From contig JAPLVG010000023.1 of NCBI GenBank assembly GCA_026397235.1, positions 1 through 61,050 of the forward strand: DNA of 61,050 nucleotides, written 5' to 3'. Both the position numbers and the translations under genes were made by a program. The notes below the pieces were generated by a model. That model saw only the letters and a program-made list of their open reading frames with translations, was not told where the DNA came from and searched no databases. Source of the stretch: Candidatus Berkelbacteria bacterium (GTDB lineage: Bacteria > Patescibacteriota > UBA1384 > XYA2-FULL-43-10 > CAINNR01). This document shows, piece after piece, positions 1 to 61,050 of this stretch; within the stretch, counting starts at the first letter, position 1, and the number at the start of each line of letters is the position of its first letter.

Positions 1-1
1 T

Positions 2-127
2 TATATTCGGGCCGACGAAGTTGATTTGATAATTAAAGAATATGGAATTAGCAAATATGTAGCCTATTTGCGGGTTGATAAAACTGATATTGAATCTCAT
101 CTTAAACGATTATTTAATCTGACCTAA
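2..127 (+). CDS. 3' end of an unidentified upstream gene (partial at window edge)
   Basis: Frame starting at nt 2 is open from the window edge to TAA at 125-127 (...IRADEVDLIIKEYGISKYVAYLRVDKTDIESHLKRLFNLT*); no family recognised. Confidence 0.3.
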   Translation, partial: YIRADEVDLIIKEYGISKYVAYLRVDKTDIESHLKRLFNLT

Positions 128-137
128 TCTGGGCTGA

Positions 138-173
138 TATACTGATTTGAGTCGATCGACTCAAATCAGTATA
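138..173. repeat. 36-bp perfect palindrome (possible terminator/operator) after the upstream gene
   Basis: TATACTGATTTGAGTCGA|TCGACTCAAATCAGTATA; arms contain ACTGAT/ATCAGT, the core of the heptamer family seen elsewhere; no T-run follows. Confidence 0.7.
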
Positions 174-276
174 AATACATCACTAGTAAGCCAGTAAGAT
201 TGTTTTTTAAGCGTAAGAGTGATACAATTGAATTCACGGCATTTAAAAAACGAAAACTTTCAAAGAAGTTCAACTA

Positions 277-307
277 CACGGATTTTTGACACGGATAAAA
301 CACGGAT
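277..307 (+). repeat. Heptamer array, forward arm only (3 x CACGGAT) immediately upstream of infB
   Basis: CACGGAT at 277-283, 290-296, 301-307 with 6- and 4-nt spacers; 5' flank TTCAACTACACGGATTT also found at 47864-47880. Confidence 0.85.
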
Positions 308-315
308 AAAATAGA

Positions 316-2175
316 ATGGCTTTTAAGAAGAGAAAATTTTCAAAGAAGGAAATTAAGGCTGCGGCAAAACTGCCGGCTTTTGTTGAACGCGATACAACAG
401 ATATTGCCGATGCCACGCCAAAAGCTAAAAAGAAAGTTTTGTTGTCGGAAATCGTTTCTGTCAAGGATTTTGCTGAAATTTCCGGGCTTCCTGTTACTGA
501 AATTATTGGCCAGCTAATCAAAAACGGTGTCCTGGCAAATATCAATGAGAATATTGATTTTGAAACTGCTCAGATTGTTGGCGATGATTTGGGATTAGAA
601 ATTTTGCCAAAAGACGCTCAGGCCGAAGAGTTTTCTGAAAAGGCGCAAGTAACGGATTCTAAATCTCTTGAAACTCGACCGCCAGTAGTTTCGATTATGG
701 GTCATGTTGATCACGGAAAAACTTCACTTTTGGATAAAATCCGCGAAACCCATGTAGCGGCGGGGGAGTCGGGTGGAATTACTCAGCATATTTCGGCCTA
801 CAATATTGAAGTATCTGATCCTGAAGACAAAAAGAAAACTCGAGCTATTACTTTTATAGATACACCTGGTCACTCTGCCTTTTCGGCTATGCGATCGCAC
901 GGAGCAACCATTGCTGATATTGTTGTTCTAATAGTAGCCGCAGATGATGGAGTGATGCCGCAAACAAAAGAGGTAATTGAAAGTGCAAAAGCCCAAAACG
1001 TCCCTATTATAGTAGCGATCAATAAAGTTGATCTGCCGGATTCCGATATTATGAAAATTCGTCAGCAGCTCTCTGAATATCAACTTATTGGTGAAGATTG
1101 GGGCGGCAAAACTATTATTGTCGAAGTTTCGGCCAAAACCGGTAAAAACATTGATCAACTCTTAGAAATGATACTTTTGCAGGCTGATTCGATGGATTTA
1201 AAAGCTGACCCCGAGGTTCCTGCTACTGGCATTGTGATAGAATCCCATTATCACAAAGGCGCTGGTGCATTAGCTATTATTCTGATAGAAAATGGAACCT
1301 TGAAATTAGGTGACGCAATGGCAATTGGCCCGGTTTATGGCAAAGTGCGAATTCTTCAGGACTGGACTGGGGAAAACATTGTCTTGGCTGGTCCAAGCAT
1401 GCCGGTTCGTGTTGCGGGCTTAAAGTCGCTGCCAAACTTTGCCGAGAGATTGGTAACTTTTGAATCAGAAAAAGAAGCCAAAAATGCCGCAAAGAGATTT
1501 CTTGAGCGTAACACCACTCGTCGCTACATTGCTAAATCTGTCAGCAAAACCGATTCTGATATCGTTGAACTCAACTTAATTATCAAATCTGATGTTGCCG
1601 GATCACTCGAAGCGATCAAAAAATCACTGGGCGAAATATCAAATCCAGGGCTTAAAATTAAAATTGTTTCCGACGGTGTCGGAGCAATTTCCGAATCAGA
1701 TGCCGCAATGGCAAATGCCACTAAGGCAGTAATTTTAGCTTTTCGCGTTTCAATCTCGCTACCTGCTAAAAAAATAATTGATAAAGAAAAAATTAACGCC
1801 GTTGAATATCAAGTAATTTATGAACTAGTTGATGATGTCAAAAAGATTTTAGAAGAAATGTTGCCGCCAATCGTTACTGAAATTGAAACAGGAAGCGGTG
1901 AAATTCTAGCCGAATTTAGAAATGACAAAAAAGGTGTTGTCGTCGGTTTCCGCTCGAACGATGGAGAATTCAAAACCGGTGAAATGCTGAAAATTATCTC
2001 TGCTGGAGAAGAAATTTGGCGCGGTAAAATTGAGTCACTCCGTCGAGAAAAGGATCAAGTTTCATCAATTTCGGCTGGAAGCGAGGCTGGCGTTGGGCTT
2101 GCTGCCGGTGCCAAATATACAATTGGTGACAAAGTCGTAGCTTTTCGTATCGAAGAAACTAAACAAACATTATAG
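316..2175 (+). CDS. infB: Translation initiation factor IF-2
   Basis: 619 aa; GTPase motifs [21 protein letters not shown] followed by IF-2 C-terminal domains; short N-terminal region. Confidence 0.97.
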   Translation: MAFKKRKFSKKEIKAAAKLPAFVERDTTDIADATPKAKKKVLLSEIVSVKDFAEISGLPVTEIIGQLIKNGVLANINENIDFETAQIVGDDLGLEILPKDAQAEEFSEKAQVTDSKSLETRPPVVSIMGHVDHGKTSLLDKIRETHVAAGESGGITQHISAYNIEVSDPEDKKKTRAITFIDTPGHSAFSAMRSHGATIADIVVLIVAADDGVMPQTKEVIESAKAQNVPIIVAINKVDLPDSDIMKIRQQLSEYQLIGEDWGGKTIIVEVSAKTGKNIDQLLEMILLQADSMDLKADPEVPATGIVIESHYHKGAGALAIILIENGTLKLGDAMAIGPVYGKVRILQDWTGENIVLAGPSMPVRVAGLKSLPNFAERLVTFESEKEAKNAAKRFLERNTTRRYIAKSVSKTDSDIVELNLIIKSDVAGSLEAIKKSLGEISNPGLKIKIVSDGVGAISESDAAMANATKAVILAFRVSISLPAKKIIDKEKINAVEYQVIYELVDDVKKILEEMLPPIVTEIETGSGEILAEFRNDKKGVVVGFRSNDGEFKTGEMLKIISAGEEIWRGKIESLRREKDQVSSISAGSEAGVGLAAGAKYTIGDKVVAFRIEETKQTL

Positions 2176-2217
2176 TTAAAAGTTCATAAAGTTCATAAAG
2201 TAAAAACCAAAAAAGCC

Positions 2218-2246
2218 TTGACAAGATTTTCAATGGCTGATAAACT
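2218..2246 (+). promoter_or_regulatory. Sigma70-like promoter for the LysM-CHAP gene
   Basis: TTGACA (2218-2223), 17-nt spacer, TAAACT (2241-2246). Confidence 0.6.
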
Positions 2247-2309
2247 TGATGATGTGTTTCCAAAAAACAGGCCAACCCGGATAGAGATTAATAATTAGTA
2301 AGCATAGGG

Positions 2310-3470
2310 TTGGTGAGGATTAAGGAGATCATTATAGCTTTGCTTCCGTCTGATGAACCTCCGCTTAGTACGGAGTCGATAAAAATAAAAGTTCAAGGGG
2401 AAAACGTTTTGCGGGATAAGCTAACAAAACTCGCGAAGCTGGTCAAAAGCAAAAACCATTTCAAACTTTCAAATCAATTCTTGGCTTTCTGGTCACGGCT
2501 TTCTGATAAAGAAGCCTTGTCTGCTACCACTTTTAAAGCGGTAGAAAGAATTAAATCGGCCAAGAATTTTATAGTTGAACAAAAACTTGTTCCACACTTC
2601 GTTATCGTGATTCTTGGTTTGGGTGTCGCGCTCTGTAACGTCATTGTTGCTCGCGGAGCTGATAATTTGTATAATCTGATTCCTGCCGATCCACAAAGCC
2701 AAATTGCGATTGCAACATCGATTTCAAAGTACACGCCAATTATTCAAAATAGCGGTACTGCAGTTGCGCAAATTGTATCAGCTCCAACTGATCCAAACAG
2801 TGGTGTTTTTTCTGTTGCCGCAAAAACTACTGCGACTCAACTTACGGTGTCAGATACAACTGCAACCGCTATTGACACAACTGCTGGCCCGCGAACTAAA
2901 AATATCTCCTACACTGTTCAGGCCGGTGACACACTAACTGGCCTGGCAATGAGATTCAATATTAAAGCTTCATCTGTTAAATTTGCCAACAATATGACAA
3001 ATATAGATTTAATTAAGCCTGGTGATACCTTAAAAATTCCGCCTGACGGTTGGGAGCCAACGGCTGCACAAATCGCCGCAGCAAATAAAACTGCTGCTAA
3101 AACTATTGCCGGGACGACTAAAAACTCTAAAGGCATTGTTGTTAATCTAAAAGCTGGGACCAAGCTCAATGGATATCCTTACGGTTATTGCACTTATTAT
3201 GTTGCAACTCGCCGCGCAGTTCCTGCCAGTTGGGGCAATGCTGGACAGTGGCTTGGAAGCGCTCAACGCGCAGGCTATGCAACTGGATCTACTCCGGTTC
3301 CAGGCGCTATTATGGTCACCCGTGAGTCATGGTGGGGCCATGTTGCCTACATTGAATCTGTCGATGGCGACTCATTTACTGTCTCGGAAATGAATTACGC
3401 TGGTTGGGGAGTAACCTCCCGCCGAGTGGTTTCTACTCATGATTCAGTGATAAAAGGCTTCGTTTATTAA
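2310..3470 (+). CDS. Membrane-anchored LysM + CHAP-domain peptidoglycan hydrolase
   Basis: 386 aa; TM segment (HFVIVILGLGVALCNVIVA), LysM (YTVQAGDTLTGLAMRFNI...IKPGDTLKIP), C-terminal CHAP with Cys (GYCTYYVA) and His (GHVAYIESV). Start (TTG at 2310) is uncertain: AAGGAG at 2322-2327 suggests a slightly later non-ATG start. Confidence 0.85.
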   Translation: MVRIKEIIIALLPSDEPPLSTESIKIKVQGENVLRDKLTKLAKLVKSKNHFKLSNQFLAFWSRLSDKEALSATTFKAVERIKSAKNFIVEQKLVPHFVIVILGLGVALCNVIVARGADNLYNLIPADPQSQIAIATSISKYTPIIQNSGTAVAQIVSAPTDPNSGVFSVAAKTTATQLTVSDTTATAIDTTAGPRTKNISYTVQAGDTLTGLAMRFNIKASSVKFANNMTNIDLIKPGDTLKIPPDGWEPTAAQIAAANKTAAKTIAGTTKNSKGIVVNLKAGTKLNGYPYGYCTYYVATRRAVPASWGNAGQWLGSAQRAGYATGSTPVPGAIMVTRESWWGHVAYIESVDGDSFTVSEMNYAGWGVTSRRVVSTHDSVIKGFVY

Positions 3471-3494
3471 ACAAAAGATTTTTGTAATATCTAG

Positions 3495-3526
3495 AAATGG
3501 TTTCCAATTGACTGGAGACCATTTTT
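3495..3526 (+). terminator. Rho-independent terminator after the LysM-CHAP gene
   Basis: AAATGGTTTCCA (3495-3506) / TGGAGACCATTT (3513-3524), 12-bp stem with 1 mismatch, followed by T-run. Confidence 0.7.
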
Positions 3527-3536
3527 AGTTTATAAT
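3508..3536 (+). promoter_or_regulatory. Consensus sigma70-like promoter of obg, overlapping the terminator hairpin
   Basis: TTGACT (3508-3513), 17-nt spacer, TATAAT (3531-3536); the obg ATG is only 7 nt downstream of the -10 box. Confidence 0.7.
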
Positions 3537-3543
3537 CATATAA

Positions 3544-4512
3544 ATGACAGATGAAGTAACAATTCGAATAAAAGCAGGCAGGGGTGGAGATGGATCCGTC
3601 TCTTTTTTGCGTGAGAAATTTCGTCCAAATGGTGGTCCAGATGGTGGAGACGGCGGAAATGGTGGTAGCATAATTTTCGTTGCCGATAATAATGTTAACA
3701 CACTAACTTTTTTTGATAGTCGCAAATCATTCAAAGCCGCGGATGGCGAAAATGGTACAGGCAAAAACATGCACGGCAAAGAGGCAGAAGATTTAACTCT
3801 TTTGGTTCCGCAAGGGACAACAATTTCTGAAAATGGAAAAATCGTCATCGATATGACCAAAGTCGGTCAAACCTTTATTGCCGCACGCGGAGGCAATGGG
3901 GGTTGGGGAAACCAGCACTTTGCGTCATCAATCAAGCAAAAGCCAGAGTGGTCCAAACAGGGTTTGCCAGGCGAAGAGAAAGAGATTAAATTGGAGCTTA
4001 AACTTATAGCCGATGTTGGACTTGTTGGATTTCCAAATGCTGGTAAATCCACTTTACTTTCCGTTGTCTCAAATGCTCGGCCAAAAATTGCCGATTATCC
4101 ATTTACAACTCTGGAGCCGAATTTAGGCGTGGTAACTATTTATGATAAGGAATTTATTTTTGCTGATATTCCAGGGCTAATTGAAGGCGCATCTGTTGGC
4201 CGCGGTTTAGGGGACAAATTCTTAAAACATGTCGAGAGAACAAAAGAACTATTGCTAATGATTTCAGCTGAATCAGAAAATCCAGCAGGGGACTATAAAA
4301 TTTTGCTTAAAGAGCTAAATGATTATTCTAAAGTTTTAGCCAAAAAACGAATATTAGTCACAATCTCAAAATCAGAAATCTTGGATGAAAAAAGCAAGAT
4401 AAAAATTGCAAAAGATTTTAAAAAAATTAAAATAATTCCAATATTTTTCTCCGCTGCGATCAGAGAAAATTTAGATAGCTTACTTGGCAAAATTTTTGAC
4501 TTTATAAAATAA
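3544..4512 (+). CDS. obg: GTPase Obg/CgtA
   Basis: 322 aa; glycine-rich Obg fold (GGDGSVSFLREKF...GGPDGGDGGNGGSIIF) plus G-domain (GFPNAGKST, DIPGLIEGA). Confidence 0.95.
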   Translation: MTDEVTIRIKAGRGGDGSVSFLREKFRPNGGPDGGDGGNGGSIIFVADNNVNTLTFFDSRKSFKAADGENGTGKNMHGKEAEDLTLLVPQGTTISENGKIVIDMTKVGQTFIAARGGNGGWGNQHFASSIKQKPEWSKQGLPGEEKEIKLELKLIADVGLVGFPNAGKSTLLSVVSNARPKIADYPFTTLEPNLGVVTIYDKEFIFADIPGLIEGASVGRGLGDKFLKHVERTKELLLMISAESENPAGDYKILLKELNDYSKVLAKKRILVTISKSEILDEKSKIKIAKDFKKIKIIPIFFSAAIRENLDSLLGKIFDFIK

Positions 4513-4584
4513 GAGTTTAGTCAAAAGCGTGCTCAAAAGACCTGTGGTGAGTCGGTCGAATCCAGAACCGTCCCCCTTACTTGG

Positions 4585-4612
4585 TTGACAATATTTTTAA
4601 TCGCACTATACT
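4585..4612 (+). promoter_or_regulatory. Sigma70-like promoter (distal, upstream of rpoB)
   Basis: TTGACA (4585-4590), 16-nt spacer, TATACT (4607-4612). Confidence 0.55.
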
Positions 4613-4700
4613 ATTATATGTACTATCAAATAAGTGCAGGAATAACTGCATGCACACAAGGTTAATAAAAGGAGGGGTTTTCCGTTGCCAGCCGGAGGGG

Positions 4701-4729
4701 TTGACAAAGTTTTTTGTGTCTGATAATAT
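4701..4729 (+). promoter_or_regulatory. Sigma70-like promoter (proximal, upstream of rpoB)
   Basis: TTGACA (4701-4706), 17-nt spacer, TAATAT (4724-4729); predicts a ~155-nt rpoB leader. Confidence 0.6.
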
Positions 4730-4837
4730 TAATTTGTAAGAAATAATTGAGCGGTTAATGAGTTCTATCACAGCATAAAAGGGATAGGTTTTTCAGTGCC
4801 CCAACATTGGGTAAGTTTTTTGTTTAAAAAATACCAT

Positions 4838-4870
4838 CTTAAGTCACTTAAATCTCTTGAGTCACTTGAG
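4838..4870. repeat. Tandem 15-nt word repeat in the rpoB leader
   Basis: CTTAAGTCACTTAAA (4838-4852) and CTTGAGTCACTTGAG (4856-4870); each unit is itself nearly palindromic. Confidence 0.75.
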
Positions 4871-4890
4871 AATAAAATAAGGAGAGAGTA

Positions 4891-7800
4891 ATGGCAGTGA
4901 AAACTCAACTTGTGAATAAGCGTCTTCTAGAAAAGAAAAAAGCTCATGAAGTTCCACTACCGAACTTAATTGAGGTACAAACCGAGTCATATAACTGGTT
5001 TTTTGCCGAGGGAATGCGAGAACTCTTTGATGAAATCTCTCCAATCGAGGATTTTACTGGCGAAGTGATGTCATTATCCTTTGGAGATTATTTTCTTGGC
5101 GAGCCAAAAGTGCCAGAAGCGGTGGCCAGAGAAAAAAATTTAACCTATAAAGCGCCTCTTAAAGTACGCGTGTCGTTGCTTAACAAGAGAACTGAAGAAA
5201 TTAAAGAAGCTGACGTGTTTATGGGCGATTTTCCAATTATGACTCACCGAGGAACTTTTATCATCAATGGAGTTGAGCGCGTCATTGTTTCTCAAATTGT
5301 TCGCTCCTATGGAGTACTTTTTGCTAATAATGAAGTTGCCGGCAGAAAACTTTTTGGTGCAAAAATTATTCCATCACGTGGCGCTTGGCTGGAAGTTGAA
5401 ACAGATCTTAAAAATGTCATTTCAGTTAAAATTGATCGAAAACGCAGAATCCCGGTCACCACATTTTTACGTGCTCTTGGTGTTGGCAATGACGAAGAAA
5501 TTAAAGCCTTGTTCGCCGATGTCGATGTCAATGACGAAAATCATTACATTGAAGCCACTCTTAAAAAAGATCCAGCCAAAAATTATGAAGAAGGCTTGGT
5601 TGAAACATACAAAAAAATTCGTCCAGGAGACTTAGCAACAGTTGAAAGCGCAAAATCTTTTATTGAAGCGATGTTTTCCAATATCAAACGCTATGATATT
5701 GGTCGCGTCGGCCGATATAAAATTAATGCCAGACTTAAGGTTGATACTAAAAATGTTCCGGAAAACCGCGTTCTATTAAAAGAAGACTTTGTAAATATTA
5801 TCCGAGAAGTGATCGAATTAAATAACAATCCAGCAGCTTTGCCTGATGATGTTGATAGCTTGAAAAATCGCCGAATTCGTGCCGTTGGTGAGCTAATTCA
5901 GGGCCGCGTTCGCGTTGGTTTGCTCCGTGTTGAGAGAATTGTCAAAGACCGAATGAGCATATCCGAACCAGATGAGACGACTCCGGCGCAATTAATTAAC
6001 TCCCGTCCGATTGTTGCAGCTCTTCAAGAATTTTTTGCTTCCTCGCAAATGTCACAATTTATGAATCAGACTAATCCCCTTTCCGAACTTGAACACAAGC
6101 GAACACTTTCTGCTACCGGTCCAGGCGGACTTTCAAGAGAAAGGGCCGGTTTCGAAGTTCGAGATGTTCACGTTACTCACTATGGCAGAATTTGCCCGAT
6201 TGAAACCCCTGAAGGACCAAACATCGGTTTGGTCGGATATCTTGCATCATATGCAAAAATTAACGATTATGGATTTATTGAAACACCTTATAGAAAAGTT
6301 ATTCTCGAAAACGGCAAGCCAAGAGTTACAGACGAAATCGTTTATTTAGATGCTTCAAAAGAGGAAGACACGATTATTGCCCCTGCTTCAGTTGAAGTTA
6401 ATGAGCAAGGATATATTAAAGACAAAAAAGTCATCGTCCGACATGGCGGTGAGCCAACGATTGCCGATGCAACCTCGGTTGTCTTTATGGATGTTTCACC
6501 AAAACAAATTATTTCTGTTACGGCGGCGCTTATTCCGTTCATCGAACACGATGATGCTGCAAGGGCTTTGATGGGTGCTAATATGCAACGGCAGGCTGTT
6601 CCTTTGGTTGAACCGCAATCAGCAATTATCGGTACTGGTATGGAGAGTGCTGCAGCCAAAGACTCGGGTCAAATTATCTTGGCGATTACACCAGGTACAG
6701 TTAGTCATGTGTCATCAAATTTAATTAGAGTTAAAGAGGCAAAGGGTAATCAACGTGAATATTTCTTGTCAAAATTTGTTCGTTCAAATCAGGGCACTGT
6801 AATTAATCACAAACCACGCATTAATGTTGGTGATATTGTTAAATCCGGGGATTTATTGGCTGACGGTTCAGCAACCCAAGACGGTGAAATTGCCCTGGGT
6901 CGTAACTTAAAAGTAGCCTTTATGTCTTGGGGTGGTGGAAACTATGAAGACGCTATTATTATCTCGTCAAAATTAGTAAAAGACCATGTTTTGTCATCTA
7001 TTCATATTGAAAAATATACTTTGGAAGTTCGTGACACCAAACTAGGTCCAGAAATTCTAACTCGCGATATTCCAAATGTTTCAGAGGAAGCGTTGTCAAA
7101 CTTGGATGAAAATGGAATTATTCGTGTCGGTGCCGAAATTACCGCTGGTGATATTCTGGTTGGGAAAATTTCGCCAAAAGGTGAGACTGAACTTTCTGCT
7201 GAAGAAAAACTGCTCCGGGCAATTTTTGGTGAAAAAGCTAAAGATGTCCGTGATTCCAGTTTGCGTTTGCCTCACGGTGAACGTGGAAAAATTGTTGAAG
7301 TTAAAATTTTCTCTCGGGAATCCGGAGATGAGCTTCCTGCAGGAGTTTATCAAATGGTGGAGGTCTCGGTTGCGCAACTGCGAAAAATTTCTGTCGGTGA
7401 TAAACTTGCCGGTCGTCACGGTAATAAAGGTGTTATTTCAACAATATTGCCAGAAGAAGATATGCCTTTTATGCCAGATGGCACCCCGGTTGATATTATT
7501 TTGAACCCGCTTGGTGTTCCGTCCCGTATGAATATCGGCCAACTTTTTGAAACTCATTTGGGCTGGGCAATGGAAGCACAAGGTATTAAAGTTGCGTCGC
7601 ATGCTCTAGATGGTATTAAGCTTGAAGAAATTCGCCAAGAATTAAAGAAAGCTGATTTACCGGAAGACGGTAAAATTCAGCTCTATGACGGAAAAACCGG
7701 CGAACCATTTGATCATCGAACTGTTGTGGGTATTATTTATATTATGAAACTTTTTCACTTGGTTGACGATAAAATGCATGCAAGGTCTATTGGACCATAT

Positions 7801-8181
7801 TCAATGATTACCCAGCAGCCGCTTGGGGGTAAGGCTCAATTTGGCGGTCAACGTTTTGGTGAAATGGAAGTTTGGGCGATTGAGGCCTATGGCGCTGCCC
7901 ACACCTTACAAGAGCTTCTGACTATTAAGTCTGACGATGTTATCGGTCGAAGCCGAGCTTACGAATCTATCATCAAAGGTGAACCAATTCAAAGTCCAAC
8001 AATACCACAAGCTTTTAACCTTGCCCGACTTGAACCGCCTATCGACGAGAAATTAGTTGAGCCGTTGCCAGATGAAAAAAGTGAGCTTGACGAAGAAATA
8101 GATGAAAAATTAACCGAGCTCGCAGCCGAGCAGGTTTCGGAAGACGAAGATATCGTCTCGGAGGAAGTCGTGGAAATTTAA
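4891..8181 (+). CDS. rpoB: DNA-directed RNA polymerase beta subunit
   Basis: 1096 aa; conserved blocks incl. [29 protein letters not shown]; acidic ~50-aa C-terminal tail. Confidence 0.98.
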
Positions 8182-8215
8182 CTTAAGTATCTTAAGTAAC
8201 TTAAGTTGCTTAAGT
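8181..8215. repeat. Four CTTAAGT words at 9-nt period in the rpoB-rpoC spacer
   Basis: CTTAAGT at 8182, 8191, 8200, 8209; ACTTAAGT is self-complementary. Confidence 0.85.
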
Positions 8216-8228
8216 TTAAAGGAGAATA

Positions 8229-11200
8229 ATGCCAAAATTAGAAGTTAAGGATGCGGTCAATGTTACCGACTTCAAATCGATGAGGATTTCTGTTGCCTCA
8301 CCAGATGACATCCTTTCTTGGTCTCATGGTGAAGTTATGAAACCAGAAACGATTAATTACCGAACTCAGAAACCAGAGCGCGATGGTCTTTTTGCTGAGA
8401 ATATTTTTGGTCCGACTCGGGACTGGGAGTGTTATTGTGGAAAATATCGCAAAGTTCGTTATTCCGGAGTCGTTTGCGATAAATGCGGTGTCGAAGTTAC
8501 CAAATCATCTGTTCGCCGTATCCGCATGGGCCACATCGACTTAGTTGTTCCAATCGCTCATATTTGGTATGTACGAAGCGTCCCTTGTATTATGGGTCAA
8601 ATTCTTGATCTCTCTTCGTCTGATCTGGAAAAAATTATTTATTTTGCCAGTTTTGTAATAGTTGATGTTAATGAAGAATTGCGCCAGGAAATTTTAACTA
8701 GAGTTGAGAGTGAATTTACCAATATGAAAGATGAGAAAACCTCTTCGGCAGATCCAACAATTTCATCTGCTTCAAAAGATATTACTGCTGAAGAAATTAA
8801 TCAGGCTTATAAGACCGCTAAATCACAACTTGAGTCACTCAAAATTGGAAAAATCATCTCTGAGCGTGATTATTATAGTTTGTCGCATAGTTATGGCAAT
8901 GTTGTTCGAGTTGGCATTGGTGCTGAAGCGATTTTGGAACTTTTGGAAAAAATTGATGCTGACTCAGAAATTAAAAAACTTGAAGAACAAGCTGCATCAT
9001 CAATCGGATTACAAAAACGCAAAATTGTTAAACGCATCAGAACCTTGCAAGGGTTAAAAGCTGCCAGCTTAAAACCGGATTGGCTTGTTCTTCGACGATT
9101 ACCAGTTATACCGCCGGATCTTCGACCGATGGTTCAATTAGACGGTGGTCGATTTGCCGCTTCAGATTTGAACGATTTATACCGTCGTGTTATCAACCGA
9201 AATAATCGCCTAAAACGACTTATTAACCAGGGTGCACCTGAAGTTATTTGTCGAAACGAAAAACGCATGTTGCAGGAAGCTGTTGATGCTTTAATTGATA
9301 ATTCAGCCAGGCGTGGTCGGGCAACTACTACCGCCAATAATCGTCGAAAGCTGAAATCACTCTCAGACATGCTTCGAGGCAAGCAGGGCCGCTTCCGCCA
9401 AAATCTACTTGGAAAACGTGTCGATTACTCCGGCCGATCGGTAATTGTCGTCGGTCCGGAACTTAAACTTCATCAATGCGGTTTGCCGAAGGTGATGGCT
9501 ATGGAACTTTATAAACCGTTTGTTATTGGTCGGCTAATTTCTGAAGGCTATGTTCATAATGTTAAGAATGCTACCAGATTGATTGAAAAAAATGAACCTT
9601 TCGTCTGGGATATTCTTGAAGATATTACCAAAGATTCGCATGTACTTTTAAACCGTGCCCCAACGCTTCATAGATTGGGAATTCAAGCATTTCAGCCGAT
9701 TCTGATTGAGGGCAAAGCAATAAAAATTCATCCGCTTGTTTGTCCAGCTTTTAATGCTGATTTTGATGGTGACCAAATGGCTGTTCATTTACCACTGTCG
9801 GCTGAAGCTCAAAGAGAAGCCAGAGAAATTATGCTTTCAAGGAAGAATCTTCTAAAACCATCATCTGGTGAGCCGGTTATTTCTCCAACACTTGATATGA
9901 TTTTGGGCTGCTACTTCTTGACCACAATTGGAGAAGGCAGAACGGGTGAAGGCAAAGTTTTTGCTTGCAAAGAAGATGCGCTTTTGGCTTATGATTCAAA
10001 AATCATCGACCTTAAGGCCAAAATCAAAGTTAGAATCGATGGTGAGATGCAAGAAACTACTGTCGGCAGAATTATCTTTAGTGCCATTATTCCCGTGGAA
10101 CTTGGATATCGAAATCAGGATTTTGACAAACCAAGTATCTCTAAATTAATTGCAGAGTCGTTCAAAAAATCTGGACTTGATTCTACCGCATCCTTCGTTG
10201 ATCATATTAAGGAGTTAGGTTTCCGCTATGCTCAAATGTCCGGAATTACTTTTTCAGCTTTCGATATTCAAGTTCCACCGCAAAAGAAAGCAATTTTGAC
10301 AAAAGCTGAGAATCAACTTGAGATTATCAATCAACAATATAGACGCGGTTTAATTACTGAAGAAGAAAGATACGCCAAAACGGTTGAAATCTGGATGAAT
10401 GCTCAAGGTGAACTACAAGAGGCAATGTTGGCAAACTTTGACAAAGACAATGATATCAATATCATCCGAGTCTCTGGCGCACAGGGAAAGGTTTCCCAGC
10501 TCAATCAGTTGGCCGGCATGAAGGGTTTGGTTGCTGATCCAACCGGTAATATTATTGAATTGCCGATTAAATCAAACTTTAAGGAAGGTTTATCTGTGTT
10601 TGAATATTTCGTTTCGTCTCACGGTTCGCGAAAAGGACGAGCTGATACAGCTCTCCGAACCTCTGAAGCAGGATACTTGACTCGCCGATTAGTTGATGTT
10701 TCACAGGATACTGTAATTACTTCGCCTGATTGTGGTACCAAGAGAGGTGTTATTATCAGTAAAGATTTTTATCAATCACTAAATGATGATTGGGCCAAAC
10801 ACTTGATTGGTCGAAATTTAAATAAAGAAGTTGCCGGTTTTCCAAAAAATACTTTAATTGACGCCGCGGCTTTGGAGAAGATTTTGGCGACTGGCGTCAA
10901 AGAAGTTGAAATTCGATCACTTTTAGTTTGTGAACAATCATGGGGAGTTTGCCAACATTGCTACGGAGAAGATCTTTCAACCGGCAGATTAGTTGAAATT
11001 GGCTCGGCTGTTGGTATTGTTGCCGCTCAAGCTATTGGAGAACCAGGGACTCAGCTTACTATGAGAACCTTTCATACTGGTGGTGCGGCTGGAGTTGATA
11101 TTACTGCTGGTTTGCCGCGAGTCGGTGAGCTTTTTGAGGCTAGAACTCCGCGCTTGGTTGCTGTAATGTCTGAAATTGACGGCAAGGCCAACATCCGAAA

Positions 11201-11975
11201 GGAAAAGAACAAAAATATCATCACCGTTCTTGGTCGTGGCCAATTGGAGACTGAATATCAAATTCCGGAAGGTTATAATATTGCCGTTAAGAACGGCGAA
11301 ATGGCTAAATCGAAGCAAATTATTGCTGTTTCTACGGATGAGACTATTGATCCGGTTAGAGCTAAGTCTGCCGGTACAATTAAGGTTTCCGATAACTCTA
11401 TTATCATTGTTGCCAAAGGTAAAGCGGTTAAAGAATATGTTGTTTCCGAAATGGTTGGTTTAAAAATTATGGACGGCGATGAAGTAAAACGTGGGCAGGT
11501 TTTAACAGATGGTCACATTGACCTTCAAGTTGCACGCGAACTTGCCGGACGTGATTTCACAGAGCGTTATGTCATGACTGAGGTTCAAAAAATTTATGCT
11601 TCACAAGGTCAGGAAATAAATGATAAGCATTTGGAAGTCATTGTCCGACAAATGAATTCAAAAGCCCGAATTGTCGAACCTGGTGATTCCGAATATCTCG
11701 AGGGTTCAATCCATGACGTCACCGCTATTAAAATCCAGAATCTGGCTCTCAAAGCCAAGGGCAAAAAAGAAATTGATTATGTTGAAGTCGTAATGGGAAT
11801 TACCCGCGTGGCTTTGAAAACCGAAAGCTTCCTTTCCGCTGCATCTTTCATGGAAACAACCTCAATTCTGATCAATGCTGCGATTACTGGCGCAACCGAT
11901 AACCTTCGCGGATTGAAGGAAAATGTTATCATTGGTCGCCTAATTCCAGCCGGAACTGGATATCGTAAAGTTTAG
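8229..11975 (+). CDS. rpoC: DNA-directed RNA polymerase beta' subunit
   Basis: 1248 aa; Zn-binding N-terminus ([20 protein letters not shown]) and catalytic NADFDGDQM motif. Confidence 0.98.
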
Positions 11976-12039
11976 GTATTTACTTTTAAAGAAATTTCTG
12001 CAATAATCAATTAGTTACATAATAAAGGAAGTGTATAGC

Positions 12040-12108
12040 CACAGATCTACGTCACAGATAGTCACAGATAAGGAAATAATCGGTTTAAATCTGTGGTAAT
12101 AATCAGTG
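12040..12108. repeat. Full heptamer palindromic array (3 forward + 3 reverse) upstream of rpsL
   Basis: CACAGAT at 12040, 12053, 12063 (spacers 6 and 3 nt); 9-nt loop; ATCGGTT 12079, ATCTGTG 12089, ATCAGTG 12102 (spacers 3 and 6 nt, mirrored). Confidence 0.9.
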
Positions 12109-12129
12109 GCAGGACACATCAATTAGAAC

Positions 12130-12549
12130 ATGCCAACAATAAATCAATTAATTAGACACGGGCGCCGCAAGCCAGTTAACAAGTCCAAAACAACGGCCCT
12201 AAAACGCGGTTTCAACTTTTTGAAAAACCGCCCTGTTGATATTCGCAAAGGTTGCCCGCAGAAACGCGGAGTTTGTATTAAAGTTTCAACCATGACTCCG
12301 AAAAAACCAAACTCTGCCTTGCGTAAATTTGCGCGTGTCAGACTAACAAATGGTATGGAAGTCAATGCTTATATCGGTGGAGAAGGCCATACTTTACAGG
12401 AGCACTCAGTTGTAGTCATTCGTGGTGGTCGTGTCAAAGATTTACCTGGTATGCGATATCACATTGTTCGCGGAAAACTTGATCTTGCCGGTGTTAAAGA
12501 CCGTAAGCAAGGCCGGAGTAAATATGGCGTTAAAAGAGGAAAAGAGTAA
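12130..12549 (+). CDS. rpsL: 30S ribosomal protein S12
   Basis: 139 aa; MPTINQLIR..., [10 protein letters not shown] motif; str-operon position. Confidence 0.98.
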
Positions 12550-12552
12550 AAC

Positions 12553-12668
12553 CAGGTTAGGGTTAAGAAGCCGGTTTAGAAATAGAAGTTGGAAATTGAG
12601 GTAGGATTAATCCAACTTCTCCATCAAATTTCTACTTCCAAACTGGCATCCTAACCCAAAACCTAACT
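12553..12668. repeat. Long imperfect palindrome filling the rpsL-rpsG spacer
   Basis: Core stem AGAAGTTGGA (12584-12593) / TCCAACTTCT (12611-12620) with 17-nt loop; outer arms GGTTAGGGTTA.../...CCTAACCCAAAACCTAAC also complementary, with bulges. Confidence 0.7.
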
Positions 12669-12679
12669 TCTAAAAAATT

Positions 12680-13156
12680 ATGTCACGAGGTCATCAAAAA
12701 ATTAAAAAACACCGATTGTTGCCGGACCGAAAATACGGCAGTATTTTGGTGACTAAATTTACCAACTATGTTATGGATAACGGCAAAAAATCTGTTGCTG
12801 AAAATATTATCTACTCTGCACTGGAAAACTCATCCAAAAGATTAAACGCACGTCCACTTGATGTTTTGGAGCGAATGATAAAGAATGTAGGGCCACTGTT
12901 GGAAGTAAAATCCAAACGAATCGGCGGAGCCAATTATCAAGTTCCAATGGAAGTAAATAGCGCCCGCAAGGAAACTTTGACACTTCGCTGGATTATTACC
13001 GCTGCTAAAGCCAGAAAAGGTGCTCCAATGGCACAAAAACTAGCATCAGAGTTAGTCGATGCCTGCAACAATACCGGTGCTGCGATTAAAAAGAAAGAAG
13101 ATACTCATCGCATGGCCGAAGCCAACAAGGCCTTCGCCCACTTCGCCAGACTGTAA
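12680..13156 (+). CDS. rpsG: 30S ribosomal protein S7
   Basis: 158 aa; typical S7 sequence (PDRKYGS..., GGANYQVPMEV, MAEANKAFAHF). Confidence 0.97.
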   Translation: MSRGHQKIKKHRLLPDRKYGSILVTKFTNYVMDNGKKSVAENIIYSALENSSKRLNARPLDVLERMIKNVGPLLEVKSKRIGGANYQVPMEVNSARKETLTLRWIITAAKARKGAPMAQKLASELVDACNNTGAAIKKKEDTHRMAEANKAFAHFARL

Positions 13157-13212
13157 AATACTGTTTTGATAAAACAAAAGCCACGATCTCTCGGGGTTTT
13201 TGTTTTGCTGAA

Positions 13213-13947
13213 ATGATAAAATTGTGCTATAAATTAGTAATCCTAAGCATTCGAGGTGCTCTAGTGAGCTTGCTATTTTCCGCCTTAGAAGAACAGGGTG
13301 TCCGGAACGGTTGGTTAGTCGAGTCGCACAGGAATGGTTTTCCATGTGTCAAGATGGGGAAGGATTGTCGCAGTGGGGAGGAGAAATGGATTTCTCTTCA
13401 TCCAGCGTACAGGAACATCGCATCCGGGAGCCGGATCGAGCGAGGCGTAGTTTACCTGAATGGTAATGGCAAATGGGTGCTTCGTCCCGAGTCCAAGAGG
13501 AGTGAACAGACTGATGGTACCGCTTCAGTGATAGTTCGGGGTTATTTCTATCCCTTTCCAACGTCAACTCACTATCGCTTGGTGCCATGCCCGCAGCGTG
13601 GTATGACGAAGGTGGCTTGGGGTGAGCCGATCTGCAATGTTTGTTTTGAAGGCTATCATGACTGGGTTCACCCGATGTCGGGCGAAAAGAAGCTGTTTCT
13701 GCGCGAATCTGTTCCCGAGACTTTCTGCGCAGATGGTTGGTTCCAACTGGCTACGGAGTCCGTGGTCATCGCTCCAGGAGAGAAGGTGGCAATCAAGCAG
13801 TTGCTGCTCACACTTGTGCCAGGTGGAGCATTCCGTTTGCCAACACTGTCTGAGTATCTGATTGGCACTGATCACATATTGTCGCTATCCCGCGAAGGAC
13901 GGCAGCTGACATTTGAACGACACTGGGAATGGAATCGTGTCGAGTAA
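13213..13947 (+). CDS. Hypothetical protein in a GC-richer cassette (start uncertain; alternative ATG at 13354)
   Basis: 244-codon open frame in a ~0.75-kb stretch visibly richer in G+C than its flanks; no SD seen at either start; no family recognised; followed by its own terminator. Confidence 0.45.
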   Translation: MIKLCYKLVILSIRGALVSLLFSALEEQGVRNGWLVESHRNGFPCVKMGKDCRSGEEKWISLHPAYRNIASGSRIERGVVYLNGNGKWVLRPESKRSEQTDGTASVIVRGYFYPFPTSTHYRLVPCPQRGMTKVAWGEPICNVCFEGYHDWVHPMSGEKKLFLRESVPETFCADGWFQLATESVVIAPGEKVAIKQLLLTLVPGGAFRLPTLSEYLIGTDHILSLSREGRQLTFERHWEWNRVE

Positions 13948-13951
13948 CCGC

Positions 13952-13981
13952 ATCGCCGTGTGTATTCCGGCGATTTTTTTG
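13952..13981 (+). terminator. Rho-independent terminator closing the GC-rich cassette
   Basis: ATCGCCG (13952-13958) / CGGCGAT (13968-13974) followed by T7. Confidence 0.7.
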
Positions 13982-14056
13982 TCACATCGTCCGACTGATT
14001 TGCGCCGATCGGTCACAATCGGTCGGAAGTTTTAAGGTTCAGCTTTTTTGTCTTGT

Positions 14057-14086
14057 TTGACAAGAGTTGAATATTTATGATATAAA
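14057..14086 (+). promoter_or_regulatory. Sigma70-like promoter re-starting transcription for fusA
   Basis: TTGACA (14057-14062), 17-18-nt spacer, TATAAA (14081-14086). Confidence 0.6.
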
Positions 14087-14137
14087 TGTAAGTGCTAAGG
14101 AGGGAGTTTTTTATTTTGGCCGAAAGCCAAAATTCCC

Positions 14138-14216
14138 TACTAAATTACTAATTTAGCCAATATACTAATAATTTCTTATTTCTTATTTGTATATTAGGGG
14201 GATTAGTATATTAGTA
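14138..14216. repeat. Palindromic word array using TACTAAT/ATTAGTA words (fusA leader)
   Basis: Forward TACTAA(A) 14138, TACTAAT ~14146 and ~14163; reverse ATTAGGG, ATTAGTA, ATTAGTA ending at 14216. Same forward/reverse logic as the CACNGAT arrays but a different word. Confidence 0.7.
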
Positions 14217-14235
14217 GTTAATGATTAAGGAGAAT

Positions 14236-16311
14236 ATGCCCCGGGATTATTCACTGGAAAAAACTAGAAACATTGGAATCGCCGCTCACATTGATGCCGG
14301 AAAAACTACCGTCACCGAGCGTATTCTTTACTATACTGGCAAAAAACACAAAATCGGTGAAGTTCATGAAGGCGCTGCCGAAATGGACTGGATGGAACAA
14401 GAAAAAGAGCGCGGCATTACCATCACTTCTGCTGCGACGACCTGTTTTTGGAAAGATAATCGAATAAACATTATTGATACTCCGGGTCACGTTGACTTTA
14501 CAGTTGAAGTTGAGCGCTCTATGCGTGTTCTCGACGGTGCCGTTGTGGTTTTTGATGGTAAAAACGGTGTTGAACCACAATCAGAAACGGTTTGGCGCCA
14601 AGCTGACAAATATAATGTTCCGCGTATTTGTTTCATTAACAAGCTAGATGCTATTGCCGGTGATTTTTATATGAGCTTTAATTCCATAATCGATCGCTTG
14701 AAAGCTAATGCTGTTGCTATGCAACTTCCGGTTGGCAAAGAAAGTGATTTGCGCGGCGTTGTTGACTTAATAGAGCAAAAAGCATACATCTACACTTCTG
14801 AGGATTTGGGAAAAACCTACAAAGTTCAGGATATTCCTGCCGAGATGAAAGCCGACGTTGAAAAATGGCGCGCTGACATGATCGAAAGAATTTCCGAAAC
14901 TGATGACCTACTTTTGGATAAATATCTTGCAGGCAAGGAGCCAACAATTCCTGAGCTTAAAGCAGCTGTTCGAGCTGCTACCATTAAAGGCGAAATGTAC
15001 CCGGTTTTTGCCGGTACTGCACTCAAAAATAAAGGTGTCCAGCCACTACTTGATGCTGTCGTTGATTATTTGCCTTCGCCAATGGATGTTCCACCACTAA
15101 AAGCCAAGGTTTTAGGTTCTGACGAAGAGGTTGAAATTAAAATTGATGACGATGGTCCATTTGTTGCTCTAGCTTTCAAAATCGCTGCCGACCCATTTGT
15201 TGGGAAATTAACATTTTTCCGTGTTTATTCTGGCAAACTAACGTCTGGTAGTTACGTACTAAATACCAGGTCGGGTGAGAAGGAACGAATTGGCCGTATT
15301 CTACGAATGCATGCCAATCACCGAGAAGATGTTTCCGAAGTTTTCTCCGGTGAAATCGCTGCTGCCGTTGGGATGAAAGCGACTGTTACTGGTGATACAT
15401 TATGTGATGTAGGTCAGAAGTATATACTAGAACAAATTATTTTCCCTGAACCAGTTATCTCTATTGCAATTGAGCCAAAAACTAAGGCTGATCAAGAAAA
15501 AATGGGTATTGCTTTGCAAAGACTTTCAGAAGAAGATCCAACCTTCCGTGTTCATACCGACCTAGATTCTGGTCAAACGATTATTGAAGGTATGGGTGAA
15601 CTACACTTGGAAATTATTGTCGATCGAATGAAGCGAGAATTTAAAGTCGAAGCCAATGTTGGAAATCCACAAGTTGCCTACAAAGAAGCAATCCGCAAAT
15701 CTGTTGAGCAAGAAGGTAAATATGTTCGTCAGTCTGGTGGCCGTGGTCAATACGGCCATGTATACTTGAAAATCGAGCCAAATGAAGAAGGCGCCGGATT
15801 TGAGTTTGTCAACAAAATTGTTGGTGGCGCAATTCCAAAAGAATTCATCAGTCCGGTTGAGGCCGGTGTCAAGGAGGCAATGGCCAAAGGAGTTATTGCC
15901 GGCTACCCGGTTGTTGATACCAAAGTTACGCTTTACGATGGAACTTTCCACGATGTTGACTCTTCAGAAATGGCTTTCAAAATTGCCGGTTCCTATGCTT
16001 TTCAAGAAGGTTTTAAGAAAGCCGATCCAATTATTCTCGAGCCTATTATGAAAGTTGAGGTAACAATTCCTGAAGAGTATACTGGAGATGTTGTCGGCGA
16101 CTTAAACGCAAAACGTGGTCAAATTGAAGAAATGATTGATCGCGCCGGAGCCAAGATCATCGACTCTAAAGTTCCGCTATCATCCATGTTCGGCTATGCC
16201 ACTTCACTAAGGTCAATGACTCAAGGCCGCGGAAATTACACCATGGAATTTGATCATTATTCCGAGGTTCCAGGCAATATCGCAGTTCAAATTATAGAGG
16301 GGAAGAAGTAA
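14236..16311 (+). CDS. fusA: Elongation factor G
   Basis: [21 protein letters not shown] motifs. ATG at 14236 is preceded by AAGGAG and aligns with the canonical EF-G N-terminus (the ORF track starts 5 codons earlier at 14221). Confidence 0.97.
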
Positions 16312-16329
16312 GCTTAATGATAGCACTAC

Positions 16330-16398
16330 CACAGATCTATTTCACGGATTAGCACAGACAAATGAAAAATCAGTGAAAATCAGTGAACAAAATCTGTG
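16330..16398. repeat. Full heptamer palindromic array downstream of fusA
   Basis: CACAGAT 16330, CACGGAT 16343, CACAGAC 16353; ATCAGTG 16369, ATCAGTG 16379, ATCTGTG 16392; spacers 6/3 then 3/6. Confidence 0.9.
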
Positions 16399-16423
16399 GG
16401 TGTGTAATCAGTCTTGAATATTG

Positions 16424-16452
16424 TTGACTTTCAGAAAAATTTAGGTTAGTAT
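16424..16452 (+). promoter_or_regulatory. Sigma70-like promoter for tuf
   Basis: TTGACT (16424-16429), 17-nt spacer, TAGTAT (16447-16452), overlapping TATAAT at 16450-16455. Confidence 0.55.
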
Positions 16453-16479
16453 AATAAAGAAATAATAATGAAGAAACAA

Positions 16480-16543
16480 CACTGACAATTACACAGAATA
16501 GACACAGAAAAAATCCGTGTTTGTTCAGTGTGTAATATCAGTG
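16480..16543. repeat. Second (degenerate) heptamer palindromic array in the tuf leader
   Basis: CACTGAC 16480, CACAGAA 16492, CACAGAA 16503; ATCCGTG 16513, TTCAGTG 16524, ATCAGTG 16537. Confidence 0.8.
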
Positions 16544-16559
16544 TAGTTAAGGAGAAAAA

Positions 16560-17738
16560 ATGGCTGCAGAAAAATTTGAAAGAAACAAGCCTCATGTAAA
16601 TGTTGGCACAATTGGACACGTTGACCACGGTAAAACCACACTAACCGCGGCAATTTTGAAAGTCCAAGGCGACAAAGGTATGGCTCGAATTGAGAAATTC
16701 GATGAAATCGACAACGCTCCAGAAGAAAAAGAGCGTGGCATTACTATCGCCACTCATCACTCTGAATATGAAACTGAAAAGCGTCACTACGCTCACGTTG
16801 ACTGCCCAGGTCATGCTGACTACGTCAAAAACATGATCACCGGGGCTGCTCAAATGGATGGTGCTATCCTTGTGGTTTCTGCCGCAGACGGTCCAATGCC
16901 ACAAACCAGAGAGCACATTCTTTTGGCCAAGCAAGTTGGTGTTCCAAAAATTGTTATTTTCTTGAATAAAGTTGATATGGTTGACGATTCTGAGCTAATC
17001 GACCTTGTTGAAATGGAAATTCGCGAACTTTTGACCAAATATGAGTTCGATGGTGATAACACTCCAATCATTCGTGGTTCCGCTCTTAAAGCTCTTAACG
17101 GCGATGCTGATTCCGTCAAAGCCATCGGCGATCTTATGGATGCTATCGATTCTTGGATCCCAGAGCCAACTCGCGATATCGACAAACCATTTATGATGCC
17201 TGTTGAAGACGTTTTCTCAATCAAAGGACGCGGGACAGTTGCTACCGGTAGAATTACTCGCGGTATTGTCAAAGTTAACGACGAAGTTGAAATCGTTGGT
17301 ATTAAAAAGACATCAAAAACTGTTGTTACCGGTGTAGAAATGTTTAGAAAAATGCTTGATCAAGGTCAAGCTGGCGACAATGTCGGAGTGTTGCTTCGTG
17401 GTGTTGAGCGAGAAGATATTGAGCGCGGTCAAGTTTTGGCCAAACCAGGTTCCGTTACTCCACACACAGAATTCGAAGCTACCATTTATGTTTTGACCAA
17501 AGAAGAGGGTGGCCGACATACCCCATTTACCAAAGGATACAAACCACAATTTTACATTGGCACGACCGATGTAACGGGTGAGGTTGAGTTCGAAGGTGAA
17601 ATGGTTATGCCTGGAGACGAAGTTAAAATTACCGTTAAGCTTATCGTTCCAATTGCACTTGAAGAAAATCTACGATTCGCAATCCGCGAAGGTGGAAAAA
17701 CTGTTGGTGCCGGTGTTGTAACAAAGATTGTTAAGTAA
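16560..17738 (+). CDS. tuf: Elongation factor Tu
   Basis: 392 aa; [22 protein letters not shown] motifs. Confidence 0.98.
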
Positions 17739-17760
17739 AATCATTAAATTGTAATTCTAA

Positions 17761-17828
17761 CACAGATTGATTACGCAGATCAGCGCAGATGGAAAGAAAT
17801 CAGCGAAAATCAGCGAGAAAAATCAGTG
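17761..17828. repeat. Full heptamer palindromic array upstream of rpsJ, with compensatory word change
   Basis: CACAGAT 17761, CGCAGAT 17774, CGCAGAT 17784; 8-nt loop; ATCAGCG 17799, ATCAGCG 17809, ATCAGTG 17822. CAC->CGC in inner forward units is matched by GTG->GCG in inner reverse units. Confidence 0.9.
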
Positions 17829-17848
17829 TAAGAATATCCGCAAAAAAT

Positions 17849-18175
17849 ATGCCAGTTGCTAAAGAAACAATTAAACAGAAAATTCGCATTAAGCTCAAGG
17901 CTTATGATTATCGGATAATCGATAAATCAGCAGCTGAAATTATTGAAACTGCAAACCGCACAGGCGCTAAGGTAATCGGCCCGATTCCGCTTCCAACCGA
18001 AATATCAAAGTTGACTGTGATCAAGTCGCCAAATGTTTTCAAGAATAGCCGAGAGCAGTTTGAAATGCGAGTCCACAAGCGGCTAATCGACGTTATTAAT
18101 CCGACATCGAAAACAATTGATTCGCTGATGTCGCTCGATTTGCCTGCAGGTGTGGACATTGAGATCAAAATGTGA
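17849..18175 (+). CDS. rpsJ: 30S ribosomal protein S10
   Basis: ATG at 17849 gives [25 protein letters not shown]..., a normal-length S10; the ORF-track start at 17789 lies inside the repeat array. Confidence 0.95.
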
Positions 18176-18182
18176 TAACTTA

Positions 18183-18294
18183 CCTATAGTCTGCTGGCCA
18201 CCATCGGTGGCTAGTGACTAGGGGTAAAAATCAAATAATCCAAACCGAGGATAACAGTCGCCACGGCGACAGGTTCCTGGTTGATTTATTTTTT
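18183..18294 (+). promoter_or_regulatory. GC-rich double-hairpin spacer with terminator-like 3' end between rpsJ and rplC
   Basis: Hairpin 1 spans 18183-18224 (inner GGCCACC/GGTGGCT). Hairpin 2 spans 18228-18287 (AAATCAA/TTGATTT outer, GTCGCC/GGCGAC inner) and is followed by T6 at 18289-18294. Confidence 0.5.
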
Positions 18295-18308
18295 AAAAAG
18301 GTTGCTTT

Positions 18309-18887
18309 GTGAAAATCTTAATTGGCAAAAAATTAAAGATGACTAGAATCTTCACAGATGAAGGTCTGGTTCGTGCCGTTACCGCTGTGGAAGCAAAGCC
18401 ATGCGAGGTTTCTGAAATCAAATCAGTTAAAAAGGTTGGTTACGACGCAATCAAAGTCAAAACCCAAAATCGAAAAAAGACCAAATATTCTGAATTTCGA
18501 GTAAAACCTGCCTCGCCGGCAGGCAGGGATGGTGAGGTCGAAGCTAAAATTGGCGACAAAATCACTGTGGAAGCTTTCAATGTTGGTGATATGATTACTG
18601 TTATCGGAACCAGCAAAGGAAAAGGTTTCGCTGGTACAGTTAAGCGATATCACTTTGTCAAAGGCCCAGCATCACATGGCTCAAATCAGCAACGCCGAGT
18701 CGGTTCAATTGGGGCAGGTTACCCACAGCGAGTTATTAAGGGTCAGAGAATGCCAGGCCATATGGGTGCCGAGCGAGTTACAGTCAAAAATCTTCAAGTT
18801 GTTGATATCGATGCGAAAAACAACATTATGCTGATTGCCGGTCCAGTTCCAGGTGCTACCGGATCAGAAGTAAGAATAATAGGCTAA
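18309..18887 (+). CDS. rplC: 50S ribosomal protein L3
   Basis: 192 aa, GTG start; SKGKGFAGTVKRYHF and GQRMPGHMG motifs; S10-cluster position. Confidence 0.95.
   Translation: MKILIGKKLKMTRIFTDEGLVRAVTAVEAKPCEVSEIKSVKKVGYDAIKVKTQNRKKTKYSEFRVKPASPAGRDGEVEAKIGDKITVEAFNVGDMITVIGTSKGKGFAGTVKRYHFVKGPASHGSNQQRRVGSIGAGYPQRVIKGQRMPGHMGAERVTVKNLQVVDIDAKNNIMLIAGPVPGATGSEVRIIG
18507..18527. repeat. GC-rich palindrome inside rplC coding sequence
   Basis: CCTGCCT cgccggc AGGCAGG, translated in frame as PASPAGRDG; same core as the rplX palindrome. Confidence 0.8.
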
Positions 18888-18888
18888 T

Positions 18889-19575
18889 ATGAAAATCGAA
18901 TTTTACAAAAAAAACGGCGAGGTTGACGTGCCAGTAGAATATCCCAAGAATCTAGTCTCCGAGGTTTCGGACGCTAGATTGTTGGAATATGTGCGAATGA
19001 TTCGTGCCAACATGCGGGCAAACAACGCTCAGACAAAAGACCGAAGTGAAGTTTCCGGCGGTGGTAAGAAACCATGGAAGCAAAAAGGTACTGGCCGTGC
19101 GCGTGTCGGCTCGTCCCGCTCGCCAATTTGGAGTGGTGGTGGCGTAACTTTTGGTCCAACCAATGATCGCAATTATACAATCAAATTAAACAAAAAAGAA
19201 AAACGTGCTGCGCTTTTGGCTGCAATTTATGCTAAAGTTTCTGCTAAAAAAGCAATTGGCATTTCTGATTTGAAATTTTCGGCGCCAAAAACCGCTGATG
19301 CCGCCAAGGCGCTAGAAAAACTTCCAATTAACGGTAAAGTTATGGTTTTCGTTCCAGCTGCAGATGAAAACGCCAAAAAGTCATTTCGCAATATTCCAAT
19401 TGTCACACTAGCTGTTGCTAATACCATCGATATCATTTCTATTATTTCTGCTGATAGCATTTTGTTCACCAAGGAATCATTGACCGAGCTTGGAGATCAT
19501 TTTACAACCACAGATCGAAAATCACAGATCAGCACTGATAAATCAAAGAAATTGAAAGAGGTAGTAAGTGAATAA
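18889..19575 (+). CDS. rplD: 50S ribosomal protein L4
   Basis: 228 aa; GGGKKPWKQKGTGRAR motif; C-terminal ~20 aa encoded by a heptamer half-array. Confidence 0.95.
   Translation: MKIEFYKKNGEVDVPVEYPKNLVSEVSDARLLEYVRMIRANMRANNAQTKDRSEVSGGGKKPWKQKGTGRARVGSSRSPIWSGGGVTFGPTNDRNYTIKLNKKEKRAALLAAIYAKVSAKKAIGISDLKFSAPKTADAAKALEKLPINGKVMVFVPAADENAKKSFRNIPIVTLAVANTIDIISIISADSILFTKESLTELGDHFTTTDRKSQISTDKSKKLKEVVSE
19509..19539 (+). repeat. Heptamer array, forward arm only, inside the 3' end of rplD
   Basis: CACAGAT 19509, CACAGAT 19523, CACTGAT 19533; translated as ...TTTDRKSQISTDK... Confidence 0.85.
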
Positions 19576-19945
19576 TTTAGTAATAAAAAGCCCAGTAATA
19601 TCCGAAAAAAGCTTTGCTCTTGCTAGCACTGGTGTTTATGTATTTTTGGTTACACCGGAAGCTAACAAGAAAATTGTTGCTACCCAAGTGCACGAAATGT
19701 ATAAAGTCGATGTCGAAGAGGTCAGAATTATTAATATTCCTGGTAAAATTAAAAGAGCTGGTAAGAAAATGGGCCGTCGCTCTGACATCAAAAAGGCTTT
19801 AGTAAAAGTTAAAAAAGGTCAAAAAATTGCAATCTTCGAAGAAGAAAAATCGGACAAGAAAAAGGAAGAAACCACACAGATTGTTGACACAGAAAAAACA
19901 CAGAAAAAACCAAAGGCTGAAGTCAGTGAAAAGTCAGTGAAATGA
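19568..19945 (+). CDS. rplW: 50S ribosomal protein L23
   Basis: 125 aa, GTG start overlapping the rplD end; L23 core (PVISEKSF..., VKKALVKVKKGQKI) plus a ~28-aa tail read through a full heptamer array. Confidence 0.93.
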   Translation: MNNLVIKSPVISEKSFALASTGVYVFLVTPEANKKIVATQVHEMYKVDVEEVRIINIPGKIKRAGKKMGRRSDIKKALVKVKKGQKIAIFEEEKSDKKKEETTQIVDTEKTQKKPKAEVSEKSVK

Positions 19946-19953
19946 AGTCAGAG
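19875..19953. repeat. Full heptamer palindromic array overlapping the rplW 3' end
   Basis: CACAGAT 19875, CACAGAA, CACAGAA; then AGTCAGTG, AGTCAGTG, AGTCAGAG ending at 19953; the rplW stop (19943-19945) lies between reverse units 2 and 3. Confidence 0.85.
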
Positions 19954-19976
19954 TTAGAATTACAATAAAAAACATT

Positions 19977-20804
19977 ATGGCAATTAGAAAATTAAAACCA
20001 AATATGAATTCACAGCGTGGCACAAGCTACTCAGATTTTTCGACTCTTTCAAAAGTCGCCGGTCCAAAGTCACTTCGAGCAATTTTAACCAAAAAAGCAG
20101 GTAGAAATAATACTGGTAGAATCACTGTGGCCCACCGTGGTGGCGGATCAAAGCGATTCTATCGAATCGTTAATTTTGGCACAATTTTAGAAGAATCTGC
20201 CAAAATTGTTGCAATCGAATATGACCCAAACCGCTCTGCTAATATTGCGCTTATCGAATACAGCAATGGCTCACAGGATTATATTCTTGCCCCAGAAAAG
20301 GCTATCGTTGGTACAAAAATCGAAAACAAGGAATTAACAGCTGTAAAACCTGGCAACCGAATGATTTTAAAGAACATTCCAGTTGGAACCGCCGTTCACA
20401 ATATTGAACTGCTTCCGGGCCAAGGTGGAAAACTTTGTCGCAGTGCTGGAAATTCCGCGACACTGCTTTCCATCGATGGCGACATTGCCCAGATTAAACT
20501 CCCTTCATCTGAGGTTCGCCGAATTTCATCGTTTTGCTTTGGTTCAATTGGAACTGTCGGAAACTCTGATACAATGAATAAAGCAGTAGGACGTGCTGGA
20601 AGAACCCGTCACATGGGAATTCGTCCGACTGTTCGCGGTAAAGCCAAAAACCCTTGCGATCATCCACATGGTGGTGGTGAAGGAAATACTTCAATCGGTT
20701 TAACACATCCAAAAACACCATGGGGTATGCCAGCATTGGGTTACAGAACTAGAAATAAAAAAAAGAAATCAAAGTTGATGATAATTAAACGCAGGAGCAA
20801 ATAA
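19977..20804 (+). CDS. rplB: 50S ribosomal protein L2
   Basis: 275 aa; [17 protein letters not shown] motif. Confidence 0.97.
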
Positions 20805-21097
20805 TGTCGAGGTCACTTAAAAAAGGTCCATACATTGACGAGCGACTTTTGAAAAAAGTTGTCGAATCGAAAAAAGCTTCTGGCCGCATTATTGTTAAAA
20901 CCTGGTCAAGAGCATGCGCAATTTCACCAGAAATGGTTGGCGCCACAATCGGGGTTCACAATGGTCGCGAACATACACCGGTTTTAATTGTCGAAGATAT
21001 GATAGGTCACAAACTCGGTGAATTTTCTCCGACCAGAAAATTCCGCCGACATGGTGGCAAAATGGCTAAGGATCAAGCGGTTGAGGAGAAAAAATAG
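20804..21097 (+). CDS. rpsS: 30S ribosomal protein S19
   Basis: 97 aa; [12 protein letters not shown]..., GVHNGREH motif. Confidence 0.97.
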
Positions 21098-21106
21098 CAT
21101 AAGGAA

Positions 21107-21192
21107 GTGTCCAGCCACAGATTTATGTCACAAATTGACACAAATAATACCAAATCTGTGAAAATCTGTGGTAAAGATTTGTGGCTATACAC
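21107..21192. repeat. Full heptamer palindromic array with extended outer stem upstream of rplV
   Basis: GTGTCCAGCCACAGAT...CACAAAT 21129...CACAAAT 21139 / ATCTGTG 21154, ATCTGTG 21164, ATTTGTGGCTATACAC (21177-21192); spacers 6/3 and 3/6. Confidence 0.9.
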
Positions 21193-21204
21193 TACAAAAA
21201 TAAT

Positions 21205-21594
21205 ATGGAAATTAAAGTTAAAAGTAAATATTTGCGGATTTCTCCCCGAAAACTTCGGCCGGTTGTTAACTTTGTACGTGGAATGAACGCAATCGAGGCT
21301 AAATCAAAATTAAAGTTTCAGCCAAACAAGGGCGCAAATATGATTGTTAGCTTAATCGACAACGCCATGTCAGTAGTAAAAAGCGGAGATATGGCATCAG
21401 AGTCATTTTATGTAGCAGCTATTGCTTGCGGCGACGGCCCAAGACTAAAACGTGGCACACCGGTATCGAAAGGCAGAATGGCGCCGATTGTCAAAAGACA
21501 ATCTCACATGACTTTGACACTTTCAGATCAAGCACCTAAGTTACCAAAGAAACTTAAGGCACCTAAGGAGACCCCAAATGGGACAAAAAGTTAA
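21205..21594 (+). CDS. rplV: 50S ribosomal protein L22
   Basis: ATG at 21205 gives MEIKVKSKYLRISPRKLRPV...; the ORF-track GTG start at 21181 lies in the repeat array. Confidence 0.93.
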   Translation: MEIKVKSKYLRISPRKLRPVVNFVRGMNAIEAKSKLKFQPNKGANMIVSLIDNAMSVVKSGDMASESFYVAAIACGDGPRLKRGTPVSKGRMAPIVKRQSHMTLTLSDQAPKLPKKLKAPKETPNGTKS

Positions 21595-22237
21595 TCCAAC
21601 AAGCTGGAGAATCAAAATAAACGAGACCTGGAAGTCCCGCTGGTTTGGTGGCGCAAAATATGCTGAAATGCTGCACGAGGATTTGGCAATTCGAAAATAT
21701 ATTATGACCGAGTATAAATCTGCTGCCATTTCTCGCGTTGAAATTGACCGAGATGCCAATAAAATCACTGTTGCCATCAAAACTGCCCGTCCTGGTGTTA
21801 TTATCGGCAAAGGTGGAGCTGGAGCCAGTAAAATTAAAGAAGGAATTGAAAAATTGCTTCGTGGTAGCAAAGTTAAAATCAATATTGAAGAAATCAGAAA
21901 TCCAGACGCAGATGCCAATGTTGTTGCTCAGAACATCGCCAATCAATTGGAAAAGCGAATGCCTTATCGCCGGGCAATGAAACAAGCAATCGAAAAAGCC
22001 GGTCAATCAAACGTCAAAGGTATTAAAGTTCAAATTTCAGGTCGCTTGAACGGTGCCGAAATCGCTCGGAGTGAAAAAGCCATTTCCGGACTTGTCCCAC
22101 TTTCAACCCTAAAAAGCCAAATCGATTATGCCTATGTGCCAGCACAAACAACTTTCGGCGTTATTGGTATTAAGGTTTGGATTTATAAAGGCGATACACA
22201 GAAATTCGATATGCACACCGGTTACGAAAGTAAATAA
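21578..22237 (+). CDS. rpsC: 30S ribosomal protein S3
   Basis: 219 aa; MGQKVNPTSWR..., KH domain, GRLNGAEIAR motif. Confidence 0.97.
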   Translation: MGQKVNPTSWRIKINETWKSRWFGGAKYAEMLHEDLAIRKYIMTEYKSAAISRVEIDRDANKITVAIKTARPGVIIGKGGAGASKIKEGIEKLLRGSKVKINIEEIRNPDADANVVAQNIANQLEKRMPYRRAMKQAIEKAGQSNVKGIKVQISGRLNGAEIARSEKAISGLVPLSTLKSQIDYAYVPAQTTFGVIGIKVWIYKGDTQKFDMHTGYESK

Positions 22238-22259
22238 AATAATAAAAGGAAAACACCAC

Positions 22260-22325
22260 CACAGATTTTATTCACAGATTGACACAGAAAAATGAATCGG
22301 TGAATATCAGTGAAATAGATCAGTG
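22260..22325. repeat. Full heptamer palindromic array upstream of rplP
   Basis: CACAGAT 22260, CACAGAT 22273, CACAGAA 22283; ATCGGTG 22296, ATCAGTG 22306, ATCAGTG 22319; spacers 6/3 and 3/6. Confidence 0.9.
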
Positions 22326-22342
22326 GAAGTGAAATCAATATT

Positions 22343-22750
22343 ATGTTGTTACCAAAGAAAATGAAACATCGCAAACAACATCGGGGAAAACTACCTGGCA
22401 ATGCCACGCGAGGTTTTGAAATTAACTTTGGTTCATATGCCATTAAAACACTGGAACGCGGTTGGATTTCTGCCCGTCAAATCGAAGCCGCGCGTCGTGC
22501 CATGACCCGCTATATCAAACGCGGTGGCCAAATTTGGATTCGAATCTTTCCAGACAAACCAGTTACACTGACATCAGCTGAGACTCCAATGGGTTCAGGC
22601 AAAGGCGCAGTTGATCACTTTGTTGCAACAGTAAAACCCGGGACCATTCTATTTGAAATGGATGGAGTCGCACCGGAAGTTGCTAAGGAAGCTATGCGGT
22701 TGGCGGCATATAAACTTAGTGTCAAAACTAAATTCTTGGTTAAAGAATAA
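22343..22750 (+). CDS. rplP: 50S ribosomal protein L16
   Basis: 135 aa; [15 protein letters not shown]..., RMGSGKG-type motif (PMGSGKGAV). Confidence 0.97.
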
Positions 22751-22843
22751 GGAATCCAGCTCTTTCATGGGCTGTAATAAAAATAACATCAAAATTATGA
22801 ACATCATCAAATTCAATATAGTAAATTCAACCGAAAGGGCTGG

Positions 22844-23050
22844 ATGAGCAGAGAAAGAATTGAAAAACTAAAAAACATGAAACCAGCGGAGCTTGAAAAA
22901 GAGCGCGGAGTTTTAGTAGCCCATATTCTTGCTTTGCGTGTCGATATTGCTAATCACAAAACCAAGGGAATCCACAAAATTAAGCAAATGAAACGCGATA
23001 TTGCTCGAATCAATACTATTGCCACAATGCGAAAGGAAATCAATGACTAA
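22844..23050 (+). CDS. rpmC: 50S ribosomal protein L29
   Basis: 68 aa; helical L29-like sequence in the canonical position between rplP and rpsQ. Confidence 0.9.
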   Translation: MSRERIEKLKNMKPAELEKERGVLVAHILALRVDIANHKTKGIHKIKQMKRDIARINTIATMRKEIND

Positions 23051-23300
23051 TGAAAAAGCAAAATCTGGGAAAACGCTTAACGGAACAGTTGTTTCAATTG
23101 CAATGAACAAAACAGTGGTTCTTGATGTTGAGAGATCGAAAACCCATCGTCTTTATGGCAAGAGTTTTACAGTTAATACAAAGATAAAGGCCCACAACGA
23201 ATTTGAAAACGTAGCAATTGGTGACACAGTTACAATTACCGAAACCAGACCAATTTCCAAAGAAGTAGCATTCAAAGTTATTAAAGTGGGTGAGAAATGA
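23043..23300 (+). CDS. rpsQ: 30S ribosomal protein S17
   Basis: ATG at 23043 (ATGA overlap with the rpmC stop) gives [18 protein letters not shown]...; S17 OB-fold sequence. Confidence 0.93.
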
Positions 23301-23662
23301 TCCAGCCAGGAACACGACTAATCGTAGCTGACAATAGTGGCGCAAAGGTTGTCGAATGCATCACCACACTTTTTAATTCCAGCCGTGATAAAGCTCACAT
23401 TGGCCAGGTAATTTCTGCATCAGTCAAATCAGCAACACCACGAGCTGGCGTAAAGAAAAAAGAGATTGTTCGTGCCGTTATTGTCCGACAAGCCGCACCT
23501 TTTGGTCGCCCAGATGGCTCGACAATCAAATTCTCTGAAAATGCTGTTGTGATTGTCGATAAAGATGGAAATCCACGTGGAACGCGCGTATTTGGCCCAA
23601 TCCCACGGGAACTTCGAGATGGTTTTATGAAAATAATTTCCTTAGCACCAGAGGTAGTATAA
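23297..23662 (+). CDS. rplN: 50S ribosomal protein L14
   Basis: 121 aa; [17 protein letters not shown]... Confidence 0.97.
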
Positions 23663-23665
23663 CCA

Positions 23666-23696
23666 CACAGATTTATTACACAGAATTAACACAGAA
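23666..23696 (+). repeat. Heptamer array, forward arm only, upstream of rplX
   Basis: CACAGAT 23666, CACAGAA 23679, CACAGAA 23690. Confidence 0.8.
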
Positions 23697-23709
23697 AAAA
23701 TAAAATATT

Positions 23710-24072
23710 ATGAAGATAAGAAAAAATGACAATGTATCAGTAATAGCAGGCAAAGACCGTGGCAAAACCGGTGTAGTTGAGCGTGTTTTCCTAGCCGATG
23801 ACAAAATTGTTGTTACCGGTATTGCTGTTTACAAAAAAAGTGTCAAACCTACCCGCAGAGCCCCAAAAGGTGGAATTATTGAAGTAAATGCCAAAATTCC
23901 TGTTAGTAATGTTGCCATCATCTGCCCCAGCTGTTCAAAAATCACAAAAATTGGTTATTCCGTTTCCGGCGACCTGCCTGCCCTGCCTGCCGGCAGGCAG
24001 GCGGTAAGGCACGGTAAAAAGATTCGTATTTGCAAAAAATGCAAAGCTAGTCTAGAGGTTGAAAAGAAGTAA
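23710..24072 (+). CDS. rplX: 50S ribosomal protein L24 (with CxxC...CxxC and an in-frame palindrome insertion)
   Basis: 120 aa; KOW motif (KIRKNDNVSVIAGKDRGKTG); CPSC...CKKC; extra DLPALPAGRQAVRH segment encoded by a GC-rich palindrome. Confidence 0.93.
   Translation: MKIRKNDNVSVIAGKDRGKTGVVERVFLADDKIVVTGIAVYKKSVKPTRRAPKGGIIEVNAKIPVSNVAIICPSCSKITKIGYSVSGDLPALPAGRQAVRHGKKIRICKKCKASLEVEKK
23971..24001. repeat. GC-rich perfect 20-bp palindrome (plus partial tandem copy) inside rplX
   Basis: CCTGCCTGCC|GGCAGGCAGG at 23982-24001, preceded by a partial tandem copy CCTGCCTGC (23973-23981) that abuts it; in frame. Confidence 0.9.
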
Positions 24073-24073
24073 T

Positions 24074-24652
24074 ATGACAAACTTAAGAACCCGCTACAAC
24101 CAGGAAATGAAAAAAACCCTCAGGGAAGAATTCGGATATAAGAACGATTTTCAAATTCCGAAAATCACCAAAGTTAGCATCAACATGGGTCTTGGTGAGG
24201 CAAAAGATTCCGAAGAAATTCTTAAGAACGCAATTTCCGCCATGGAGCAAATCACTGGACAAAAACCAAGAATTAACAAATCTCGTAAATCAATTTCTGG
24301 TTTTAAACTTCGCGAAGGTCAAATTGTCGGAATTTCAGTTACACTTCGCGGCGATAGAATGTTTGATTTCATTGAAAGGTTAACTACTGTTGCACTTCCT
24401 CGCATTCGAGATTTCCGCGGTGTAAACGACAAAAGCTTCGACAAATGCGGCAATTTTTCACTCGGAATCCGCGAACACATTATTTTTCCGGAAATCAAAT
24501 TTGATCAAGTAAAAAATTCAATCTGCTTGCAAGTAAATATTTCGACAACTGCCAAAGATCAAGCAGAAGGAAAAAGACTGTTGGAACTTTTTGGCTTTCC
24601 TTTTAACAAAAAAGCAGCCCCTGGGGTAAAGACTGGAGAACAAAATGGCTAG
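24074..24652 (+). CDS. rplE: 50S ribosomal protein L5
   Basis: ATG at 24074, 1 nt after the rplX stop; [11 protein letters not shown]..., typical L5. Confidence 0.95.
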
Positions 24653-24830
24653 AGAAGCGTTGGTTGTAAAAGCAAATAGAAAACCAAAATTTTCAACACG
24701 AATAGTAAGACGTTGCCGTGTTTGTGGTCGTAGACGCGGATATTATAGAAAATTCCAAGTATGCCGAATCTGCTTGCGAGAAATCGCTGGCCGTGGTGAG
24801 CTTCCTGGTGTAACAAAATCTTCATGGTAA
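24645..24830 (+). CDS. rpsN: 30S ribosomal protein S14, short zinc-binding type
   Basis: 61 aa; [20 protein letters not shown] (CxxC...CxxC). Confidence 0.95.
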
Positions 24831-24852
24831 ATAATAAGGAAGTAAAAACTCT

Positions 24853-24922
24853 CACAGATCAATTGTCACAGATGAACACAGATAAGAAAAAATCAGTGAA
24901 TATCAGTGTTGACAGATCAGTG
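24853..24922. repeat. Full heptamer palindromic array upstream of rpsH
   Basis: CACAGAT 24853, 24867, 24877; ATCAGTG 24892, 24902, 24916; spacers 7/3 and 3/7. The 5' half, including AATAAGGAAGTAAAAACT, is ~90% identical to the array at 58181. Confidence 0.9.
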
Positions 24923-24959
24923 AAAGTTTATATTACATTTTAGAATAAAGAGAGACAAC

Positions 24960-25337
24960 ATGGATCCAATAGCTGACATGCTAACAACAATTCGAAACAA
25001 CATGGCTGCTGGTAACGAGCAGGCACTAGTTCCACATTCCAAACTGAAACTAGCTGTTTTGGAGCTTTTGAAGCTGAAACAAATCATTGATGGTTTTGAA
25101 GTCGAAGAAATCGAATTCAAAAAAATGATCAAAGTTTCAGTCAAACGAAGCAATATTTTGCCTCACTTAAAGCGAATTTCTAAACCGGGACGTCGTGTTT
25201 TTGTAAAAGCTAAAGATATCAAAGCTCCGCTTTCTGGTCTTGGCTTCGTTATTGTTTCCACTCCAAAGGGGATACTAACAGGCGCACAAGCGAAAAAGAT
25301 TGGTGTTGGCGGTGAATTAATCTGTGAGGTTTGGTAG
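24960..25337 (+). CDS. rpsH: 30S ribosomal protein S8
   Basis: 125 aa; MDPIADMLTTIRN... Confidence 0.96.
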   Translation: MDPIADMLTTIRNNMAAGNEQALVPHSKLKLAVLELLKLKQIIDGFEVEEIEFKKMIKVSVKRSNILPHLKRISKPGRRVFVKAKDIKAPLSGLGFVIVSTPKGILTGAQAKKIGVGGELICEVW

Positions 25338-25339
25338 AA

Positions 25340-25416
25340 CACTGACCAATCCCACTGATTTAGCACTGATAAATGAATTCTTTGGTCAGTGAAAAGTCAG
25401 TGTAGATAAGTCAGTG
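25340..25416. repeat. Full heptamer palindromic array (CACTGAC/GTCAGTG words) upstream of rplF
   Basis: CACTGAC 25340, CACTGAT 25353, CACTGAT 25364; GTCAGTG 25385, 25396, 25410; here all 7 positions can pair (one G-U). Confidence 0.9.
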
Positions 25417-25443
25417 TTAGAATAATCAATTAATGGAATTATC

Positions 25444-25989
25444 ATGTCAAGAGTAGGAAATAAAATTATCATCATTCCCGAAGGCGTAACAGTTGTTAAC
25501 AGTGGCGCTAAAGTAACTGTAACTGGGCCAAAAGGCACAAGCGATTTTACTTTGTCCGAAGGAATTACAGTCAAAGCTGAAGATGGTGAAGTCAAAGTTT
25601 CCCGCCGCGATAATAGCAAAATTCAGAGATCACTTCGTGGTACCAGTGCGCGAGTAATTGGAAACATTATCACTGGGCTTTCTACCGGCTTTGTCCGCAG
25701 GCTAGATTTCAAAGGTGTTGGTTTTACCATTGTTGTTGAAGGGAATATTATGACCATGCGTTTGGGTTACTCTCACCCGGTGATTCTTAACATCCCAGAA
25801 GGCATTACAGTGACGGTTGTCAAAAGCGCTATCAATATTGAAGGCTCGAGCAAAGAAGCCGTTGGTGCGTTTGCTGCCAAACTTAGAGATACCAAAAAAC
25901 CGGAAGTTTATAAAGGTAAAGGTATCAAATATCACGAAGAAATTATTAGAAAGAAGGCCGGAAAAGCCGCTCAGGCAACAGCAAAATAA
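25444..25989 (+). CDS. rplF: 50S ribosomal protein L6
   Basis: 181 aa; MSRVGNKIIIIPEGV... Confidence 0.96.
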   Translation: MSRVGNKIIIIPEGVTVVNSGAKVTVTGPKGTSDFTLSEGITVKAEDGEVKVSRRDNSKIQRSLRGTSARVIGNIITGLSTGFVRRLDFKGVGFTIVVEGNIMTMRLGYSHPVILNIPEGITVTVVKSAINIEGSSKEAVGAFAAKLRDTKKPEVYKGKGIKYHEEIIRKKAGKAAQATAK

Positions 25990-25998
25990 GGAAATAAT

Positions 25999-26325
25999 AT
26001 GGCATTAAAGATACAAAGAAAAAAACGAATAACCAATAAAATCACTGCTAACTCTGCGCGACCTCGCATGGTTATTTTCCGATCAAACAAAGAAATCTAT
26101 GCTTCAATTATCGATGATTCTGGTAAAGTTATTGCCGCTTCCTCTAGCCTAAAAGTAAGTGAAAAAAATAAAACTAAGGCTGCTGAACTTGTCGGTGCCG
26201 ATATCGCTGCACGTGCCAAGGAGAAAAAAGTTTTAGAAATTGTTTTTGATCGTCGCGGATACCGTTATCACGGACGAGTTGCGGCATTGGCCGAAGCTGC
26301 CCGAAAAGCCGGACTAAAATTCTAA
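25999..26325 (+). CDS. rplR: 50S ribosomal protein L18
   Basis: 108 aa; RPRMVIFRSNKEIYASIID..., FDRRGYRYHGRV motif. Confidence 0.93.
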   Translation: MALKIQRKKRITNKITANSARPRMVIFRSNKEIYASIIDDSGKVIAASSSLKVSEKNKTKAAELVGADIAARAKEKKVLEIVFDRRGYRYHGRVAALAEAARKAGLKF

Positions 26326-26361
26326 TGGCGCTCAGCGCCATATTAACCACGCTCAGCGTGG
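26326..26361. repeat. Twin GC-rich mini-hairpins in the rplR-rpsE spacer
   Basis: TGGCGC tca GCGCCA (26326-26340) and CCACGC tca GCGTGG (26347-26361), same loop. Confidence 0.8.
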
Positions 26362-26373
26362 AAGGATAATATT

Positions 26374-27090
26374 ATGGATAAACCAAGAAGAGAAAGAAAA
26401 GATCGCAACGACCAAGGCTCAGAATTTGAAGAGCGGGTAGTTGAAATTTCCCGCGTTTCCCGCGTGGTTAAAGGTGGCCGCAGAATTCGTTTCCGTGTTC
26501 TCATTGTTATTGGTGATAAAAAAGGCAAAATTGGTTACGGCATTGCTAAGGGCAATGAAATTGCCGTTGCGGTTAAAAAAGCTGTTTCCTTTGCTAAGAA
26601 AAAAATGATTATCGTTCCTGTGGTAAATGACACCATTCCATACGAAGTCAACCAAACTCTTGGAAGCGCTCGTGTATTTCTAAAACCAGCAGCCCAAGGT
26701 ACGTCAGTCGTTGCTGGTGGTGTTGTCCGCGTCATCGCTGAACTTTCTGGAATCAAAAACCTGCTGTCAAAAACTATTGGTACATCAAATAAAGTAAATA
26801 ATGTAAAAACTGTTTTCTTGGCACTTTCTAGTTTTGATCCAGCAAAAGTTGAAATCGTTAAAAAGCGATATGCGGATAAAAAGGTAGAAACTACACTGAT
26901 TGTTGACACGGAATTGGACACAGAAAAACAGCCGATTGTAGAAGTTGCGCCTCAGTCAAAGGTTGATGGGTCTATGACCCAAGTTGCTGATATTGCTGAA
27001 GCAGGTGCCGAAGTTATTCCAGCTGAAGCAAAAGCTGAAAAAACAGAAAAGTCAAAAAAGATCGTAAAATCAAAGGCTGTTAAGAAATAA
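26374..27090 (+). CDS. rpsE: 30S ribosomal protein S5 with ~70-aa C-terminal extension
   Basis: 238 aa; S5 core (VSRVVKGGRRIRFRVLIVIGD..., GTSVVAGG); the extension begins at a heptamer half-array. Confidence 0.95.
   Translation: MDKPRRERKDRNDQGSEFEERVVEISRVSRVVKGGRRIRFRVLIVIGDKKGKIGYGIAKGNEIAVAVKKAVSFAKKKMIIVPVVNDTIPYEVNQTLGSARVFLKPAAQGTSVVAGGVVRVIAELSGIKNLLSKTIGTSNKVNNVKTVFLALSSFDPAKVEIVKKRYADKKVETTLIVDTELDTEKQPIVEVAPQSKVDGSMTQVADIAEAGAEVIPAEAKAEKTEKSKKIVKSKAVKK
26894..26925 (+). repeat. Heptamer array, forward arm only, inside rpsE
   Basis: CACTGAT 26894, CACGGAA 26907, CACAGAA 26919; translated ...TLIVDTELDTEK... Confidence 0.75.
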
Positions 27091-27134
27091 AGTTAGTAAG
27101 TTAGTAAAGTTCGTAATTTGGTAGGAGATATTGC

Positions 27135-27602
27135 ATGAAGTTACATGAATTAAAAAAAGTTGATAAAACAGTAAACCGCAAGCGAGTTGGCCGCGGTATT
27201 TCTGCTGGTGGCGGGAAAACTGCTGGTCGCGGTACTAAAGGCCAAAATTCTCGTTCCGGTCACAATATCCCACGAAAATTTGAAGGTGGCCAAACACCTC
27301 TGGCCATGCGTTTGCATAAACTCAAAGGTTTCAAAAGTTTGAAAGCCGATAAAATCGTCGTCACACTAGATGAAATCTCGAAAAATTTTAAAGCTGGCGA
27401 AACCGTATCATCTGCAACGCTGATGGAAAAAGGATTGCTGAAAAAAGGCCAAAAGGCCAAAGTTCTGAATACTGGCACACTAACTGTTGCAATTAAACTA
27501 GCAGAAGATGTTTCTACCTCCGAATCTGTATTAGAAATTATCAACAAACCTCGGCCAAAGGCCGATCAGCCTATGGCTGAGAAAGTCTCGTCGACCAAAT
27601 AA
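27135..27602 (+). CDS. rplO: 50S ribosomal protein L15
   Basis: 155 aa; [21 protein letters not shown] motif; directly follows rpsE (no rpmD). Confidence 0.93.
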
Positions 27603-27612
27603 ATAGTCTCTC

Positions 27613-27650
27613 AAAAAAAACTGGCCGAACTAATTAAGCCAGTTTTTTTT
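27613..27650 (+). terminator. Strong hairpin with flanking A8/T8 runs after rplO
   Basis: AAAAAAAACTGGC (27613-27625) / GCCAGTTTTTTTT (27638-27650). Confidence 0.75.
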
Positions 27651-27721
27651 GTACCTTGTTATTGAGTTTAGCGCACAAAAAGCGTACACTTTAGGCATAA
27701 ACTTGTCGATGCAAGATAATT

Positions 27722-28114
27722 ATGACTGATGAAATATTGAGCAAAATTGCAATCTTCCAGAAAAAAGAAATTCGCCGAGTCATTTTCAAAAATGAATGGT
27801 GGTTTGTGGTTGAAGACGTTGTTTTGGCATTGATCAACTCAAATGATCCAAAACAGTATATACAGCGTATGAAACTACGAGATTCCGAGTTAAGAAAAGG
27901 GTGGGTACAAATTGTACAGACCCTCCCGGTAGATACTCTTGGCGGTAAGCAGAAAATGGTTTGCGCCACAGCTGAGGGTTTGTTTCGCATTATTCAGTCT
28001 ATATCCTCGCCCAAAGCAGAACCGTTCAAACGCTGGCTAGCCAAAGTTGGTTACAAGCCTTCTCTCCCTGTCATTGCGAGCCATTTGTTTTTGTGTGAAG
28101 GCGCGGCAATCTAA
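27722..28114 (+). pseudogene. Bro-N-domain (antirepressor/DinD-like) gene, C-terminally truncated by the GIY-YIG element
   Basis: IAIFQKKEIRRVIFKNEWWFVVEDVVLAL...GGKQKMVCATAEGLFRII...AEPFKRWLAKV resembles Bro-N; the last ~20 codons (KPSLPVIASHLFLCEGAAI*) read into the GTCATTGCGAG repeat. Confidence 0.6.
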
Positions 28115-28441
28115 TAAATGAAATTAAAACGATATTATGTCTATTTGATGGTGAATCCTGCAAACTCTGTAATCTATGCCGGAGTCACAAACAATTTAAT
28201 TCGACGTGTGTTTGAACACAAGTGTAAGTTTATTGAGGGATTTACCAAAAAATACAATACAACAAAAGTAGTATATTGGGAGTGTTTTGATGATGTGAAA
28301 TCAGCCATAAATCGCGAGAAACAAATTAAATCAGGTTCCAGGCAAAAGAAAATTGATTTGATAATAAAACATAATCCCAAATTTAATGATTTGTACGGGG
28401 ATCTTTTGTAAGATTGCTTCGTCGTTCCTTCTCGCAATGAC
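28070..28441 (+). mobile_element. GTCAT...ATGAC hairpin element carrying a GIY-YIG ORF in its apical loop (filled copy)
   Basis: Outer arms GTCATTGCGAG (28070-28080) / CTCGCAATGAC (28431-28441); inner arms GGCAATCT (~28106-28113) / AGATTGC (28411-28417). The ORF lies exactly between the inner arms; an empty copy is at 56452-56555. Confidence 0.7.
28118..28411 (+). CDS. Small GIY-YIG nuclease-family protein
   Basis: 97 aa; YYVYLMV...VIYAGVTNNLIRRVFEHK...REKQIK matches the GIY-(x10)-YIG, R, E pattern. Confidence 0.85.
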   Translation: MKLKRYYVYLMVNPANSVIYAGVTNNLIRRVFEHKCKFIEGFTKKYNTTKVVYWECFDDVKSAINREKQIKSGSRQKKIDLIIKHNPKFNDLYGDLL

Positions 28442-28443
28442 GG

Positions 28444-28566
28444 AACCACGCAAAGGCCGGTGGGAATATTGCCGGTGGGGCGAGAAAAAATCTGGAAAAA
28501 CGGCTAGGCAGATCTGTCATCTCAAAACAAAATTATTTACCAAAGAAGAATAAATCAATTGAATAA
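28444..28566 (+). pseudogene. Possible orphan C-terminal fragment of the disrupted Bro-N/DinD-like gene
   Basis: Frame gives NHAKAGGNIAGGARKNLEKRLGRSVISKQNYLPKKNKSIE*, which I recall as typical of the C-terminus of this family; no start codon. Confidence 0.3.
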
Positions 28567-28570
28567 TCTT

Positions 28571-29305
28571 ATGAAAAACATTTTTTTAAAATCAATTTTG
28601 GGTGTCTTACTGTTTGTAGCATTTGTCGTGCTGGCTTTAGTTGCAATCTCCGGCGACAAAAAAGCAAAAGCTGTCGATGTTTGTTGGCAAAAAAACAATG
28701 GGCGCTACTCTTTTGGTGACTCAAACAAGGACTACGAAACAAAGTCATTGTGCCAATCAAACTATGTCTTGTACATGGAAATCGTAAATGGCACTGGTCC
28801 TCAATGCGTATCTGATCTTACCCAAAATGGAACATTTTCTGGCAGAGGGCAGACGTTCAGCACCAAGGAACAATGCAGAGCCTCTTTGCTTGCAACTTAC
28901 AATATGTCGGAATCCCGACCAACCTCGACTTCAAATGCCCCAACCTGCAATTATTCAAATGAATCAGCAAGTTGGAGGAGTAATTTACAAACAAAAATTA
29001 CCGCTTTGTATGCAGAGCTTTTAAAAAGAACTACCAACTCAAATGATTTTGCATATTGGCAGTCGGCGATGCCTTTTCGCAGTTGTGGCCAAACAATTGA
29101 CGAAACAAGCATTCGAGCATTTATTCAGACATCCGAAGAGTACAAGAATCTTCAAGCCGCGAGTACAACTGTTCAACCAGCTATTACCAACCAAAGTACC
29201 GAAGTTCAACTTGTAACCAAAACCGAAGCTCCAAAAACTGGTTTTCTTAACTATATTAAATCTATTCCTTCTCGCATCGCCAACTTTTTTAAGAGATTAT
29301 TTTAA
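28571..29305 (+). CDS. Secreted/membrane-anchored Cys-repeat protein with DUF4214-like C-terminal segment
   Basis: ATG at 28571 (ORF track TTG at 28559); N-terminal hydrophobic segment; two Cys-bounded ~28-aa repeats; LYAELLKRTTNSNDFAYWQS...IRAFIQTSEEY resembles DUF4214. Confidence 0.55.
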   Translation: MKNIFLKSILGVLLFVAFVVLALVAISGDKKAKAVDVCWQKNNGRYSFGDSNKDYETKSLCQSNYVLYMEIVNGTGPQCVSDLTQNGTFSGRGQTFSTKEQCRASLLATYNMSESRPTSTSNAPTCNYSNESASWRSNLQTKITALYAELLKRTTNSNDFAYWQSAMPFRSCGQTIDETSIRAFIQTSEEYKNLQAASTTVQPAITNQSTEVQLVTKTEAPKTGFLNYIKSIPSRIANFFKRLF

Positions 29306-29341
29306 TAACTTATGAAAAATATTTTTCTAACATCAAATGTA

Positions 29342-29409
29342 ACAAAAACACGTGAATAGCACCAGAAAACAGTAATCTATTCACTACTTATTGACAAAAA
29401 CACGTGAAT
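29342..29409 (+). promoter_or_regulatory. Two identical 16-nt direct repeats 52 nt apart
   Basis: ACAAAAACACGTGAAT at 29342-29357 and 29394-29409 (contains the CACGTG palindrome). Confidence 0.6.
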
Positions 29410-29487
29410 GTAGGCATTTTGTTAAACCGAGTGTATTATCATTTTCACCTTCTGTGAGGGCTAAGGCACTCTAGTATGTGGCAATTA

Positions 29488-29556
29488 TGCATAGTTTCAT
29501 GATATTTTGCATAGTTTATATAAATACTTGCATAGTTTAGCAAATAATGCTAAGAT
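29488..29556 (+). promoter_or_regulatory. Three TGCATAGTTT direct repeats overlapping a putative promoter of the HTH-ATPase gene
   Basis: TGCATAGTTT at 29488, 29508, 29529 (20-21-nt period); TTGCAT (29528-29533), 17-nt spacer, TAAGAT (29551-29556). Confidence 0.6.
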
Positions 29557-29574
29557 ATTGTAAGAGGAAATTAA

Positions 29575-30294
29575 ATGGAAGAAAAATTATTAACAATTGC
29601 TGAGGCAGCCGAAATACTCGGCGTTTCAATTGACACGCTCCGTCGCTGGGATAGTAGTGGGAAATTAGTTCCGATTAAAAAAGATGGCGGCGTACATCGG
29701 TTTTACCGAGAAAAAGATCTTGAAATATTTTCAAGTGATATTGTTGAACTTGCTCATGATTGGGCGAGAGATGGTTCAGAATTGCCTTCTATTTTCTACT
29801 GCGGCAATAGTGCAGTTTTTCAAGCCAGATTGTCAAAACTAGAGCATATCTTAATGAATCAACCGGGTTTCGAGAGGTTATTTTCGGTTATTATTGCCAT
29901 TGCCGGCGAGATCGGAAATAATTCTTTTGATCACAATCTGGGAAAGTGGCCGGATATACCGGGTATCTTTTTTGGATATGATATTAATAAAAAGCAAATT
30001 GTTCTTGCTGATCGTGGACTTGGTATTTTGGAGACACTTCGTCAAGTACGACCCAGCCTAAAAAATCATACCGAAGCTTTGATGGTGGCTTTTACTGAGA
30101 TTCTGTCTGGTCGTTCTCCAGAAAAGCGCGGAAATGGCTTAAAGTTCGTTCGAGAAGTTACAACAACTCAGCCAATTGACCTGTTTTTTGAAAGTGGCGA
30201 CGGTGAAGTTCGCATCAAGGCCCCAGATAAGGAGTTTCGTCTGACGCGCGGCCAAGAAATACTTCGCGGTTGCTTCGTCATAATTCAATTTTAA
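29575..30294 (+). CDS. MerR/excisionase-type HTH fused to a GHKL (histidine-kinase-like) ATPase domain
   Basis: 239 aa; LTIAEAAEILGVSIDTLRRWDSSGKL (HTH); N-box EIGNNSFDHN, G1 DRGLGI, G2 GNGLKF. Confidence 0.8.
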   Translation: MEEKLLTIAEAAEILGVSIDTLRRWDSSGKLVPIKKDGGVHRFYREKDLEIFSSDIVELAHDWARDGSELPSIFYCGNSAVFQARLSKLEHILMNQPGFERLFSVIIAIAGEIGNNSFDHNLGKWPDIPGIFFGYDINKKQIVLADRGLGILETLRQVRPSLKNHTEALMVAFTEILSGRSPEKRGNGLKFVREVTTTQPIDLFFESGDGEVRIKAPDKEFRLTRGQEILRGCFVIIQF

Positions 30295-30328
30295 AATTAG
30301 TTATAAAATAATAACGAAGGACAAATCT

Positions 30329-30619
30329 ATGCGTATTGAATTAAATAAATTTGGCACAACGCTTATTTCGCGTCAAGCAGGGTCTGAGGCTTTTAAGGCT
30401 TTTCAGTCAACATTGCAAGACATGAAGCCGGGTGAAAATCTTGAAATTGATTTTTCCGGTGTTTTAACATTTTCTCCATCTTGGGGAGATGAATTTGTGA
30501 GTCCTTTGTTTGATCAACTTGGAGACAACTTGGTCTTGTTAGCGAGCGACAATATGTCAGTTCAAGCAACATTAAAGCTATTGCAGGAAATCAAAAAACA
30601 ATCTTTTGTTATTCACTGA
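30329..30619 (+). CDS. STAS-like (DUF4325-type) small protein
   Basis: 96 aa; LEIDFSGVLTFSPSWGDEFVSPL matches my recollection of the DUF4325 STAS-like core. Confidence 0.65.
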   Translation: MRIELNKFGTTLISRQAGSEAFKAFQSTLQDMKPGENLEIDFSGVLTFSPSWGDEFVSPLFDQLGDNLVLLASDNMSVQATLKLLQEIKKQSFVIH

Positions 30620-30822
30620 TAATGATAAATAATAGAAACTTTCCGCTCCACGAATTTTTAATGCGGCGCTTCGCCAATCAATTCCTGCTTTCCGCGAACG
30701 CGGTGTCTGGAGAATAGCCAGTAACTATAACAAGATACAATAGTTTCGCCGAAGGCGAACACAGGGCGTTAAAAGCTCTGCTTATAAAATGAAAATTACA
30801 AAATAATTAACGTGGAATAATT

Positions 30823-31362
30823 ATGAAAATTACTTACTTTGTTCATGGCACAACAACTGACAATGAAAAGCACATTTCTTCCGGTTGGAAAGATGTAGAG
30901 CTTTCTGACCTTGGAATTCAACAATCAAAAGACTTGAAAAGTCAGGTAGATGTTAAGAAGTTCGATGTAGTTTTCTGTTCCGATTTAAAACGAGCGGTTG
31001 ATTCGACTAAGCTAACCTTTGAAGGAGTTGTACCAATTAAAATCGATCCACGATTACGTGAATGTAATTATGGCGACTTTAATGCTAACCCATCAGAAAT
31101 AGTTGAGCCAATGCAGGAAGAGAATATTGAAAAACCATTTCCAAATGGCGAAAGTTATGAAGATGTTAAAAAACGCATTAGTGAATTTCTGGAAGACATC
31201 AAAAAAGAGTATGGTAACAAACACATAGCAATTGTTGCTCACAAGGCTTCACAGCTAGCGCTGGATGTTATCATTAAAGGTATGACTTGGGACGAAGCCT
31301 TTGCCACAGATTGGCGTAAAGTTGGGAAATGGCAACCCGGTTGGGAATACGAGGTGAAATGA
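30823..31362 (+). CDS. Histidine phosphatase (phosphoglycerate-mutase-like) family protein
   Basis: 179 aa; ITYFVHGTTTDNE (RHG motif with V in place of R), DLKRA, VAHKASQ. Confidence 0.8.
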   Translation: MKITYFVHGTTTDNEKHISSGWKDVELSDLGIQQSKDLKSQVDVKKFDVVFCSDLKRAVDSTKLTFEGVVPIKIDPRLRECNYGDFNANPSEIVEPMQEENIEKPFPNGESYEDVKKRISEFLEDIKKEYGNKHIAIVAHKASQLALDVIIKGMTWDEAFATDWRKVGKWQPGWEYEVK

Positions 31363-31790
31363 TGGAAATTGTAATTGTCGACAATCCAAACCAATTAGAC
31401 ATCTTGTCGGACAAGACCGCGAATTTTGGTGAATTAAACTTTAAATTTTCACCAAAGTATTTAGCTGAACTAAAATCGCTTGTAAATAAATCACTGCAGT
31501 ACATTGCAACTATCGATGGAAATTTTGCTGGATATTTGGCGGCAAAAGAATCCGATATTTGGCCAGATAGTTTTCAGATTGTTGAATTATTTGTCGACCC
31601 ATCAGCCCAAAGAAAAGGGGTGGCATCTTCGTTGCTAGGAAAATTATTCACCGATGCCCATTGTCAGCTTGTTGTCGAAACTGAAAAAGAAAATCTACCT
31701 GCGATAACACTGTATAAAAAGCATGGTTTTGAAGAAGTCGAAAATGAAAATTGGGATGACATAACCTTGGTGAGAAATGACAATAAATAA
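31359..31790 (+). CDS. GNAT-family N-acetyltransferase
   Basis: ATG at 31359 overlaps the upstream stop (ATGA); VDPSAQRKGVASSLLGKL (motif A), LYKKHGFEEV. Confidence 0.8.
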   Translation: MMEIVIVDNPNQLDILSDKTANFGELNFKFSPKYLAELKSLVNKSLQYIATIDGNFAGYLAAKESDIWPDSFQIVELFVDPSAQRKGVASSLLGKLFTDAHCQLVVETEKENLPAITLYKKHGFEEVENENWDDITLVRNDNK

Positions 31791-32178
31791 AGCCGGTGCA
31801 ATTGTTAGAAAAATAGAAAACGGCGAAGTATATATTTTGCTTTTGCATTTGATTAAACACGACTTTTGGTCGTTCCCAAAAGGGCATATTGAAGAAGGTG
31901 AATCCGCAGAAGACACTGCAAAGCGCGAAATTCTTGAGGAAACAGGGCTTGTAATTAATATCACGAAACCGCTCGGAATCGCGAAGTATAAAGATATTGA
32001 TGGCAATGAAGTTAACTTAAATCTTTTCTTGGCCGATATTGAAAGTGGTGAGTTAGTTGAAGAAGAAGGCCACGAGTTAGTTTGGCTAACAGTTGATGAA
32101 GCAACAGAAAAACTAACCTACCCCGAACTCCGCGAATTTCTTTCTGATAAAAAATACGAAATAATTAACCTGGAATAA
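31777..32178 (+). CDS. NUDIX hydrolase
   Basis: 133 aa; Nudix box GHIEEGESAEDTAKREILEETGL. Confidence 0.9.
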   Translation: MTINKAGAIVRKIENGEVYILLLHLIKHDFWSFPKGHIEEGESAEDTAKREILEETGLVINITKPLGIAKYKDIDGNEVNLNLFLADIESGELVEEEGHELVWLTVDEATEKLTYPELREFLSDKKYEIINLE

Positions 32179-32180
32179 TT

Positions 32181-33080
32181 ATGCCAATTTTTAAAATCAA
32201 ACAAAATGCAGTTAATCAGTTAATGCTTGATAAAAATTATTTTAACAATGAATTCGAACTTAGGGATTTTTTTGCCGCCAATCTTGAACAGTTGCTAGGA
32301 TTAAGATTTTTAGAATCAGAATACCCAACTATAGACGGAAGAATAGATACTTTAGCCATAGACGAAACAAACTCCCCAGTTATTATTGAATACAAATGGG
32401 GACAAGATAATGCCATTTTTGTGCAGGGCTTGTTCTATCTAGACTGGTTGAAGAAAAATAAAAGACATTTTGATTTATTAGTAGCTAAAAAACTTGGTGA
32501 AGACGTAACTGTTAATTGGGCTAGTCCTCGAGTTATATTAATTGCATAAGGCTTTGATAACAGGACTATTACTGCAGTTCAGCAAGTTGATAGTGTTGAA
32601 CTTATAAAATATTCGCCTTATGAACAAGAAATTATCTACCTGGAAAATGTTTATGTGCCAAATAAGTCTAACCGCATTAAACAAAGTAATGATACAGATA
32701 GTTCGACAACTGAGGGGGCTGAGTTAGAAGAAACACATGATATTAGCTATCACTTGACTCGTCATAATTCGAATGCTGTCATAACCAAAGAGTTTCATAT
32801 GCTTAGAGAAAAAATACAGAATCTCCCTGGAGTAGAAGAAATAGTGAATTTTAAGACCGGAATTACTTATAGAACGACGAAAAGTTTTGCTAGGTTTGAA
32901 TTTGGAAGGACATTCATGAACGTCTTGGTTCGAGAACCGAAGTATAATGATCCTACACACTTGGTTCGTGATATCACTTCGCATATGTGGGGGTACAAAG
33001 GTAAAATCAAAGTTACATCTTCTGAAAATACTGACGCTGTTTTTGATATAATCAAACAGTCGTATGAAGAAACCTTGTGA
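32181..33080 (+). pseudogene. PD-(D/E)xK nuclease-like + DUF5655-like protein interrupted by one in-frame TAA
   Basis: ORFs 32181-32549 and 32655-33080 are in the same frame, and the frame is open between them except TAA at 32547-32549; paralogue of 33192-34115 (IDTLAIDETNSPVIIEYK vs IDSVALDESTNSVVLIEYK). Confidence 0.6.
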
Positions 33081-33191
33081 TGCTAACAGCTAATTTTACT
33101 AAGGTTAAATAACTGTTTACAGAAAAAGAAAACTCTCGCAATCTCAAGAGCGAAGTGCTATACTTTAGGCGTAAAATTAAGTGAAATAATT

Positions 33192-34115
33192 ATGGCAATT
33201 TTTAAAATTAATGATCAAAAGCTTGAAGCGATTTCTGAAAAGAAAATTGATTTAGAGCGCGATATTCAGAAACTCACCGAGCAAAACCTTGAAAATGTTT
33301 TTGGATTAAAATTTGTATGTGGTGCAAGCAACCAAGAATTTTGTGTTCGCGCAAATGAACAAGATTTCTACATTGATTCTGTAGCCCTAGATGAATCGAC
33401 TAACTCTGTTGTTCTTATTGAATACAAAAAGGATCGCAGTTTTTCAGTTATTGACCAGGGTTTTGCTTATCTATCTGCGATGCTGAACAATAAAGCTGAA
33501 TTTGTTTTGGAAATAAATGAGCGGCTTAAAAAAAATCTATCAAAAAAAGATATCGATTGGGAGCAATCTAGAATTATTTTTATTTCAAACGAATTCACAA
33601 ATTATCAAAAGAACGCCATCAACTTTAAGGATCTGCCAATGTTTTTGTACGAAGTAAAAATATATGACAACCTTATTGATTACAATCCAATCAAACCCTT
33701 CAAAACCAGTGAATCAATTAACAAATTTATCAAAGATAAAAAAGTCAGGGAAGTAGTAAATGAAGTCAAAGTTTATTCGATTGAAGATCATTTATCGAAA
33801 TCATTACCTGAAATTGTCGAAATCTATAACACGCTTAGCCAAAAAATTCATTCACTTGATACCAGAATTTTAGAGAAACCAGTAAGGGGCTATATCGGTT
33901 TTAAAATTCGCTACCATAACTTCTGTTCTCTCGCGGTACAAAAAAATAAAATCGGGGTTTATTTACGCGCCCAGAAAATATCTGATGGAAATAAACTTCT
34001 TAAAAGGATACCAAGTCAGAGTTCTTTGTGGCGATGTGATATAACTTCGCTTGATCAAATTGATGAGGTGTTTTTACTTATCCAACAATCATATAATCAG
34101 GCACCAGATAAATAA
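33192..34115 (+). CDS. PD-(D/E)xK nuclease-like N-domain + DUF5655-like C-domain protein (intact paralogue)
   Basis: 307 aa; D...E-x-K signature in YIDSVALDESTNSVVLIEYK; C-terminal YIGFKIRYHNFCSLAV... Confidence 0.65.
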   Translation: MAIFKINDQKLEAISEKKIDLERDIQKLTEQNLENVFGLKFVCGASNQEFCVRANEQDFYIDSVALDESTNSVVLIEYKKDRSFSVIDQGFAYLSAMLNNKAEFVLEINERLKKNLSKKDIDWEQSRIIFISNEFTNYQKNAINFKDLPMFLYEVKIYDNLIDYNPIKPFKTSESINKFIKDKKVREVVNEVKVYSIEDHLSKSLPEIVEIYNTLSQKIHSLDTRILEKPVRGYIGFKIRYHNFCSLAVQKNKIGVYLRAQKISDGNKLLKRIPSQSSLWRCDITSLDQIDEVFLLIQQSYNQAPDK

Positions 34116-34166
34116 AACAATAATGTCCGAAGCATTTTCACGAGTAGTAATTTGATAAATAAATAT

Positions 34167-35303
34167 ATGGCTAGAATATCCTCAATCAAAAATCTTAAGA
34201 AAGCAAGAAAAGCAAAAAATGATGAGTTCTATACTCAGTACATTGATATTCAAAAAGAGATTGAAAAGTATCTTGAATATAATCCTGATACTTTTCGCGA
34301 GAAGGTAGTTTATTGTAACTGTGATGACCCGTTTGAAAGTAATTTCTTCCGTTATTTTGTGCTAAATTTTAATAAGCTTGGATTAAAACAGCTCATCACA
34401 ACGAGCTACAAACCATCGCCTGTTGCCAATACGCAGCTAGGATTATTTGGTGATGACAAAACACTTGCAAATGAAAAAGGACGTCCAAAAATAACTGCAA
34501 ACAAATTTATTATCAACGAAGTGCGCGACATAGACGAAGATGGTGAGTTCAATTTGGAAGATGTTGCCAAGCAACTGAAGGTAAATAAGCACAATGAATG
34601 GGCGCCACTGGATGATGATGGCGATTTTCGTAGTGATGAGTGTGTCGAACTACTCAAGCAATCTGATATAGTAGTAACCAACCCGCCATTCAGCTTGTTT
34701 CGTGAATATGTTAAGCAGCTTTTCGATTATAATAAAAAGTTTTTGATCATCGGCAATATTAATTGCCTAACTTATAGAGAAATATTCCAAAAAATTAAAG
34801 AAAATAAAGCATGGCTTGGTAATGGGATGGGGAGGTGGATTTCTGGGTTTATTGTTCCTGAATCCTACGAATTGTATGGGTCGGAAGCTCGAATAGATGA
34901 AAATGGAGATAGAATTGTCGCCACTAACAATTGTTTGTGGCTTACTAATCTTGATCACGGACGACGCCATCAACCGTTACCGCTTATGACAACGGCTGAA
35001 AATTTAAAATATAGCAAACATAAAGAAATCAAAGGGAAAGAGTCGTATGATAAATACGATAATTACAACGCAATAGAGATACCTTTTACCGATGCTATAC
35101 CAAGTGATTATAAAGGCGCAATGGGTGTGCCAGTTACTTTTCTTGATAAATATAATCCTGATCAGTTTGAAATTTTAGGAAATTCTAATGTGCGAGGAGA
35201 CCGAGAACATTTAATGAATAATATTAAAAGCGCATCGGGTTGCACCTATATAAACGGTAAGCCACAATTTGCTCGTATTTTAATAAAACATAGGGAAAAA
35301 TAA
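34167..35303 (+). CDS. DNA N6-adenine methyltransferase (EcoRI-methylase-like family, by recollection)
   Basis: KNDEFYTQY...VYCNCDDPFESNFFRYF N-terminal signature and catalytic VVTNPPFSLF (NPPF); ATG 34167 preferred over ORF-track TTG 34152. Confidence 0.8.
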   Translation: MARISSIKNLKKARKAKNDEFYTQYIDIQKEIEKYLEYNPDTFREKVVYCNCDDPFESNFFRYFVLNFNKLGLKQLITTSYKPSPVANTQLGLFGDDKTLANEKGRPKITANKFIINEVRDIDEDGEFNLEDVAKQLKVNKHNEWAPLDDDGDFRSDECVELLKQSDIVVTNPPFSLFREYVKQLFDYNKKFLIIGNINCLTYREIFQKIKENKAWLGNGMGRWISGFIVPESYELYGSEARIDENGDRIVATNNCLWLTNLDHGRRHQPLPLMTTAENLKYSKHKEIKGKESYDKYDNYNAIEIPFTDAIPSDYKGAMGVPVTFLDKYNPDQFEILGNSNVRGDREHLMNNIKSASGCTYINGKPQFARILIKHREK

Positions 35304-35304
35304 T

Positions 35305-36474
35305 ATGAAAACAATTTTAACAACTACCACAACCGTAAAAGAAATCTGCGATGGATTTGTCTATAACGAGCTTGAAGGCAAGGGATTATTTGGCTTGTCG
35401 GGAAAGCTGACCATTCAACCGGAATATCAACGAAACTATATTTATGCTTCGGATGGCGGAAAAAGAGAAGCAGCTGTCATCGCATCTGTTTTGAAAGAAT
35501 ATCCCATTGGTTTGATCTATTTTAACAAGGTTAGCGATGATAAATTTGAAGTTTTGGACGGTCAGCAACGTATTACGAGCCTTGGCCGATTTATCACGGA
35601 CAAATTTGCAATAATCGATCAAAATGGCATGCCTCAGAATTTTAGCGGCATGGCCAAAGATAAGCAAACCAAGATTTTGGAAACAAAACTAACTATTTAT
35701 GAATGCGGGGGCAAAGAAAGCGAAATAAAAGAGTGGTTCAAGACGATTAATATTGCCGGTGTCCCGCTTAATAACCAAGAGCTCTTGAACGCGGTTTATT
35801 CGGGACCATTTGTGACGCGAGCCAAAGAAGAGTTTAGCAACAGTCAGAATGCCAATATCCAAAAATGGAGCGCGTATGTTAGCGGTAGCGCAAATCGGCA
35901 AGAGTTTTTAGAGAGAGCGCTAGACTGGTCTAGTAAAGGTGAGATCGGTGAATATATGAGTAGCCATCGATTTGATGATAATATTACCGAGCTAAAGAGC
36001 TATTTCAATTTAGTAATTGATTGGGTTTCTAGCGTTTTTAGTGATGTTGAAAGCGAGATGCGAGGTTTGCCATGGGGCCATTTCTATGAACAATATCACA
36101 AAAATTCATACAACCCCGGGAATGTGTCTGACAAGGTCCATAAGTTTTATAGCGATCCTTATATAAAAAGTCGCAAAGGCATTTTCGAATTTATCCTCGG
36201 GGGAGAAGTTGACACAAAATTACTTGAGATTAGAGTGTTTGACGAGGCGACTAAAAGATTGGTCTATTCCAAACAGACAGAAGCTGCAAAAGCTAAAGGC
36301 GTATCAAATTGCTCGTACTGTGCAATCGGTCACGATGCTAATAGAGACAAAATCTGGAGTTTAGACGAAATGGATGCCGATCATGTCGAAGCTTGGAGCA
36401 AGGGCGGCTCAACAGATATGATAAATTGTGAAATGTTGTGCAAAACACACAACCGAGCAAAAGGTAATCGATAG
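35305..36474 (+). CDS. DUF262 (ParB/GmrSD-N-like) + C-terminal HNH nuclease protein
   Basis: 389 aa; IQPEYQRNY, LDGQQRITSLG (DUF262); CSYC...DADHVEAWSKGG...NCEMLCKTHNRAKGN (HNH); starts 1 nt after the methyltransferase stop. Confidence 0.85.
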   Translation: MKTILTTTTTVKEICDGFVYNELEGKGLFGLSGKLTIQPEYQRNYIYASDGGKREAAVIASVLKEYPIGLIYFNKVSDDKFEVLDGQQRITSLGRFITDKFAIIDQNGMPQNFSGMAKDKQTKILETKLTIYECGGKESEIKEWFKTINIAGVPLNNQELLNAVYSGPFVTRAKEEFSNSQNANIQKWSAYVSGSANRQEFLERALDWSSKGEIGEYMSSHRFDDNITELKSYFNLVIDWVSSVFSDVESEMRGLPWGHFYEQYHKNSYNPGNVSDKVHKFYSDPYIKSRKGIFEFILGGEVDTKLLEIRVFDEATKRLVYSKQTEAAKAKGVSNCSYCAIGHDANRDKIWSLDEMDADHVEAWSKGGSTDMINCEMLCKTHNRAKGNR

Positions 36475-36479
36475 CTCAC

Positions 36480-37175
36480 ATGGAATATCAGATTATTCTA
36501 AAACACAAGGATAAAACTTATCGTGTCTCAAAATTGGTAGCGGCGGGTGACGGTTCTCTGTACTGGTATTTTCCAAATTCTCAAAAATATTATGTTCGTG
36601 CTGTCAAAGTTGTCAAATGGAGACCTGGAAAATCTAAAATAAAATTGGAGGGGAGACACAGGTTTTGCTCCGATCCATATGTCAGCTTTCATCCCGGTAA
36701 AGGAATAATTCACGCGAAAGGTAAAAGCAAGCTCGGCCAAAGCATTAATCTTGTTGAGGATTCTGAGCAAATAAGCTTTGATAAATTGGCTTTAGCATTG
36801 TCTCACCAAGTTATATTCTCATTCGTCGTGCCTAGCAAGCTCAATGTATTAGATGAGTACAACAAAATAGTTTGTTTAGTATCTGATTTGGTATTTAAAT
36901 CTGACAAAGAAGAAATCGATACAAGTTTAAATTTTGAATTTTTTGTCCATAACTCTGGCGGAGTTGTTGATATTGATGACTTGAAAGCTCGTACTAATAG
37001 AAACATAATTGCCGTGAAAGAAATTCAGCTCAGAAATTGTTACTTTACTATAACCTGTGTGGTGAGTTCGATTAGGATTGTCAACTCAAAAGATTTGGTC
37101 TGTGAAATCCCAAGAGGGGCAAAAATTGAACCTGTGTTTTTTGCTCTTAGAAAAAACCCAAAAAATAATGATTGA
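36480..37175 (+). CDS. Hypothetical protein
   Basis: 231 aa, starts 5 nt after the DUF262-HNH stop; no family recognised. Confidence 0.55.
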   Translation: MEYQIILKHKDKTYRVSKLVAAGDGSLYWYFPNSQKYYVRAVKVVKWRPGKSKIKLEGRHRFCSDPYVSFHPGKGIIHAKGKSKLGQSINLVEDSEQISFDKLALALSHQVIFSFVVPSKLNVLDEYNKIVCLVSDLVFKSDKEEIDTSLNFEFFVHNSGGVVDIDDLKARTNRNIIAVKEIQLRNCYFTITCVVSSIRIVNSKDLVCEIPRGAKIEPVFFALRKNPKNND

Positions 37176-37244
37176 CAAAACCATAACGTTTAATAGAAGA
37201 TGAAGCTGTTATAAATTGCAGGATCTAAGATCAATATTTGCCAA

Positions 37245-38252
37245 ATGGACAAAACGCCTAAAAACCAACTAAGCATTTTGATACGTTTTAGTTTTTGTGA
37301 TAGTAACGCTCAAGCAATAGACCTTTATACCAGAAATGCCTGTGTGCTAGCTCAAGCTGAGATAATAACATTTATATTAGGCGGACTCTGCCCCGGTGAG
37401 CCATTTGAAATTTTGACTTTACCACCTCAAAGTGGCTCATTCAAAGACTTAACAGTTGTAAAATTGTTAAATAATAACACAGGCTGCGTTGCAGCATTAA
37501 GCGTTTTGCTTATGGCGCTCCTGTTCAGCAGCCAGTTGAAAGTTAATAATACAACTTCAGACTTGAATGTTCTGGAGATTGTTGAAAAATGCAAAAACTA
37601 TGGAGTGAGTGAGGAGCTCACTGAAAAAGTGAAAAATATATGCAGCTCTTACTACCCTAAAAAACAGAAAAACATTTTCTATGAATCTGTAATAGCTGAC
37701 GAAAGTGTGACGAGCATCAAGCCAACGATAACAGAAGACCACGAAACTTTTGAAAAAGAAATTAATAGAAGTGATTTTCGAGAATTTATTGAAGAAATAC
37801 CGAAAGAAAAAGAATACTTGAAAACGGATTTATTGGGTCATATTCAGTTATCGCAGCCATTTATTGAAAAGCAGCAACAATATGGCAGGGGTGTTGCCTG
37901 GAAAGGGATGTATTTTGGCGAGGATGTAGTAGATGATCGAGGTGAAATAATTATTGAGGATGGCGAGAACATATTTTTCTACATGCAAGATGATGAATAT
38001 AAGGATCAGATATTAAAGCAAGAGGTCTCGTTTACTAGCGGTGATAATATCGGAGTCATTTTTGATGTTAATAGATATTATGATTACATTGAAAGTAGAT
38101 ATGGAAAGCCAAGATTGTATGTAAAAAAAGTGACATCTCATAATGATAACCTAGTTGAGCATAAGAAAGAATTGGAGATTAAAAGACAAGTCGTAAAGAG
38201 AGAAAAGCAAAATAAAAATCAAAAGTCGCTATTTGAGAATATTGAAACATAG
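37245..38252 (+). CDS. Hypothetical protein (one hydrophobic segment, acidic C-terminal half)
   Basis: 335 aa; no family recognised. Confidence 0.55.
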   Translation: MDKTPKNQLSILIRFSFCDSNAQAIDLYTRNACVLAQAEIITFILGGLCPGEPFEILTLPPQSGSFKDLTVVKLLNNNTGCVAALSVLLMALLFSSQLKVNNTTSDLNVLEIVEKCKNYGVSEELTEKVKNICSSYYPKKQKNIFYESVIADESVTSIKPTITEDHETFEKEINRSDFREFIEEIPKEKEYLKTDLLGHIQLSQPFIEKQQQYGRGVAWKGMYFGEDVVDDRGEIIIEDGENIFFYMQDDEYKDQILKQEVSFTSGDNIGVIFDVNRYYDYIESRYGKPRLYVKKVTSHNDNLVEHKKELEIKRQVVKREKQNKNQKSLFENIET

Positions 38253-38500
38253 CGTTAATACGGCAACAAAATTCTTAATAAAGATAGGGATCCAGCGCCA
38301 GTTGTAAATAATTTGGACAATAATTATGCAAAAACTAATTCAAGAATTTTTGAGAGTTAGGGATTTGCCCTACAGAATTCCACTTTCGTACGAAGATATC
38401 GAACATTATCAAAAAATTATTGTCGTCCTAGTCGAAACCAATCTGATTATGAAAGAAATCGACGAGGTTGTCGTTTTGTAAATAATGGTTACAGTTCTAT

Positions 38501-38529
38501 TGACAACTATATTTACATATATTATACTC
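38501..38529 (+). promoter_or_regulatory. Consensus sigma70-like promoter for the DUF2188 gene / TA module
   Basis: TTGACA (38501-38506), 17-nt spacer, TATACT (38524-38529); AAAGGAG SD before ATG 38556. Confidence 0.65.
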
Positions 38530-38555
38530 AGGGTAATTAACAAAGGAGTGTAATT

Positions 38556-38789
38556 ATGTCCGGTAAACAAATCTGGGTTTCGCCGGCTGATGACGGCTGG
38601 CGCGTTCACAAACCAGGAACAGTGAAAGATTCTGCTCGTACTGATACTAAAGCAGAAGCACTAGAAATCGCTGAAAGGATTGCAAGGAATCAAAACTTAG
38701 ACACAAAGGTTCAGCGAGCCGATGGTAAATTGTCAGCAGAGGGGAATACATACCCTCGTTCGCGAGACAAGTTTCCGCCACGAGGTTAG
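38556..38789 (+). CDS. DUF2188-family small protein
   Basis: 77 aa; WVSPADDGWRVHKPG...TKAEALEIAERIARNQ...RADGKL pattern. Confidence 0.7.
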   Translation: MSGKQIWVSPADDGWRVHKPGTVKDSARTDTKAEALEIAERIARNQNLDTKVQRADGKLSAEGNTYPRSRDKFPPRG

Positions 38790-38829
38790 TCAGTGAAGTG
38801 AATAATATAAATTAGCAGGAGGGGCTATC

Positions 38830-39585
38830 ATGAATTATTTTAAGAAATTGTTATTGGAGAAAAAAATTTCGCACGAGAAGCTTGCGGATATTTTTGGTAT
38901 TTCTCGTCCGACAGCCGCTAAAATCGCAAACGGTGATAAAGAAATGACCATAACAGAGCTGAGAAGGTTGGCAGAGGTGCTTGGAATTTCTGTTGACGAA
39001 GTGCTGGGTGAGAAGACGTCCGAAATTGTTTTAGAGTGTCCAAAGGAGAAAGCCAAGCCAACAGAACGAATCAGTGTTCCAGCAGAAGATGCTGAAAAAT
39101 TTAAGAATGTTCTGCTTTACATTACTCAAAAAATTGGAGCTCTTCCTAATGTTGGTCAGACTGTTCTGTATAAAATTTTATATTTCTGCGACTTTGATTA
39201 TTATGAGAAATTTGAAGAGCAACTTACTGGTGCACGGTATATCAGAAATCATTATGGGCCGACTCCAGTTGCGTTTGCAAAAATCGTTAAAACTATGATA
39301 ACTGCTGGAGAAATTGAAGAAGTAAAAACCAAATATTTCAATAAGGAACAAACCAAATATATCCCTGTGATCGAGCCGAACTTATCTGTATTGTCAGGGC
39401 AAGAGCTTAAACACATTGATGAGGAAATTGAGAAATTGGGAGGAATGACTGCTACTGAATTGTCGAACTTGTCCCATAAAGATGTACCCTGGATCGTCAC
39501 AAAGGAAGGGGATGAAATTCCTTACGAAACTGCTTTTTACAGAACACCTGACACCTCGGTAAGGGATTATGATGATAGTTTATAG
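38830..39585 (+). CDS. XRE-HTH + Panacea (DUF4065) domain antitoxin-like protein
   Basis: 251 aa; HTH ISHEKLADIFGISRPTAAKIANG; LYKILYFCDFDYYEKFEEQLTGARYIRNHYGPTP resembles DUF4065/SocA. Confidence 0.75.
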   Translation: MNYFKKLLLEKKISHEKLADIFGISRPTAAKIANGDKEMTITELRRLAEVLGISVDEVLGEKTSEIVLECPKEKAKPTERISVPAEDAEKFKNVLLYITQKIGALPNVGQTVLYKILYFCDFDYYEKFEEQLTGARYIRNHYGPTPVAFAKIVKTMITAGEIEEVKTKYFNKEQTKYIPVIEPNLSVLSGQELKHIDEEIEKLGGMTATELSNLSHKDVPWIVTKEGDEIPYETAFYRTPDTSVRDYDDSL

Positions 39586-39952
39586 CAAGCATCCAAGATT
39601 CGAAAAGCAGTTGAAAAAACTTCTAAAGAAGTATAGAACCCTGGAAGACGATTTGTTGATTGCCAAAAAAGCTGTAATTGAGCTATCACATGTTAATAAA
39701 ATCGACAACAGATCAGTTGAATTAGTTCCAGGATTTGATCATCAAGAAATTCAAATTTTTAAGATTAAGAAATTTGCCTGTAAAGCACTCGTTGGCAAAG
39801 GTGTTAGGAGTGGAATCCGAATTGTTTATGCATATTTTCCCGAACAAAATCATGTTAAATATTTAGAAATCTATTACAAAGAGAAAGATAACACGGATAT
39901 GGATTATGATTTTGTCAAAAATTATGTAGCAGAAATTATGAAGAGAACATGA
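39569..39952 (+). CDS. RelE/ParE-superfamily-like toxin partner
   Basis: 127 aa; overlaps the upstream gene by 17 nt; GIRIVYAYFPEQNHVKYLEIYYKEKD resembles the RelE/ParE-fold C-terminal strands. Confidence 0.6.
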   Translation: MMIVYSKHPRFEKQLKKLLKKYRTLEDDLLIAKKAVIELSHVNKIDNRSVELVPGFDHQEIQIFKIKKFACKALVGKGVRSGIRIVYAYFPEQNHVKYLEIYYKEKDNTDMDYDFVKNYVAEIMKRT

Positions 39953-39997
39953 CCATGCAATTCGAGTCCATATTACAATAACTATTATATAGAAAAT

Positions 39998-40042
39998 ATG
40001 AGCGAATATTACAAAGCAAATCGTGATTCATTTATTAGATAA
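39998..40042 (+). pseudogene. 14-codon remnant of the 5' end of a PD-(D/E)xK (Cas4-like) gene
   Basis: MSEYYKANRDSFIR*; the first 8 codons match the intact gene at 43741 (MSEYYKANR). Confidence 0.5.
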
Positions 40043-40090
40043 TATTATGAAAGATTATAAGATTTGGACAGGTAGAGAAAGATTGATTTC

Positions 40091-40687
40091 TTGCAAACCA
40101 ACCAAAAAATAATAGCATTCAATTTTATGGAAAAGCTCTCCTGCAATCTTGATAATACTAACTGGGAGAATATTCGGGTTGGGGCTCGGAAGTATATAGC
40201 CATAATGCAGATGGTTAAGAATACGAATGTTCGAACAGACGAAAGTTTTCGTAGAGCGTTTAATGGATTTTATCGTATAAGGCAGAGATCAAAAGAGTTT
40301 TACGATTTCCTTTATGAATATCTGGAAAGAAATAAAGAAATTAATACTTCTTTCAAACAAACATTATATTCTTTCTATGAGAAGTTTCAGCGTCTTGAGC
40401 CTTCATTTTCGAGTAAGATCGTAGCGACAATCAATCCAAACTTTCCTGTTTGGGATTCGGAAGTTCTGGCTAGGTTTGGGAAGAGAACACTTGGACATAA
40501 TTTAAACAAGGATATTAGACTGAAGGAAATGGTTAAAATATACAGTGAAATATCTGATTGGTATGCCGAATTTTTAGAAACTGACCAAGCAAAAGCAATG
40601 ATTGGATTGTTTGACCAAAAGATCGGCAAGCTAGAAATTACCGACATTAAAAAAATTGATTTAATTCTCTGGCAAACTAGGTCATGA
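40091..40687 (+). CDS. Hypothetical protein (start uncertain: TTG 40091 or ATG 40127)
   Basis: 198 aa; no family recognised with confidence. Confidence 0.5.
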   Translation: MQTNQKIIAFNFMEKLSCNLDNTNWENIRVGARKYIAIMQMVKNTNVRTDESFRRAFNGFYRIRQRSKEFYDFLYEYLERNKEINTSFKQTLYSFYEKFQRLEPSFSSKIVATINPNFPVWDSEVLARFGKRTLGHNLNKDIRLKEMVKIYSEISDWYAEFLETDQAKAMIGLFDQKIGKLEITDIKKIDLILWQTRS

Positions 40688-40782
40688 ATTCTGAATTAAT
40701 CAAAAAGAAAAGAAATACTATGTATAAACTTTCACCATCAGACTTTGCTTACTTGTACAAAGATTGTAAGCTTTGCTATTAG
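40684..40782 (+). pseudogene. N-terminal fragment of a second Cas4-like/PD-(D/E)xK-family gene ending at an in-frame TAG
   Basis: MNSELIKKKRNTMYKLSPSDFAYLYKDCKLCY* ; the S..F......C..C(F/Y) pattern parallels ISRSKLENFMNCSRCFY of 43741-44514. Confidence 0.4.
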
Positions 40783-40820
40783 TTAAAAATTAAACATGAC
40801 ATCACCCGCCAAAGGATTCT

Positions 40821-40865
40821 ATTCCACTTCTATGCGGAGTTTACCCTGTGGGAAGTATAGTAGTG
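40821..40865. repeat. Left copy of a ~45-52-bp inverted repeat
   Basis: The reverse complement CACTACTATACTTCCCACAGGGTAAACTCCGCATAG... matches 42728-42763 at 33/36 positions. Confidence 0.85.
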
Positions 40866-40936
40866 AAATACTGTGTCGGAGACACAAAAAGCTGGTATGG
40901 GTGTTTATGTAAATATCAATATATGACTTATAACTT

Positions 40937-41671
40937 ATGAAACCACAATATGATCTAGAGAAAATTAAGCTTGGAATTGATGAAGGAACGTGGAAGCGCG
41001 CAGTTGCTTTGTACGAATCTAATGCGGTGGAAAACTTCCGGGTACAATTTGGTGATTTTTTCGCGAAAGTAATTGGCGGCGAACCATATAATGTTTTTGT
41101 TTCATCGAAAGTTTATGACGAGGGCAATTGTAATTGTTATCTTGGGCGAAGTGAAATTTTGTGCAAACACATGGTTGCAGTCGCTATTTACGCTGTTAAA
41201 GGTGGACGCAAATTAACCAAAGAGGAAAAGGAATTGAGCCATCAGGTTGTGTTTAGCGGATTAGTTGGTGAACTAACAGAATTAGAATTAACCAATGTTA
41301 AAACAAATATCACAGCGTCACTTAAATATATTAAGTCTTACCATGGTCCCTCTCGGAGTTGGTTTCAATATCAAAATTCACTTACCGAGGGCTGTAATCG
41401 CTTAGCAAAAATTGTTTCTGGATTGCCTATATGCCCGCACACTTCGAGCATTCTAGTTGACTTGTTATTGCGGGCTGACAAGAAATTAACAGCTAGCGGC
41501 ATAGATGATTCAGACGGAATAGTTGGGGCATTCATTGAGGCGGTAGTGTTGTTACTCATGGATTTTTCAAAGTTAGATAAGAATTGTATAAAAACATTTT
41601 CGAAGTTAGTCGGCAAGGAAACCTGTTTTGGCTGGGAGTCCCCACTTTTAGAAATATATGATTCTTTATAA
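40937..41671 (+). CDS. SWIM zinc-finger protein
   Basis: 244 aa; CNCYLGRSEILCKHMVAVAIYA (CxC...CxH SWIM signature). Confidence 0.75.
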   Translation: MKPQYDLEKIKLGIDEGTWKRAVALYESNAVENFRVQFGDFFAKVIGGEPYNVFVSSKVYDEGNCNCYLGRSEILCKHMVAVAIYAVKGGRKLTKEEKELSHQVVFSGLVGELTELELTNVKTNITASLKYIKSYHGPSRSWFQYQNSLTEGCNRLAKIVSGLPICPHTSSILVDLLLRADKKLTASGIDDSDGIVGAFIEAVVLLLMDFSKLDKNCIKTFSKLVGKETCFGWESPLLEIYDSL

Positions 41672-41690
41672 TGGTTGAGATTTGTAATAG

Positions 41691-42441
41691 ATGAAAAGAA
41701 AAAAAATAACACAGAAAGAGCGGCGCACGATTGTTGAAAGTGTTGTCGGTAATGTGCCATGGGAGCAATTTACCCCCGGAATTTATAATAATTGTGATCG
41801 TTGGTGTGAGCGGTGCAGCAAAACTGAGAAATGTTATTTATTTTTTGAAGAGAAAAAAGAAGAGAATCGACGAACAAAAAGAAAAAAAGCCAAGAGATAC
41901 CGCTGGATCACTTAAAAAAGTTGGCGAATCACTTGGGCAAGTAAAGGATTTGATTCAGAAAATTTGTGATGCTGAAGGCATTGATGTTTCCATGACGCCA
42001 GAAGAGGAAGCTGAATATGAAAGAAGAGAGAAATTAACCGATCCGCACAATGATCCGATCGCTATCAGAGCCAGTAGATTATCAAAGTCAATATATAAAT
42101 GGTTGGATTCTGTACCGTCTCTAGACATGGTGAAGTATCAAGAAGCCTACGACCAAGTTTCTTGGCATTGGTCGCTGATTGGAGTAAAAACTGCGATGGC
42201 AATCCATTGCCAAAAGGAAACAGAAATTGAAGAAGGAAGTTCAAGAAAATTTGCCTTGGATCAACAACAGAAGTACAGCTGGATGGCTTATCGCTCGACC
42301 CAGATTTGCAAAAAAGGTTTTGAATTAATGGATGGCTATGTAAAAGATTCCAGAATAAGGCCCATTATTGATGAGAGTCAGAAATTAATGGGTCTAATCG
42401 ATAAAAAATTGTTGGCAACTGATATAATAATAAAGCAATGA
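41691..42441 (+). pseudogene. Cys-rich/helical protein gene requiring a +1 frame change in an A-rich tract
   Basis: ORF 41691-41915 (CDRWCERCSKTEKC...) and ORF 41731-42441 (+1 frame) overlap; plausible coding sense switches frame between ~41845 and ~41912, where A6, A5 and A7 runs occur. Confidence 0.5.
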
Positions 42442-42555
42442 CAGCGAGAGAATTAATGAAAATTAAAGGGTTCGAATTTGACGGGTTTATACGCTAAGAA
42501 AGAGTTTTAATCTTACGGAATCCCATAACATTAAAAAACTAAACTAGGAAAAAAT

Positions 42556-42717
42556 ATGTCAGATTATTACAAAGCAAATCGAACAAAAAATATCTTTGAT
42601 CCTAAATCGGATCAGGCTTTTAAGATCTCTAGAAGCAAACTGGAAAAATGTATTGTGGTTTGTCAGGTCGGTACGGTTAAATCAGCTTTCACAATTAGTA
42701 GAATAAAAAGAGTATAG
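42556..42717 (+). pseudogene. Truncated 5' copy (~30 codons of homology) of the Cas4-like gene
   Basis: MSDYYKANRTKNIFDPKSDQAFKISRSKLEK... parallels MSEYYKANRTKNLYDPKNDQAFKISRSKLEN of 43741, then diverges and stops at 42715-42717. Confidence 0.6.
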
Positions 42718-42727
42718 AATGATACGC

Positions 42728-42779
42728 CACTACTGTACTACCCACAGGGTAAACTCCGTATAGTAATAATAGATGGAAT
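42728..42779. repeat. Right copy of the inverted repeat
   Basis: CACTACTGTACTACCCACAGGGTAAACTCCGTATAG...GGAAT; partner at 40821-40865. Confidence 0.85.
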
Positions 42780-42883
42780 GCCGTAGCTGTTCCGCTTCTT
42801 ATATGTACTTTTCTATATACAAAACCATTGAAAATAGGTTAGAATAGGTATATAATCGGTTGAATTAATATATTGGGAGAATC

Positions 42884-43078
42884 ATGACTGCAAAACAAGC
42901 AGCACAACTTATTTCAAACATCAAAGCGGCAAGAGAAACTATTTCAGAGATGACGCCCGCACAGAGAAAAAACCTCGAGAGATCGTGGGATGTTGAGCAT
43001 GCCTATTATTCCAGTTCTTTAGAGGGCAGCAATATAAGTAGAAAAGAATTTAATAAAATTGCAGAAGATGTAAAATAA
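42884..43078 (+). CDS. Fic-inhibitory antitoxin-like small protein (class I FicA/VbhA-like)
   Basis: 64 aa; contains S-x-x-x-E-G (YSSSLEGSN), the inhibitory-helix motif; directly upstream of the Fic gene. Confidence 0.6.
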   Translation: MTAKQAAQLISNIKAARETISEMTPAQRKNLERSWDVEHAYYSSSLEGSNISRKEFNKIAEDVK

Positions 43079-43084
43079 AGTCTG

Positions 43085-43738
43085 ATGATAACTCGGCCTA
43101 AAGACAATAAAGATCTGGAAAAACGAGCGGCAATCGGAGTAATCCGTGCCGCTCGTTTTGTAAGAAGATACGCGAAATCAAACAAAGTAATTGATGTCTC
43201 AACGATAAGACTTGTTCACAAAGAAATTTGGAGAGATGTTTGGCCAGAAATTGCTGGAGAATACAGGATCGAAAATCTGGAAATTTCGGGATCAAGTTTG
43301 CAGCTACCACATTTTAAAGATGTGCCTAAATTAATGGAGAAGATGGACATTGAGTTTGCTAAAAAAATTAGCAAAACAGGTGATGAATGTAGGGGTGTGA
43401 TCGCAGACTTCGGTGAAATAAATGACGAATTGATAAATTGTATTGATAAAGTTGTTTCTTTGTCTACCTGGGTTCACCATAAGATAACTTTTATTCATCC
43501 CTTTCGAGAAGGAAATGGAAGAACGGCTAGATTGATAGCAAATCTAATTTTAGAACGATATGGTCTGGTCGGTATTTCAGTAAAGGTCGAGCGTGAAAAC
43601 AAGGATGCTTATATTCAGGCACTATCTCAAATTGACAAGATGGCTGACTATGAGCCATTAAAAAATTTAATTTACAAAGGGTTAGCTGAGAGGTATGAAG
43701 GAGTCGCAATGAAATATTATCCATTTGCCAAAGGTTAA
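43085..43738 (+). CDS. Fic-domain protein (AMPylase-type toxin)
   Basis: 217 aa; HPFREGNGRTARL active-site motif. Confidence 0.9.
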   Translation: MITRPKDNKDLEKRAAIGVIRAARFVRRYAKSNKVIDVSTIRLVHKEIWRDVWPEIAGEYRIENLEISGSSLQLPHFKDVPKLMEKMDIEFAKKISKTGDECRGVIADFGEINDELINCIDKVVSLSTWVHHKITFIHPFREGNGRTARLIANLILERYGLVGISVKVERENKDAYIQALSQIDKMADYEPLKNLIYKGLAERYEGVAMKYYPFAKG

Positions 43739-43740
43739 AA

Positions 43741-44514
43741 ATGAGTGAATACTACAAAGCAAATAGGACAAAGAATTTATACGATCCGAAGAATGATCAG
43801 GCTTTTAAAATCTCCAGAAGCAAACTAGAGAATTTTATGAACTGTTCGCGGTGCTTTTACATTGACAGAAGATTAGGGGTTGGCACACCACCAGGGTTTC
43901 CATTTAACTTAAATTCGGCAGTCGATACCTTGCTGAAAAAAGAGTTTGATATTTTCCGCAAAGAAGGCAAAAAACATCCGCTAATTGAAAAATACGGTGT
44001 AGATGCTCGGCCGGTCAGCCATGAAGAATTGGACAAATGGCGTGAGAATTTTGTTGGTATTCAATATTTACACCCAGAAACCAACTTTCTAATTACCGGT
44101 GCCATTGATGACTTGTGGATTAATTCTAAGGGTGAATACATTGTTGTTGATTATAAATCCACATCCAAAAATGGTGACATTGTCGCACTAGATCAAGCCT
44201 GGCAGAGTGGCTACAAAAGGCAGATGGAAATTTACCAGTGGTTGCTACGGAAAAATGGTTTAAAAGTATCAGATACGGGTTACTTTGTTTACTGCAATGG
44301 TGTTACCGATTGCGACAAGTTTGATAACAAGCTGGATTTTGAAATATCCCTAATTGCTTATGATGGTGACGATTCCTGGGTTGAGGATACTATTATAGAA
44401 GCTCACAAATGCCTTTGTTCGGACAAAATCCCTAGCGCCAATCCGGAATGCGATTACTGCAACTATGTATCTGCCGTTTCTGTCATCTCCAATACCAACT
44501 CCACAACCAAATGA
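43741..44514 (+). CDS. PD-(D/E)xK nuclease with Cas4-like four-Cys arrangement
   Basis: 257 aa; N-terminal CSRCFY, GAIDDLWINSKGEYIVVDYKS (D...D-x-K), QMEIYQWLL, C-terminal C...CDYC. Confidence 0.8.
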   Translation: MSEYYKANRTKNLYDPKNDQAFKISRSKLENFMNCSRCFYIDRRLGVGTPPGFPFNLNSAVDTLLKKEFDIFRKEGKKHPLIEKYGVDARPVSHEELDKWRENFVGIQYLHPETNFLITGAIDDLWINSKGEYIVVDYKSTSKNGDIVALDQAWQSGYKRQMEIYQWLLRKNGLKVSDTGYFVYCNGVTDCDKFDNKLDFEISLIAYDGDDSWVEDTIIEAHKCLCSDKIPSANPECDYCNYVSAVSVISNTNSTTK

Positions 44515-44522
44515 TTATGCCG

Positions 44523-44549
44523 CACTACTATACTTCGAAGTGTAGTAGT
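44523..44549. repeat. Near-perfect palindrome sharing the CACTACTATACTTC word with the inverted repeats
   Basis: CACTACTATACTTC|GAAGTGTAGTAGT; the first 14 nt are identical to the reverse complement of 40852-40865. Confidence 0.8.
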
Positions 44550-44566
44550 AGAATATAGTTTAGAAA

Positions 44567-44848
44567 ATGTCAAAAAAGGGAATTGATTCCGAATCAAAAA
44601 TATTGCTAATAGAATCGCTGAAGAAATTGAAAAGCGATGAGTTTATTGATTTTCTTGAATCATTAATGTCGTCAACCGAAATTAAAAACATTTCCCGGCG
44701 GACAATGGCGGCAAAGCTTTTACTGGAATATAATACATATGAGGATGTTGAGTTGTTGATGGGCATGTCGCCCGGTACCATCAACAAAATCCATTTCAAA
44801 ACCAAAGGAAGCCCGGCATTTAGAAAACTATTTACCAAAAAGGATTAA
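44567..44848 (+). CDS. TrpR/YerC-YecD-like small DNA-binding protein
   Basis: 93 aa; ...EFIDFLESLMSSTEIKNISRRTMAAKLLLE...GMSPGTINKI resembles the Trp-repressor-like family. Confidence 0.65.
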   Translation: MSKKGIDSESKILLIESLKKLKSDEFIDFLESLMSSTEIKNISRRTMAAKLLLEYNTYEDVELLMGMSPGTINKIHFKTKGSPAFRKLFTKKD

Positions 44849-44888
44849 TCTGACACTTCGATGCTTCGAATTATAGAAATGGAAAAAC

Positions 44889-45794
44889 ATGAATAATTTA
44901 CTTTCTGACAAAATAATTGTTGATGTTGACACGGGCATTGATGATGCGCTAGCGATTTTATTGTTGGCGAACAAAGCGTCCGACAGAATACTTTGGTTTA
45001 CAACTTGTGGAGGTAATGTTGGCGTTTCACAGACAACTAAAAACACTTTGGCGGTCTTGGAATTGATTGGTTCGAATGTTCCTGTTTACAAAGGCTCGGA
45101 TAAAAATCTTGCTGGAGAAGGTTATATTTTCGCTTACGATTATCACGGCAGAAATGGAATTTGTAATGTCGAGTTAACAAATAGTCGGACTGTGTCAGGT
45201 GATGCGATGAGCTTTATGAAAAAAAGTATTGATGAAAACGGCGGCCAGATTTCGTTTCTTTGTTTAGCTCCTCCAACCAATCTGGCAAAGACTCTCAAAG
45301 AATCCCCAGAGCTAGTGAAAAAAATAAATTCAGTTGTACTAATGGGAGGAGCGTTGAAAGTTTCTGGCAATCAAACAGAAAAAGCCGAGTTCAATTTTTT
45401 TCAAGATCCCTTAGCCGTGGACATTATTTTAAAAAGTGTTAAAAATGTTTATATTGTTCCCCTTGATATTACAAACAGATGTTTAATAGCCGAGCAAGAT
45501 ATTAATGACATCTCCTCAAATTCGGCCCAGGTCAAGTTCTTTAAGCAAGCAATAGAAAATTGGTATGAGTTTTTTGGTAGACCAAAAAATCGAAGTTTCG
45601 AATTATATGATCCGTTAGCTGCCGCGGCAGTTTGTTCTGATGTGCTGAAGTTTGAACGGGAAAGAATTGATGTCGTAATGTCTGGTCAAAATCGCGGTGC
45701 TCTTATTTCCGGCGGTAAAACTGAGGTTAGCCTCGCTACAGACTGCGATGAGATAGAATTTATGGAAATGTTTTACGGTGCTTTCAAAAAGTGA
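44889..45794 (+). CDS. Inosine/uridine-preferring nucleoside hydrolase family protein
   Basis: 301 aa; N-terminal IIVDVDTGIDDALAILLL (DxDxxxDD) signature. Confidence 0.9.
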   Translation: MNNLLSDKIIVDVDTGIDDALAILLLANKASDRILWFTTCGGNVGVSQTTKNTLAVLELIGSNVPVYKGSDKNLAGEGYIFAYDYHGRNGICNVELTNSRTVSGDAMSFMKKSIDENGGQISFLCLAPPTNLAKTLKESPELVKKINSVVLMGGALKVSGNQTEKAEFNFFQDPLAVDIILKSVKNVYIVPLDITNRCLIAEQDINDISSNSAQVKFFKQAIENWYEFFGRPKNRSFELYDPLAAAAVCSDVLKFERERIDVVMSGQNRGALISGGKTEVSLATDCDEIEFMEMFYGAFKK

Positions 45795-45888
45795 ATTGGC
45801 TCATGTATACGATGGTGAAATGGAATATTGAGATTATAATCACTTTGTGCTAGTATTAAAGCAGTCTAAACAACGAATTTTTTAGTTA

Positions 45889-47163
45889 ATGGATACACTG
45901 GCGAAAATTTGGCAGTATAGGGATTTGCGCAACAAAGTTCTCGTAGTTGCAGGTCTTTTAATTTTGACTCGAGTTATTTCACATATACCACTACCTGGTG
46001 TTAACCTTGAACAACTTCGGGCCTTTTTTGAAAATAATCAAATTTTTGGACTTCTAAATATGTTCTCTGGTGGTACAATGAGCTCATTTTCTATTGCTTT
46101 AATGGGAGTTGGGCCGTATATTACTTCATCAATTGTCTTTCAGCTTCTAACCATGATAGTCCCGCGTCTGGAAGAAATACAGAAGGAGGGTGAGGCTGGC
46201 CGTAATAAAATTAATCAATGGACCAGGCTTCTCACTGTTCCTTTGGCAATTGTTCAAGGATATTCAATGTTATTCTTGCTGCGTAGCCAGGGCATTATTC
46301 CGACTTGGACGATTTATCAATTAATAATTATGCTGATTTCCATTACCGCTGGCACCTTGGTTCTAATGTGGATTGGTGAAATTATTACCGAAAAGGGGAT
46401 TGGTAATGGTTTATCTTTGATAATCTCAATCGGCATTTTGGCCAAACTTCCGTCATCTATCCGCAATACAGCATCACTTATTTCTGTTGCTGACACGACA
46501 AAGATTATTGAAATGCTGATTTTCGTCATCATTACGATATTAATTATTGGCGCTATTGTTCTAATAACCGAAGGCCAACGCAATATTCCAGTTTCCTATG
46601 CCAGAAAATCCCGCAACGCCAGTTCATATTCCAGCATCAATTCGTTTTTGCCGATTAAGGTTAACACCGCCGGTGTTATCCCAATTATCTTTGCCATGAG
46701 CCTAATGATTATCCCTGGTGTTGTTGCTAAGTTTTTTGTCAGTGCAACCACACCTTGGGTTGCTCACGCCGCCAGTGTGACCGAAAACTTGTTCAAGAAT
46801 AATTTGTTTTACGGAGCACTGTACTTTGTCTTAGTTGTTGCCTTCACTTACTTTTATACTTCAGTTGTTTTCAAACCGGATCAGATTGCCGAAAACTTGC
46901 AAAAACAGGGTGGATTTGTCCCGGGAATTCGGCCGGGTAGCGAAACAATTCATTTTCTTGGTAATATTATTGTTCGTATTACCTTAACATCATCAATCTT
47001 TTTAGGCCTAATCGCCGTCTTGCCATACATAATGCAAGCAGTAACCAATGTTAACACTCTGGTTATTGGCGGTACTGGAATTTTAATTGTTGTATCGGTT
47101 GTCATTGAAACAATGAATCAATTGCAAGCACAATTGACAATGCATACGTATGAAAACTACTAA
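45889..47163 (+). CDS. secY: Preprotein translocase subunit SecY
   Basis: 424 aa; multi-TM, typical SecY N-terminus and GGFVPGIRPG motif. Confidence 0.97.
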   Translation: MDTLAKIWQYRDLRNKVLVVAGLLILTRVISHIPLPGVNLEQLRAFFENNQIFGLLNMFSGGTMSSFSIALMGVGPYITSSIVFQLLTMIVPRLEEIQKEGEAGRNKINQWTRLLTVPLAIVQGYSMLFLLRSQGIIPTWTIYQLIIMLISITAGTLVLMWIGEIITEKGIGNGLSLIISIGILAKLPSSIRNTASLISVADTTKIIEMLIFVIITILIIGAIVLITEGQRNIPVSYARKSRNASSYSSINSFLPIKVNTAGVIPIIFAMSLMIIPGVVAKFFVSATTPWVAHAASVTENLFKNNLFYGALYFVLVVAFTYFYTSVVFKPDQIAENLQKQGGFVPGIRPGSETIHFLGNIIVRITLTSSIFLGLIAVLPYIMQAVTNVNTLVIGGTGILIVVSVVIETMNQLQAQLTMHTYENY

Positions 47164-47252
47164 CACTACTAATATAATAATTTCTCTAATATACCAATAA
47201 ATCCCATTCGTATATTCGGTAAATTCGTAAATTAGTAGTAAGTGAGGTGATT

Positions 47253-47882
47253 ATGCTACCGAATGTTATTATTCTGCTTGGTGGGCCCGCCTCGGGGAAA
47301 GGGACACAAGCAAAAGTCTTGGCCAAACGTATTGGCTACACCTATTTTGGAACTGGTGATCTGATGCGCGCTGAAGTTGAAAAAGGCACCGATTTAGGTA
47401 AAACCATGGCTGATTTAATGAACCGTGGCAAATTAGTGCCGGACAAATTAACAATCCCAATTGTTATCAACAGGCTTGAAGAACTTAGGAGCACAAATAT
47501 AGTTTTAGATGGTTTTCCTCGAAATTTAGATCAGGCCGAAATTTTGCAGGATGTATTTCCAAATGAAAACTTTTTAGTACTAAATATTGAAGTTTCGGGA
47601 GATGAGTTGTTAAAACGAATGTCATCTCGTCGGATTTGTGATAAATGTGGCAACATAATCACAGTTAAAAATGATGAAAAAGTTTGCGAAAAGTGCGGCG
47701 GCAACCTAATTCAGCGAGATGATGATAAGCCAGAGGTGCTAACGAAGCGGATTCAATCGTACGAGGAGCAGACTAAGCCAATTATTGCCTACTACCGCGA
47801 AAAAGGCTTGGTCCGTGATATTGATGGCCAGCCACCAATTGAAGAAGTTACAAAAGAAATTTTCAACTACACGGATTTCTAA
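47253..47882 (+). CDS. adk: Adenylate kinase (zinc-lid type)
   Basis: GGPASGKGTQ P-loop; CDKCG...CEKCGG lid. ATG 47253 is preceded by GAGGTGA. The C-terminal residues FNYTDF are encoded by a heptamer array. Confidence 0.95.
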   Translation: MLPNVIILLGGPASGKGTQAKVLAKRIGYTYFGTGDLMRAEVEKGTDLGKTMADLMNRGKLVPDKLTIPIVINRLEELRSTNIVLDGFPRNLDQAEILQDVFPNENFLVLNIEVSGDELLKRMSSRRICDKCGNIITVKNDEKVCEKCGGNLIQRDDDKPEVLTKRIQSYEEQTKPIIAYYREKGLVRDIDGQPPIEEVTKEIFNYTDF

Positions 47883-47899
47883 CACGGATTGGAACGGAT
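47870..47899 (+). repeat. Heptamer array, forward arm only, spanning the adk stop codon
   Basis: CACGGAT 47870, CACGGAT 47883, AACGGAT 47893. Confidence 0.85.
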
Positions 47900-47926
47900 A
47901 TTAAAGAATATTAATAAGATTGAATA

Positions 47927-48691
47927 ATGCAGAGAAAATTATTACCAGAACAACTTGCCGATTTCCGAAAATCTGGTCAGATTTTGGCAACGGCTTTAGC
48001 TGAGGTCGTTGTATATGTCAAACCTGGTATTACCACAGCGAATCTTGATGATATTGCGGAGCGAAGTTTGCGCCGCCAAGGTGCCCAACCATCATTTAAA
48101 AATTATAAAACTGGTGACACACCACGCTTTCCGGCATCACTTTGTGTTTCAATAAATGATGAACTTGTTCACGGTATTCCATCTGAAAAGCGGTTTCTAA
48201 AAAACGGCGATATTATCTCACTTGATCTAGGAGCCAATTATTACGGAACTTTTACTGATATGGCAGTCACTGTTGCAGTTGGTAAGATTACAGCTGAAGA
48301 AAAAAAAATAATTGATGTGACCAAAAATGTGTTGGACACAGCAATTAAATTTGTAAAGCCAGGAATTACAACCGGTGATTTGGGCAGTATGATTGATGAA
48401 TATGTGAAGAAAAATAATTTGCTGGTAATTCGGGATTTTGTTGGCCATGGAATTGGTTTAATGCCACACGATGAACCACAGGTACCAAATTTTGGTCAAC
48501 CAGGAAAGGGCACTATTTTGGAAGAGGGGATGGCAATTGCTATTGAGCCAATGTTAACGACTCGTGATATTGACGTAAAAATTGCAAAAGACGGTTGGAC
48601 TGTTCGCATGGCTCACGGTCAACATTGTGCTCATTTCGAACATACTATATTAATCACAAAAACCGGCGCTGAAATTATTACAAAATTGTAA
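47927..48691 (+). CDS. map: Methionine aminopeptidase type I
   Basis: 254 aa; conserved metal ligands in DLGANYYGTFTDMA, GHGIG, EPM contexts. Confidence 0.96.
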   Translation: MQRKLLPEQLADFRKSGQILATALAEVVVYVKPGITTANLDDIAERSLRRQGAQPSFKNYKTGDTPRFPASLCVSINDELVHGIPSEKRFLKNGDIISLDLGANYYGTFTDMAVTVAVGKITAEEKKIIDVTKNVLDTAIKFVKPGITTGDLGSMIDEYVKKNNLLVIRDFVGHGIGLMPHDEPQVPNFGQPGKGTILEEGMAIAIEPMLTTRDIDVKIAKDGWTVRMAHGQHCAHFEHTILITKTGAEIITKL

Positions 48692-48701
48692 AGGAGAAAA
48701 T

Positions 48702-49142
48702 ATGATCGAAACAATCAAAAAAGAATTAAATGGTTACGATGGAAATTGGAAAGACAAAAAAGGCGTCTGGGAATTTAGTTCTGTTATTGCCGAACGCAAA
48801 GCCTTTTTATCAACCAAAAGGTTAACTTACTCCGCGCGAGTGAAAATTGATGAAGATGCGAAGATCATTCATTTCTCAGAGATGTTAATTGAGGCTGGTT
48901 CCGGTTTATCTTCCGGCAGTGGTTTTGATGGTGATTCTGGAATGTCAGCCGGCTTTGGTTTCAAAGCTGAGAGTTACAACACTATGAATGGCGGCCGCGA
49001 AGGCAAAATCGAAGAACAATCGAATCTGTTTGGTAAAAAGTTTGAATATAAATTTGACTATAAAGAAATTCGGGCTAAAATTGAAGAATTAACAAAATCA
49101 GCTGGTTATAAATTCGAATATCAAATTCTGCCAGTGAGATAA
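48702..49142 (+). CDS. Hypothetical protein
   Basis: 146 aa with AGGAG SD; Gly/Ser-rich middle; no family recognised. Confidence 0.55.
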   Translation: MIETIKKELNGYDGNWKDKKGVWEFSSVIAERKAFLSTKRLTYSARVKIDEDAKIIHFSEMLIEAGSGLSSGSGFDGDSGMSAGFGFKAESYNTMNGGREGKIEEQSNLFGKKFEYKFDYKEIRAKIEELTKSAGYKFEYQILPVR

Positions 49143-49175
49143 TTTAGAATAGTTTCTAAATTTAGGGAGGAAATT

Positions 49176-49880
49176 ATGAAAAAGTTTCTAATCGTTCTTG
49201 CTTGTATTATCGTCATCATCACACTAGTTGCAGGTTACTTTGGTTTTATTCCGGGGCTATCAAATGTTATGGGTGCCAATAAGCCAAAAGATTTAGGTGT
49301 AAAATATACTGACGCAGATTTGCAAAAAGGAAGAGGCCTAACCGGGGTTGATTTGCAAAGTTTAATAAGTGATCAAAAGTCGCTTGATTTTACTGGCAGT
49401 AAAAATATCTACGGCGAATATACTAGTGAAATTATTACCGCAATGATTTCCAGCGCTAAATATAAATTCTATCCGTTGTCGAACACACAAGTGCGAATTA
49501 ATGCCGACGGCATAGTTGAAGCTGCTGGTAATTTTGACATTGATAAAGCTTTAAAATGGTCAGCTGATTTGGGCGGCGATACCAGTTTTTCCCGCGAAGT
49601 TGAAAACTATACCAAATACGTTTCAAACAATCCGAGTTATTATCTTAAGGGAAAAATGACTGTTACAAATAATCAAATAACACTCGATATCTCTGAAGCG
49701 CAAATATCTAGGTTTAGGGCTCCGCAATCAGTTATCAACAAGTATCAAGGCGACTTGGCAAATTTTGTCGAACAAAAGATTTCTGCCGTCCCGGGGATGA
49801 ATATCAAATCCGCCGATTTTTCAACTGGCTCTTTAAAACTCGATGCAACGTATCCAGCGATAGAAAAAAGTCTGAAATAA
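49176..49880 (+). CDS. Hypothetical N-terminally membrane-anchored protein
   Basis: 234 aa; GGGAGG SD; N-terminal TM (FLIVLACIIVIITLVAGYFGF). Confidence 0.55.
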   Translation: MKKFLIVLACIIVIITLVAGYFGFIPGLSNVMGANKPKDLGVKYTDADLQKGRGLTGVDLQSLISDQKSLDFTGSKNIYGEYTSEIITAMISSAKYKFYPLSNTQVRINADGIVEAAGNFDIDKALKWSADLGGDTSFSREVENYTKYVSNNPSYYLKGKMTVTNNQITLDISEAQISRFRAPQSVINKYQGDLANFVEQKISAVPGMNIKSADFSTGSLKLDATYPAIEKSLK

Positions 49881-49914
49881 AATACTCTGGGTTAAAGCCA
49901 CAGAGTATTTTTTA
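49880..49914 (+). terminator. Rho-independent terminator
   Basis: AATACTCTG (49881-49889) / CAGAGTATT (49901-49909) plus T-run. Confidence 0.7.
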
Positions 49915-49991
49915 ACGCTTTGTATGCCTGCGGCTTTACTATCAATTGTTTCATCCTCGATCTAAAGCTCGAGGTTTTCACTGTCTTGTTA

Positions 49992-50017
49992 TAAAAAAAC
50001 CGCGGTTTCCCGCGGTT
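49992..50017 (-). terminator. Rho-independent terminator of the minus-strand PHP-ankyrin gene
   Basis: ACCGCGG tttc CCGCGGT with the A7 run on the + strand (T7 on the - strand) on its downstream side. Confidence 0.7.
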
Positions 50018-50033
50018 AGAGTTCTAGTGGCCA

Positions 50034-51755
50034 CTACTCTTTGGCACCCCTAGCCAGGAGCAGTTTAATGACATCATCCAAACTATGTTCCATCGCGCGT
50101 TTGAGCGGACGAACGCCGCTATCGCCAGGCAGATTGACATTGGCTCCTTTTTCGATCAGGAACTTAGCCAGCTCAGAGTGGTCGCTGTCAATTGCCCATA
50201 TTAGCGGGTTGTTGCCGTCGGTACAGATGTTGATGTTGGCACCACTATCCAGAAGCAACTGCGCCTTTTGTACATCACCAGTTAATGCAACTTCCATTAG
50301 TGGTCCAGGTTCGCCGGCGCCCAACCGACAATCCGGTTCGGCACCATGTTGCAGAAGATAACTTACGCAGTCATTGCTGCCAACAACGCATGCAACTGAT
50401 AATGCGAGCGGTTTACTGGAGTGGACCTTAAAGTCATAGCCGCCCCGTTGATCCCTGGCGTTAGCCAGTGATGGATCAGTGTTAAGACATGATTCCATTG
50501 TAGTCAGGTTCCCGGACTTGATGGCATCAAAGAAAGATGCGGTTTGCCCCGGCAATCTGAGCCGCAACGTAATTGGTGAGGTTATCAGCAATGTTTGTTC
50601 TCCCAATTTAGTTGTTCCAATTACACGGACAACATAACGGTATGTGCTACCCGGTGTTACTGATGTGTCGGTCCAACCGGTCTGAAAATCATCGCCTCCG
50701 TTCAGATTGCAGTAGCTCCGTTCTCCCGCGTACTCCTGCCTGGCTACCTCAGTCCCGTCTCGGTAGACGATGATTTTCACGTCACTGGCAGATAACCGAG
50801 CCAGTGCAGTGATGGTCATTTTATCAACGCCTTCAGTATTGAATCCTGGATTTTGTCCGCCATCGCTGACAAAATCTGTGAAGAATGCACCATTGCAAGC
50901 TGCATAGGTTTTGCCTTCAGAAATCGCGCAAATTATTGATTCCTCGCTGAAGTCGTCGGCATAGACCCAGGTTACTCTATCGAGGGATCCGAGCAGTGCG
51001 TCTGGGATACTTGACGCGATGGTGCCGTGGTAATCGGACCCGGCTGTGACAAAAACCAGGAAATTATGCGACACAAGGAGGAGATACCATCTGACACATT
51101 CATCGTCCTGGCCTGGGCCAAGTGTGTTCATATGCTCTACTCCGCACAATCCATCAAAGCCCTGCTGCATGTTGAAGCGGTTGTCTGATCTGGCGAGGTT
51201 AATGCCTGACAACATCTGCGTGGGGTGAGCGGCAACCGGCAACATGCCCAACGTCAGCGCTTGGTTGATAATCGATTGTTGCATGTCCAGCCGATCGACT
51301 ATTGGCTGGTTGGCTCCTGTCCCCAAAGAGTAGCAGTTGACGAAGGCTTTAAACCTCTCGTCCAGATTACCAAACACAACGATATGGCTGTGCGCCAAAG
51401 TGTTTGGCTCCGGATGCCAAAGTGACCCAACTTCGGCACCTGGTATGGCGACGAAGTGATTGTTGCTTTCGGCCCGGATTGATGCCGGATATCCCTTCTC
51501 CCAACCCGGGTGCGCAACGATCTGATCAAAGTGATCCGTGTTAATCCAGGCACATTTGTGATCTGACCGGAGTGAGCCCAGAAGTTCCTGAATCTTCAAG
51601 GCGAGCTGGTTTATAACATTGCCACCATCAGACCATGTTGATGTATGAGTGTGTATCAGCACCGGATACCATTCTCCGCAAAAGCCGGGGGAGCAAATCA
51701 TCAGCAAGAACGTTCCCAACAAGCAAAAAACACTTATGCGCTTCAAGGCAATCAC
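50034..51755 (-). CDS. Secreted PHP-domain-like + ankyrin-repeat protein (GC-rich, opposite strand)
   Basis: 573 aa; signal-peptide-like N-terminus; IHTHTSTWSDGG (PHP-type HxH...D); C-terminal ankyrin repeats (NPLIWAIDSDHSELAKFLIEKGANVN...); sampled lines ~55% GC. Confidence 0.75.
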   Translation of the reverse strand: MIALKRISVFCLLGTFLLMICSPGFCGEWYPVLIHTHTSTWSDGGNVINQLALKIQELLGSLRSDHKCAWINTDHFDQIVAHPGWEKGYPASIRAESNNHFVAIPGAEVGSLWHPEPNTLAHSHIVVFGNLDERFKAFVNCYSLGTGANQPIVDRLDMQQSIINQALTLGMLPVAAHPTQMLSGINLARSDNRFNMQQGFDGLCGVEHMNTLGPGQDDECVRWYLLLVSHNFLVFVTAGSDYHGTIASSIPDALLGSLDRVTWVYADDFSEESIICAISEGKTYAACNGAFFTDFVSDGGQNPGFNTEGVDKMTITALARLSASDVKIIVYRDGTEVARQEYAGERSYCNLNGGDDFQTGWTDTSVTPGSTYRYVVRVIGTTKLGEQTLLITSPITLRLRLPGQTASFFDAIKSGNLTTMESCLNTDPSLANARDQRGGYDFKVHSSKPLALSVACVVGSNDCVSYLLQHGAEPDCRLGAGEPGPLMEVALTGDVQKAQLLLDSGANINICTDGNNPLIWAIDSDHSELAKFLIEKGANVNLPGDSGVRPLKRAMEHSLDDVIKLLLARGAKE

Positions 51756-51866
51756 CTCAGTTGGGAATTTGCAAGACCGTCTCTATAATAGAGTATATAT
51801 CTTGTATTGTCTATGCGTATATCTAAAAAAGTGTATAATAAAGACATAAATAACTAGGGGGCAAAA

Positions 51867-52376
51867 ATGAAAGAACTTTGGAACACACTCAATTCATTAT
51901 ATTCGAGCGTTTTGCGCCCTGAGTCTATTTATGTGGTTAATTTTCTGGCCAATAGCTTGCCGGCAGTAATTGCTTTAATTGCTGTAATTGTTGTTTTATC
52001 CATCATTCGGTCAAAAATAATAAAAAATATTAAATGGCAACAGTTTGTCGATTTTATCGCCGGAATGATTGCTGTACTTTTATTCATTACCGCTTGGTAC
52101 AGCTTCAGTCCGTCGCTGAATAAATATTTTAAGTATGTTCCGTCATCGACTTCAATTAAGTCGACAACAACGACTCCAGGCACAACAACTCAATCATCAA
52201 CTCCATCATATAAACAATTGTATTATTCAGTTGGCTGTTATGATTGTTATGCTGACAGCTGTGTTCGTAATGGCTATAGTTACGGAGGCTATGACGTAAA
52301 TTACTATAATTACATCCGTAGTTTATGCAAAAGTTGTTCCTGCAGTTCTTATCGAGCACAATCCCTTTGGCGGTAA
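51867..52376 (+). CDS. Hypothetical membrane protein with Thr-rich linker and Cys/Tyr-rich C-terminus
   Basis: 169 aa; GGGGG SD-like; two TM segments; C-terminus CYDCYADSC...CKSCSCSSY. Confidence 0.5.
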   Translation: MKELWNTLNSLYSSVLRPESIYVVNFLANSLPAVIALIAVIVVLSIIRSKIIKNIKWQQFVDFIAGMIAVLLFITAWYSFSPSLNKYFKYVPSSTSIKSTTTTPGTTTQSSTPSYKQLYYSVGCYDCYADSCVRNGYSYGGYDVNYYNYIRSLCKSCSCSSYRAQSLWR

Positions 52377-52387
52377 TTAAAAAATAA

Positions 52388-52852
52388 ATGGATGATAAAA
52401 ACAGATTTAGGAAGATAATTTTGCAAGCGCTGATGATTGCAGTTATCGGCGTAGCTCTATTAAACATTACTTTTATGTTTGATTTTGCTTGGCAATCTGC
52501 GGTTAAATTTGTGTTTCTTCGCAACATCGATTTAGGAAATAGTTGGTTCCCGCTCTATATGCACTTGCTTTTTGTTTTATTAATCGCAATAATCTCTTGG
52601 CTTGTTTACCGGATGCATCTTGGTGACATATATAAAGCGACTTATACGATGGTACCGGCGGCGGTTTTGTTAGTCACTGACGGAATATTGTTTTATCGTT
52701 GGCCAATCTATGCATACAGCGTTGGCGTGATAGCATCACTGATAATATTGTATGTTTTCTATCAGAAAAAACTTTCCTGGTTTTATTACTTTGCTGTTTT
52801 GTTTGTGGCTTTAGTATTATTAGTCATGGGTCTAACTGGACAACAGATCTAA
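52388..52852 (+). CDS. Hypothetical polytopic membrane protein
   Basis: 154 aa, ~4 hydrophobic segments. Confidence 0.5.
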   Translation: MDDKNRFRKIILQALMIAVIGVALLNITFMFDFAWQSAVKFVFLRNIDLGNSWFPLYMHLLFVLLIAIISWLVYRMHLGDIYKATYTMVPAAVLLVTDGILFYRWPIYAYSVGVIASLIILYVFYQKKLSWFYYFAVLFVALVLLVMGLTGQQI

Positions 52853-52860
52853 AACAATTA

Positions 52861-52894
52861 AAAAATACCCTGTCGTTTGATGGGGTATTTTTTA
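52861..52894. terminator. Bidirectional terminator between convergent genes
   Basis: AAAAATACCC (52861-52870) / GGGGTATTTTTT (52882-52893). Confidence 0.7.
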
Positions 52895-52906
52895 ATAAGT
52901 CGCTAT

Positions 52907-54160
52907 TTATTCAACAAAAGTCAGTGCCATGCCGGACTTATCACCACGGCCGGTTCTACCAATGCGGTGGCAATAATCATCGTAAGTATTTGGAACAGTA
53001 TAGTTAATAACATGTGAAATATCGCCAATATCAAGTCCGCGGGCTGCGACATCGGTAGCAACCAAGATGTTACAATGATCGTTGCGGAAAGCTGTCAGCG
53101 ATCGCTCTCGTTGGCTTTGTCGTTTATTACCGTGAATTGATTCAGCACGGTGGCCATGACTAGAAAGATCTTCGGCTAGTTTTTCAACATCACGTTTGGT
53201 TTCAGTAAAAATCAAAACCTTTTTAAGCTCAGGTTGATTTAGTAAGTCCTGAAGTTTACTGAACTTTTCCGATCGGTCTCGAACCCGGATGATATCTTGG
53301 AGAATTCCATCGGCGGTGTCACCGGTTTTGACTGCAACAGAAACCGGATTATTCAGATATTGGGTAACCAAGTTCTTAATTTTAAACGGTAGAGTCGCTG
53401 AAAAGAATAGTGCTTGTCGTTGCTTGGGCAAAACACTTAAAATCAGCGTAATTTCTTCAACAAAGCCCATATCCAGCATCCGATCAACTTCATCCAAGAC
53501 GATGTTTTGAAAAGTTTCGAATCTAATCAAACCGCGATCGGATAAATCCTTCAAACGACCAGGCGTTCCAATTACAAAGCTTGAACCGCGTCGTAAGTTT
53601 TGTATTTGACGGCCCATTGGGGTTCCGCCAACACAGACGACTGAAAAAATTCCCATGCCGTTGGCAAACTGGCGAAATTCGTTGTCAATTTGTATGGCCA
53701 GTTCGCGGGTTGGGGCGATGATTAAGACTTTCTGATGTCGATTTTTGAAAACTTTTTCAATCATCGGCAGCAAAAATGCCGCGGTTTTTCCGGTGCCGGT
53801 ATTTGCCAGTCCAATTAAGTCACGGCCAAGCATAATAGGAGTAATTGCTTCGTCTTGAACTGGAGTTGGGGCCAAATAATTACGGCTGTCCAAATTTCTT
53901 TGCAATTCGGTACAAAAACCGAAATCGCGAAATACATGTTTTGCGATAAATTTAACCGTTTGTGCAGTTGGAACTGACCGTTGGATAAACTTTGAGATAT
54001 CAATATTTTCGCTTCGACCGCGTCTTGCTGGTCGAGAACGATTATTGCTTTGTTGACTGGAACTATAACGTTTTGGACCATATCCACCAGAAAGTGGGCG
54101 ATTACCAAAACTGTTTCTACGCGCACCAAAATTACTTTTGGTCTGACTTCTTCCGTACAT
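52907..54160 (-). CDS. DEAD-box ATP-dependent RNA helicase with RG-rich N-terminus
   Basis: 417 aa; NTGTGKTAAFLLP, DEVD (motif II), SAT, HRIGRTGR. Confidence 0.95.
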   Translation of the reverse strand: MYGRSQTKSNFGARRNSFGNRPLSGGYGPKRYSSSQQSNNRSRPARRGRSENIDISKFIQRSVPTAQTVKFIAKHVFRDFGFCTELQRNLDSRNYLAPTPVQDEAITPIMLGRDLIGLANTGTGKTAAFLLPMIEKVFKNRHQKVLIIAPTRELAIQIDNEFRQFANGMGIFSVVCVGGTPMGRQIQNLRRGSSFVIGTPGRLKDLSDRGLIRFETFQNIVLDEVDRMLDMGFVEEITLILSVLPKQRQALFFSATLPFKIKNLVTQYLNNPVSVAVKTGDTADGILQDIIRVRDRSEKFSKLQDLLNQPELKKVLIFTETKRDVEKLAEDLSSHGHRAESIHGNKRQSQRERSLTAFRNDHCNILVATDVAARGLDIGDISHVINYTVPNTYDDYCHRIGRTGRGDKSGMALTFVE

Positions 54161-54213
54161 TTTTTTTGTCTTTCCACAACGAGAAAAAAGATTCCCGAAG
54201 CTTTTGATTAATT

Positions 54214-54338
54214 GTCATTCCCGCCGATTCGACTCTGAGCCCGGAGCAAAGGCTCACGGTTCGAAGAGCGAAGGCGGGAATCTACTATTAGTGGATCCCC
54301 GAATAGGTCGGGGATGACTCAACTATTAAAGTTGAGTC
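54214..54338. repeat. GC-rich compound hairpin element (GTCATTCCCGCC...GGGGATGAC) plus adjacent hairpin
   Basis: ATTCCCGCC (54217-54225) / GGCGGGAAT (54273-54281); GAGCC/GGCTC inside; ATCCCCGA (54295-54302) / TCGGGGAT (54308-54315); GACTCAACT (54316-54324) / AGTTGAGTC (54330-54338). Confidence 0.75.
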
Positions 54339-54553
54339 AATTATTCCATGCTGCTAGCCAGGCTCTAAAATTGGCCCAGATATTGCTGCAATAGAACGTC
54401 GAAACAATTAATCTTTCGGAAATCTATAGAACAATATTTAACAACAATGTAACTATAGCATAAAAATAAAATAAATACAAGGGCTTGACAGTTATTCAAA
54501 TATTTTACATTTCGAGTATAATATATATCAAAAGAATAATTCAAAAAAAGGAA

Positions 54554-55534
54554 ATGATGGCAGAACCAGGATTTAGCGCTGGCAAGGCTGGAATGGACCC
54601 GGTCGAGCCGGTCCCTGATGTCGAAACTGAAAATGACGAAGTCGGCCCGACAGCAATTATCGTTGGCTACATTCGAAGCGTTCCTGAACCAGCACTACCA
54701 TATGCCAAGGAAATGGCTAGGGTGACTCATGCCAAAGAAGTGACTGAACATTTTTTGCATACAGATTTTCAAAGTGATGAAAATCCTCAACTTAAATCGG
54801 TAATTAGTGGCGGATTTCCCATGCTAGAAGGTCGCTATCTTTCAGTACATAATGAAATTATGCGTGCCGGCAATAATCAAGTTCTCGAATTAGCTTCTGG
54901 AATTAATACTCGTGGATTGCACTTAACAAAACCCGAGCTTGTTGGTGGCAGAAATTTCAATGTCTGTTGCACCGATTTACCAAAAATGTCGAAATATGGC
55001 AGGATGAAAGCCGAGGAGGTTCTGGCTGGTGAAAAAAGAGAAAATTTGCGGTATACACCCGCCAGCGCAACATCGGCTGAGCAACTTAGGGCGGCATATG
55101 ATCAATCAGGATTTAGTGGTCCAGTCACTATTGCCAATGAAGGGCTCTTAATGTATTTTGATGATGATGGTGTTAGAAAAATCGGCAAAGCTGTACACGG
55201 TATATTGTCAGAATCAGGCGGAGTTTGGACAACTCCAGATATCTCAATTGGCGAAAGTCGCATAGCCCAATTACTTAAACATCCTGACGAAAATGTTCGA
55301 AAAATGATTCAAAACTTTATTGACATCTTTGGTCTGAACCCAGATAGTTATTTTAAGACTGAAGAGGACGCTCGTGATTTTTATGATTCTATGGGTTTCA
55401 GCATGGATTTAAAAACCCGCGAATATTTAATTGATAGTCTCGGTTGCATGAAAGATAAGAAACTTGGACTTGATCGTGACAGGGTGATTCAATCATTGCA
55501 ATCTCAATATATAGCGACATTGTCACCAAGATAA
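54554..55534 (+). CDS. Putative class I SAM-dependent (LCM/TcmP-like) O-methyltransferase
   Basis: ATG 54554 after AAGGAA (the ORF-track TTG 54485 is a TTGACA box); VLELASGINTRGLHL and ANEGLLMYF resemble the LCM-type motifs; assignment from memory. Confidence 0.5.
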   Translation: MMAEPGFSAGKAGMDPVEPVPDVETENDEVGPTAIIVGYIRSVPEPALPYAKEMARVTHAKEVTEHFLHTDFQSDENPQLKSVISGGFPMLEGRYLSVHNEIMRAGNNQVLELASGINTRGLHLTKPELVGGRNFNVCCTDLPKMSKYGRMKAEEVLAGEKRENLRYTPASATSAEQLRAAYDQSGFSGPVTIANEGLLMYFDDDGVRKIGKAVHGILSESGGVWTTPDISIGESRIAQLLKHPDENVRKMIQNFIDIFGLNPDSYFKTEEDARDFYDSMGFSMDLKTREYLIDSLGCMKDKKLGLDRDRVIQSLQSQYIATLSPR

Positions 55535-55562
55535 TTTTATTGTTAATAATTAAGGAAGAATT

Positions 55563-55814
55563 ATGGCGAAAGAAAAGGACGATGCGGAGTGTGGATGCGG
55601 AAACGATGGCGATTACAAAAAGTATATGTTTAAGCGCCATCACCGAGGCGGCGGAGCCATGGGTGGCAGTGTTTACGGCTTGGCTTTTGTTGGTGCTGCG
55701 ATCTACTTTGTTCAGCATTCGACAACTTTTTGGATGGGAGTATCAGGTGTTTTGAAAGCGATTGTTTGGCCGGCGTTGATCATATATAAAGTACTGGGAT
55801 TATTGCACTTCTAA
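55563..55814 (+). CDS. Small hypothetical membrane protein
   Basis: 83 aa; AAGGAAG SD; two hydrophobic helices; N-terminal CGCG. Confidence 0.5.
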   Translation: MAKEKDDAECGCGNDGDYKKYMFKRHHRGGGAMGGSVYGLAFVGAAIYFVQHSTTFWMGVSGVLKAIVWPALIIYKVLGLLHF

Positions 55815-55936
55815 ACTCGCTTTTTTGAGCGAAAAGTGGCGTGGCTTTTAGCCGCTATTGAATAATTAACTCCTGTAAACGCTATTTTCTGCCAAATGTG
55901 TTGACTCTATTCTTTTTTTATGCTAATATCTACTAG

Positions 55937-56164
55937 ATGACAGAACACGAAGTTATAAATGTTGAGGGCACAGTCGAAGAGGCTTTGCCTAATTCTACTT
56001 TCATGGTTGAATTATCATCTGGTCAAACAATTCTGGCTTATCTCTCGGGCAAAATGAGAAAAAATTTCATTAAAGTTATGCCTGGAGACAAGGTCAAAAT
56101 TGAACTTACACCATACGATTTAACCAAAGGTAGAATAGTCTCCCGTGAGAAAATCACATATTAA
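55937..56164 (+). CDS. infA: Translation initiation factor IF-1
   Basis: 75 aa; S1-like fold sequence ([16 protein letters not shown]...[16 protein letters not shown]). Confidence 0.96.
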
Positions 56165-56192
56165 CGCAAGCGTTAAGGGACGTTTTTTTGTT

Positions 56193-56221
56193 TTGACGTC
56201 GCAAGAAACTGTTAATATACT
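56193..56221 (+). promoter_or_regulatory. Sigma70-like promoter upstream of rpmJ
   Basis: TTGACG (56193-56198), 17-nt spacer, TATACT (56216-56221); preceded by hairpin TTAACGC/GCGTTAA (56161-56176). Confidence 0.55.
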
Positions 56222-56293
56222 ATTCTCACTGAGATGCGGATAGAAATAATTCATTTAACAATGTTGTTAGCGGCGTAAATAATCTGTGTAGTT

Positions 56294-56440
56294 ATGAAGG
56301 TACAAGCATCTGTAAAAAAGATCTGTAGCAAGTGCAAAATTGTTACCAGAAAAAAGAAAAACAGTTCGACTTCTGCCACACTGCATCGAACATTGTTTTG
56401 CATCTGCTCCAACCCAAAGCATAAACAAAGACAAGGATAA
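56294..56440 (+). CDS. rpmJ: 50S ribosomal protein L36 with an ~11-aa internal insertion
   Basis: 48 aa, below the ORF-track cutoff: [48 protein letters not shown]; both ends match canonical L36. Confidence 0.85.
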
Positions 56441-56451
56441 TTAACCGCTCA

Positions 56452-56555
56452 GTCATTGCGAGCCATCAGCATTCGGCTGAGGCACGGCAATCTTAAAAAT
56501 AGATTGCCCACAGAGTCACCTATCGGAAGACTTCGTCGTTCCTCTTCGCAATGAC
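56452..56555. repeat. Empty copy of the GTCATTGCGAG...TCGCAATGAC compound hairpin element
   Basis: GTCATTGCGAGCCA (56452-56465); inner stem GGCAATCT (56486-56493) / AGATTGCC (56501-56508) with 7-nt loop; CTTCGTCGTTCCTCTTCGCAATGAC ends at 56555. Confidence 0.8.
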
Positions 56556-56583
56556 AAGGCGGACAAACAATAACAAGGATAAT

Positions 56584-56970
56584 ATGGTTAGACTGGCTGG
56601 AAATGAAATTCCAAATGATAAAAGAATCGAAATTGCCTTAACATATATTTTTGGTATTGGTTTAACCACAAGCAAAAAAATTCTTGCTGCGGCTAAAATT
56701 GACCCAAATATTCGAGCCAACAAGTTAGGGCAGGATGAGTTAGAGCGAATTCGCCAGATTATCAACAAAGATTATAAAATTGAAGGTGATTTGCGAACAG
56801 AAGTCAGCCAAAATATCAAACGATTAAAAGAAATTGGTACATACCGAGGATACCGTCACACTCGTGGTCTTCCGGTCCGTGGTCAACAGACACAAACAAA
56901 TGCTAGAACCAAGCGTGGTAAAAAAGTTACTGTCGGTTCTGGACGCAAGAAATCAGCGGAAAAAACATAA
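56584..56970 (+). CDS. rpsM: 30S ribosomal protein S13
   Basis: ATG 56584 gives [26 protein letters not shown]...; the ORF-track start 56551 is inside the hairpin element. Confidence 0.95.
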
Positions 56971-56992
56971 GATCATCTAATTGAGGTAAGCA

Positions 56993-57022
56993 CACTAATC
57001 TTAACACGGATATGACACAGAT
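56993..57022 (+). repeat. Heptamer array, forward arm only, upstream of rpsK
   Basis: CACTAAT 56993, CACGGAT 57005, CACAGAT 57016. Confidence 0.7.
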
Positions 57023-57032
57023 AAATTCATTC

Positions 57033-57066
57033 GTATATTAGATAAATTAGTAATTTAGTAGGAGCC
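57033..57066 (+). repeat. 34-nt leader identical to the rpsD leader
   Basis: GTATATTAGATAAATTAGTAATTTAGTAGGAGCC, identical at 57518-57551; includes the SD (GGAG). Confidence 0.9.
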
Positions 57067-57074
57067 GCAAGGTA

Positions 57075-57470
57075 ATGGTCACAAAAGCACCGAAAACTAT
57101 AAAGAAGAAAAAAATATTGCAACCAGTCTCTACTGGTAGTGTTTATATTCAATCTTCATTCAATAACACAATTGTTACGGTTACAGACGAAAAAGGCGGA
57201 GTAATTGCTTGGGCGTCAGCCGGATCAATTGGCTTCAAAGGTGCTAAAAAATCAACTCCATATGCCGCTTCACTTGCCGCATCCGCTGCCATTGAAAAAG
57301 CTAAATTGCGAGGTCTTAGAAAAGCCAATATCTTTATTTCCGGTGTTGGTTCCGGTCGTGATAGCGCAATTAGAGCCTTTCATTCAGCTAGTATTGAAGT
57401 TGATAAAATTCAAGATGTTACCCCAATGGCACACAACGGCTGCCGACGAAAGAAAGTCAGGAGAGTTTAA
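57075..57470 (+). CDS. rpsK: 30S ribosomal protein S11
   Basis: 131 aa; typical S11 (GSVYIQSSFNNTIVTVTD..., TPMAHNGCRRKKVRR). Confidence 0.96.
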   Translation: MVTKAPKTIKKKKILQPVSTGSVYIQSSFNNTIVTVTDEKGGVIAWASAGSIGFKGAKKSTPYAASLAASAAIEKAKLRGLRKANIFISGVGSGRDSAIRAFHSASIEVDKIQDVTPMAHNGCRRKKVRRV

Positions 57471-57473
57471 CTA

Positions 57474-57506
57474 CACGGATTTATCACACGGATATTGATC
57501 ATAGAT
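57474..57506 (+). repeat. Heptamer array, forward arm only, downstream of rpsK
   Basis: CACGGAT 57474, CACGGAT 57487, CATAGAT 57500; 5' flank AACTACACGGATTT as at 271 and 47866. Confidence 0.8.
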
Positions 57507-57517
57507 AAAATACATTA

Positions 57518-57551
57518 GTATATTAGATAAATTAGTAATTTAGTAGGAGCC
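57518..57551 (+). repeat. 34-nt leader identical to the rpsK leader
   Basis: Identical to 57033-57066. Confidence 0.9.
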
Positions 57552-57558
57552 AACAGGC

Positions 57559-58152
57559 ATGAACCACGGATGTAGAAAATGTCGAAGAGAAACTACCAAA
57601 CTTTTCCTAAAAGGCGAAAGGTGTTTTTCGCCTAAATGCGCCGTTACTACCCGTCCGTTTCCCCCAGGTCAGCATGGCCCATCTTCATATACTAAACTTT
57701 CTGAGTATGGAAAACAGCTTCGTGAAAAGCAAAAAGTCAAAAAGGTTTATGGAATTAACGAAACATCACTTCGGAATTATTATACCAAAGCATCCAATAA
57801 ACCAGGTGACACCAGCGAAAATCTGGTTCAGCTTCTTGAAAGCCGTTTAGATTCAATAATTTATCGCTTGGGCGTTGCCCCCTCGAAATCCACTGCTAGA
57901 CAAATGGTTTCTCATAGATTTTTTAGGGTCAACAAAAGAATAGTAAATATTCCGTCGCATATTATCACTTCTGCGAGTGAAATTTCTCCAAATGAGAACA
58001 AAAAGGTTATTTTCGGTGACAAAGTAAATCTGCCATCTTGGATATCATTTGATGCAAAAACAAAGATTATAAAATTAAAAAATTTGCCGAATAAAGATGA
58101 AATTGAACTTCCGTTTGATATTAATTTAGTTATTGAATATTATTCACGATAA
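57559..58152 (+). CDS. rpsD: 30S ribosomal protein S4
   Basis: 197 aa; CRKCRRETTKLFLKGERCFSPKCA Zn-type N-terminus, PGQHG. Confidence 0.95.
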   Translation: MNHGCRKCRRETTKLFLKGERCFSPKCAVTTRPFPPGQHGPSSYTKLSEYGKQLREKQKVKKVYGINETSLRNYYTKASNKPGDTSENLVQLLESRLDSIIYRLGVAPSKSTARQMVSHRFFRVNKRIVNIPSHIITSASEISPNENKKVIFGDKVNLPSWISFDAKTKIIKLKNLPNKDEIELPFDINLVIEYYSR

Positions 58153-58180
58153 TATATAAAAATAATGAAGTAAAAACTAT

Positions 58181-58247
58181 CACAGATCTATTGTCACTGA
58201 TGGACACAGATAAAATAATCCGTGAAAATCCGTGTATAAGATCCGTG
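58181..58247. repeat. Full heptamer palindromic array upstream of rpoA
   Basis: CACAGAT 58181, CACTGAT 58195, CACAGAT 58205; ATCCGTG 58218, 58228, 58241; spacers 7/3 and 3/6. Confidence 0.9.
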
Positions 58248-58264
58248 TGCGTAAAGGAGAGACT

Positions 58265-59203
58265 ATGATTCCCGAGAATGAAATTCCAAAAATTAAAGAG
58301 TCTGTAGTGGACGAAACTAAGTCAGTCTTTATCATTGAACCACTTTTGCCTGGCTATGGCGCTACAATGGGTAACGCCTTGCGTCGAGTTTTACTGTCAT
58401 CTCTTCCGGGAACTGCAATTTCTTCAATCAAAATTGACGGCGTTGCTCATGAGTTTTCGGCAATTCCTCACGTCAAAGAAGATATGATTGAAATAATTAT
58501 GAATTTGCGAAAAATTAATTTCAAATCATTTTCAGAAGAGCCAGTTACGATTTCTTTGCAAGGAAAAGGACCAAAAGTTATTTCTGCCAAAGATTTCAAA
58601 CTAACTTCAGATGTTGAAATTTTAAATTCTGATCAATATATTGCAACACTCGATAAAAGCGCTAATTTCGATATGGAACTTGTTCTTGAGGTTGGCAGAG
58701 GGTTTAGACCTACAGAGGACAGGGAAGTTGAAAAAGGCGATATCGGTCGAATTTCTATCGACAGTGTTTTTTCACCAGTCAAATTGATCAATTTTAAGAC
58801 AGAAAGCACTCGAGTTGGCCAAATGACCAACTTTGACAAAATTGAGCTTGAAATTACCACCAATGGTGCGATCTCACCTCGCGATGCTCTAACACAAGCC
58901 GGTAAAATCCTAGTGCAGCACTTTAATTACATTGCAGAAGGCAAACCATACACCAGCGAAGAAGAAGTTGTTGAAGAGTCAGAAGCTGTCGGTGAAAAAA
59001 CAAATCTTGTTTCGCTTGAAGATGTCGATCCAAAAACTAAAGTAGCTGATTTAAATCTTTCGACCAGAACAGTTAACGCTCTGGTAAACTCCGGTATTAA
59101 AACAGTAGCCGGTCTTAAAAGATTATCAGATCTTAAACTTTCGGAAGTTAAGGGTTTAGGTAAAAAAGGTTTTGATGAGGTAAAAGAATTACTGGAAGGT
59201 TAA
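58265..59203 (+). CDS. rpoA: DNA-directed RNA polymerase alpha subunit
   Basis: ATG 58265 after AAGGAG; NTD (GNALRRVLLSSLPG) and CTD (LSTRTVNALVNSGIKTV); the ORF-track GTG 58232 lies in the repeat array. Confidence 0.95.
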   Translation: MIPENEIPKIKESVVDETKSVFIIEPLLPGYGATMGNALRRVLLSSLPGTAISSIKIDGVAHEFSAIPHVKEDMIEIIMNLRKINFKSFSEEPVTISLQGKGPKVISAKDFKLTSDVEILNSDQYIATLDKSANFDMELVLEVGRGFRPTEDREVEKGDIGRISIDSVFSPVKLINFKTESTRVGQMTNFDKIELEITTNGAISPRDALTQAGKILVQHFNYIAEGKPYTSEEEVVEESEAVGEKTNLVSLEDVDPKTKVADLNLSTRTVNALVNSGIKTVAGLKRLSDLKLSEVKGLGKKGFDEVKELLEG

Positions 59204-59206
59204 TTT

Positions 59207-59734
59207 ATGCCACGCAAATTAGGTAGAAAAATTGGTCACCGAAAATCCCTGATGCGCAATCTTGCCGCTTCTCTTGTTTTGTATGAAAAAATTGAAACTA
59301 CCGAGGCTAAAGCAAAAGATGTTAAATCCTATGTTGAACATCTGATTACAATTTCCAAAGCCCAGGATTTAAGTGCCTACCGACGACTCTTGGCATACTT
59401 CTATGATAAAAATGCTGCCAAAAAAGTTTACGAAGAATTAGCTGCCAGATACACTGACCGACCATCGGGATTCATCCACACCTACCACATCGGCAACCGC
59501 TTGGGTGATAATTCAAAAATGATGCGACTGGAACTTGTTGACCGCAAAGTTTTTTCTGCAACGAAAAAAACAACTGCTGAAAAAGCTAAAGATTCGGAAA
59601 ATACTGAGGAAAAAATTGACAAAAAAGATATTAAAGCTCAAAGAAAGCTAGATAAATTATCTTCAACATCGCAAAAAGGTGGTGTTATTACGTCTGTTAG
59701 ATCAAAAGCAACCAGAAAATTCGGAGATAAATAA
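59207..59734 (+). CDS. rplQ: 50S ribosomal protein L17 with Lys-rich C-terminal extension
   Basis: 175 aa; LGRKIGHRKSLMRNLA... Confidence 0.93.
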   Translation: MPRKLGRKIGHRKSLMRNLAASLVLYEKIETTEAKAKDVKSYVEHLITISKAQDLSAYRRLLAYFYDKNAAKKVYEELAARYTDRPSGFIHTYHIGNRLGDNSKMMRLELVDRKVFSATKKTTAEKAKDSENTEEKIDKKDIKAQRKLDKLSSTSQKGGVITSVRSKATRKFGDK

Positions 59735-60189
59735 TGGATACAAAATATTATCTAATTGACGCCAGCAAATTACCACTTGGAAGATTTTCAACCCAAGCAG
59801 CTTTTTTGCTGATGGGAAAAAACGATCCTAATTATGCCCCGAACGTTGTGGCTAATAATGTTGTAATCATTATAAACAGCGACAAGTTGTATTTAACCGG
59901 CACCAAAGAACTTTCAAAAAAATACTATCGACATTCAGGGTATCCTGGTGGGATTAAAGAACGTGATTTTGCAGATATGAAAAAAAGTGATTCTACGGAG
60001 ATAATTAAAATGGCAATTCGTGGCATGATTCCCCATAATAGGCTCGAGACCGATCTTTTGAAACATCTGAAGATATTTAAAGGAAGCGAACACACATTTG
60101 CTAAACAGAAAATAGAAGAGGTTCACCCTGTTAAATCCGGCAAAGCCGGTTTGCAGGATGCAAAATTTAACGGGGTAAAAAATGACTAA
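59734..60189 (+). CDS. rplM: 50S ribosomal protein L13
   Basis: 151 aa; YYRHSGYPGGIK motif. Confidence 0.95.
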   Translation: MDTKYYLIDASKLPLGRFSTQAAFLLMGKNDPNYAPNVVANNVVIIINSDKLYLTGTKELSKKYYRHSGYPGGIKERDFADMKKSDSTEIIKMAIRGMIPHNRLETDLLKHLKIFKGSEHTFAKQKIEEVHPVKSGKAGLQDAKFNGVKND

Positions 60190-60559
60190 TAGTGAAAAAT
60201 ACTTTTATGGTACCGGTCGAAGAAAAACTGCAACTGCTCGTGTCAGGATTTTTCCTGGTAGCGGAAAAGCAACTGTAAACGATAAAGAAATTGTTTTGCC
60301 GGAAAATGTTGTTGAACCACTAAAAATGGTTGGTAAACTCCAGTCATATGACATATCAGTTAAAGTTAATGGTGGTGGTAAAACCGGTCAACTTGAAGCT
60401 ATCCGTCACGGACTTTCACGGGCTTTAATCGAACTAAATTCTGAATTCCGACCTCAGTTGAAAAAAGCTGGATTTTTGACCCGCGACCAAAGAGAAGTCG
60501 AGCGAAAAAAACCTGGTTTGAAAAAAGCCCGACGTGCTCCACAGTGGTCCAAGCGATAA
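60182..60559 (+). CDS. rpsI: 30S ribosomal protein S9
   Basis: 125 aa; GTGRRKTATARV, GGGKTGQLEAIRHGLSRAL, ...RRAPQWSKR. Confidence 0.96.
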   Translation: MTNSEKYFYGTGRRKTATARVRIFPGSGKATVNDKEIVLPENVVEPLKMVGKLQSYDISVKVNGGGKTGQLEAIRHGLSRALIELNSEFRPQLKKAGFLTRDQREVERKKPGLKKARRAPQWSKR

Positions 60560-60563
60560 CGAA

Positions 60564-60645
60564 CACTGACTAAAATCACACTGATATTCCACTGACTAAA
60601 GGAACCGGTATTTGTCAGTGCTTGGTCAGTGTTGTCAAGTCAGTG
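60564..60645. repeat. Full heptamer palindromic array (CACTGAC/GTCAGTG) downstream of rpsI
   Basis: CACTGAC 60564, CACTGAT 60579, CACTGAC 60590; GTCAGTG 60614, 60625, 60639; all helices fully pairable. Confidence 0.9.
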
Positions 60646-60661
60646 ATAGAATTACAATTTT

Positions 60662-60988
60662 ATGTCCCAACGTCTTGAAAAAGTGAATGAACTGATAAAA
60701 CAAGAGCTTTCTATAGCTTTTGTTTTTGATTTCCCTGGGGAAATAATTACTATTAATTTTATTCATACAGCACCAGATTTATCAAATTCAAAAATTTATG
60801 TTTCTGTAACATCAGGACATCAATCTATCTACGATGGTATCAAAAAGAAAACAGGTGAATACAGAAAAATGCTGGCCGATAAACTATTCATCCGCAAAAT
60901 TCCCAAACTTGAAATTGTTAAAGACGAAATGCAGTCTGAAATAGAACATATCGAAGAACTAATAGAAAAGAACTCTGTAGATTTGTAA
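60662..60988 (+). CDS. rbfA: Ribosome-binding factor A-like protein
   Basis: 108 aa; RLEKVNELIKQELS...ITINFIHTAPDLSNSKIYVSV resembles RbfA. Confidence 0.75.
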   Translation: MSQRLEKVNELIKQELSIAFVFDFPGEIITINFIHTAPDLSNSKIYVSVTSGHQSIYDGIKKKTGEYRKMLADKLFIRKIPKLEIVKDEMQSEIEHIEELIEKNSVDL

Positions 60989-61050
60989 TTATTTATCACC
61001 TGATATTCATTTTGTCGGTGTTTTGTGCTAAAATGTAAATGTGACGACAA

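Follow-up and report, generated by a model that had tools for sequence, protein, structure and literature searches.

A putative Ssn/SRM unit and its gene-less counterparts in Candidatus Berkelbacteria

The window analysed here, that is, the whole 61,050-nucleotide stretch of Candidatus Berkelbacteria DNA, contains a locus that we interpret, with a probability of roughly 0.75, as an Ssn/SRM unit, in which an ssn gene lies between two inverted hairpin motifs and empty pairs of such motifs are the gene-less form. In the Ssn/SRM system (Chenal et al., Nat Commun 2025; PMC11893778), a single-domain GIY-YIG nuclease cuts ssDNA site-specifically, and its gene is flanked by cognate hairpin repeats. 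We observe the architecture of such a unit in the window, the membership of its protein in the family by sequence, a dichotomy of filled and empty pairs across phyla and the insertion of an empty doublet. New here are an ATTGC class of arms that escapes the published SRM pattern, the insertion in the rpmJ-rpsM junction, a recurring Bro-N::ssn arrangement and a third doublet. The mobility of the unit is supported by these data, and its mechanism is one that we infer.

Arms of the filled and empty copies

The initial annotation described a GIY-YIG ORF between repeat arms and an ORF-less copy at 56452-56555, and the arms, the spacer and the ORF were all located (Table 1). Its model of a single hairpin, the ORF occupying the apical loop, however, gives way to two convergent REP-like motifs, each arm being self-complementary; moreover, the two arms of a third doublet (54214-54318) are without any match to each other. 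In all six arms of the window, GTC is found directly 5' of the stem and C directly 3' of it. The arms of the filled unit have their heads outward and their tails toward the gene, and the right-arm tail overlaps the stop codon of ssn, the first base of AGATTGC (28411-28417) being the last A of the stop.

Table 1 Features of the filled copy, the empty copy and the third doublet in the window.
Feature	Position	Strand	Details
Bro-N N-terminal part	27722-28057	+	Pfam Bro-N E = 9.8e-16; aligns with the N-terminus of 149-aa and 266-aa homologues
Pyrimidine-rich 12-nt junction CCTTCTCTCCCT	28058-28069	+	Between Bro-N sequence and GTC head
Left SRM-like arm, filled copy	28070-28112	+	GTCATTGCGAG…GGCAATCT; GTC head, ATTGC…GCAAT stem, CT tail
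Spacer AATAA	28113-28117		Between left arm of filled copy and ORF
ssn gene, 97-aa single-domain GIY-YIG nuclease	28118-28411	+	ATG 28118, stop TAA 28409-28411
Right SRM-like arm, filled copy	28411-28441	-	AGATTGC…CTCGCAATGAC; minus strand reads GTCATTGCGAGAAGGAACGACGAAGCAATCT
Bro-N C-terminal remnant	28444-28563	+	…AKAGGNIAGGARKNLEKRLGRSVISKQNYL; NHAKAGGNIAGGARKNLEKRLGRSVISKQNYLPKKNKSIE*; frame differs from N-terminal part; aligns with homologue C-termini
Third ORF-less doublet, left arm, NTS-like GTCATTCCCGCC…GGCGGGAATCT	54214-54283	+	Long inner hairpin; -20.5 kcal/mol, z = -4.4
Third doublet, right arm GTCATCCCCGACCTATTCGGGGATC	54294-54318	-	-8.1 kcal/mol, z = -3.4
19-nt direct repeat, left copy AAACAAAGACAAGGATAAT	56423-56441	+	Spans rpmJ 3' end, rpmJ stop codon and rpsM ribosome-binding site
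10-nt flank TAACCGCTCA	56442-56451	+	Between direct repeat and GTC head; missing in relatives
Empty doublet, left arm	56452-56493	+	Good intra-arm ssDNA hairpin, -10.6 kcal/mol, z = -3.7
7-nt spacer TAAAAAT	56494-56500	.	Between the two tails; position of the ORF in the filled copy
Empty doublet, right arm	56501-56555	-	23 more bases than the right arm of the filled copy
9-nt flank AAGGCGGAC	56556-56564	+	Missing in relatives
Direct repeat, right copy AAACAATAACAAGGATAAT	56565-56583	+	17/19 identical; directly before rpsM ATG at 56584

The empty copy reads GTCATTGCGAGCCAT…GGCAATCT-TAAAAAT-AGATTGCC…TTCGTCGTTCCTCTTCGCAATGAC. Its left arm shares its subtype with the filled copy's left arm and with the arms of the homologous locus L082, and alignment of the left arms of the two window copies gives a mean column identity of 83%. 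The right arms of the two copies have TTCGTCGTTCCT..TCGCAATGAC in common, and the additional bases of the empty right arm are placed between AGATTGC and TTCG. Within the window, GTCATTGCGAG with at most one mismatch occurs at these four arm positions only. The pairing is asymmetric in both copies, in that the left arm belongs to the GAGCCAT…GGCRCGGCAAT type and the right arm to the GAR.AGGAACGACGAAG type; this shared asymmetric arm pair cannot be due to chance.

An arm of the ATTGC class comprises a GTC head, a 5-bp ATTGC/GCAAT outer stem, C after the stem and a conserved GAG…CGAA internal loop, with a variable, often hairpin-forming insert between GAG and CGAA, for a length of 24-88 nt. The published SRM pattern, HGTCWYN(0-2)YYVSBRHN(0-5)WNVSBRGN(0-2)RNCYNB, fits none of the window's four ATTGC-class arms; given that the GTC head and the post-stem C are present, the ATTGC arms represent a divergent class of the motif rather than its absence. 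The sole match of the pattern in the window, at 54291-54319, is the right arm of the third doublet, and matches were found in only 4 of the 80 homologue loci.

When folded as isolated ssDNA, three of the four ATTGC-class window arms performed no better than shuffled sequence; the weakly folding arms may be degenerate, or their recognition may depend chiefly on sequence. A scan for promoters and terminators around the filled copy yielded nothing above the shuffled expectation. The ATTGC arm class also accounts for spurious peptide tails ('VIAS…', 'CHCE…AKQS', '…GLAMT') on predicted metagenome proteins.

The nuclease and its homologues across phyla

The 97-aa ORF, the only ssn gene in the window, matches Pfam GIY-YIG (E = 1.1e-14, residues 6-78) with no second domain, and is 100% identical to one Candidatus Berkelbacteria protein. 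It shares 40% identity over 90 of 97 residues with an NTS-flanked 94-aa ORF of N. gonorrhoeae (pairwise E = 1e-27; tblastn E = 5e-16 in a search of 7.3 Gb), which we assume, by length and NTS flanks, to be the orthologue of N. meningitidis SsnA CAX49033.1. By the similarity criterion of Chenal et al. (blastp E < 1e-10, at least 75% coverage; PMC11893778), the gonococcal ORF links the window protein to the family. Residues Y9, Y20 and E67 align with Y6, Y17 and E64, which were mutated by the same authors (PMC11893778); among 25 homologues, Y9 and E67 are invariant, and Y20 nearly so (at least 90%). The AlphaFold2 model (pLDDT 91.7) has a compact GIY-YIG fold, with UPF0213, Slx1, the UvrC N-terminal domain and I-TevI as the nearest folds. 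Judged by its sequence, the window protein is a nuclease of the Ssn family and a candidate member of CDD model cd10448. Searches of NCBIfam and PADLOC returned no specific or informative model for the protein, and 50,697 phage genome records contained no match to it.

Of the 82 homologous ORFs, which come from many phyla, 76 have at least one flanking arm, and 54 have an arm on either side. The arm class GTCATTGCGAG…CGAAGCAATCT flanks most of them, in phyla that include CPR, Cyanobacteria, Chloroflexi, Omnitrophota and Bacteroidota, and two homologues with 55-61% identity to the window protein (L080 and L062) carry exact NTS core flanks. The head-out orientation prevails in the nearest upstream arm (50 vs. 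7) as well as in the nearest downstream arm (51 vs. 15). Around ssn genes, 327 arms were identified in 307 kb, compared to 3 in 180 kb of control CPR loci; for 58 of the 327, an identical copy is present in the same ~4-kb locus. Arms that differ from their partner in the same unit stay self-complementary, with compensating changes inside the arm, as in L080 (ATTCC…GGAAT vs. ATGCC…GGCAT) and likewise in L078, L034, L062 and L065. The association between protein clade and arm class is a weak signal (60.6% identity within classes, 55.8% between) in a sample made up mostly of ATTGC-class relatives.

The tail-to-tail pairs in the 80 loci fall into two groups by the length of the gap, namely 41 pairs with a gap of 0-50 nt (empty) and 40 with a gap of 280-400 nt (ssn inside), gaps of 100-280 nt being found in 2 cases only. 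In the window, the pairs at 56452-56555 and 54214-54318 relate to the filled unit much as REPINs do to RAYT genes, or as MITEs do to the insertion sequences from which they derive.

Sites of insertion and competing explanations

In the window, the rpmJ-rpsM spacer is 143 nt long, compared to 0-3 nt in the closest relatives (S13 68-90% identical), and in comparison with these the empty doublet has been inserted. Since relatives whose S13 identity reaches 90% lack the doublet, one insertion at the least dates from recent evolutionary time. The proposal in the initial annotation that a hairpin element spreads with or without its nuclease is supported both by this insertion and by the two groups of gaps across the 80 loci. 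The 19-nt direct repeat may reflect nothing but selection preserving the rpsM ribosome-binding site. The flanks of 43 isolated elements are similar to mismatched controls except for a slight excess of longer repeats, at least 8 nt being shared in 5 of the 43 (2.7% in controls), and a target-site duplication of fixed length therefore does not appear to be a general feature.

The filled copy lies in a Bro-N gene, whose N-terminal ORF crosses the left arm and ends at a TAA (28112-28114); an uninterrupted short-form homologue (P0121) has 149 aa. The initial annotation had the gene truncated by the filled copy; more exactly, it is split, and both halves remain. The same split gene is common to Saccharibacteria and Omnitrophota (three phyla in all), which points to an insertion that is old and was inherited, rather than newly made in the Berkelbacteria genome. 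In L082, the Bro-N reading frame becomes continuous again once exactly GTC…GAC (387 nt) is taken out. Junctions similar to CCTTCTCTCCCT are present in L001 (AGTCTTTTTCCC) and L082 (TTATTTCTTT), and the 12-nt junction of the window may itself be part of the inserted unit; the similar junctions favour a single old insertion event in Bro-N. Across the three Bro-N::ssn carriers, Ssn identity (72-75%) exceeds Bro-N identity (53-64%), but Ssn proteins evolve slowly in general, so that these values cannot separate repeated site-specific insertion from co-inheritance.

Under an alternative explanation, the locus would be a domesticated host system devoid of current mobility, which, like its Neisseria counterpart, marks chromosomal DNA and restricts or trims incoming ssDNA in transformation or repair, the doublets being old and fixed. 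The restriction of incoming ssDNA during transformation is the only role demonstrated experimentally for an Ssn (PMC11893778), and the single ssn gene of the window, the partial degeneration of its arms and the ancient Bro-N::ssn arrangement of three phyla are all compatible with domestication. We nevertheless consider this explanation unlikely: the doublet in the rpmJ-rpsM junction attests to at least one recent insertion, and identical arm copies recur within individual loci. Domestication is, in any case, compatible with mobility, and both are possible, as proposed for RAYT/REPIN systems.

Still less probable is homing, whereby a selfish nuclease gene would invade empty doublets, the spacer between the tails being cut and the gene copied in by repair. 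Such a process would fit the strictly bimodal gaps, the position of the ORF, which is always exactly between two tails, the stop codon located -1 to +2 nt from the right tail, i.e. abutting or overlapping it, in ~24 of 69 cases, and the occurrence of the same arm pair in the empty and filled copies of the window. However, the characterised family members neither bind nor cut dsDNA, and they cut ssDNA 5' of the GTC head, not near the tail or the spacer (PMC11893778). Furthermore, the window protein is a bare catalytic domain that lacks the DNA-binding domain of GIY-YIG homing enzymes, and empty doublets have short spacers with no sequence relationship to one another, which leaves no conserved site for homing. 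The start codon of the L081 ORF is inside the left arm, and therefore the arm and the gene are not separable modules. For the original suggestion that the nuclease homes into a hairpin loop, we found nothing in support.

An element acting at the RNA level, with the paired arms serving as a terminator, an attenuator or an mRNA-stabilising hairpin and the ORF associated secondarily, is highly improbable: although the rpmJ-rpsM transcription unit contains the empty doublet, whose predicted RNA fold is stable (-43.2 kcal/mol, z = -6.4), no U-tract or T-run follows the arms of the filled and empty copies, none of the three elements gave a relevant Rfam match at either threshold (gathering threshold and E <= 1), N. 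meningitidis SsnA does not interact with RNA (PMC11893778), and the link to a nuclease gene across phyla, along with the orientation rules, would be left unexplained.

Proposed mechanism and relation to known systems

For the Ssn/SRM unit, we propose, by analogy with the Ssn enzymes characterised so far, that the nuclease would bind a hairpin-folded arm when the DNA becomes single-stranded during replication, repair or uptake, and would then nick it a few nucleotides 5' of the GTC head. Given the head-out arms, the two expected nicks, on opposite strands, would mark the outer limits of the unit, and they could permit its copying or movement in trans, whether or not it carries the gene. The window enzyme would accordingly be one that cuts ATTGC-class arms, and the nick would open the route to a new insertion. 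The NTS heads of N. gonorrhoeae point to the gene, which is opposite to the arrangement in the window, and the logic of border nicks is not directly transferable for that reason.

More tentatively, and with less than even confidence, we consider that Ssn/SRM units might be transposable elements in the full sense, with a GIY-YIG single-strand nuclease as their driving enzyme, and would then form a class of prokaryotic transposons without an HUH, DDE or serine/tyrosine recombinase, in which the ORF-less doublets would be non-autonomous and which would use ssDNA intermediates, with variable or no target duplications. No Ssn is known to transpose. If these are transposable elements, the window holds one autonomous and two non-autonomous copies, the rpmJ-rpsM insertion with its 19-nt duplication becomes datable, and the uninterrupted short-form relatives of Bro-N may be excision footprints.

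The similarity of NTS-ssnA-NTS to an insertion sequence was noted by Chenal et al., who suggested a present or former mobile element (PMC11893778). The window adds comparative evidence on this idea, namely a gene-less doublet inserted into a tightly coupled junction of ribosomal-protein genes, a strict split into filled and empty pairs across phyla, a head-out arrangement by which the expected nicks would come to lie at the unit's borders, and the widespread ATTGC arm class. Our literature search with the arm sequence retrieved unrelated primers only, and a search on GIY-YIG together with COG2827, REPIN/RAYT or MITE retrieved nothing direct.

Comparison with known systems brings out partial similarities. 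The GIY-YIG homing endonucleases (I-TevI, phage Seg proteins) have the same catalytic fold, a selfish-looking gene and filled vs. empty sites, but the window protein has neither a DNA-binding domain nor an intron or phage context, and the locus is chromosomal. Bacterial MITEs and their parent insertion sequences likewise have terminal inverted repeats and a short gene-less form beside a gene-carrying one, and MITEs also insert into both intergenic spacers and genes; unlike them, the window unit has no DDE transposase, and the flanks of the isolated elements give no clear sign of a target-site duplication of fixed length. The REPIN/RAYT and IS200/IS605 systems share with the window a nuclease gene within inverted hairpin repeats and abundant gene-less doublets and, by analogy, would share the recognition of ssDNA hairpins with cleavage beside a conserved tag. 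The differences are that the window enzyme is a GIY-YIG protein, not an HUH/Y1 transposase, that the tag is GTC and not GTAG, and that in IS200/IS605 both end hairpins are on the same strand, unlike those of the window unit. We know of no covalent intermediate or strand-transfer chemistry for a GIY-YIG nuclease of the Ssn type.

The CGTC-tagged REPs (dRS3 and the Rickettsia repeats RPE-4 and RPE-6; PMC3733652) are, similarly to the window arms, short stem-loops with an unpaired CGTC/TGTC tag, stems that begin with A-T pairs and a short tail, and occur mostly as inverted dimers, sometimes inside genes. Their stems are 8-9 bp and their loops 4-5 nt long, compared to the 5-bp outer stem and long, variable interior of the ATTGC class; Di Nocera et al. 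(2013; PMC3733652) did not find an enzyme dedicated to these repeats.

The closest match is the Ssn/SRM system itself, with its single-domain GIY-YIG protein of ~95 aa and conserved catalytic residues, inverted repeats on both sides that have a (C/T)GTC head and a C after the stem, and many gene-less repeat copies in the same genomes. In that system, the GTC located 5' of the stem and the C located 3' of it are the positions critical for cleavage and for binding (PMC11893778). The window differs in its ATTGC/GCAAT stem, GAG…CGAA loop and variable inserted hairpin, features known here from sequence, in the outward rather than gene-facing heads, and in its host, a CPR bacterium. For developers of enzymes, the ATTGC class points to Ssn nucleases with a different recognition sequence.

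Arms and nuclease genes in the window and in homologous loci

The sequence features initially annotated for the filled copy (arm-ORF-arm, 28070-28441) and the empty copy (an ORF-less arm pair, or doublet) were all recovered at the same positions, and the claimed similarity of their arms is borne out by alignment, with 83% mean column identity between the left arms and TTCGTCGTTCCT..TCGCAATGAC common to the right arms, that of the empty copy being 23 bases longer. Both copies combine a left arm of the GAGCCAT…GGCRCGGCAAT type with a right arm of the GAR.AGGAACGACGAAG type, and are therefore related by descent, not by chance; in a search of the window, the 11-mer GTCATTGCGAG (at most one mismatch) was found only at these four arm positions. 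The 97-aa product of the only ssn gene (encoding a single-domain GIY-YIG nuclease of the Ssn family) in the window matches Pfam GIY-YIG (E = 1.1e-14) and shares 100% identity with an NCBI Candidatus Berkelbacteria entry, which assigns the window to a genome of that group.

Features of the filled copy, the ORF-less doublets and their surroundings
Feature	Position	Details
Bro-N, N-terminal part	27722-28057	112 codons
Filled copy, left arm	28070-28112	GTCATTGCGAGCCATTTGTTTTTGTGTGAAGGCGCGGCAATCT
Filled copy, left spacer		AATAA, 5 bases between left arm and ATG
Filled copy, ORF	ATG at 28118; TAA at 28409-28411	97 codons
Filled copy, right arm	last A of TAA to 28441	AGATTGCTTCGTCGTTCCTTCTCGCAATGAC
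Bro-N, C-terminal remnant	28444-28563	frame other than that of the N-terminal part
Third doublet	54214-54318 (54214-54283, +; 54294-54318, -)	GTCATTCCCGCC…GGCGGGAATCT, then ACTATTAGTG, then GATCCCCGAATAGGTCGGGGATGAC
rpmJ (ribosomal protein L36)	56294-56440	
Empty copy	56452-56555	between rpmJ and rpsM; TAAAAAT is the sole sequence between its arms
rpsM	ATG at 56584	

We fetched 80 loci with relatives of the 97-aa ORF from genomes of many phyla, among them CPR groups, Cyanobacteria, Chloroflexi, Omnitrophota, Bacteroidota/Ignavibacteria, Nitrospirota and Proteobacteria. Most homologous ORFs in these loci are preceded by (T/C)GTCATTGCGAG-(variable)-CGAAGCAATCT and followed by (G)AGATTGC-(variable)-CTCGCAATGAC. 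With an arm defined as GTC plus a 5-nt stem and, further on, the reverse-complement stem plus C, correctly oriented arms within 150 nt were present on both sides of 54 of 82 ORFs and on at least one side of 76. ATTGC forms the stem of 51 of the 61 upstream arms and of 57 of the 69 downstream ones (class consensus GTC-ATTGC-GAG-(0 to about 60 nt)-CGAA-GCAAT-CT), and the nearest arm is head-out, i.e. with its GTC head away from the gene and its C tail toward it, in 50 vs. 7 cases upstream and 51 vs. 15 downstream.

Where the two arms of a unit are unlike, internal complementarity is kept within each (L080, ATTCC…GGAAT vs. ATGCC…GGCAT; L078, ATTCCGG…CCGGAAT vs. ATGCCGG…CCGGCAT; likewise L034, L062 and L065), so that the conserved structure is a hairpin inside each arm, not arm-to-arm pairing. 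The ORF thus lies between two convergent hairpin motifs and not, as first proposed, in the apical loop of one hairpin. The ORF-less third doublet, whose arm class resembles NTS (the Neisseria hairpin repeat of SsnA) and not the ATTGC class, is flanked on one side by a minus-strand DEAD-box helicase gene and on the other by a gene for a putative methyltransferase. There is no match between its two arms, but each forms a good fold by itself, and the doublet therefore again has one hairpin per arm rather than one long hairpin. No second, cognate ssn gene for this doublet was found in the window.

Between about one third and one half of ATTGC-class arms have a clearly stable inner hairpin in their variable part. 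Folded as isolated single strands, three of the four ATTGC arms of the window do no better than shuffled sequence, and these copies may therefore be partly decayed. Many short ATTGC-class arms (L017, L028, L050 and other loci) contain GCGAAGC, an unusually stable DNA mini-hairpin, which could account for single-stranded folding of arms that have no long inner stem.

In a close relative (L081, 2943-3290; Ssn 78% identical), which is not within a Bro-N gene, the sole in-frame ATG retaining the first catalytic Tyr falls in the left arm, within its variable part. The start of the 87-aa database gene call is set too late, an error that may recur in several other 87-aa entries among the matches. Arm-derived tails (CHCELAKQS, VIASHRELPRRGNL, VIARSAATKQS, SLRERSDEAI, RLPRPDKSGLAM) were also seen on predicted database proteins (P0002, P0010, P0030, P0062, P0107 and P0115 in the alignment); these peptides are translation artefacts of the repeat.

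Filled and empty doublets and an insertion between rpmJ and rpsM

Arms number 327 in 307 kb around ssn genes vs. 3 in 180 kb of control CPR ribosomal-operon loci, and 58 of the 327 have an identical copy inside the same ~4-kb locus. The filled/empty dichotomy proved general across ssn loci: the gap in adjacent tail-to-tail pairs is bimodal, with 41 pairs at 0-50 nt, 40 at 280-400 nt that hold ssn, and only 2 at 100-280 nt. The second reading offered in the initial annotation, a hairpin element that spreads with or without its nuclease, is essentially right.

At least one insertion is shown, namely that of the empty doublet. In a set of 80 metagenomic loci encoding S13 relatives, the rpmJ-rpsM spacer is 0-3 nt in 12 of the 13 closest loci (68-90% identity; in the other, at 70%, the rpmJ end was not locatable) vs. 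143 nt in the window. The extra DNA comprises TAACCGCTCA, the 104-nt doublet, AAGGCGGAC and a second occurrence of the 19 nt that end the rpmJ region; AAACAAAGACAAGGATAAT and AAACAATAACAAGGATAAT, as these copies read, are identical at 17 of 19 positions. The rpsM ribosome-binding site falls within the repeated segment, whose duplication could be a side effect of insertion or could have been kept by selection. Flanking duplication does not characterise the Ssn/SRM family in general (SRM, Ssn-related motif): at 43 isolated elements, the flanking sequence looked like that of mismatched controls, apart from a slight excess of repeats of at least 8 nt. Ribosomal protein L36 in the window has 48 aa vs. 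the usual ~38, and its inserted segment is common to the closest relatives (L086-L089).

A split Bro-N gene within an interrupted ribosomal operon

Two stretches interrupt the ribosomal-protein operon. The rplO-secY interruption (27603-45888, about 18 kb) holds accessory and defence-type genes, namely Bro-N::ssn, a MerR-type HTH protein, histidine phosphatase, GNAT, a NUDIX protein, a NucS-like protein, DUF5655, an EcoRI-like adenine methylase, GmrSD/HNH, HTH plus SocA/Panacea antitoxin, Fic, a PD-(D/E)XK nuclease and a nucleoside hydrolase. The map-infA interruption (48692-55936, about 7 kb) holds an ankyrin-repeat protein and, on the opposite strand, a DEAD-box helicase; several ORFs within it have no Pfam match.

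The Bro-N gene, initially annotated as truncated by the filled copy, is indeed disrupted at the element, but it is split, with its C-terminal remnant kept. Besides a long form of 266 aa, the family has several short ones, and in P0121 (149 aa, 73% identical) …VGYE is joined to LKSDAKAGG… without interruption. The order Bro-N(N-part)::arm-ssn-arm::C-remnant recurs in one genome each of Saccharibacteria (L001) and Omnitrophota (L082), and two further database proteins, P0159 and P0205, end in arm-encoded tails. Deleting exactly GTC…GAC restores the Bro-N reading frame in L082 (387 nt); in the window (372 nt) and L001 (399 nt), a few flanking bases must be removed as well. Among the three carriers, identity is 72-75% for Ssn vs. 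53-64% for the N-terminal part of Bro-N, and the junctions show similar pyrimidine-rich 12-mers. We read Bro-N::ssn as one old insertion travelling with a horizontally spreading gene, not as a fresh event, and the element is not necessarily the cause of the loss of the Bro-N central region. In an alignment of this CPR Bro-N/DinD-like family (P0121, P0122, P0125, P0135, P0146, P0149, P0153, P0198 and P0225), the many short forms each lack a different central stretch relative to the 266-aa form, and several of their junctions lie within a few codons of the insertion point of the window's ssn element; such junctions may be excision footprints or independent deletions.

Possible mechanism and relation to known Ssn/SRM loci

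CGTC/TGTC-tagged REP families, Neisseria dRS3 and Rickettsia RPE-4 and RPE-6 included, were defined by Di Nocera et al. 2013; chiefly inverted dimers, they 'apparently lack a dedicated transposase' (PMC3733652). SsnA of N. meningitidis, a 94-aa single-domain GIY-YIG protein (CDD cd10448), binds the NTS hairpin repeat (CGTCATTCCCGCGMAVGCGGGAATCYRG), in single-stranded DNA only, and its cleavage site lies a few nucleotides upstream of that motif (Chenal et al. 2025, PMC11893778). Cleavage depends most on GTC, the three bases just 5' of the palindrome, and binding on the C just 3' of it; SRMs lie on both flanks in 42% of homologues, and the insertion-sequence architecture of NTS-ssnA-NTS was noted by these authors, who drew the comparison with RAYT/REP (PMC11893778).

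By analogy with the characterised enzymes, the nuclease would bind an arm folded in single-stranded DNA and nick 5' of the GTC head. Head-out arms would put one nick on each strand, at opposite outer borders of the unit, and the 3'-OH left on flanking DNA by each nick could prime displacement synthesis across the unit. Homing into empty doublets ranks below this spreading of the element, as does a purely domesticated role in restriction of single-stranded DNA; the demonstrated role of SsnA is to lessen integration of NTS-bearing DNA in natural transformation (PMC11893778). A domesticated role is compatible with mobility. An RNA-level role also ranks lower, and neither RNA nor double-stranded DNA is an SsnA substrate (PMC11893778).

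Over 90 residues, the window protein shares 40% identity with an NTS-flanked 94-aa ORF of N. gonorrhoeae (pairwise E = 1e-27; E = 5e-16 for the same ORF by tblastn against 7.3 Gb), and its Y9, Y20 and E67 are counterparts of the mutated Y6, Y17 and E64 (PMC11893778). Its AlphaFold2 model is confident (pLDDT 91.7), the nearest solved folds being UPF0213 BH0048, Slx1, the UvrC N-terminal domain and I-TevI; the PDB holds no Ssn structure. The exact NTS core flanks homologues L080 and L062, and in each of the six window arms the stem directly follows GTC and directly precedes C. The ATTGC class escapes the published degenerate SRM pattern, which matched 4 of the 80 loci; its sole match in the window was the third doublet's right arm. 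Taken together, and as judged from sequence, these results make the locus a member of the Ssn/SRM kind whose motif class is divergent.

NTS heads point toward the gene in N. gonorrhoeae, whereas the arms of the window and the ATTGC class are mainly head-out. In L166 (N. gonorrhoeae NZ_CP119140.1, labelled a plasmid but, at 2.17 Mb, evidently the chromosome), NTS lie at 281-306, 700-727 and 775-802, their CGTC heads facing the 94-aa ssnA-like ORF. To the Ssn/SRM system, already published in 2025, the window locus adds an arm class that the published search pattern misses, the head-out orientation, an empty-site comparison showing insertion, and a Bro-N split that recurs across phyla.

Follow-up and report, generated by a model that had tools for sequence, protein, structure and literature searches.

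Locus and gene content

The window, that is, the whole stretch of DNA analysed, comprises 61,050 nt of a Candidatus Berkelbacteria bacterium (assembly GCA_026397235.1, contig JAPLVG010000023.1, positions 1 to 61,050, forward strand). Two adjacent genes, designated A and B, are separated by 34 nt and lie in a variable island:

27603..45888, no strand assigned: variable island of 18.3 kb, located between rplO and secY and including the cassette (context only)
29575..30294, plus strand: gene A, HTH-GHKL protein, putative CapK-like kinase/ATPase, 239 aa (ORF, Pfam, homologues, AF2 model, hhalign)
30329..30619, plus strand: gene B, STAS-like (DUF4325) protein, 96 aa (Pfam, homologues, AF2 model)

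Both genes are real, with 5984 homologue clusters for A and 1136 for B (E<=1e-3); the original prediction of a 239-aa HTH-GHKL frame followed by a 96-aa STAS-like frame is confirmed at these positions. The island is flanked by the genes of L6, L18, S5 and L15 upstream and of SecY, Adk and Map downstream. It encodes Bro-N, GIY-YIG and PDC-S18 proteins, a type II methyltransferase and restriction enzyme, PDC-S42, an HTH-SocA/Panacea protein, Fic and a Cas4-like nuclease, and no integrase was present among the island ORFs scanned. A His_Phos gene adjoining B was considered as a dedicated phosphatase and rejected, as it is not a conserved neighbour. The Rfam search over the whole window returned nothing, and the predicted folding of the 203 nt that separate B from the following gene was unremarkable (z = -1.9), so that an RNA element was dropped from consideration. 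PADLOC v2 matched the HTH of A alone (mad1, methyltransferase-associated HTH) and gave nothing for the GHKL domain or for B.

Protein A

Three regions and one proposed specificity residue were delimited in protein A:

29587..29727, plus strand: winged HTH of the BldC/excisionase/MerR type, residues 5-51 (Pfam, NCBIfam, superposition on BldC)
29632-29634, plus strand: codon of D20, the proposed specificity residue (top mutual information with operator type)
29740..29874, plus strand: two-helix linker, residues 56-100, with conserved W63 (29761-29763) and F82 (AF2 secondary structure)
29875..30291, plus strand: GHKL/Bergerat-fold domain, residues 101-239 (motifs, fold search, hhalign to CapK)

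The Pfam families MerR_1, MerR and HTH_17 all scored above cut-off on residues 5-51, BldC was the top NCBIfam match, and the fold search placed the domain on BldC (6ama/6amk) with an rmsd of 1.5-1.6 A and 43-44% identity. By these matches the HTH belongs to the BldC/excisionase class of MerR-like winged HTHs without a coiled coil, and it is predicted to bind direct repeats. Between the HTH and the GHKL domain the AF2 secondary structure contains only two helices (56-66 and 79-94). W63 of this segment occurs in 138/138 locus copies and F82 in 137/138, and the segment is retained by relatives that have no HTH.

The C-terminal part carries the GHKL motifs: the N-box (E112/N116), G1 (D146-R-G-L-G) and G2 (R185-G-N-G-L-K). 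In 56 diverse relatives and 138 locus copies N116 and H120 of the N-box, D146, G148 and G150 of G1 and R185, G186, G188 and L189 of G2 are invariant, and E112 is almost invariant. Pfam HATPase models did not match the window protein even at E<=1; among the 56 relatives, HATPase_c_2 was matched by 11 and HATPase_c by 6, all weakly (best E 5e-4 to 7e-4), and neither single-sequence nor profile searches against PDB sequences gave a match to this part. The AlphaFold2 model has a mean pLDDT of 91.9, and the PDB structures listed for its C-terminal part are GHKL ATPases only (Hsp90/TRAP1, GyrB, topoisomerase II; probability 0.96-1.0, E about 1e-3), the remaining matches listed falling on the HTH; TM scores against GHKL domains are lowered by the two-domain nature of the query. 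The motifs and the model point to an alpha/beta sandwich of the GHKL (Bergerat-fold) superfamily, and the predicted fusion of an HTH to an anti-sigma-kinase-like GHKL domain with N-box, G1 and G2 was upheld by the Pfam HTH matches, the invariant motifs and the fold search. The top structural matches are GHL ATPases (GyrB, Hsp90) and not protein kinases.

Protein B

Protein B consists of a single STAS-like domain of 96 aa with two candidate phospho-acceptors in the motif FSPSWGDEF:

30479-30481, plus strand: S51, aligned with S54 of CapS
30473-30475, plus strand: S49

The window protein scored 22.2 bits against DUF4325, just below the 23-bit cut-off, and PF14213 is present in the precomputed Pfam column for many of its homologues. 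Its AF2 model (pLDDT 94.8) is nearest to RsbS/stressosome STAS domains, with TM scores of 0.54-0.68 at weak E values (0.17-1). The near-threshold score, the homologues and the model support the assignment to the STAS-like DUF4325 (PF14213) family that had been proposed, and the GHKL and STAS folds of the two proteins were both confirmed. S51 was found in 129/129 locus copies, with one Ala among 32 database homologues, and position 49 is S or T in 127/129 copies. PDB sequence searches with B gave VapS only, which topped the list for its profile at a non-significant E of 0.12.

Operator and promoter

Three direct repeats, spaced 20 and 21 bp, precede gene A, the third of them overlapping the putative -35 hexamer:

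29487..29497, plus strand: operator repeat R1, ATGCATAGTTT, direct repeat
29507..29517, plus strand: operator repeat R2, TTGCATAGTTT, direct repeat
29528..29538, plus strand: operator repeat R3, TTGCATAGTTT, direct repeat, with the first six bases, TTGCAT, as -35 hexamer
29548..29556, plus strand: extended -10, TGcTAAGAT, of a putative promoter, 17 nt after the -35 (read from sequence)

TTGCAT of R3 is read as the -35 from its 17-nt spacing to the -10, and a TGnTAnnnT element lies at an equal distance in other loci. Since the consensus promoter scan did not list a promoter at 29548..29556, the extended -10 is inferred from this conservation. The arrangement of three repeats with 20- and then 21-bp spacing was found in 66/81 distinct loci, the others having at least two repeats, and in every locus R3 precedes the ATG by 35-48 nt. 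The operator is kept across independent loci despite unrelated flanks, and a relative on a viral contig (53% identical to A) also has 21-bp-spaced repeats; upstream of one HTH-less relative such repeats were not found. An upstream 16-nt repeat, ACAAAAACACGTGAAT, present in two copies, was considered as part of the module and rejected, as it is absent from all 209 loci.

Bases 4-5 of the repeats vary together with residue 20 of the HTH. They are CA in 33-34 of the 34 loci with D20 and never begin with C in the 29 loci with N20 (29/29); Q or M at this position accompanies TA, and T accompanies GAGTAGG. Residue 20 ranks first of the 239 positions of A by mutual information with operator type, and residue 14 second, a covariation that is largely a two-clade split and could be inflated by shared ancestry. 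The conservation of the repeats and their covariation with residue 20 suggest autoregulation by protein A, and the three repeats probably represent an operator read by A itself. The repeat-containing control region noticed at first before the pair corresponds to a three-site operator, which is conserved across loci and co-varies with the HTH.

The use of direct repeats instead of palindromes, as predicted for A, and the HTH fold itself are shared with BldC. BldC is a stand-alone protein of 68 residues that binds direct repeats head-to-tail, the repeats being closely packed, four in a 36-mer, and HTHs of this type form DNA-distorting filaments on direct repeats (PMC5859096). In the A-B cassette, however, a spacing of 20-21 bp separates the repeats, and an enzyme domain is joined to the HTH. 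The cassette also differs from MerR regulators, as A has no MerR coiled coil and its promoter does not have the 19-bp spacer that is typical of MerR-regulated promoters.

A search of the 61-kb window and of 878 kb around cassettes revealed a second operator only at a duplicated cassette in locus L007. In loci without a cassette, operator pairs are located upstream of the phage genes NinG and terminase gpA, and one adjoins a CHAP-domain gene, maybe that of a phage lysin. An orphan operator-promoter precedes rpoB in L112 and L126. Stand-alone A-like HTHs were not found in orphan-operator loci.

With some reserve, the balance of this evidence slightly favours a self-contained, autoregulated two-gene signalling cassette, in which A would be a DNA-binding kinase and B its substrate partner.

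Distribution and genomic neighbourhood

The pair occurs in at least 598 species representatives, nearly all of them Patescibacteria. B directly follows A in 84/85 loci with a gap of 7-96 nt, and the single exception ends at a contig end. An HTH-less relative is also followed by a DUF4325 gene, the PF14213 match of this partner being unmarked.

The neighbour survey covered 274 flanking proteins at 73 distinct loci, two genes on each side. These proteins match 185 Pfam families upstream and 200 downstream, and no family recurs more than four times. A sigma factor, PP2C phosphatase, toxin or immune operon was not found as a conserved third gene within two genes on each side at the 73 loci, and a PIN family is absent from the 25 commonest neighbour families listed on each side and from the window ORFs scanned. 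The original prediction that no sigma factor is near the pair agrees with the recurrent neighbours of the 73 loci. One unrelated sigma-70 gene is located 6 kb away in locus L001. The recurrent neighbours are genes of DNA methyltransferases, restriction genes, Fic, AbiE and Bro-N, the last of these at 4 loci, among them that of the window. Many loci lie amid housekeeping genes, such as those of aminoacyl-tRNA synthetases and YchF, or between def and fmt. Downstream of B, a terminator-like hairpin is present in only 6/73 loci, and the next gene is co-oriented in 54/73. The description of the surroundings as a defence-type island fits the window, with its 18.3-kb insertion and defence-type genes, but only a minority of the other loci. 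No single housekeeping context of known function accounts for most occurrences of the pair.

The cassette itself is 70% and 67% identical between two genomes whose ribosomal proteins are 42% and 36% identical, and decayed cassettes are present in L092, L124 and L156. Some loci retain B alone or the operator alone. Among 2.9 million viral contigs one relative was found, the 53% identical one, which is encoded directly after a serine integrase on a contig that also carries terminase and replication genes. The BFVD viral structures gave per-domain matches only and no full-length analogue of A. Part of an A-type protein matches phrog_3364, a PHROG family of unknown function.

This viral relative, the excisionase/BldC/Xis type of the HTH, the cassette-less operators beside NinG, terminase gpA and the CHAP-domain gene, the Bro-N neighbours and the partial phrog_3364 match could all be explained if the pair served a temperate phage or integrative element of Patescibacteria as its repressor or decision module, either as a CI/LexA-like lysogeny switch or as an excision control. 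Chromosomal copies would then be remnants, or immunity genes against incoming phage DNA with the same repeats. Such an origin is regarded as unlikely: a single relative in so many viral contigs and the lack of a full-length BFVD analogue speak against it, as do the absence, at most chromosomal loci, of integrase or phage genes from the two nearest genes of each flank and the absence of an integrase among the ORFs scanned in the window island.

The wide distribution, the many housekeeping contexts, the orphan operator-promoter before rpoB and the sensitivity of SpoIIAB-type chemistry to the ATP/ADP ratio would rather suit a chromosomal global regulator, a partner-switching sensor of stress or energy (ATP/ADP) with a dispersed regulon and no special link to defence, in bacteria that have very few transcription factors. 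The variable position of the cassette and its identity far above that of ribosomal proteins are unexpected for a vertically inherited core regulator; operators of a regulon were not found in the window or in the 878 kb around cassettes, apart from the duplicated cassette, and the only recurring neighbours are mobile or defence genes. The probability given to this explanation is low, about one chance in ten. The autoregulated signalling cassette is kept as the preferred interpretation in the comparisons below.

Relationship to CapK/CapS and VapK/VapS

CapK/CapS, "controller of adjacent pathways", is a system in which a DNA-damage-activated GHKL kinase phosphorylates a STAS protein (Chambers et al., EMBO J 2026, PMC13373217). 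By hhalign, A matched CapK with an E of 2.7e-5 and 30% identity from the N-box to beyond G2, at modest probability (74% and 60% for the A-CapK and B-CapS pairs), the alignment being limited to the kinase core. The aligned motifs, CapK first, are SELIGNVRDH/GEIGNNSFDH, SDSGLGI/ADRGLGI and ARGLGLK/KRGNGLK. B matched CapS with an E of 8.5e-5, and S51 of B falls on S54 of CapS, the residue that ssDNA-activated CapK phosphorylates (PMC13373217). By these alignments the pair is remotely homologous to CapK/CapS and VapK/VapS, and it is therefore no longer without precedent.

Both systems have the gene order kinase, then STAS, a kinase in which an N-terminal HTH is followed by a GHKL domain of the anti-sigma type at the C-terminus, and a STAS protein whose helix 2 begins with a conserved serine (S51 in B, S54 in CapS), which is predicted to be phosphorylated in B. 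They also share an autoregulated operon, again by prediction for A-B. Both are often located beside restriction-modification genes. CapK, however, has 368 aa in the order HTH-STAS-GHKL, whereas A has 239 aa and a linker in place of the internal STAS domain; CapS is a STAS-wHTH repressor, whereas B, with 96 aa, has neither a wHTH nor any other output domain. The evidence for the cassette favours binding of the kinase HTH to three direct repeats and not to palindromes, and a conserved downstream immune operon was not found around A-B at the 73 loci. CapK/CapS occurs in Proteobacteria and the A-B cassette in Patescibacteria. Deletion of the HTH of CapK is without effect, so that it has no detectable role, and the DNA binder is CapS (PMC13373217); the wiring proposed for A-B is thus without experimental precedent.

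VapK/VapS also combines a CapK-like kinase with a small STAS protein without a DNA-binding domain, and the S-P motif at the phospho-serine of VapS, FASPFF, resembles FSPSW in B. VapK has an internal STAS domain and no HTH, the reverse of A, and VapS has a C-terminal inhibitory helix that is missing in B. The third gene of VapKSC, VapC/PIN, also distinguishes it from the A-B loci, where PIN is not among the commonest neighbour families listed. VapKSC is a toxin-antitoxin and anti-phage system, and its toxicity comes from the PIN nuclease (PMC13373217).

This relationship raises the question of whether A and B form a stand-alone toxin-antitoxin or abortive-infection module, in which A, or its unchecked DNA binding, is harmful, B neutralises it and the HTH autoregulates as in type II systems. 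The compact two-gene cassette with its own operator-promoter has such a form, its variable position and high identity suggest a selfish, horizontally moving element, and the defence-related neighbours, the kinship with VapKSC and the decayed cassettes are in keeping with it. On the other hand, neither A nor B contains a recognisable toxin domain, the PIN nuclease of VapKSC is missing here, PADLOC gives a generic HTH only, and an essential antitoxin is hard to reconcile with loci that have only B or only the operator. A signalling pair would be expected to show the strong conservation observed for the ATP-binding site and the STAS serine, and the toxin-antitoxin interpretation is judged improbable. 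Of the two options raised at the outset, a sensor/regulator is better supported than an uncharacterised two-gene defence or abortive module.

Another explanation concerns the enzyme itself: the GHKL domain might be an ATP-driven dimerisation clamp of the GyrB, MutL or MORC kind and not a kinase, with A, as a DNA-architectural ATPase, loading on the repeats and B modulating the ATPase cycle without being phosphorylated. Its best structural matches are GHL ATPases, E112, the general base in these enzymes, is almost invariant, and BldC-type HTHs make DNA-distorting filaments on direct repeats. The transducer domain and the N-terminal strap, which are hallmarks of GHL ATPases, are both absent, however; the domain has about 140 aa, the size of SpoIIAB, its sequence relatives are HATPase_c_2 and CapK, and B retains the serine at which CapS and VapS are phosphorylated. 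The clamp is considered very improbable, and the cassette is read as a minimal, horizontally mobile variant of the CapK/CapS kind, in which the DNA-binding output would be carried by the kinase.

Relationship to anti-sigma kinases

The same two folds are paired in SpoIIAB/SpoIIAA and RsbW/RsbV, where the kinase domain is of similar size (about 140 aa). SpoIIAB and A align in their N, G1 and G2 motifs, and RsbS-type structures are nearest to the B model; overall similarity to SpoIIAB is very low (hhalign E 0.05, probability 1%). The sigma factor target of anti-sigma kinases is usually encoded in the same operon, whereas neither a sigma factor nor a PP2C phosphatase is among the recurrent neighbours of A-B at the 73 loci. 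The putative kinase domain of A is fused to a DNA-binding domain, and the A-B order of kinase then STAS is the opposite of spoIIA, in which spoIIAA precedes spoIIAB.

Proposed mechanism

In the proposed mechanism, A would bind via its BldC/Xis-type HTH to the three direct repeats, which are two helical turns apart. Since the third repeat includes the -35 of its own promoter, bound A should occlude RNA polymerase and keep transcription low. The C-terminal domain would act as an active GHKL enzyme of the anti-sigma-kinase/CapK type, binding B and phosphorylating it on the serine with which STAS helix 2 begins (S51, possibly S49). On the model of SpoIIAB/SpoIIAA and CapK/CapS, a stress signal may alter the activity of the kinase and also the state in which the A-B complex exists. 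This signal may be ssDNA arising from DNA damage or phage attack and sensed via the segment of the invariant W63. In CapK the internal STAS domain forms half of the predicted ssDNA groove, with W68 as a conserved aromatic residue (PMC13373217); A has no internal STAS domain, and its W63, which lies just after the HTH as does W68 in CapK, did not align with W68, so that ssDNA is a guess. The signal would shift the oligomerisation of A on the repeats and de-repress the cassette, together with genes transcribed through it or any gene with the same operator elsewhere.

An array of three binding sites is not easily reconciled with a dimeric kinase of the SpoIIAB type. As to the reset of the A-B switch, a conserved phosphatase is not present nearby at the 73 loci.

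Significance

Patescibacteria (CPR) have very small genomes with few recognisable regulators, and to our knowledge almost nothing is known of how they sense stress or phage attack. As an abundant cassette with thousands of metagenomic variants, a clearly defined operator and, between distant lineages, a conservation above that of ribosomal proteins, A-B is among the few CPR regulatory circuits that could be rebuilt in a surrogate host. A bolder and rather doubtful extension is that the cassette serves as a Patescibacteria-wide, horizontally circulating sensor of damage or infection, whose shared operator code couples host stress to mobile, defence and phage genes in trans. If so, the code would also stand before NinG, terminase, restriction-modification methyltransferases, RadC and even rpoB, and the switch would replace a LexA/CI-type circuit in these reduced genomes, with phages exploiting it or being silenced by it.

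The cassette extends the CapK/CapS family, described only in 2026, by a minimal member whose kinase is apparently itself the DNA-binding output, suggesting a possible role for the unexplained HTH of CapK. If this reading is true, the pair of anti-sigma kinase and STAS protein has been rewired once more, here without sigma factor or toxin. The correspondence between residue 20 and the operator would amount to a simple recognition code of one residue for two bases, by which A with D20N is expected to prefer TTGGGTAGATT-type repeats.

Gene pair and domain structure

Analysis of the window reveals two adjacent open reading frames, exactly where the original prediction had placed them, separated by 34 nt that include a GAAGGA ribosome-binding site:

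29575-30294, plus strand, gene A, ORF encoding an HTH-GHKL protein of 239 aa
30329-30619, plus strand, gene B, ORF encoding a STAS-like (DUF4325) protein of 96 aa

Both are real genes: a database search at E<=1e-3 returned 5984 homologous clusters for A and 1136 for B. The best 120 homologues of each protein were 67-100% identical to it, and all named sources among them were MAGs of Patescibacteria/CPR. Scanning GTDB with one genome for each species revealed a homologue of A in at least 598 species, and B lies 3' of A at a distance of 7-96 nt in 84 of 85 fetched loci, the remaining one stopping at a contig edge.

Residues 5-51 of A matched the Pfam families MerR_1, MerR and HTH_17, all above threshold, and its top NCBIfam matches were BldC and excisionase. 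The C-terminal 185 residues gave no Pfam HATPase match even at E<=1, and this part belongs to a narrow family, since phmmer returned just 307 relatives from 1.84 billion representatives. In an alignment of 56 diverse A relatives (A1), the N-box (E112-x3-N116-x3-H120), G1 (D146-R-G-x-G150) and G2 (R185-G-N-G-L-K190) were invariant; weak matches to HATPase_c_2 and HATPase_c were obtained for 11 and six of these relatives, respectively. The AlphaFold2 model of A was confident (pLDDT 91.9); its C-terminal part retrieved only GHKL ATPase domains in a fold search of the PDB, and its N-terminal part superimposed on BldC (6ama/6amk) at 1.5-1.6 A with 43-44% identity. The proposed joining of an HTH to a GHKL domain is thus borne out by the agreement of Pfam HTH matches, invariant motifs and model fold. 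The two domains are separated by just two helices, on which W63 and F82 are invariant. In some relatives the MerR-type HTH is swapped for another winged HTH or is missing.

The STAS-like nature of B, also part of the original prediction, was upheld by several lines of evidence: a match to Pfam DUF4325 ("STAS-like" family) at 22.2 bits, against a cut-off of 23, the presence of PF14213 in the precomputed Pfam column of many B homologues, and an AlphaFold2 model (pLDDT 94.8) whose nearest structures were RsbS/stressosome STAS domains and other anti-sigma antagonists (TM 0.54-0.68, with weak E-values). The motif D41-F-S-G-V-L-T-F-S49-P-S51-W-G-D-E-F is nearly invariant; S51 and W52 occur in every one of the 129 locus copies, 127 of which have S or T at position 49.

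Relationship to CapK/CapS

The best PDB sequence match of the B profile, which was not significant, was "Escherichia VapS" (9z7o), a component of the kinase-STAS systems of Chambers et al. (EMBO J 2026; PMC13373217). In these systems CapK (HTH-STAS-GHKL), activated by ssDNA, phosphorylates CapS (STAS-wHTH) at S54, the phosphorylated CapS dimer dissociates and the adjacent immune operon is de-repressed; in VapKSC, phosphorylation of VapS frees a PIN toxin (PMC13373217). With the sequences of CapK and CapS given as source data of that paper, hhalign aligned A1 with the CapK kinase core from the N-box to past G2 (E 2.7e-5, 30% identity) and an alignment of B homologues (A2) with the CapS STAS domain (E 8.5e-5), placing S51 of B opposite S54 of CapS. 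With SpoIIAB the motifs aligned, with a negligible score (E 0.05). Because of the CapK and CapS alignments, the cassette formed by A and B is regarded as a remote CapK/CapS relative, though not as an architectural member: A is without the internal STAS domain of CapK, B lacks the wHTH of CapS, and there is no third gene corresponding to VapC. Neither DUF4325 nor Patescibacteria is mentioned in PMC13373217, and no other paper found in the literature searched describes the A/B family.

The observation made originally was confirmed, and its interpretation is supported in a refined form, as a sensor/regulator of the recently reported CapK/CapS type with a minimal, Patescibacteria-specific architecture and a well-defined operator. 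The cassette is attractive in being abundant and conserved in a poorly understood phylum, in having apparently shifted the DNA-binding output to the kinase, and in allowing clear and cheap tests.

Operator and proposed mechanism

The conserved part of the predicted repeat-containing control region consists of three direct repeats, spaced by 20 and then 21 bp, followed by a putative promoter element:

29487-29497, plus strand, R1, ATGCATAGTTT
29507-29517, plus strand, R2, TTGCATAGTTT
29528-29538, plus strand, R3, TTGCATAGTTT
29548-29556, plus strand, extended -10 TGcTAAGAT, 17 nt 3' of the TTGCAT of R3 and about 20 nt 5' of the ATG

Three repeats with identical spacing were found by a strict pattern in 66 of 81 distinct loci, the others having at least two, and the flanking DNA of loci sharing this arrangement is unrelated. 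The two main operator types, GCATAG and G(G/T/A)GTAG, each follow the HTH sequence. Repeat bases 4-5 are CA in 33-34 of 34 loci with D20, do not include C in any of 29 loci with N20, and are TA in both Q20/M20 loci; a T20 relative (53% identity) has ATGAGTAGGTT repeats, likewise 21 bp apart. Residue 20, at the start of the recognition helix, ranks first of the 239 positions of A by mutual information with operator type, and residue 14 second. This covariation is suggestive and not proof, being mostly a two-clade split. BldC binds direct repeats head-to-tail (PMC5859096), and repeats are missing from the upstream region of one HTH-less A relative (locus L207; L labels denote other DNA loci compared with the window). 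Taken together, the repeats, the covariation at residue 20, the repeat binding of BldC and the repeat-less HTH-less relative point to A binding its own promoter. Since every repeat holds a -35-like hexamer, we infer that A most likely occludes RNA polymerase and so represses itself.

In the most likely mechanism, A acts as a kinase-repressor that has B as its STAS substrate and partner. At rest, the three repeats would be occupied by A, possibly together with B, which would limit transcription; a signal would alter kinase activity, and once B is phosphorylated at S51 (or S49) the A-B complex and the assembly of A on DNA would change, opening the promoter. The best guess for the signal is ssDNA, by analogy with CapK and because the invariant W63 lies close behind the HTH; the ATP/ADP ratio, as for SpoIIAB, might be an alternative. 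Read-through into variable cargo, following a "controller of adjacent pathways" logic, is plausible, since a terminator-like hairpin lies 3' of B in just six of 73 loci and, in 54 of them, the gene that comes next has the same orientation (at <=41 nt in 19).

Upstream of the operator, the motif ACAAAAACACGTGAAT, which has CACGTG as its palindromic core, occurs in two perfect copies 52 bp apart (29342-29357 and 29394-29409), with an imperfect inverted partner at 29377-29393. The motif occurs in none of 209 related loci and is therefore specific to the lineage of the window.

Genomic surroundings

In the window the cassette lies in an island that splits the ribosomal spc operon:

27603-45888, island of 18.3 kb, from the end of rplO (27602) to the start of secY (45889)

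Besides the cassette it encodes Bro-N, GIY-YIG, an ORF of 248 aa that is hydrophobic at its N-terminus and unmatched in Pfam, His_Phos/GNAT/NUDIX and NucS-like/DUF5655 proteins (PDC-S18), an EcoRI-type (type II) methyltransferase with a GmrSD-HNH restriction enzyme, PDC-S42, HTH-SocA/Panacea and SWIM proteins, Fic, a Cas4-like nuclease, a Trp-repressor-like protein and a nucleoside hydrolase. The Bro-N, GIY-YIG, PDC-S18, restriction-modification, PDC-S42, HTH-SocA/Panacea, Fic and Cas4-like genes make the description "defence-type island" correct for the window. Elsewhere in the window, GC content at 50001-52000 is 0.47-0.51 (about 0.38 in the rest), over a 573-aa minus-strand ORF (50034-51755), and Rfam found no RNA genes, tRNAs included, in the entire 61 kb.

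Two genes per side were surveyed at 73 distinct loci (137 upstream and 137 downstream proteins). The neighbours matched 185 Pfam families upstream and 200 downstream, none recurring more than four times. No sigma factor was conserved among them, in line with the original prediction, and neither was a PP2C phosphatase, a PIN toxin or an immune operon. The sole recurring neighbours were mobile/defence genes (N6/N4 methyltransferases, type I/IIG restriction genes, Fic, Bro-N, AbiEi/AbiEii and IS200), and housekeeping neighbours vary between loci. Between the window genome and that of L003, A and B are 70% and 67% identical, far above ribosomal proteins S5 (42%) and L15 (36%), which implies either horizontal movement of the cassette within the phylum or unusually strong constraint.

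The closest relative of the window cassette (92% identity) is present in two identical copies in L007 (1952-3091 and 6949-8088), flanking a 363-aa ORF, an AbiEi-like gene and, next to the latter, a 427-aa ORF that may be AbiEii, the AbiEi/AbiEii labels being tentative. The two copies reflect a true duplication or else an artefact of assembly. The HTH-less A relative of L207 (194 aa; 4001-4873) has its own DUF4325 partner and is located between def and fmt, which usually form one operon.

Orphan operators and possible phage links

A metagenome collection was scanned for the R2-R3 pattern and 80 matching loci were read: 51 continued into an A homologue, four lay at contig ends and 25 had other contexts, none of which encodes an A-like HTH within the captured DNA. 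Three of the 25 are decayed cassettes:

L092, 6967-7268, operator directly followed by B
L156, 9868-10265, operator, 18-codon A stub, then B
L124, 1212-1243, minus strand, operator followed by a truncated B start

Tandem arrays of operator units were also found: L109 (about 760-900) has five or more 21-bp units of TTCTTTGCATAGTTTCTGAAC, and L088 (about 220-400) is densely packed with CATAGATT repeats that recur about every 10-11 bp; both resemble iteron or decoy arrays. Orphan operators were located beside other genes:

L112 53-125, likewise L126, upstream of rpoB-rpoC
L128 4823-4854, upstream of an EcoRI-type methyltransferase with RhuM
L142 7239-7270, upstream of phage NinG
L160 2435-2466, upstream of terminase gpA
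L117 243-294, upstream of RadC
L104/L146, beside a CHAP-domain gene

In the entries from L112 to L117 the operator-type repeats have 20/21-bp spacing, and no cassette accompanies them. Orphan operators may be trans targets or leftovers of lost cassettes.

The single match in a viral-contig collection (L086, 5575-8101) is a 255-aa A relative (53% identity) that directly follows a serine integrase of 556 aa. The C-terminal part of this relative matches phrog_3364, for which no function is assigned, and terminase and replication-initiator genes are present on the contig as well. Given the orphan operators and this viral-contig relative, a trans-acting regulon or a phage link is possible for the cassette.

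Follow-up and report, generated by a model that had tools for sequence, protein, structure and literature searches.

Known systems related to the locus

The closest characterized counterpart of the locus described here, as judged by architecture, size, and annotation, is BanLI, a Type II (IIS-like) restriction-modification (R-M) system of Bifidobacterium animalis subsp. lactis (PMC3990576), which is recorded in REBASE as Ban8145ORF124P (PMC13091528). The 41.7-kDa methyltransferase M.BanLI was aligned with M.EcoRI by its authors, and the 43.5-kDa R.BanLI carries the annotation of a DUF262 domain protein and is listed as a Type II restriction endonuclease (PMC3990576, PMC13091528). BanLI methylation occurs at RTC(m6A)GG, and cloning of the pair in E. 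coli lowered the plating of P1vir about 10-fold (PMC3990576, PMC13091528). Plasmid methylated by M.BanLI was transformed 1.8-fold better, and a "lost second methylase" was proposed by the authors of the study (PMC3990576, PMC13091528).

Two other groups of proteins must also be considered. An N-terminal DUF262 domain is typical of GmrSD, BrxU, and SspE, the modification-dependent enzymes from which this domain is best known. Furthermore, PDC-S18 and PDC-S42 are PADLOC candidates that were predicted from their embedding in BREX, DISARM, or type I R-M systems (10.1101/2024.01.29.577857). A literature search for these two candidates by name found nothing.

A defense block within a ribosomal operon

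The window analyzed here is a stretch of 61,050 nucleotides from the genome of a Candidatus Berkelbacteria (CPR) organism, and the block of interest occupies its positions 32181-38252. This block is an ordinary mosaic defense island in which several modules lie abreast, not a single system. It is highly probable that its co-directional modules are independent and that they include a two-gene Type II R-M core of the BanLI kind. The surrounding accessory island, which is about 18 kb in length and low in GC (0.367 versus 0.411 for the flanking core genes), separates rplO from secY in the ribosomal spc operon.

All six open reading frames of the block are on the + strand. A preliminary description of this DNA had reported these frames, the gaps between them, and an in-frame stop, and each of these features was confirmed when the coordinates were checked. 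Its domain assignments likewise hold (DUF5655 with PD-(D/E)xK, EcoRI_methylase with NPPF, and GmrSD_N with HNH), and its view of the block as a defense cluster with an R-M core is borne out by Pfam and PADLOC profile matches.

The spacing of the genes is close, with 1 nt separating the stop codon of the methyltransferase gene from the ATG of the nuclease gene, 5 nt between the nuclease gene and ORF231, and 69 nt between ORF231 and ORF335. Of the 52 adjacent gene pairs in the whole window, 12 are no more than 5 nt apart, including pairs as unrelated as NUDIX followed by PDC-S18 and Fic followed by PD-(D/E)xK. Tight spacing is a genome-wide trait here and is nothing special to the block. More generally, close spacing of genes in compact CPR genomes is no evidence for a shared system. 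A promoter and terminator scan of the region from 31.5 to 39 kb gave results that were not usefully above shuffled expectation, and no convincing terminator was found within the block.

A conserved methyltransferase-nuclease cassette

The modification half of the R-M pair is an EcoRI-family N6-adenine DNA methyltransferase (34152..35303, + strand, TTG start) of 383 amino acids and about 44 kDa. It matches the EcoRI_methylase family of Pfam (PF13651) with an E value of 8e-131 over profile positions 1-344 of 345 and the PADLOC MTase_II profile with an E value of 3e-116, and its NPPF catalytic motif is formed by residues 177-180. The restriction half is a DUF262-HNH endonuclease (35305..36474, + strand) of 389 amino acids and 44.15 kDa, which matches the PADLOC REase_II profile PDLC03418 (E 3.9e-82, positions 17-371 of 372) as well as the Pfam families GmrSD_N (DUF262, PF03235; E 2.7e-20) and HNH (PF01844; E 6e-7). 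Both proteins match PADLOC Type II profiles end to end. The DUF262 region has a ParB-like NTPase fold with the motif DGQQR at residues 85-89. This invariant motif and the Cys residues of the family are kept, and so are the residues D359-H360...N374...H382-N383, which are invariant across homologs. Sequence searches of the PDB with either protein gave no match, and a profile search of solved structures with the nuclease returned BrxU only, at a marginal E value of 0.77.

The pairing of such a methyltransferase with a DUF262-HNH protein had been considered unusual in the preliminary description, which is not so. When the 80 closest loci from other genomes were inspected (at least 70% identity to the nuclease, and hence close relatives only), an EcoRI-family methyltransferase gene was found upstream of the nuclease gene and on the same strand in 75, which is every locus that could be evaluated. 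The remaining five loci end at a contig boundary with less than 300 bp of upstream sequence. In most of the 75 evaluable loci the two genes directly adjoin each other, and clustering of all flanking reading frames across the 80 loci revealed no third gene shared by more than 5 of them. Homologs of PDC-S18, ORF231, and ORF335 occur in none of the 80.

The same arrangement is found well beyond these loci. Proteins 57-81% identical to the nuclease are encoded on plasmids (105 matching records in total), by the genomes of at least 528 species, and by one phage. Two 9-kb plasmids carry the pair as their main cargo. On plasmids of Moraxella, Enterococcus, Arthrobacter, and Pediococcus, the gene just ahead of the nuclease gene is in every case that of the methyltransferase, and what follows downstream varies. 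In Flavobacterium phage vB_FspS_laban6-1, an overlapping pair is inserted among the tail genes. The methyltransferase and the DUF262-HNH protein therefore constitute a widespread, mobile, and self-contained two-gene R-M cassette of a known kind, whose nuclease is unusually conserved. Beyond the limited genetic tests of BanLI, no biochemical characterization of such an enzyme was found in the literature searched.

Attempts to derive a recognition site from site avoidance were unsuccessful, as no palindrome of 4 or 6 bp is clearly depleted in the window (the lowest value is an observed-to-expected ratio of 0.77 for GATC). Similarly, GAATTC, CAATTG, and AATT sites are not depleted in the window, and neither is RTCAGG (34 observed versus 33-44 expected).

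Candidate defense genes around the cassette

Upstream of the cassette are two PDC-S18 genes, both encoding a C-terminal DUF5655 domain and a weak N-terminal PD-(D/E)xK/NucS_C signal; the D...ExK...QxxxY motifs of copy 2 are visible when the copies are aligned. Copy 1 (32181..33080, + strand) is disrupted. It consists of the segments 32181-32549 and 32655-33080, which share one reading frame broken by a single TAA at 32547-32549. Its N-terminal part matches PADLOC PDLC04946 (E 1.6e-42) and its C-terminal part matches PDC-S18 profiles. The stop replaces a Gln codon (CAA to TAA), and intact homologs at two loci, L129 and L130, have Gln at this position ('LILIAQSYN' versus 'ILIA*GFDN'). Copy 1 is either a pseudogene or the product of a sequencing error. 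Copy 2 (33192..34115, + strand) is intact, encodes 307 amino acids, and matches PADLOC PDLC04945 over its full length (E 1.2e-83) and Pfam DUF5655 (E 9e-9). It is predicted to be a stand-alone nuclease-type defense candidate. Although the two genes had been described as paralogs, the proteins are just 27% identical and match different PADLOC profiles.

PDC-S18 homologs are single-copy in 32 metagenome loci, and the idea of a two-gene system formed by both copies was rejected on this ground. The nuclease of the cassette, ORF231, and ORF335 are absent from all 32 loci, and the methyltransferase is absent from 31. The sole exception, L103, is a contig of 1.75 kb on which a PDC-S18 gene precedes a methyltransferase gene, at identities of 60% and 80%. 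It probably represents a related lineage and is not independent evidence.

Downstream of the cassette are two genes whose products were initially said to match nothing recognizable. This remains true of ORF231 (36480..37175, + strand), which encodes a member of a rare, all-beta family of about 230 amino acids with no match in Pfam, PADLOC, NCBIfam, or PHROG. Only 36 distant homologs (E<1e-3) were found among 1.84 billion representatives, and conserved His, Asp, and Ser residues are present in the family. The AF2 model is all-beta and confident (pLDDT 91.4), and a fold search of the PDB and BFVD gave no hit at E<=0.001, with the best query-normalized TM-scores being about 0.2. In a small sample of about seven independent places, homologs are part of a type I R-M operon, precede a DUF4145 gene, or are surrounded by hypothetical genes. 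The methyltransferase, nuclease, and ORF335 do not occur alongside them, and an all-against-all BLAST of their neighbors revealed no common partner gene. At one of these loci (L095), a 260-aa downstream gene looked by eye like a tandem paralog of the ORF231 homolog, which the family HMM does not support. Assignment of the family to PDC-S12 was likewise judged too thin, as 1 of 29 members matches (E 7e-6) and the others do not even at E<=5. ORF231 is probably an independent defense-island gene of an uncharacterized family with a candidate role in defense.

ORF335 (37245..38252, + strand), in contrast to that initial statement, has a full-length although distant match to the candidate PDC-S42 (PADLOC PDLC05016, E 4.1e-16; protein residues 11-331, profile positions 11-318 of 320). 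Its relatives form 48 other protein clusters with 48-68% identity. In a small sample of three independent places, its homologs lie next to an HpaII R-M system, next to Thoeris genes that are themselves within a type I R-M system, and next to a reverse transcriptase gene; the methyltransferase, nuclease, and ORF231 do not occur alongside these homologs. No match to ORF335 was found in plasmids or phages, and a fold search of the PDB with its model gave no hit at E<=0.001 (best query-normalized TM-scores about 0.2). Judged from these matches and contexts, ORF335 is a candidate defense gene that stands alone and is common in defense islands of Patescibacteria.

Weighing other explanations

The presence of DUF262 raises the question of whether the nuclease is instead a modification-dependent Type IV enzyme resembling GmrSD. 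The methyltransferase would then not be its protective partner, and could be an orphan, a decoy, or a marker for cutting in a different sequence context. The N-terminal position of DUF262, the intact DGQQR motif, and weaker PADLOC matches to NsnA, PD-T4-2_A, and HEC-05/06 can be cited for such a role. However, the top profile is that of a Type II restriction enzyme, with 274 bits over the full length, whereas the others reach at most 89 bits and cover the DUF262 region only. Moreover, the C-terminus is a canonical HNH domain (PF01844) without a Pfam match to DUF1524, and the resemblance to the solved BrxU structure is marginal. The strict order of overlapping or abutting methyltransferase and nuclease genes would be self-toxic for an enzyme dependent on m6A. 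BanLI also argues against modification dependence, as its methylated plasmid was favored in transformation and the cloned pair restricted unmodified P1. A Type IV function for the nuclease is therefore very unlikely.

The preliminary description had also suggested that the whole block, or the quartet of methyltransferase, DUF262-HNH protein, ORF231, and ORF335, could be one composite multi-gene defense system. The co-directional and tightly spaced genes, the lack of a convincing internal terminator, and the repeated PDC-S18-methyltransferase order at L103 are compatible with this idea. It is largely refuted by the distribution of the genes, as their co-occurrence is absent from the 80 cassette loci, from 31 of 32 PDC-S18 loci, and from the loci of ORF231 and ORF335 homologs. 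The quartet recurs in none of these loci, an outcome that the preliminary description had itself named as speaking against its proposal. Given also that small plasmids and a phage carry the cassette by itself, that short gaps are common between unrelated genes of the window, and that L103 is a short contig probably from a related lineage, a composite system is extremely improbable. A narrower version would make ORF231 a lineage-specific accessory of the cassette, for instance one that regulates it or serves as an additional effector through co-translation with the nuclease, in a three-gene variant found here. The cassette occasionally hosts other genes, either within it or attached at its edge, and ORF231 starts only 5 nt past the nuclease stop codon behind a weak Shine-Dalgarno-like AAGG. 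Yet its family is missing from all 80 cassette loci even by profile search, its members are found in unrelated contexts, and the cassette works as two genes elsewhere, all of which make an accessory role unlikely.

Proposed mechanism and implications

In the favored reading, a mosaic around a Type II R-M pair, the EcoRI-family methyltransferase would place N6-methyladenine on host copies of a short recognition site, and the DUF262-HNH protein would cut incoming DNA at unmethylated sites with its HNH (beta-beta-alpha-metal) active site. The NTPase-like DUF262 domain and a family-specific middle region might serve in DNA recognition, in regulation, or in both. Since DUF262 is known chiefly from modification-dependent enzymes, it is by inference that methylation is taken to block cutting rather than to trigger it. 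Three unrelated single-gene modules would flank the pair, namely PDC-S18 (in two divergent copies), ORF231, and ORF335, each with a presumed role in defense, and the genes are presumably active in this organism.

There is some chance, although a minor one, that the locus holds more novelty, in that either the cassette represents a distinct and biochemically unexplored restriction subclass, or ORF231 founds a new single-gene defense family whose fold has no counterpart in the PDB or BFVD. If the cassette were such a subclass, its single methyltransferase may protect through one methylated strand of an asymmetric site, by analogy with BanLI, and the intact DGQQR-bearing NTPase domain may permit NTP-dependent switching or two-site communication. 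This may combine the logic of Type III or Type IIL systems with the two-gene format of Type II. The presence of one methyltransferase in all 75 evaluable loci would then argue that this design is native rather than the result of a lost second methylase.

There are practical lessons for annotation as well. A DUF262-HNH gene beside an EcoRI-family methylase gene should be annotated as belonging to a Type II R-M pair rather than as a GmrSD-like Type IV enzyme or as part of a new composite system. The cassette is very widely distributed, in at least 528 species as well as plasmids and a phage. Also, ORF231, with its rare family, its confident unmatched fold, and its homologs inside other defense loci, is a cheap candidate for phage-resistance screening.

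Comparison with known systems

The PDC-S18 and PDC-S42 proteins agree with the published candidates in their full-length matches (E 1e-83 and 4e-16) and in being single genes in or beside other defense systems. The original candidates were found inside BREX, DISARM, or type I R-M systems, whereas those described here flank a Type II system. Furthermore, PDC-S18 is single-copy elsewhere, whereas two divergent copies, one of them broken, are present here.

In GmrSD, BrxU, and SspE, as in the nuclease described here, one polypeptide combines an N-terminal DUF262 domain bearing the NTP-binding signature DGQQR with a His-Me-finger nuclease at the C-terminus. The known enzymes use DUF1524 where the present protein has a PF01844 HNH domain, and BrxU and SspE are larger (587-771 versus 389 aa). 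These enzymes act on modified DNA and either lack a cognate methyltransferase or require the genes for phosphorothioate modification. A stand-alone gene would be expected of a GmrSD-type Type IV enzyme, whereas the nuclease described here is paired with a methyltransferase in 75 of 75 evaluable loci.

The methyltransferase resembles the EcoRI family (PF13651) in its full-length profile match and its NPPF motif. In the EcoRI system, the partner nuclease is a PD-(D/E)xK enzyme, whereas the partner here is not an EcoRI-like PD-(D/E)xK protein. BanLI differs from the present locus in having an integrase gene upstream, and its site, RTCAGG with one methylated strand, is not to be assumed for this pair. 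The two systems otherwise have in common the order of methyltransferase gene then nuclease gene, a single EcoRI-like, N6-adenine-specific methyltransferase (41.7 kDa in BanLI and about 44 kDa here), and a DUF262-annotated nuclease of nearly the same size (43.5 versus 44.15 kDa).

Gene content and genomic setting of the block

The block at 32181-38252 is an ordinary mosaic defence island, in which candidate genes flank a core that adds a member to a known Type II restriction-modification (R-M) family. An ORF map of 28-42 kb agrees exactly with the preliminary description of the reading frames, all of which lie on the forward strand. Two genes of the PADLOC phage defence candidate PDC-S18 are followed by a methyltransferase (MTase), a DUF262-HNH nuclease, and two proteins termed ORF231 and ORF335. 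Family assignments come from searches of four libraries (Pfam, PADLOC, NCBIfam, and PHROGs) with the block proteins. Of 52 adjacent gene pairs in the window, 12 are separated by no more than 5 nt, including clearly unrelated ones, and thus tight spacing is uninformative regarding shared function here.

Upstream, the core genes are rpoB and then rpsE and an L15-like gene, the last of which ends at 27602; downstream, they are secY-adk-map from 45889. The intervening region (27603-45888) is an accessory/defence island of about 18 kb inside the normally contiguous ribosomal spc operon, with a GC content of 0.367 versus 0.411 in the upstream core genes and with all genes co-directional. On the 5' side of the block, the island carries Bro-N, GIY-YIG, MerR-type HTH, DUF4325, histidine phosphatase, GNAT, and NUDIX genes. 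On the 3' side are a DUF2188 gene, an HTH-Panacea gene overlapping a 127-aa ORF, and a SWIM gene, followed by Fic (PDC-S04/SoFic-like), Cas4-like PD-(D/E)xK, and nucleoside hydrolase genes. At the left edge of the island (27722-28411), a 130-aa Bro-N protein, which matches only the first ~113 of 286 positions of the PDC-S13 profile, is followed 3 nt on by a 97-aa GIY-YIG protein, and these may represent a split or truncated gene. The region at 38830-39952 has the layout of a Panacea-type toxin-antitoxin pair: an XRE-type HTH plus SocA/Panacea gene (38830-39585) overlaps by 17 nt the 127-aa ORF (39569-39952), for which no family match was found. Elsewhere, the sole long minus-strand ORF of the window (50034-51755, 573 aa) coincides with a GC spike of 0.47-0.51 over a background of ~0.38.

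The methyltransferase and nuclease form a mobile two-gene cassette

The MTase (34152-35303, 383 aa, TTG start) is a full-length member of the Pfam EcoRI_methylase family (E 8e-131) and also of PADLOC MTase_II, with its NPPF motif at residues 177-180. The nuclease (35305-36474, 389 aa) starts 1 nt past the MTase stop. Its relatives were found in at least 528 species in a scan of one genome per species. The best 80 loci, whose nucleases are 70-81% identical, span CPR, Bacteroidota, Chloroflexota, Proteobacteria, Firmicutes, and one archaeon. When these loci were searched with all six window proteins, an MTase was present upstream on the same strand in 75. Each of the five exceptions has less than 300 bp of sequence 5' of the nuclease, so the pairing holds in 75 of 75 evaluable loci.

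The same arrangement occurs on mobile elements. Searches with tblastn revealed the nuclease at 57-67% identity on plasmids of Moraxella, Enterococcus, Pediococcus, Arthrobacter, Rhodococcus, Phocaeicola, and other genera, and weaker matches at lower identity bring the total to 105 plasmid records. In four annotated plasmid examples, an "adenine-specific methyltransferase EcoRI family protein" lies directly upstream of the nuclease, and the downstream genes differ in each; for two of these plasmids, only 9 kb in size, the pair makes up essentially all of the cargo. Flavobacterium phage vB_FspS_laban6-1 (L131, record 10219-12581) carries an overlapping MTase and DUF262-HNH pair, with a nuclease 73% identical, inserted on the opposite strand amid tail and structural genes. 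The preliminary description had considered this pairing unusual, but the synteny seen in loci, plasmids, and phage indicates that it is the rule for this nuclease family. The R-M system is complete with two genes.

Two further features of the cassettes can be recorded. In about 9 of the 75 loci (L021, L024, L025, L030, L036, L042, L074, L080, and L083), 1-3 kb of other genes lie between MTase and nuclease. The embedded genes include those for an OLD-like ABC ATPase with a coiled-coil protein, RhuM-like proteins, a ParB-like protein with a Dam-type MTase, and Bro-N proteins. Such "guilt-by-embedding" is on record for BREX, DISARM, and type I R-M systems, and is seen here in a Type II pair. Across L015-L094 and window 34152-36474, pairwise identity had a median of 75% and a minimum of 65% for the nuclease and a median of 54% and a minimum of 40% for the MTase. 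The nuclease is thus much the more conserved of the two, opposite to what is usual in Type II systems, albeit in a comparison biased by the choice of loci on the nuclease.

The flanking genes are independent of the pair

The block had been proposed to constitute a composite R-M/type IV system or a novel multi-gene defence system. This reading is rejected because PDC-S18, ORF231, and ORF335 were found in none of the 80 loci when searched with the window proteins, a result that covers close relatives only, given that the loci were picked by nuclease similarity, and because the contexts of these genes vary elsewhere. A profile HMM of the ORF231 family likewise found nothing in these loci, and when all flanking ORFs were clustered, no additional real family recurred in more than 5 of the 80. 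PDC-S18, ORF231, and ORF335 are independent of the pair.

The first ORF of PDC-S18 copy 1 (32181-32549, 122 aa) matches profile PDLC04946 (E 1.6e-42), and copy 2 (33192-34115, 307 aa) matches PDLC04945 (E 1.2e-83). Both have an N-terminal PD-(D/E)xK nuclease core, with D...ExK...QxxxY motifs visible in their alignment, and a C-terminal DUF5655 domain, and they share only 27% identity. The frame of copy 1 is interrupted by one TAA at 32547-32549 and then remains open to 33080. Intact homologues of copy 1 have "LILIAQSYN" at the position of "ILIA*GFDN" in the window, and the Gln in the former indicates a CAA to TAA nonsense change, implying at the sequence level that copy 1 is either a pseudogene or affected by a base-call error. 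In 32 metagenome loci the PDC-S18 homologue is single-copy and never has a tandem partner, and plasmid homologues are annotated just as DUF5655 proteins. The sole contig repeating the order of PDC-S18 followed by an EcoRI-family MTase, with a 55-nt gap, is a 1.75-kb metagenome contig (L103; Ga0066639_10121689, 1-1754). Because its PDC-S18 and MTase are 60% and 80% identical to the window proteins, it probably represents a related lineage in which this island is also present.

The two downstream proteins had been described as matching nothing recognised. This stands for ORF231 (36480-37175, 231 aa, 5 nt after the nuclease), which has no match in any of the four libraries, but not for ORF335 (37245-38252, 335 aa, 69 nt after ORF231), which has a distant full-length match to PDC-S42 (E 4e-16). 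The PDC entries comprise 145 candidates predicted from embedding in BREX, DISARM, or type I R-M systems (bioRxiv 10.1101/2024.01.29.577857). A word-indexed search with ORF231 returned only ORF231 itself, from a Candidatus Berkelbacteria MAG, and 36 distant relatives came from a full HMMER scan, 166-336 aa in length except for a 1022-aa outlier that matches over a short stretch. H71 and H78 are invariant in the family, and D24, S26, S69, D94, and H157 are nearly so. The AF2 model is all-beta and confident (pLDDT 91.4, pTM 0.89), with no fold match in PDB or BFVD. One of 29 aligned family members matches PDC-S12 (E 7e-6); window ORF231 and the other 28 match no PADLOC profile. In a small sample of contexts, a distant homologue (P0078, L011-L013) lies within an operon for type I R-M (hsdM, an AbiJ_NTD4 protein, a 149-aa membrane-like ORF, hsdS, the homologue, and a DUF4238 gene), making the family a defence candidate by the embedding criterion. 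Another relative overlaps a DUF4145 gene on its 3' side, others are surrounded by hypothetical genes, and no common neighbor was found.

ORF335 has relatives in 48 other protein clusters at 48-68% identity, the named sources of which are Patescibacteria/CPR MAGs, and searches of phages and plasmids gave no match. In a similarly small sample, the neighbors of its homologues are a reverse transcriptase, an HpaII R-M system, and a type I R-M operon enclosing a Thoeris pair. Its AF2 model (pLDDT 80) has no PDB fold match.

Likely mechanism and comparison with known systems

Judging from the families, the MTase would mark host sites with m6A, and unmodified DNA would be cut by the HNH domain of the nuclease. 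The DGQQR motif of the nuclease is intact and invariant among aligned homologues, and since this motif is essential for GTP hydrolysis by SspE, NTP-dependent regulation is plausible by analogy. The DUF262 domain could alternatively suggest a modification-dependent, GmrSD-like enzyme. Against this reading stand the strict synteny with an MTase, a canonical HNH domain rather than DUF1524, for which the profile scan gave no match, and the BanLI genetics. Among Type IV DUF262 enzymes of solved structure, only BrxU (7P9K) showed a link by sequence, at E 0.77. Profile scores also favour a Type II nuclease: PADLOC profile PDLC03418 covers the protein end to end (E 3.9e-82, 274 bits), whereas NsnA, PD-T4-2_A, and HEC-05/06 score far lower and align with the DUF262 region alone.

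The nearest characterised system is BanLI, with which we infer that the Type II pair belongs on the basis of architecture, size, and annotation. According to a 2026 paper, the Type II REase entered in REBASE as Ban8145ORF124P is a Bifidobacterium animalis "DUF262 domain-containing protein", partnered with an MTase for RTCAGG (PMC13091528). The cloned BanLI pair reduced P1vir plating ~10-fold in E. coli, and plasmid methylated by its MTase transformed 1.8-fold better (PMC3990576). M.BanLI, which its authors aligned with M.EcoRI, methylates RTC(m6A)GG on one strand only (PMC3990576). BanLI has the same order of M then R, and M.BanLI (41.7 kDa) and R.BanLI (43.5 kDa) compare with ~44 kDa and 44.15 kDa for the window MTase and nuclease (PMC3990576 for BanLI).
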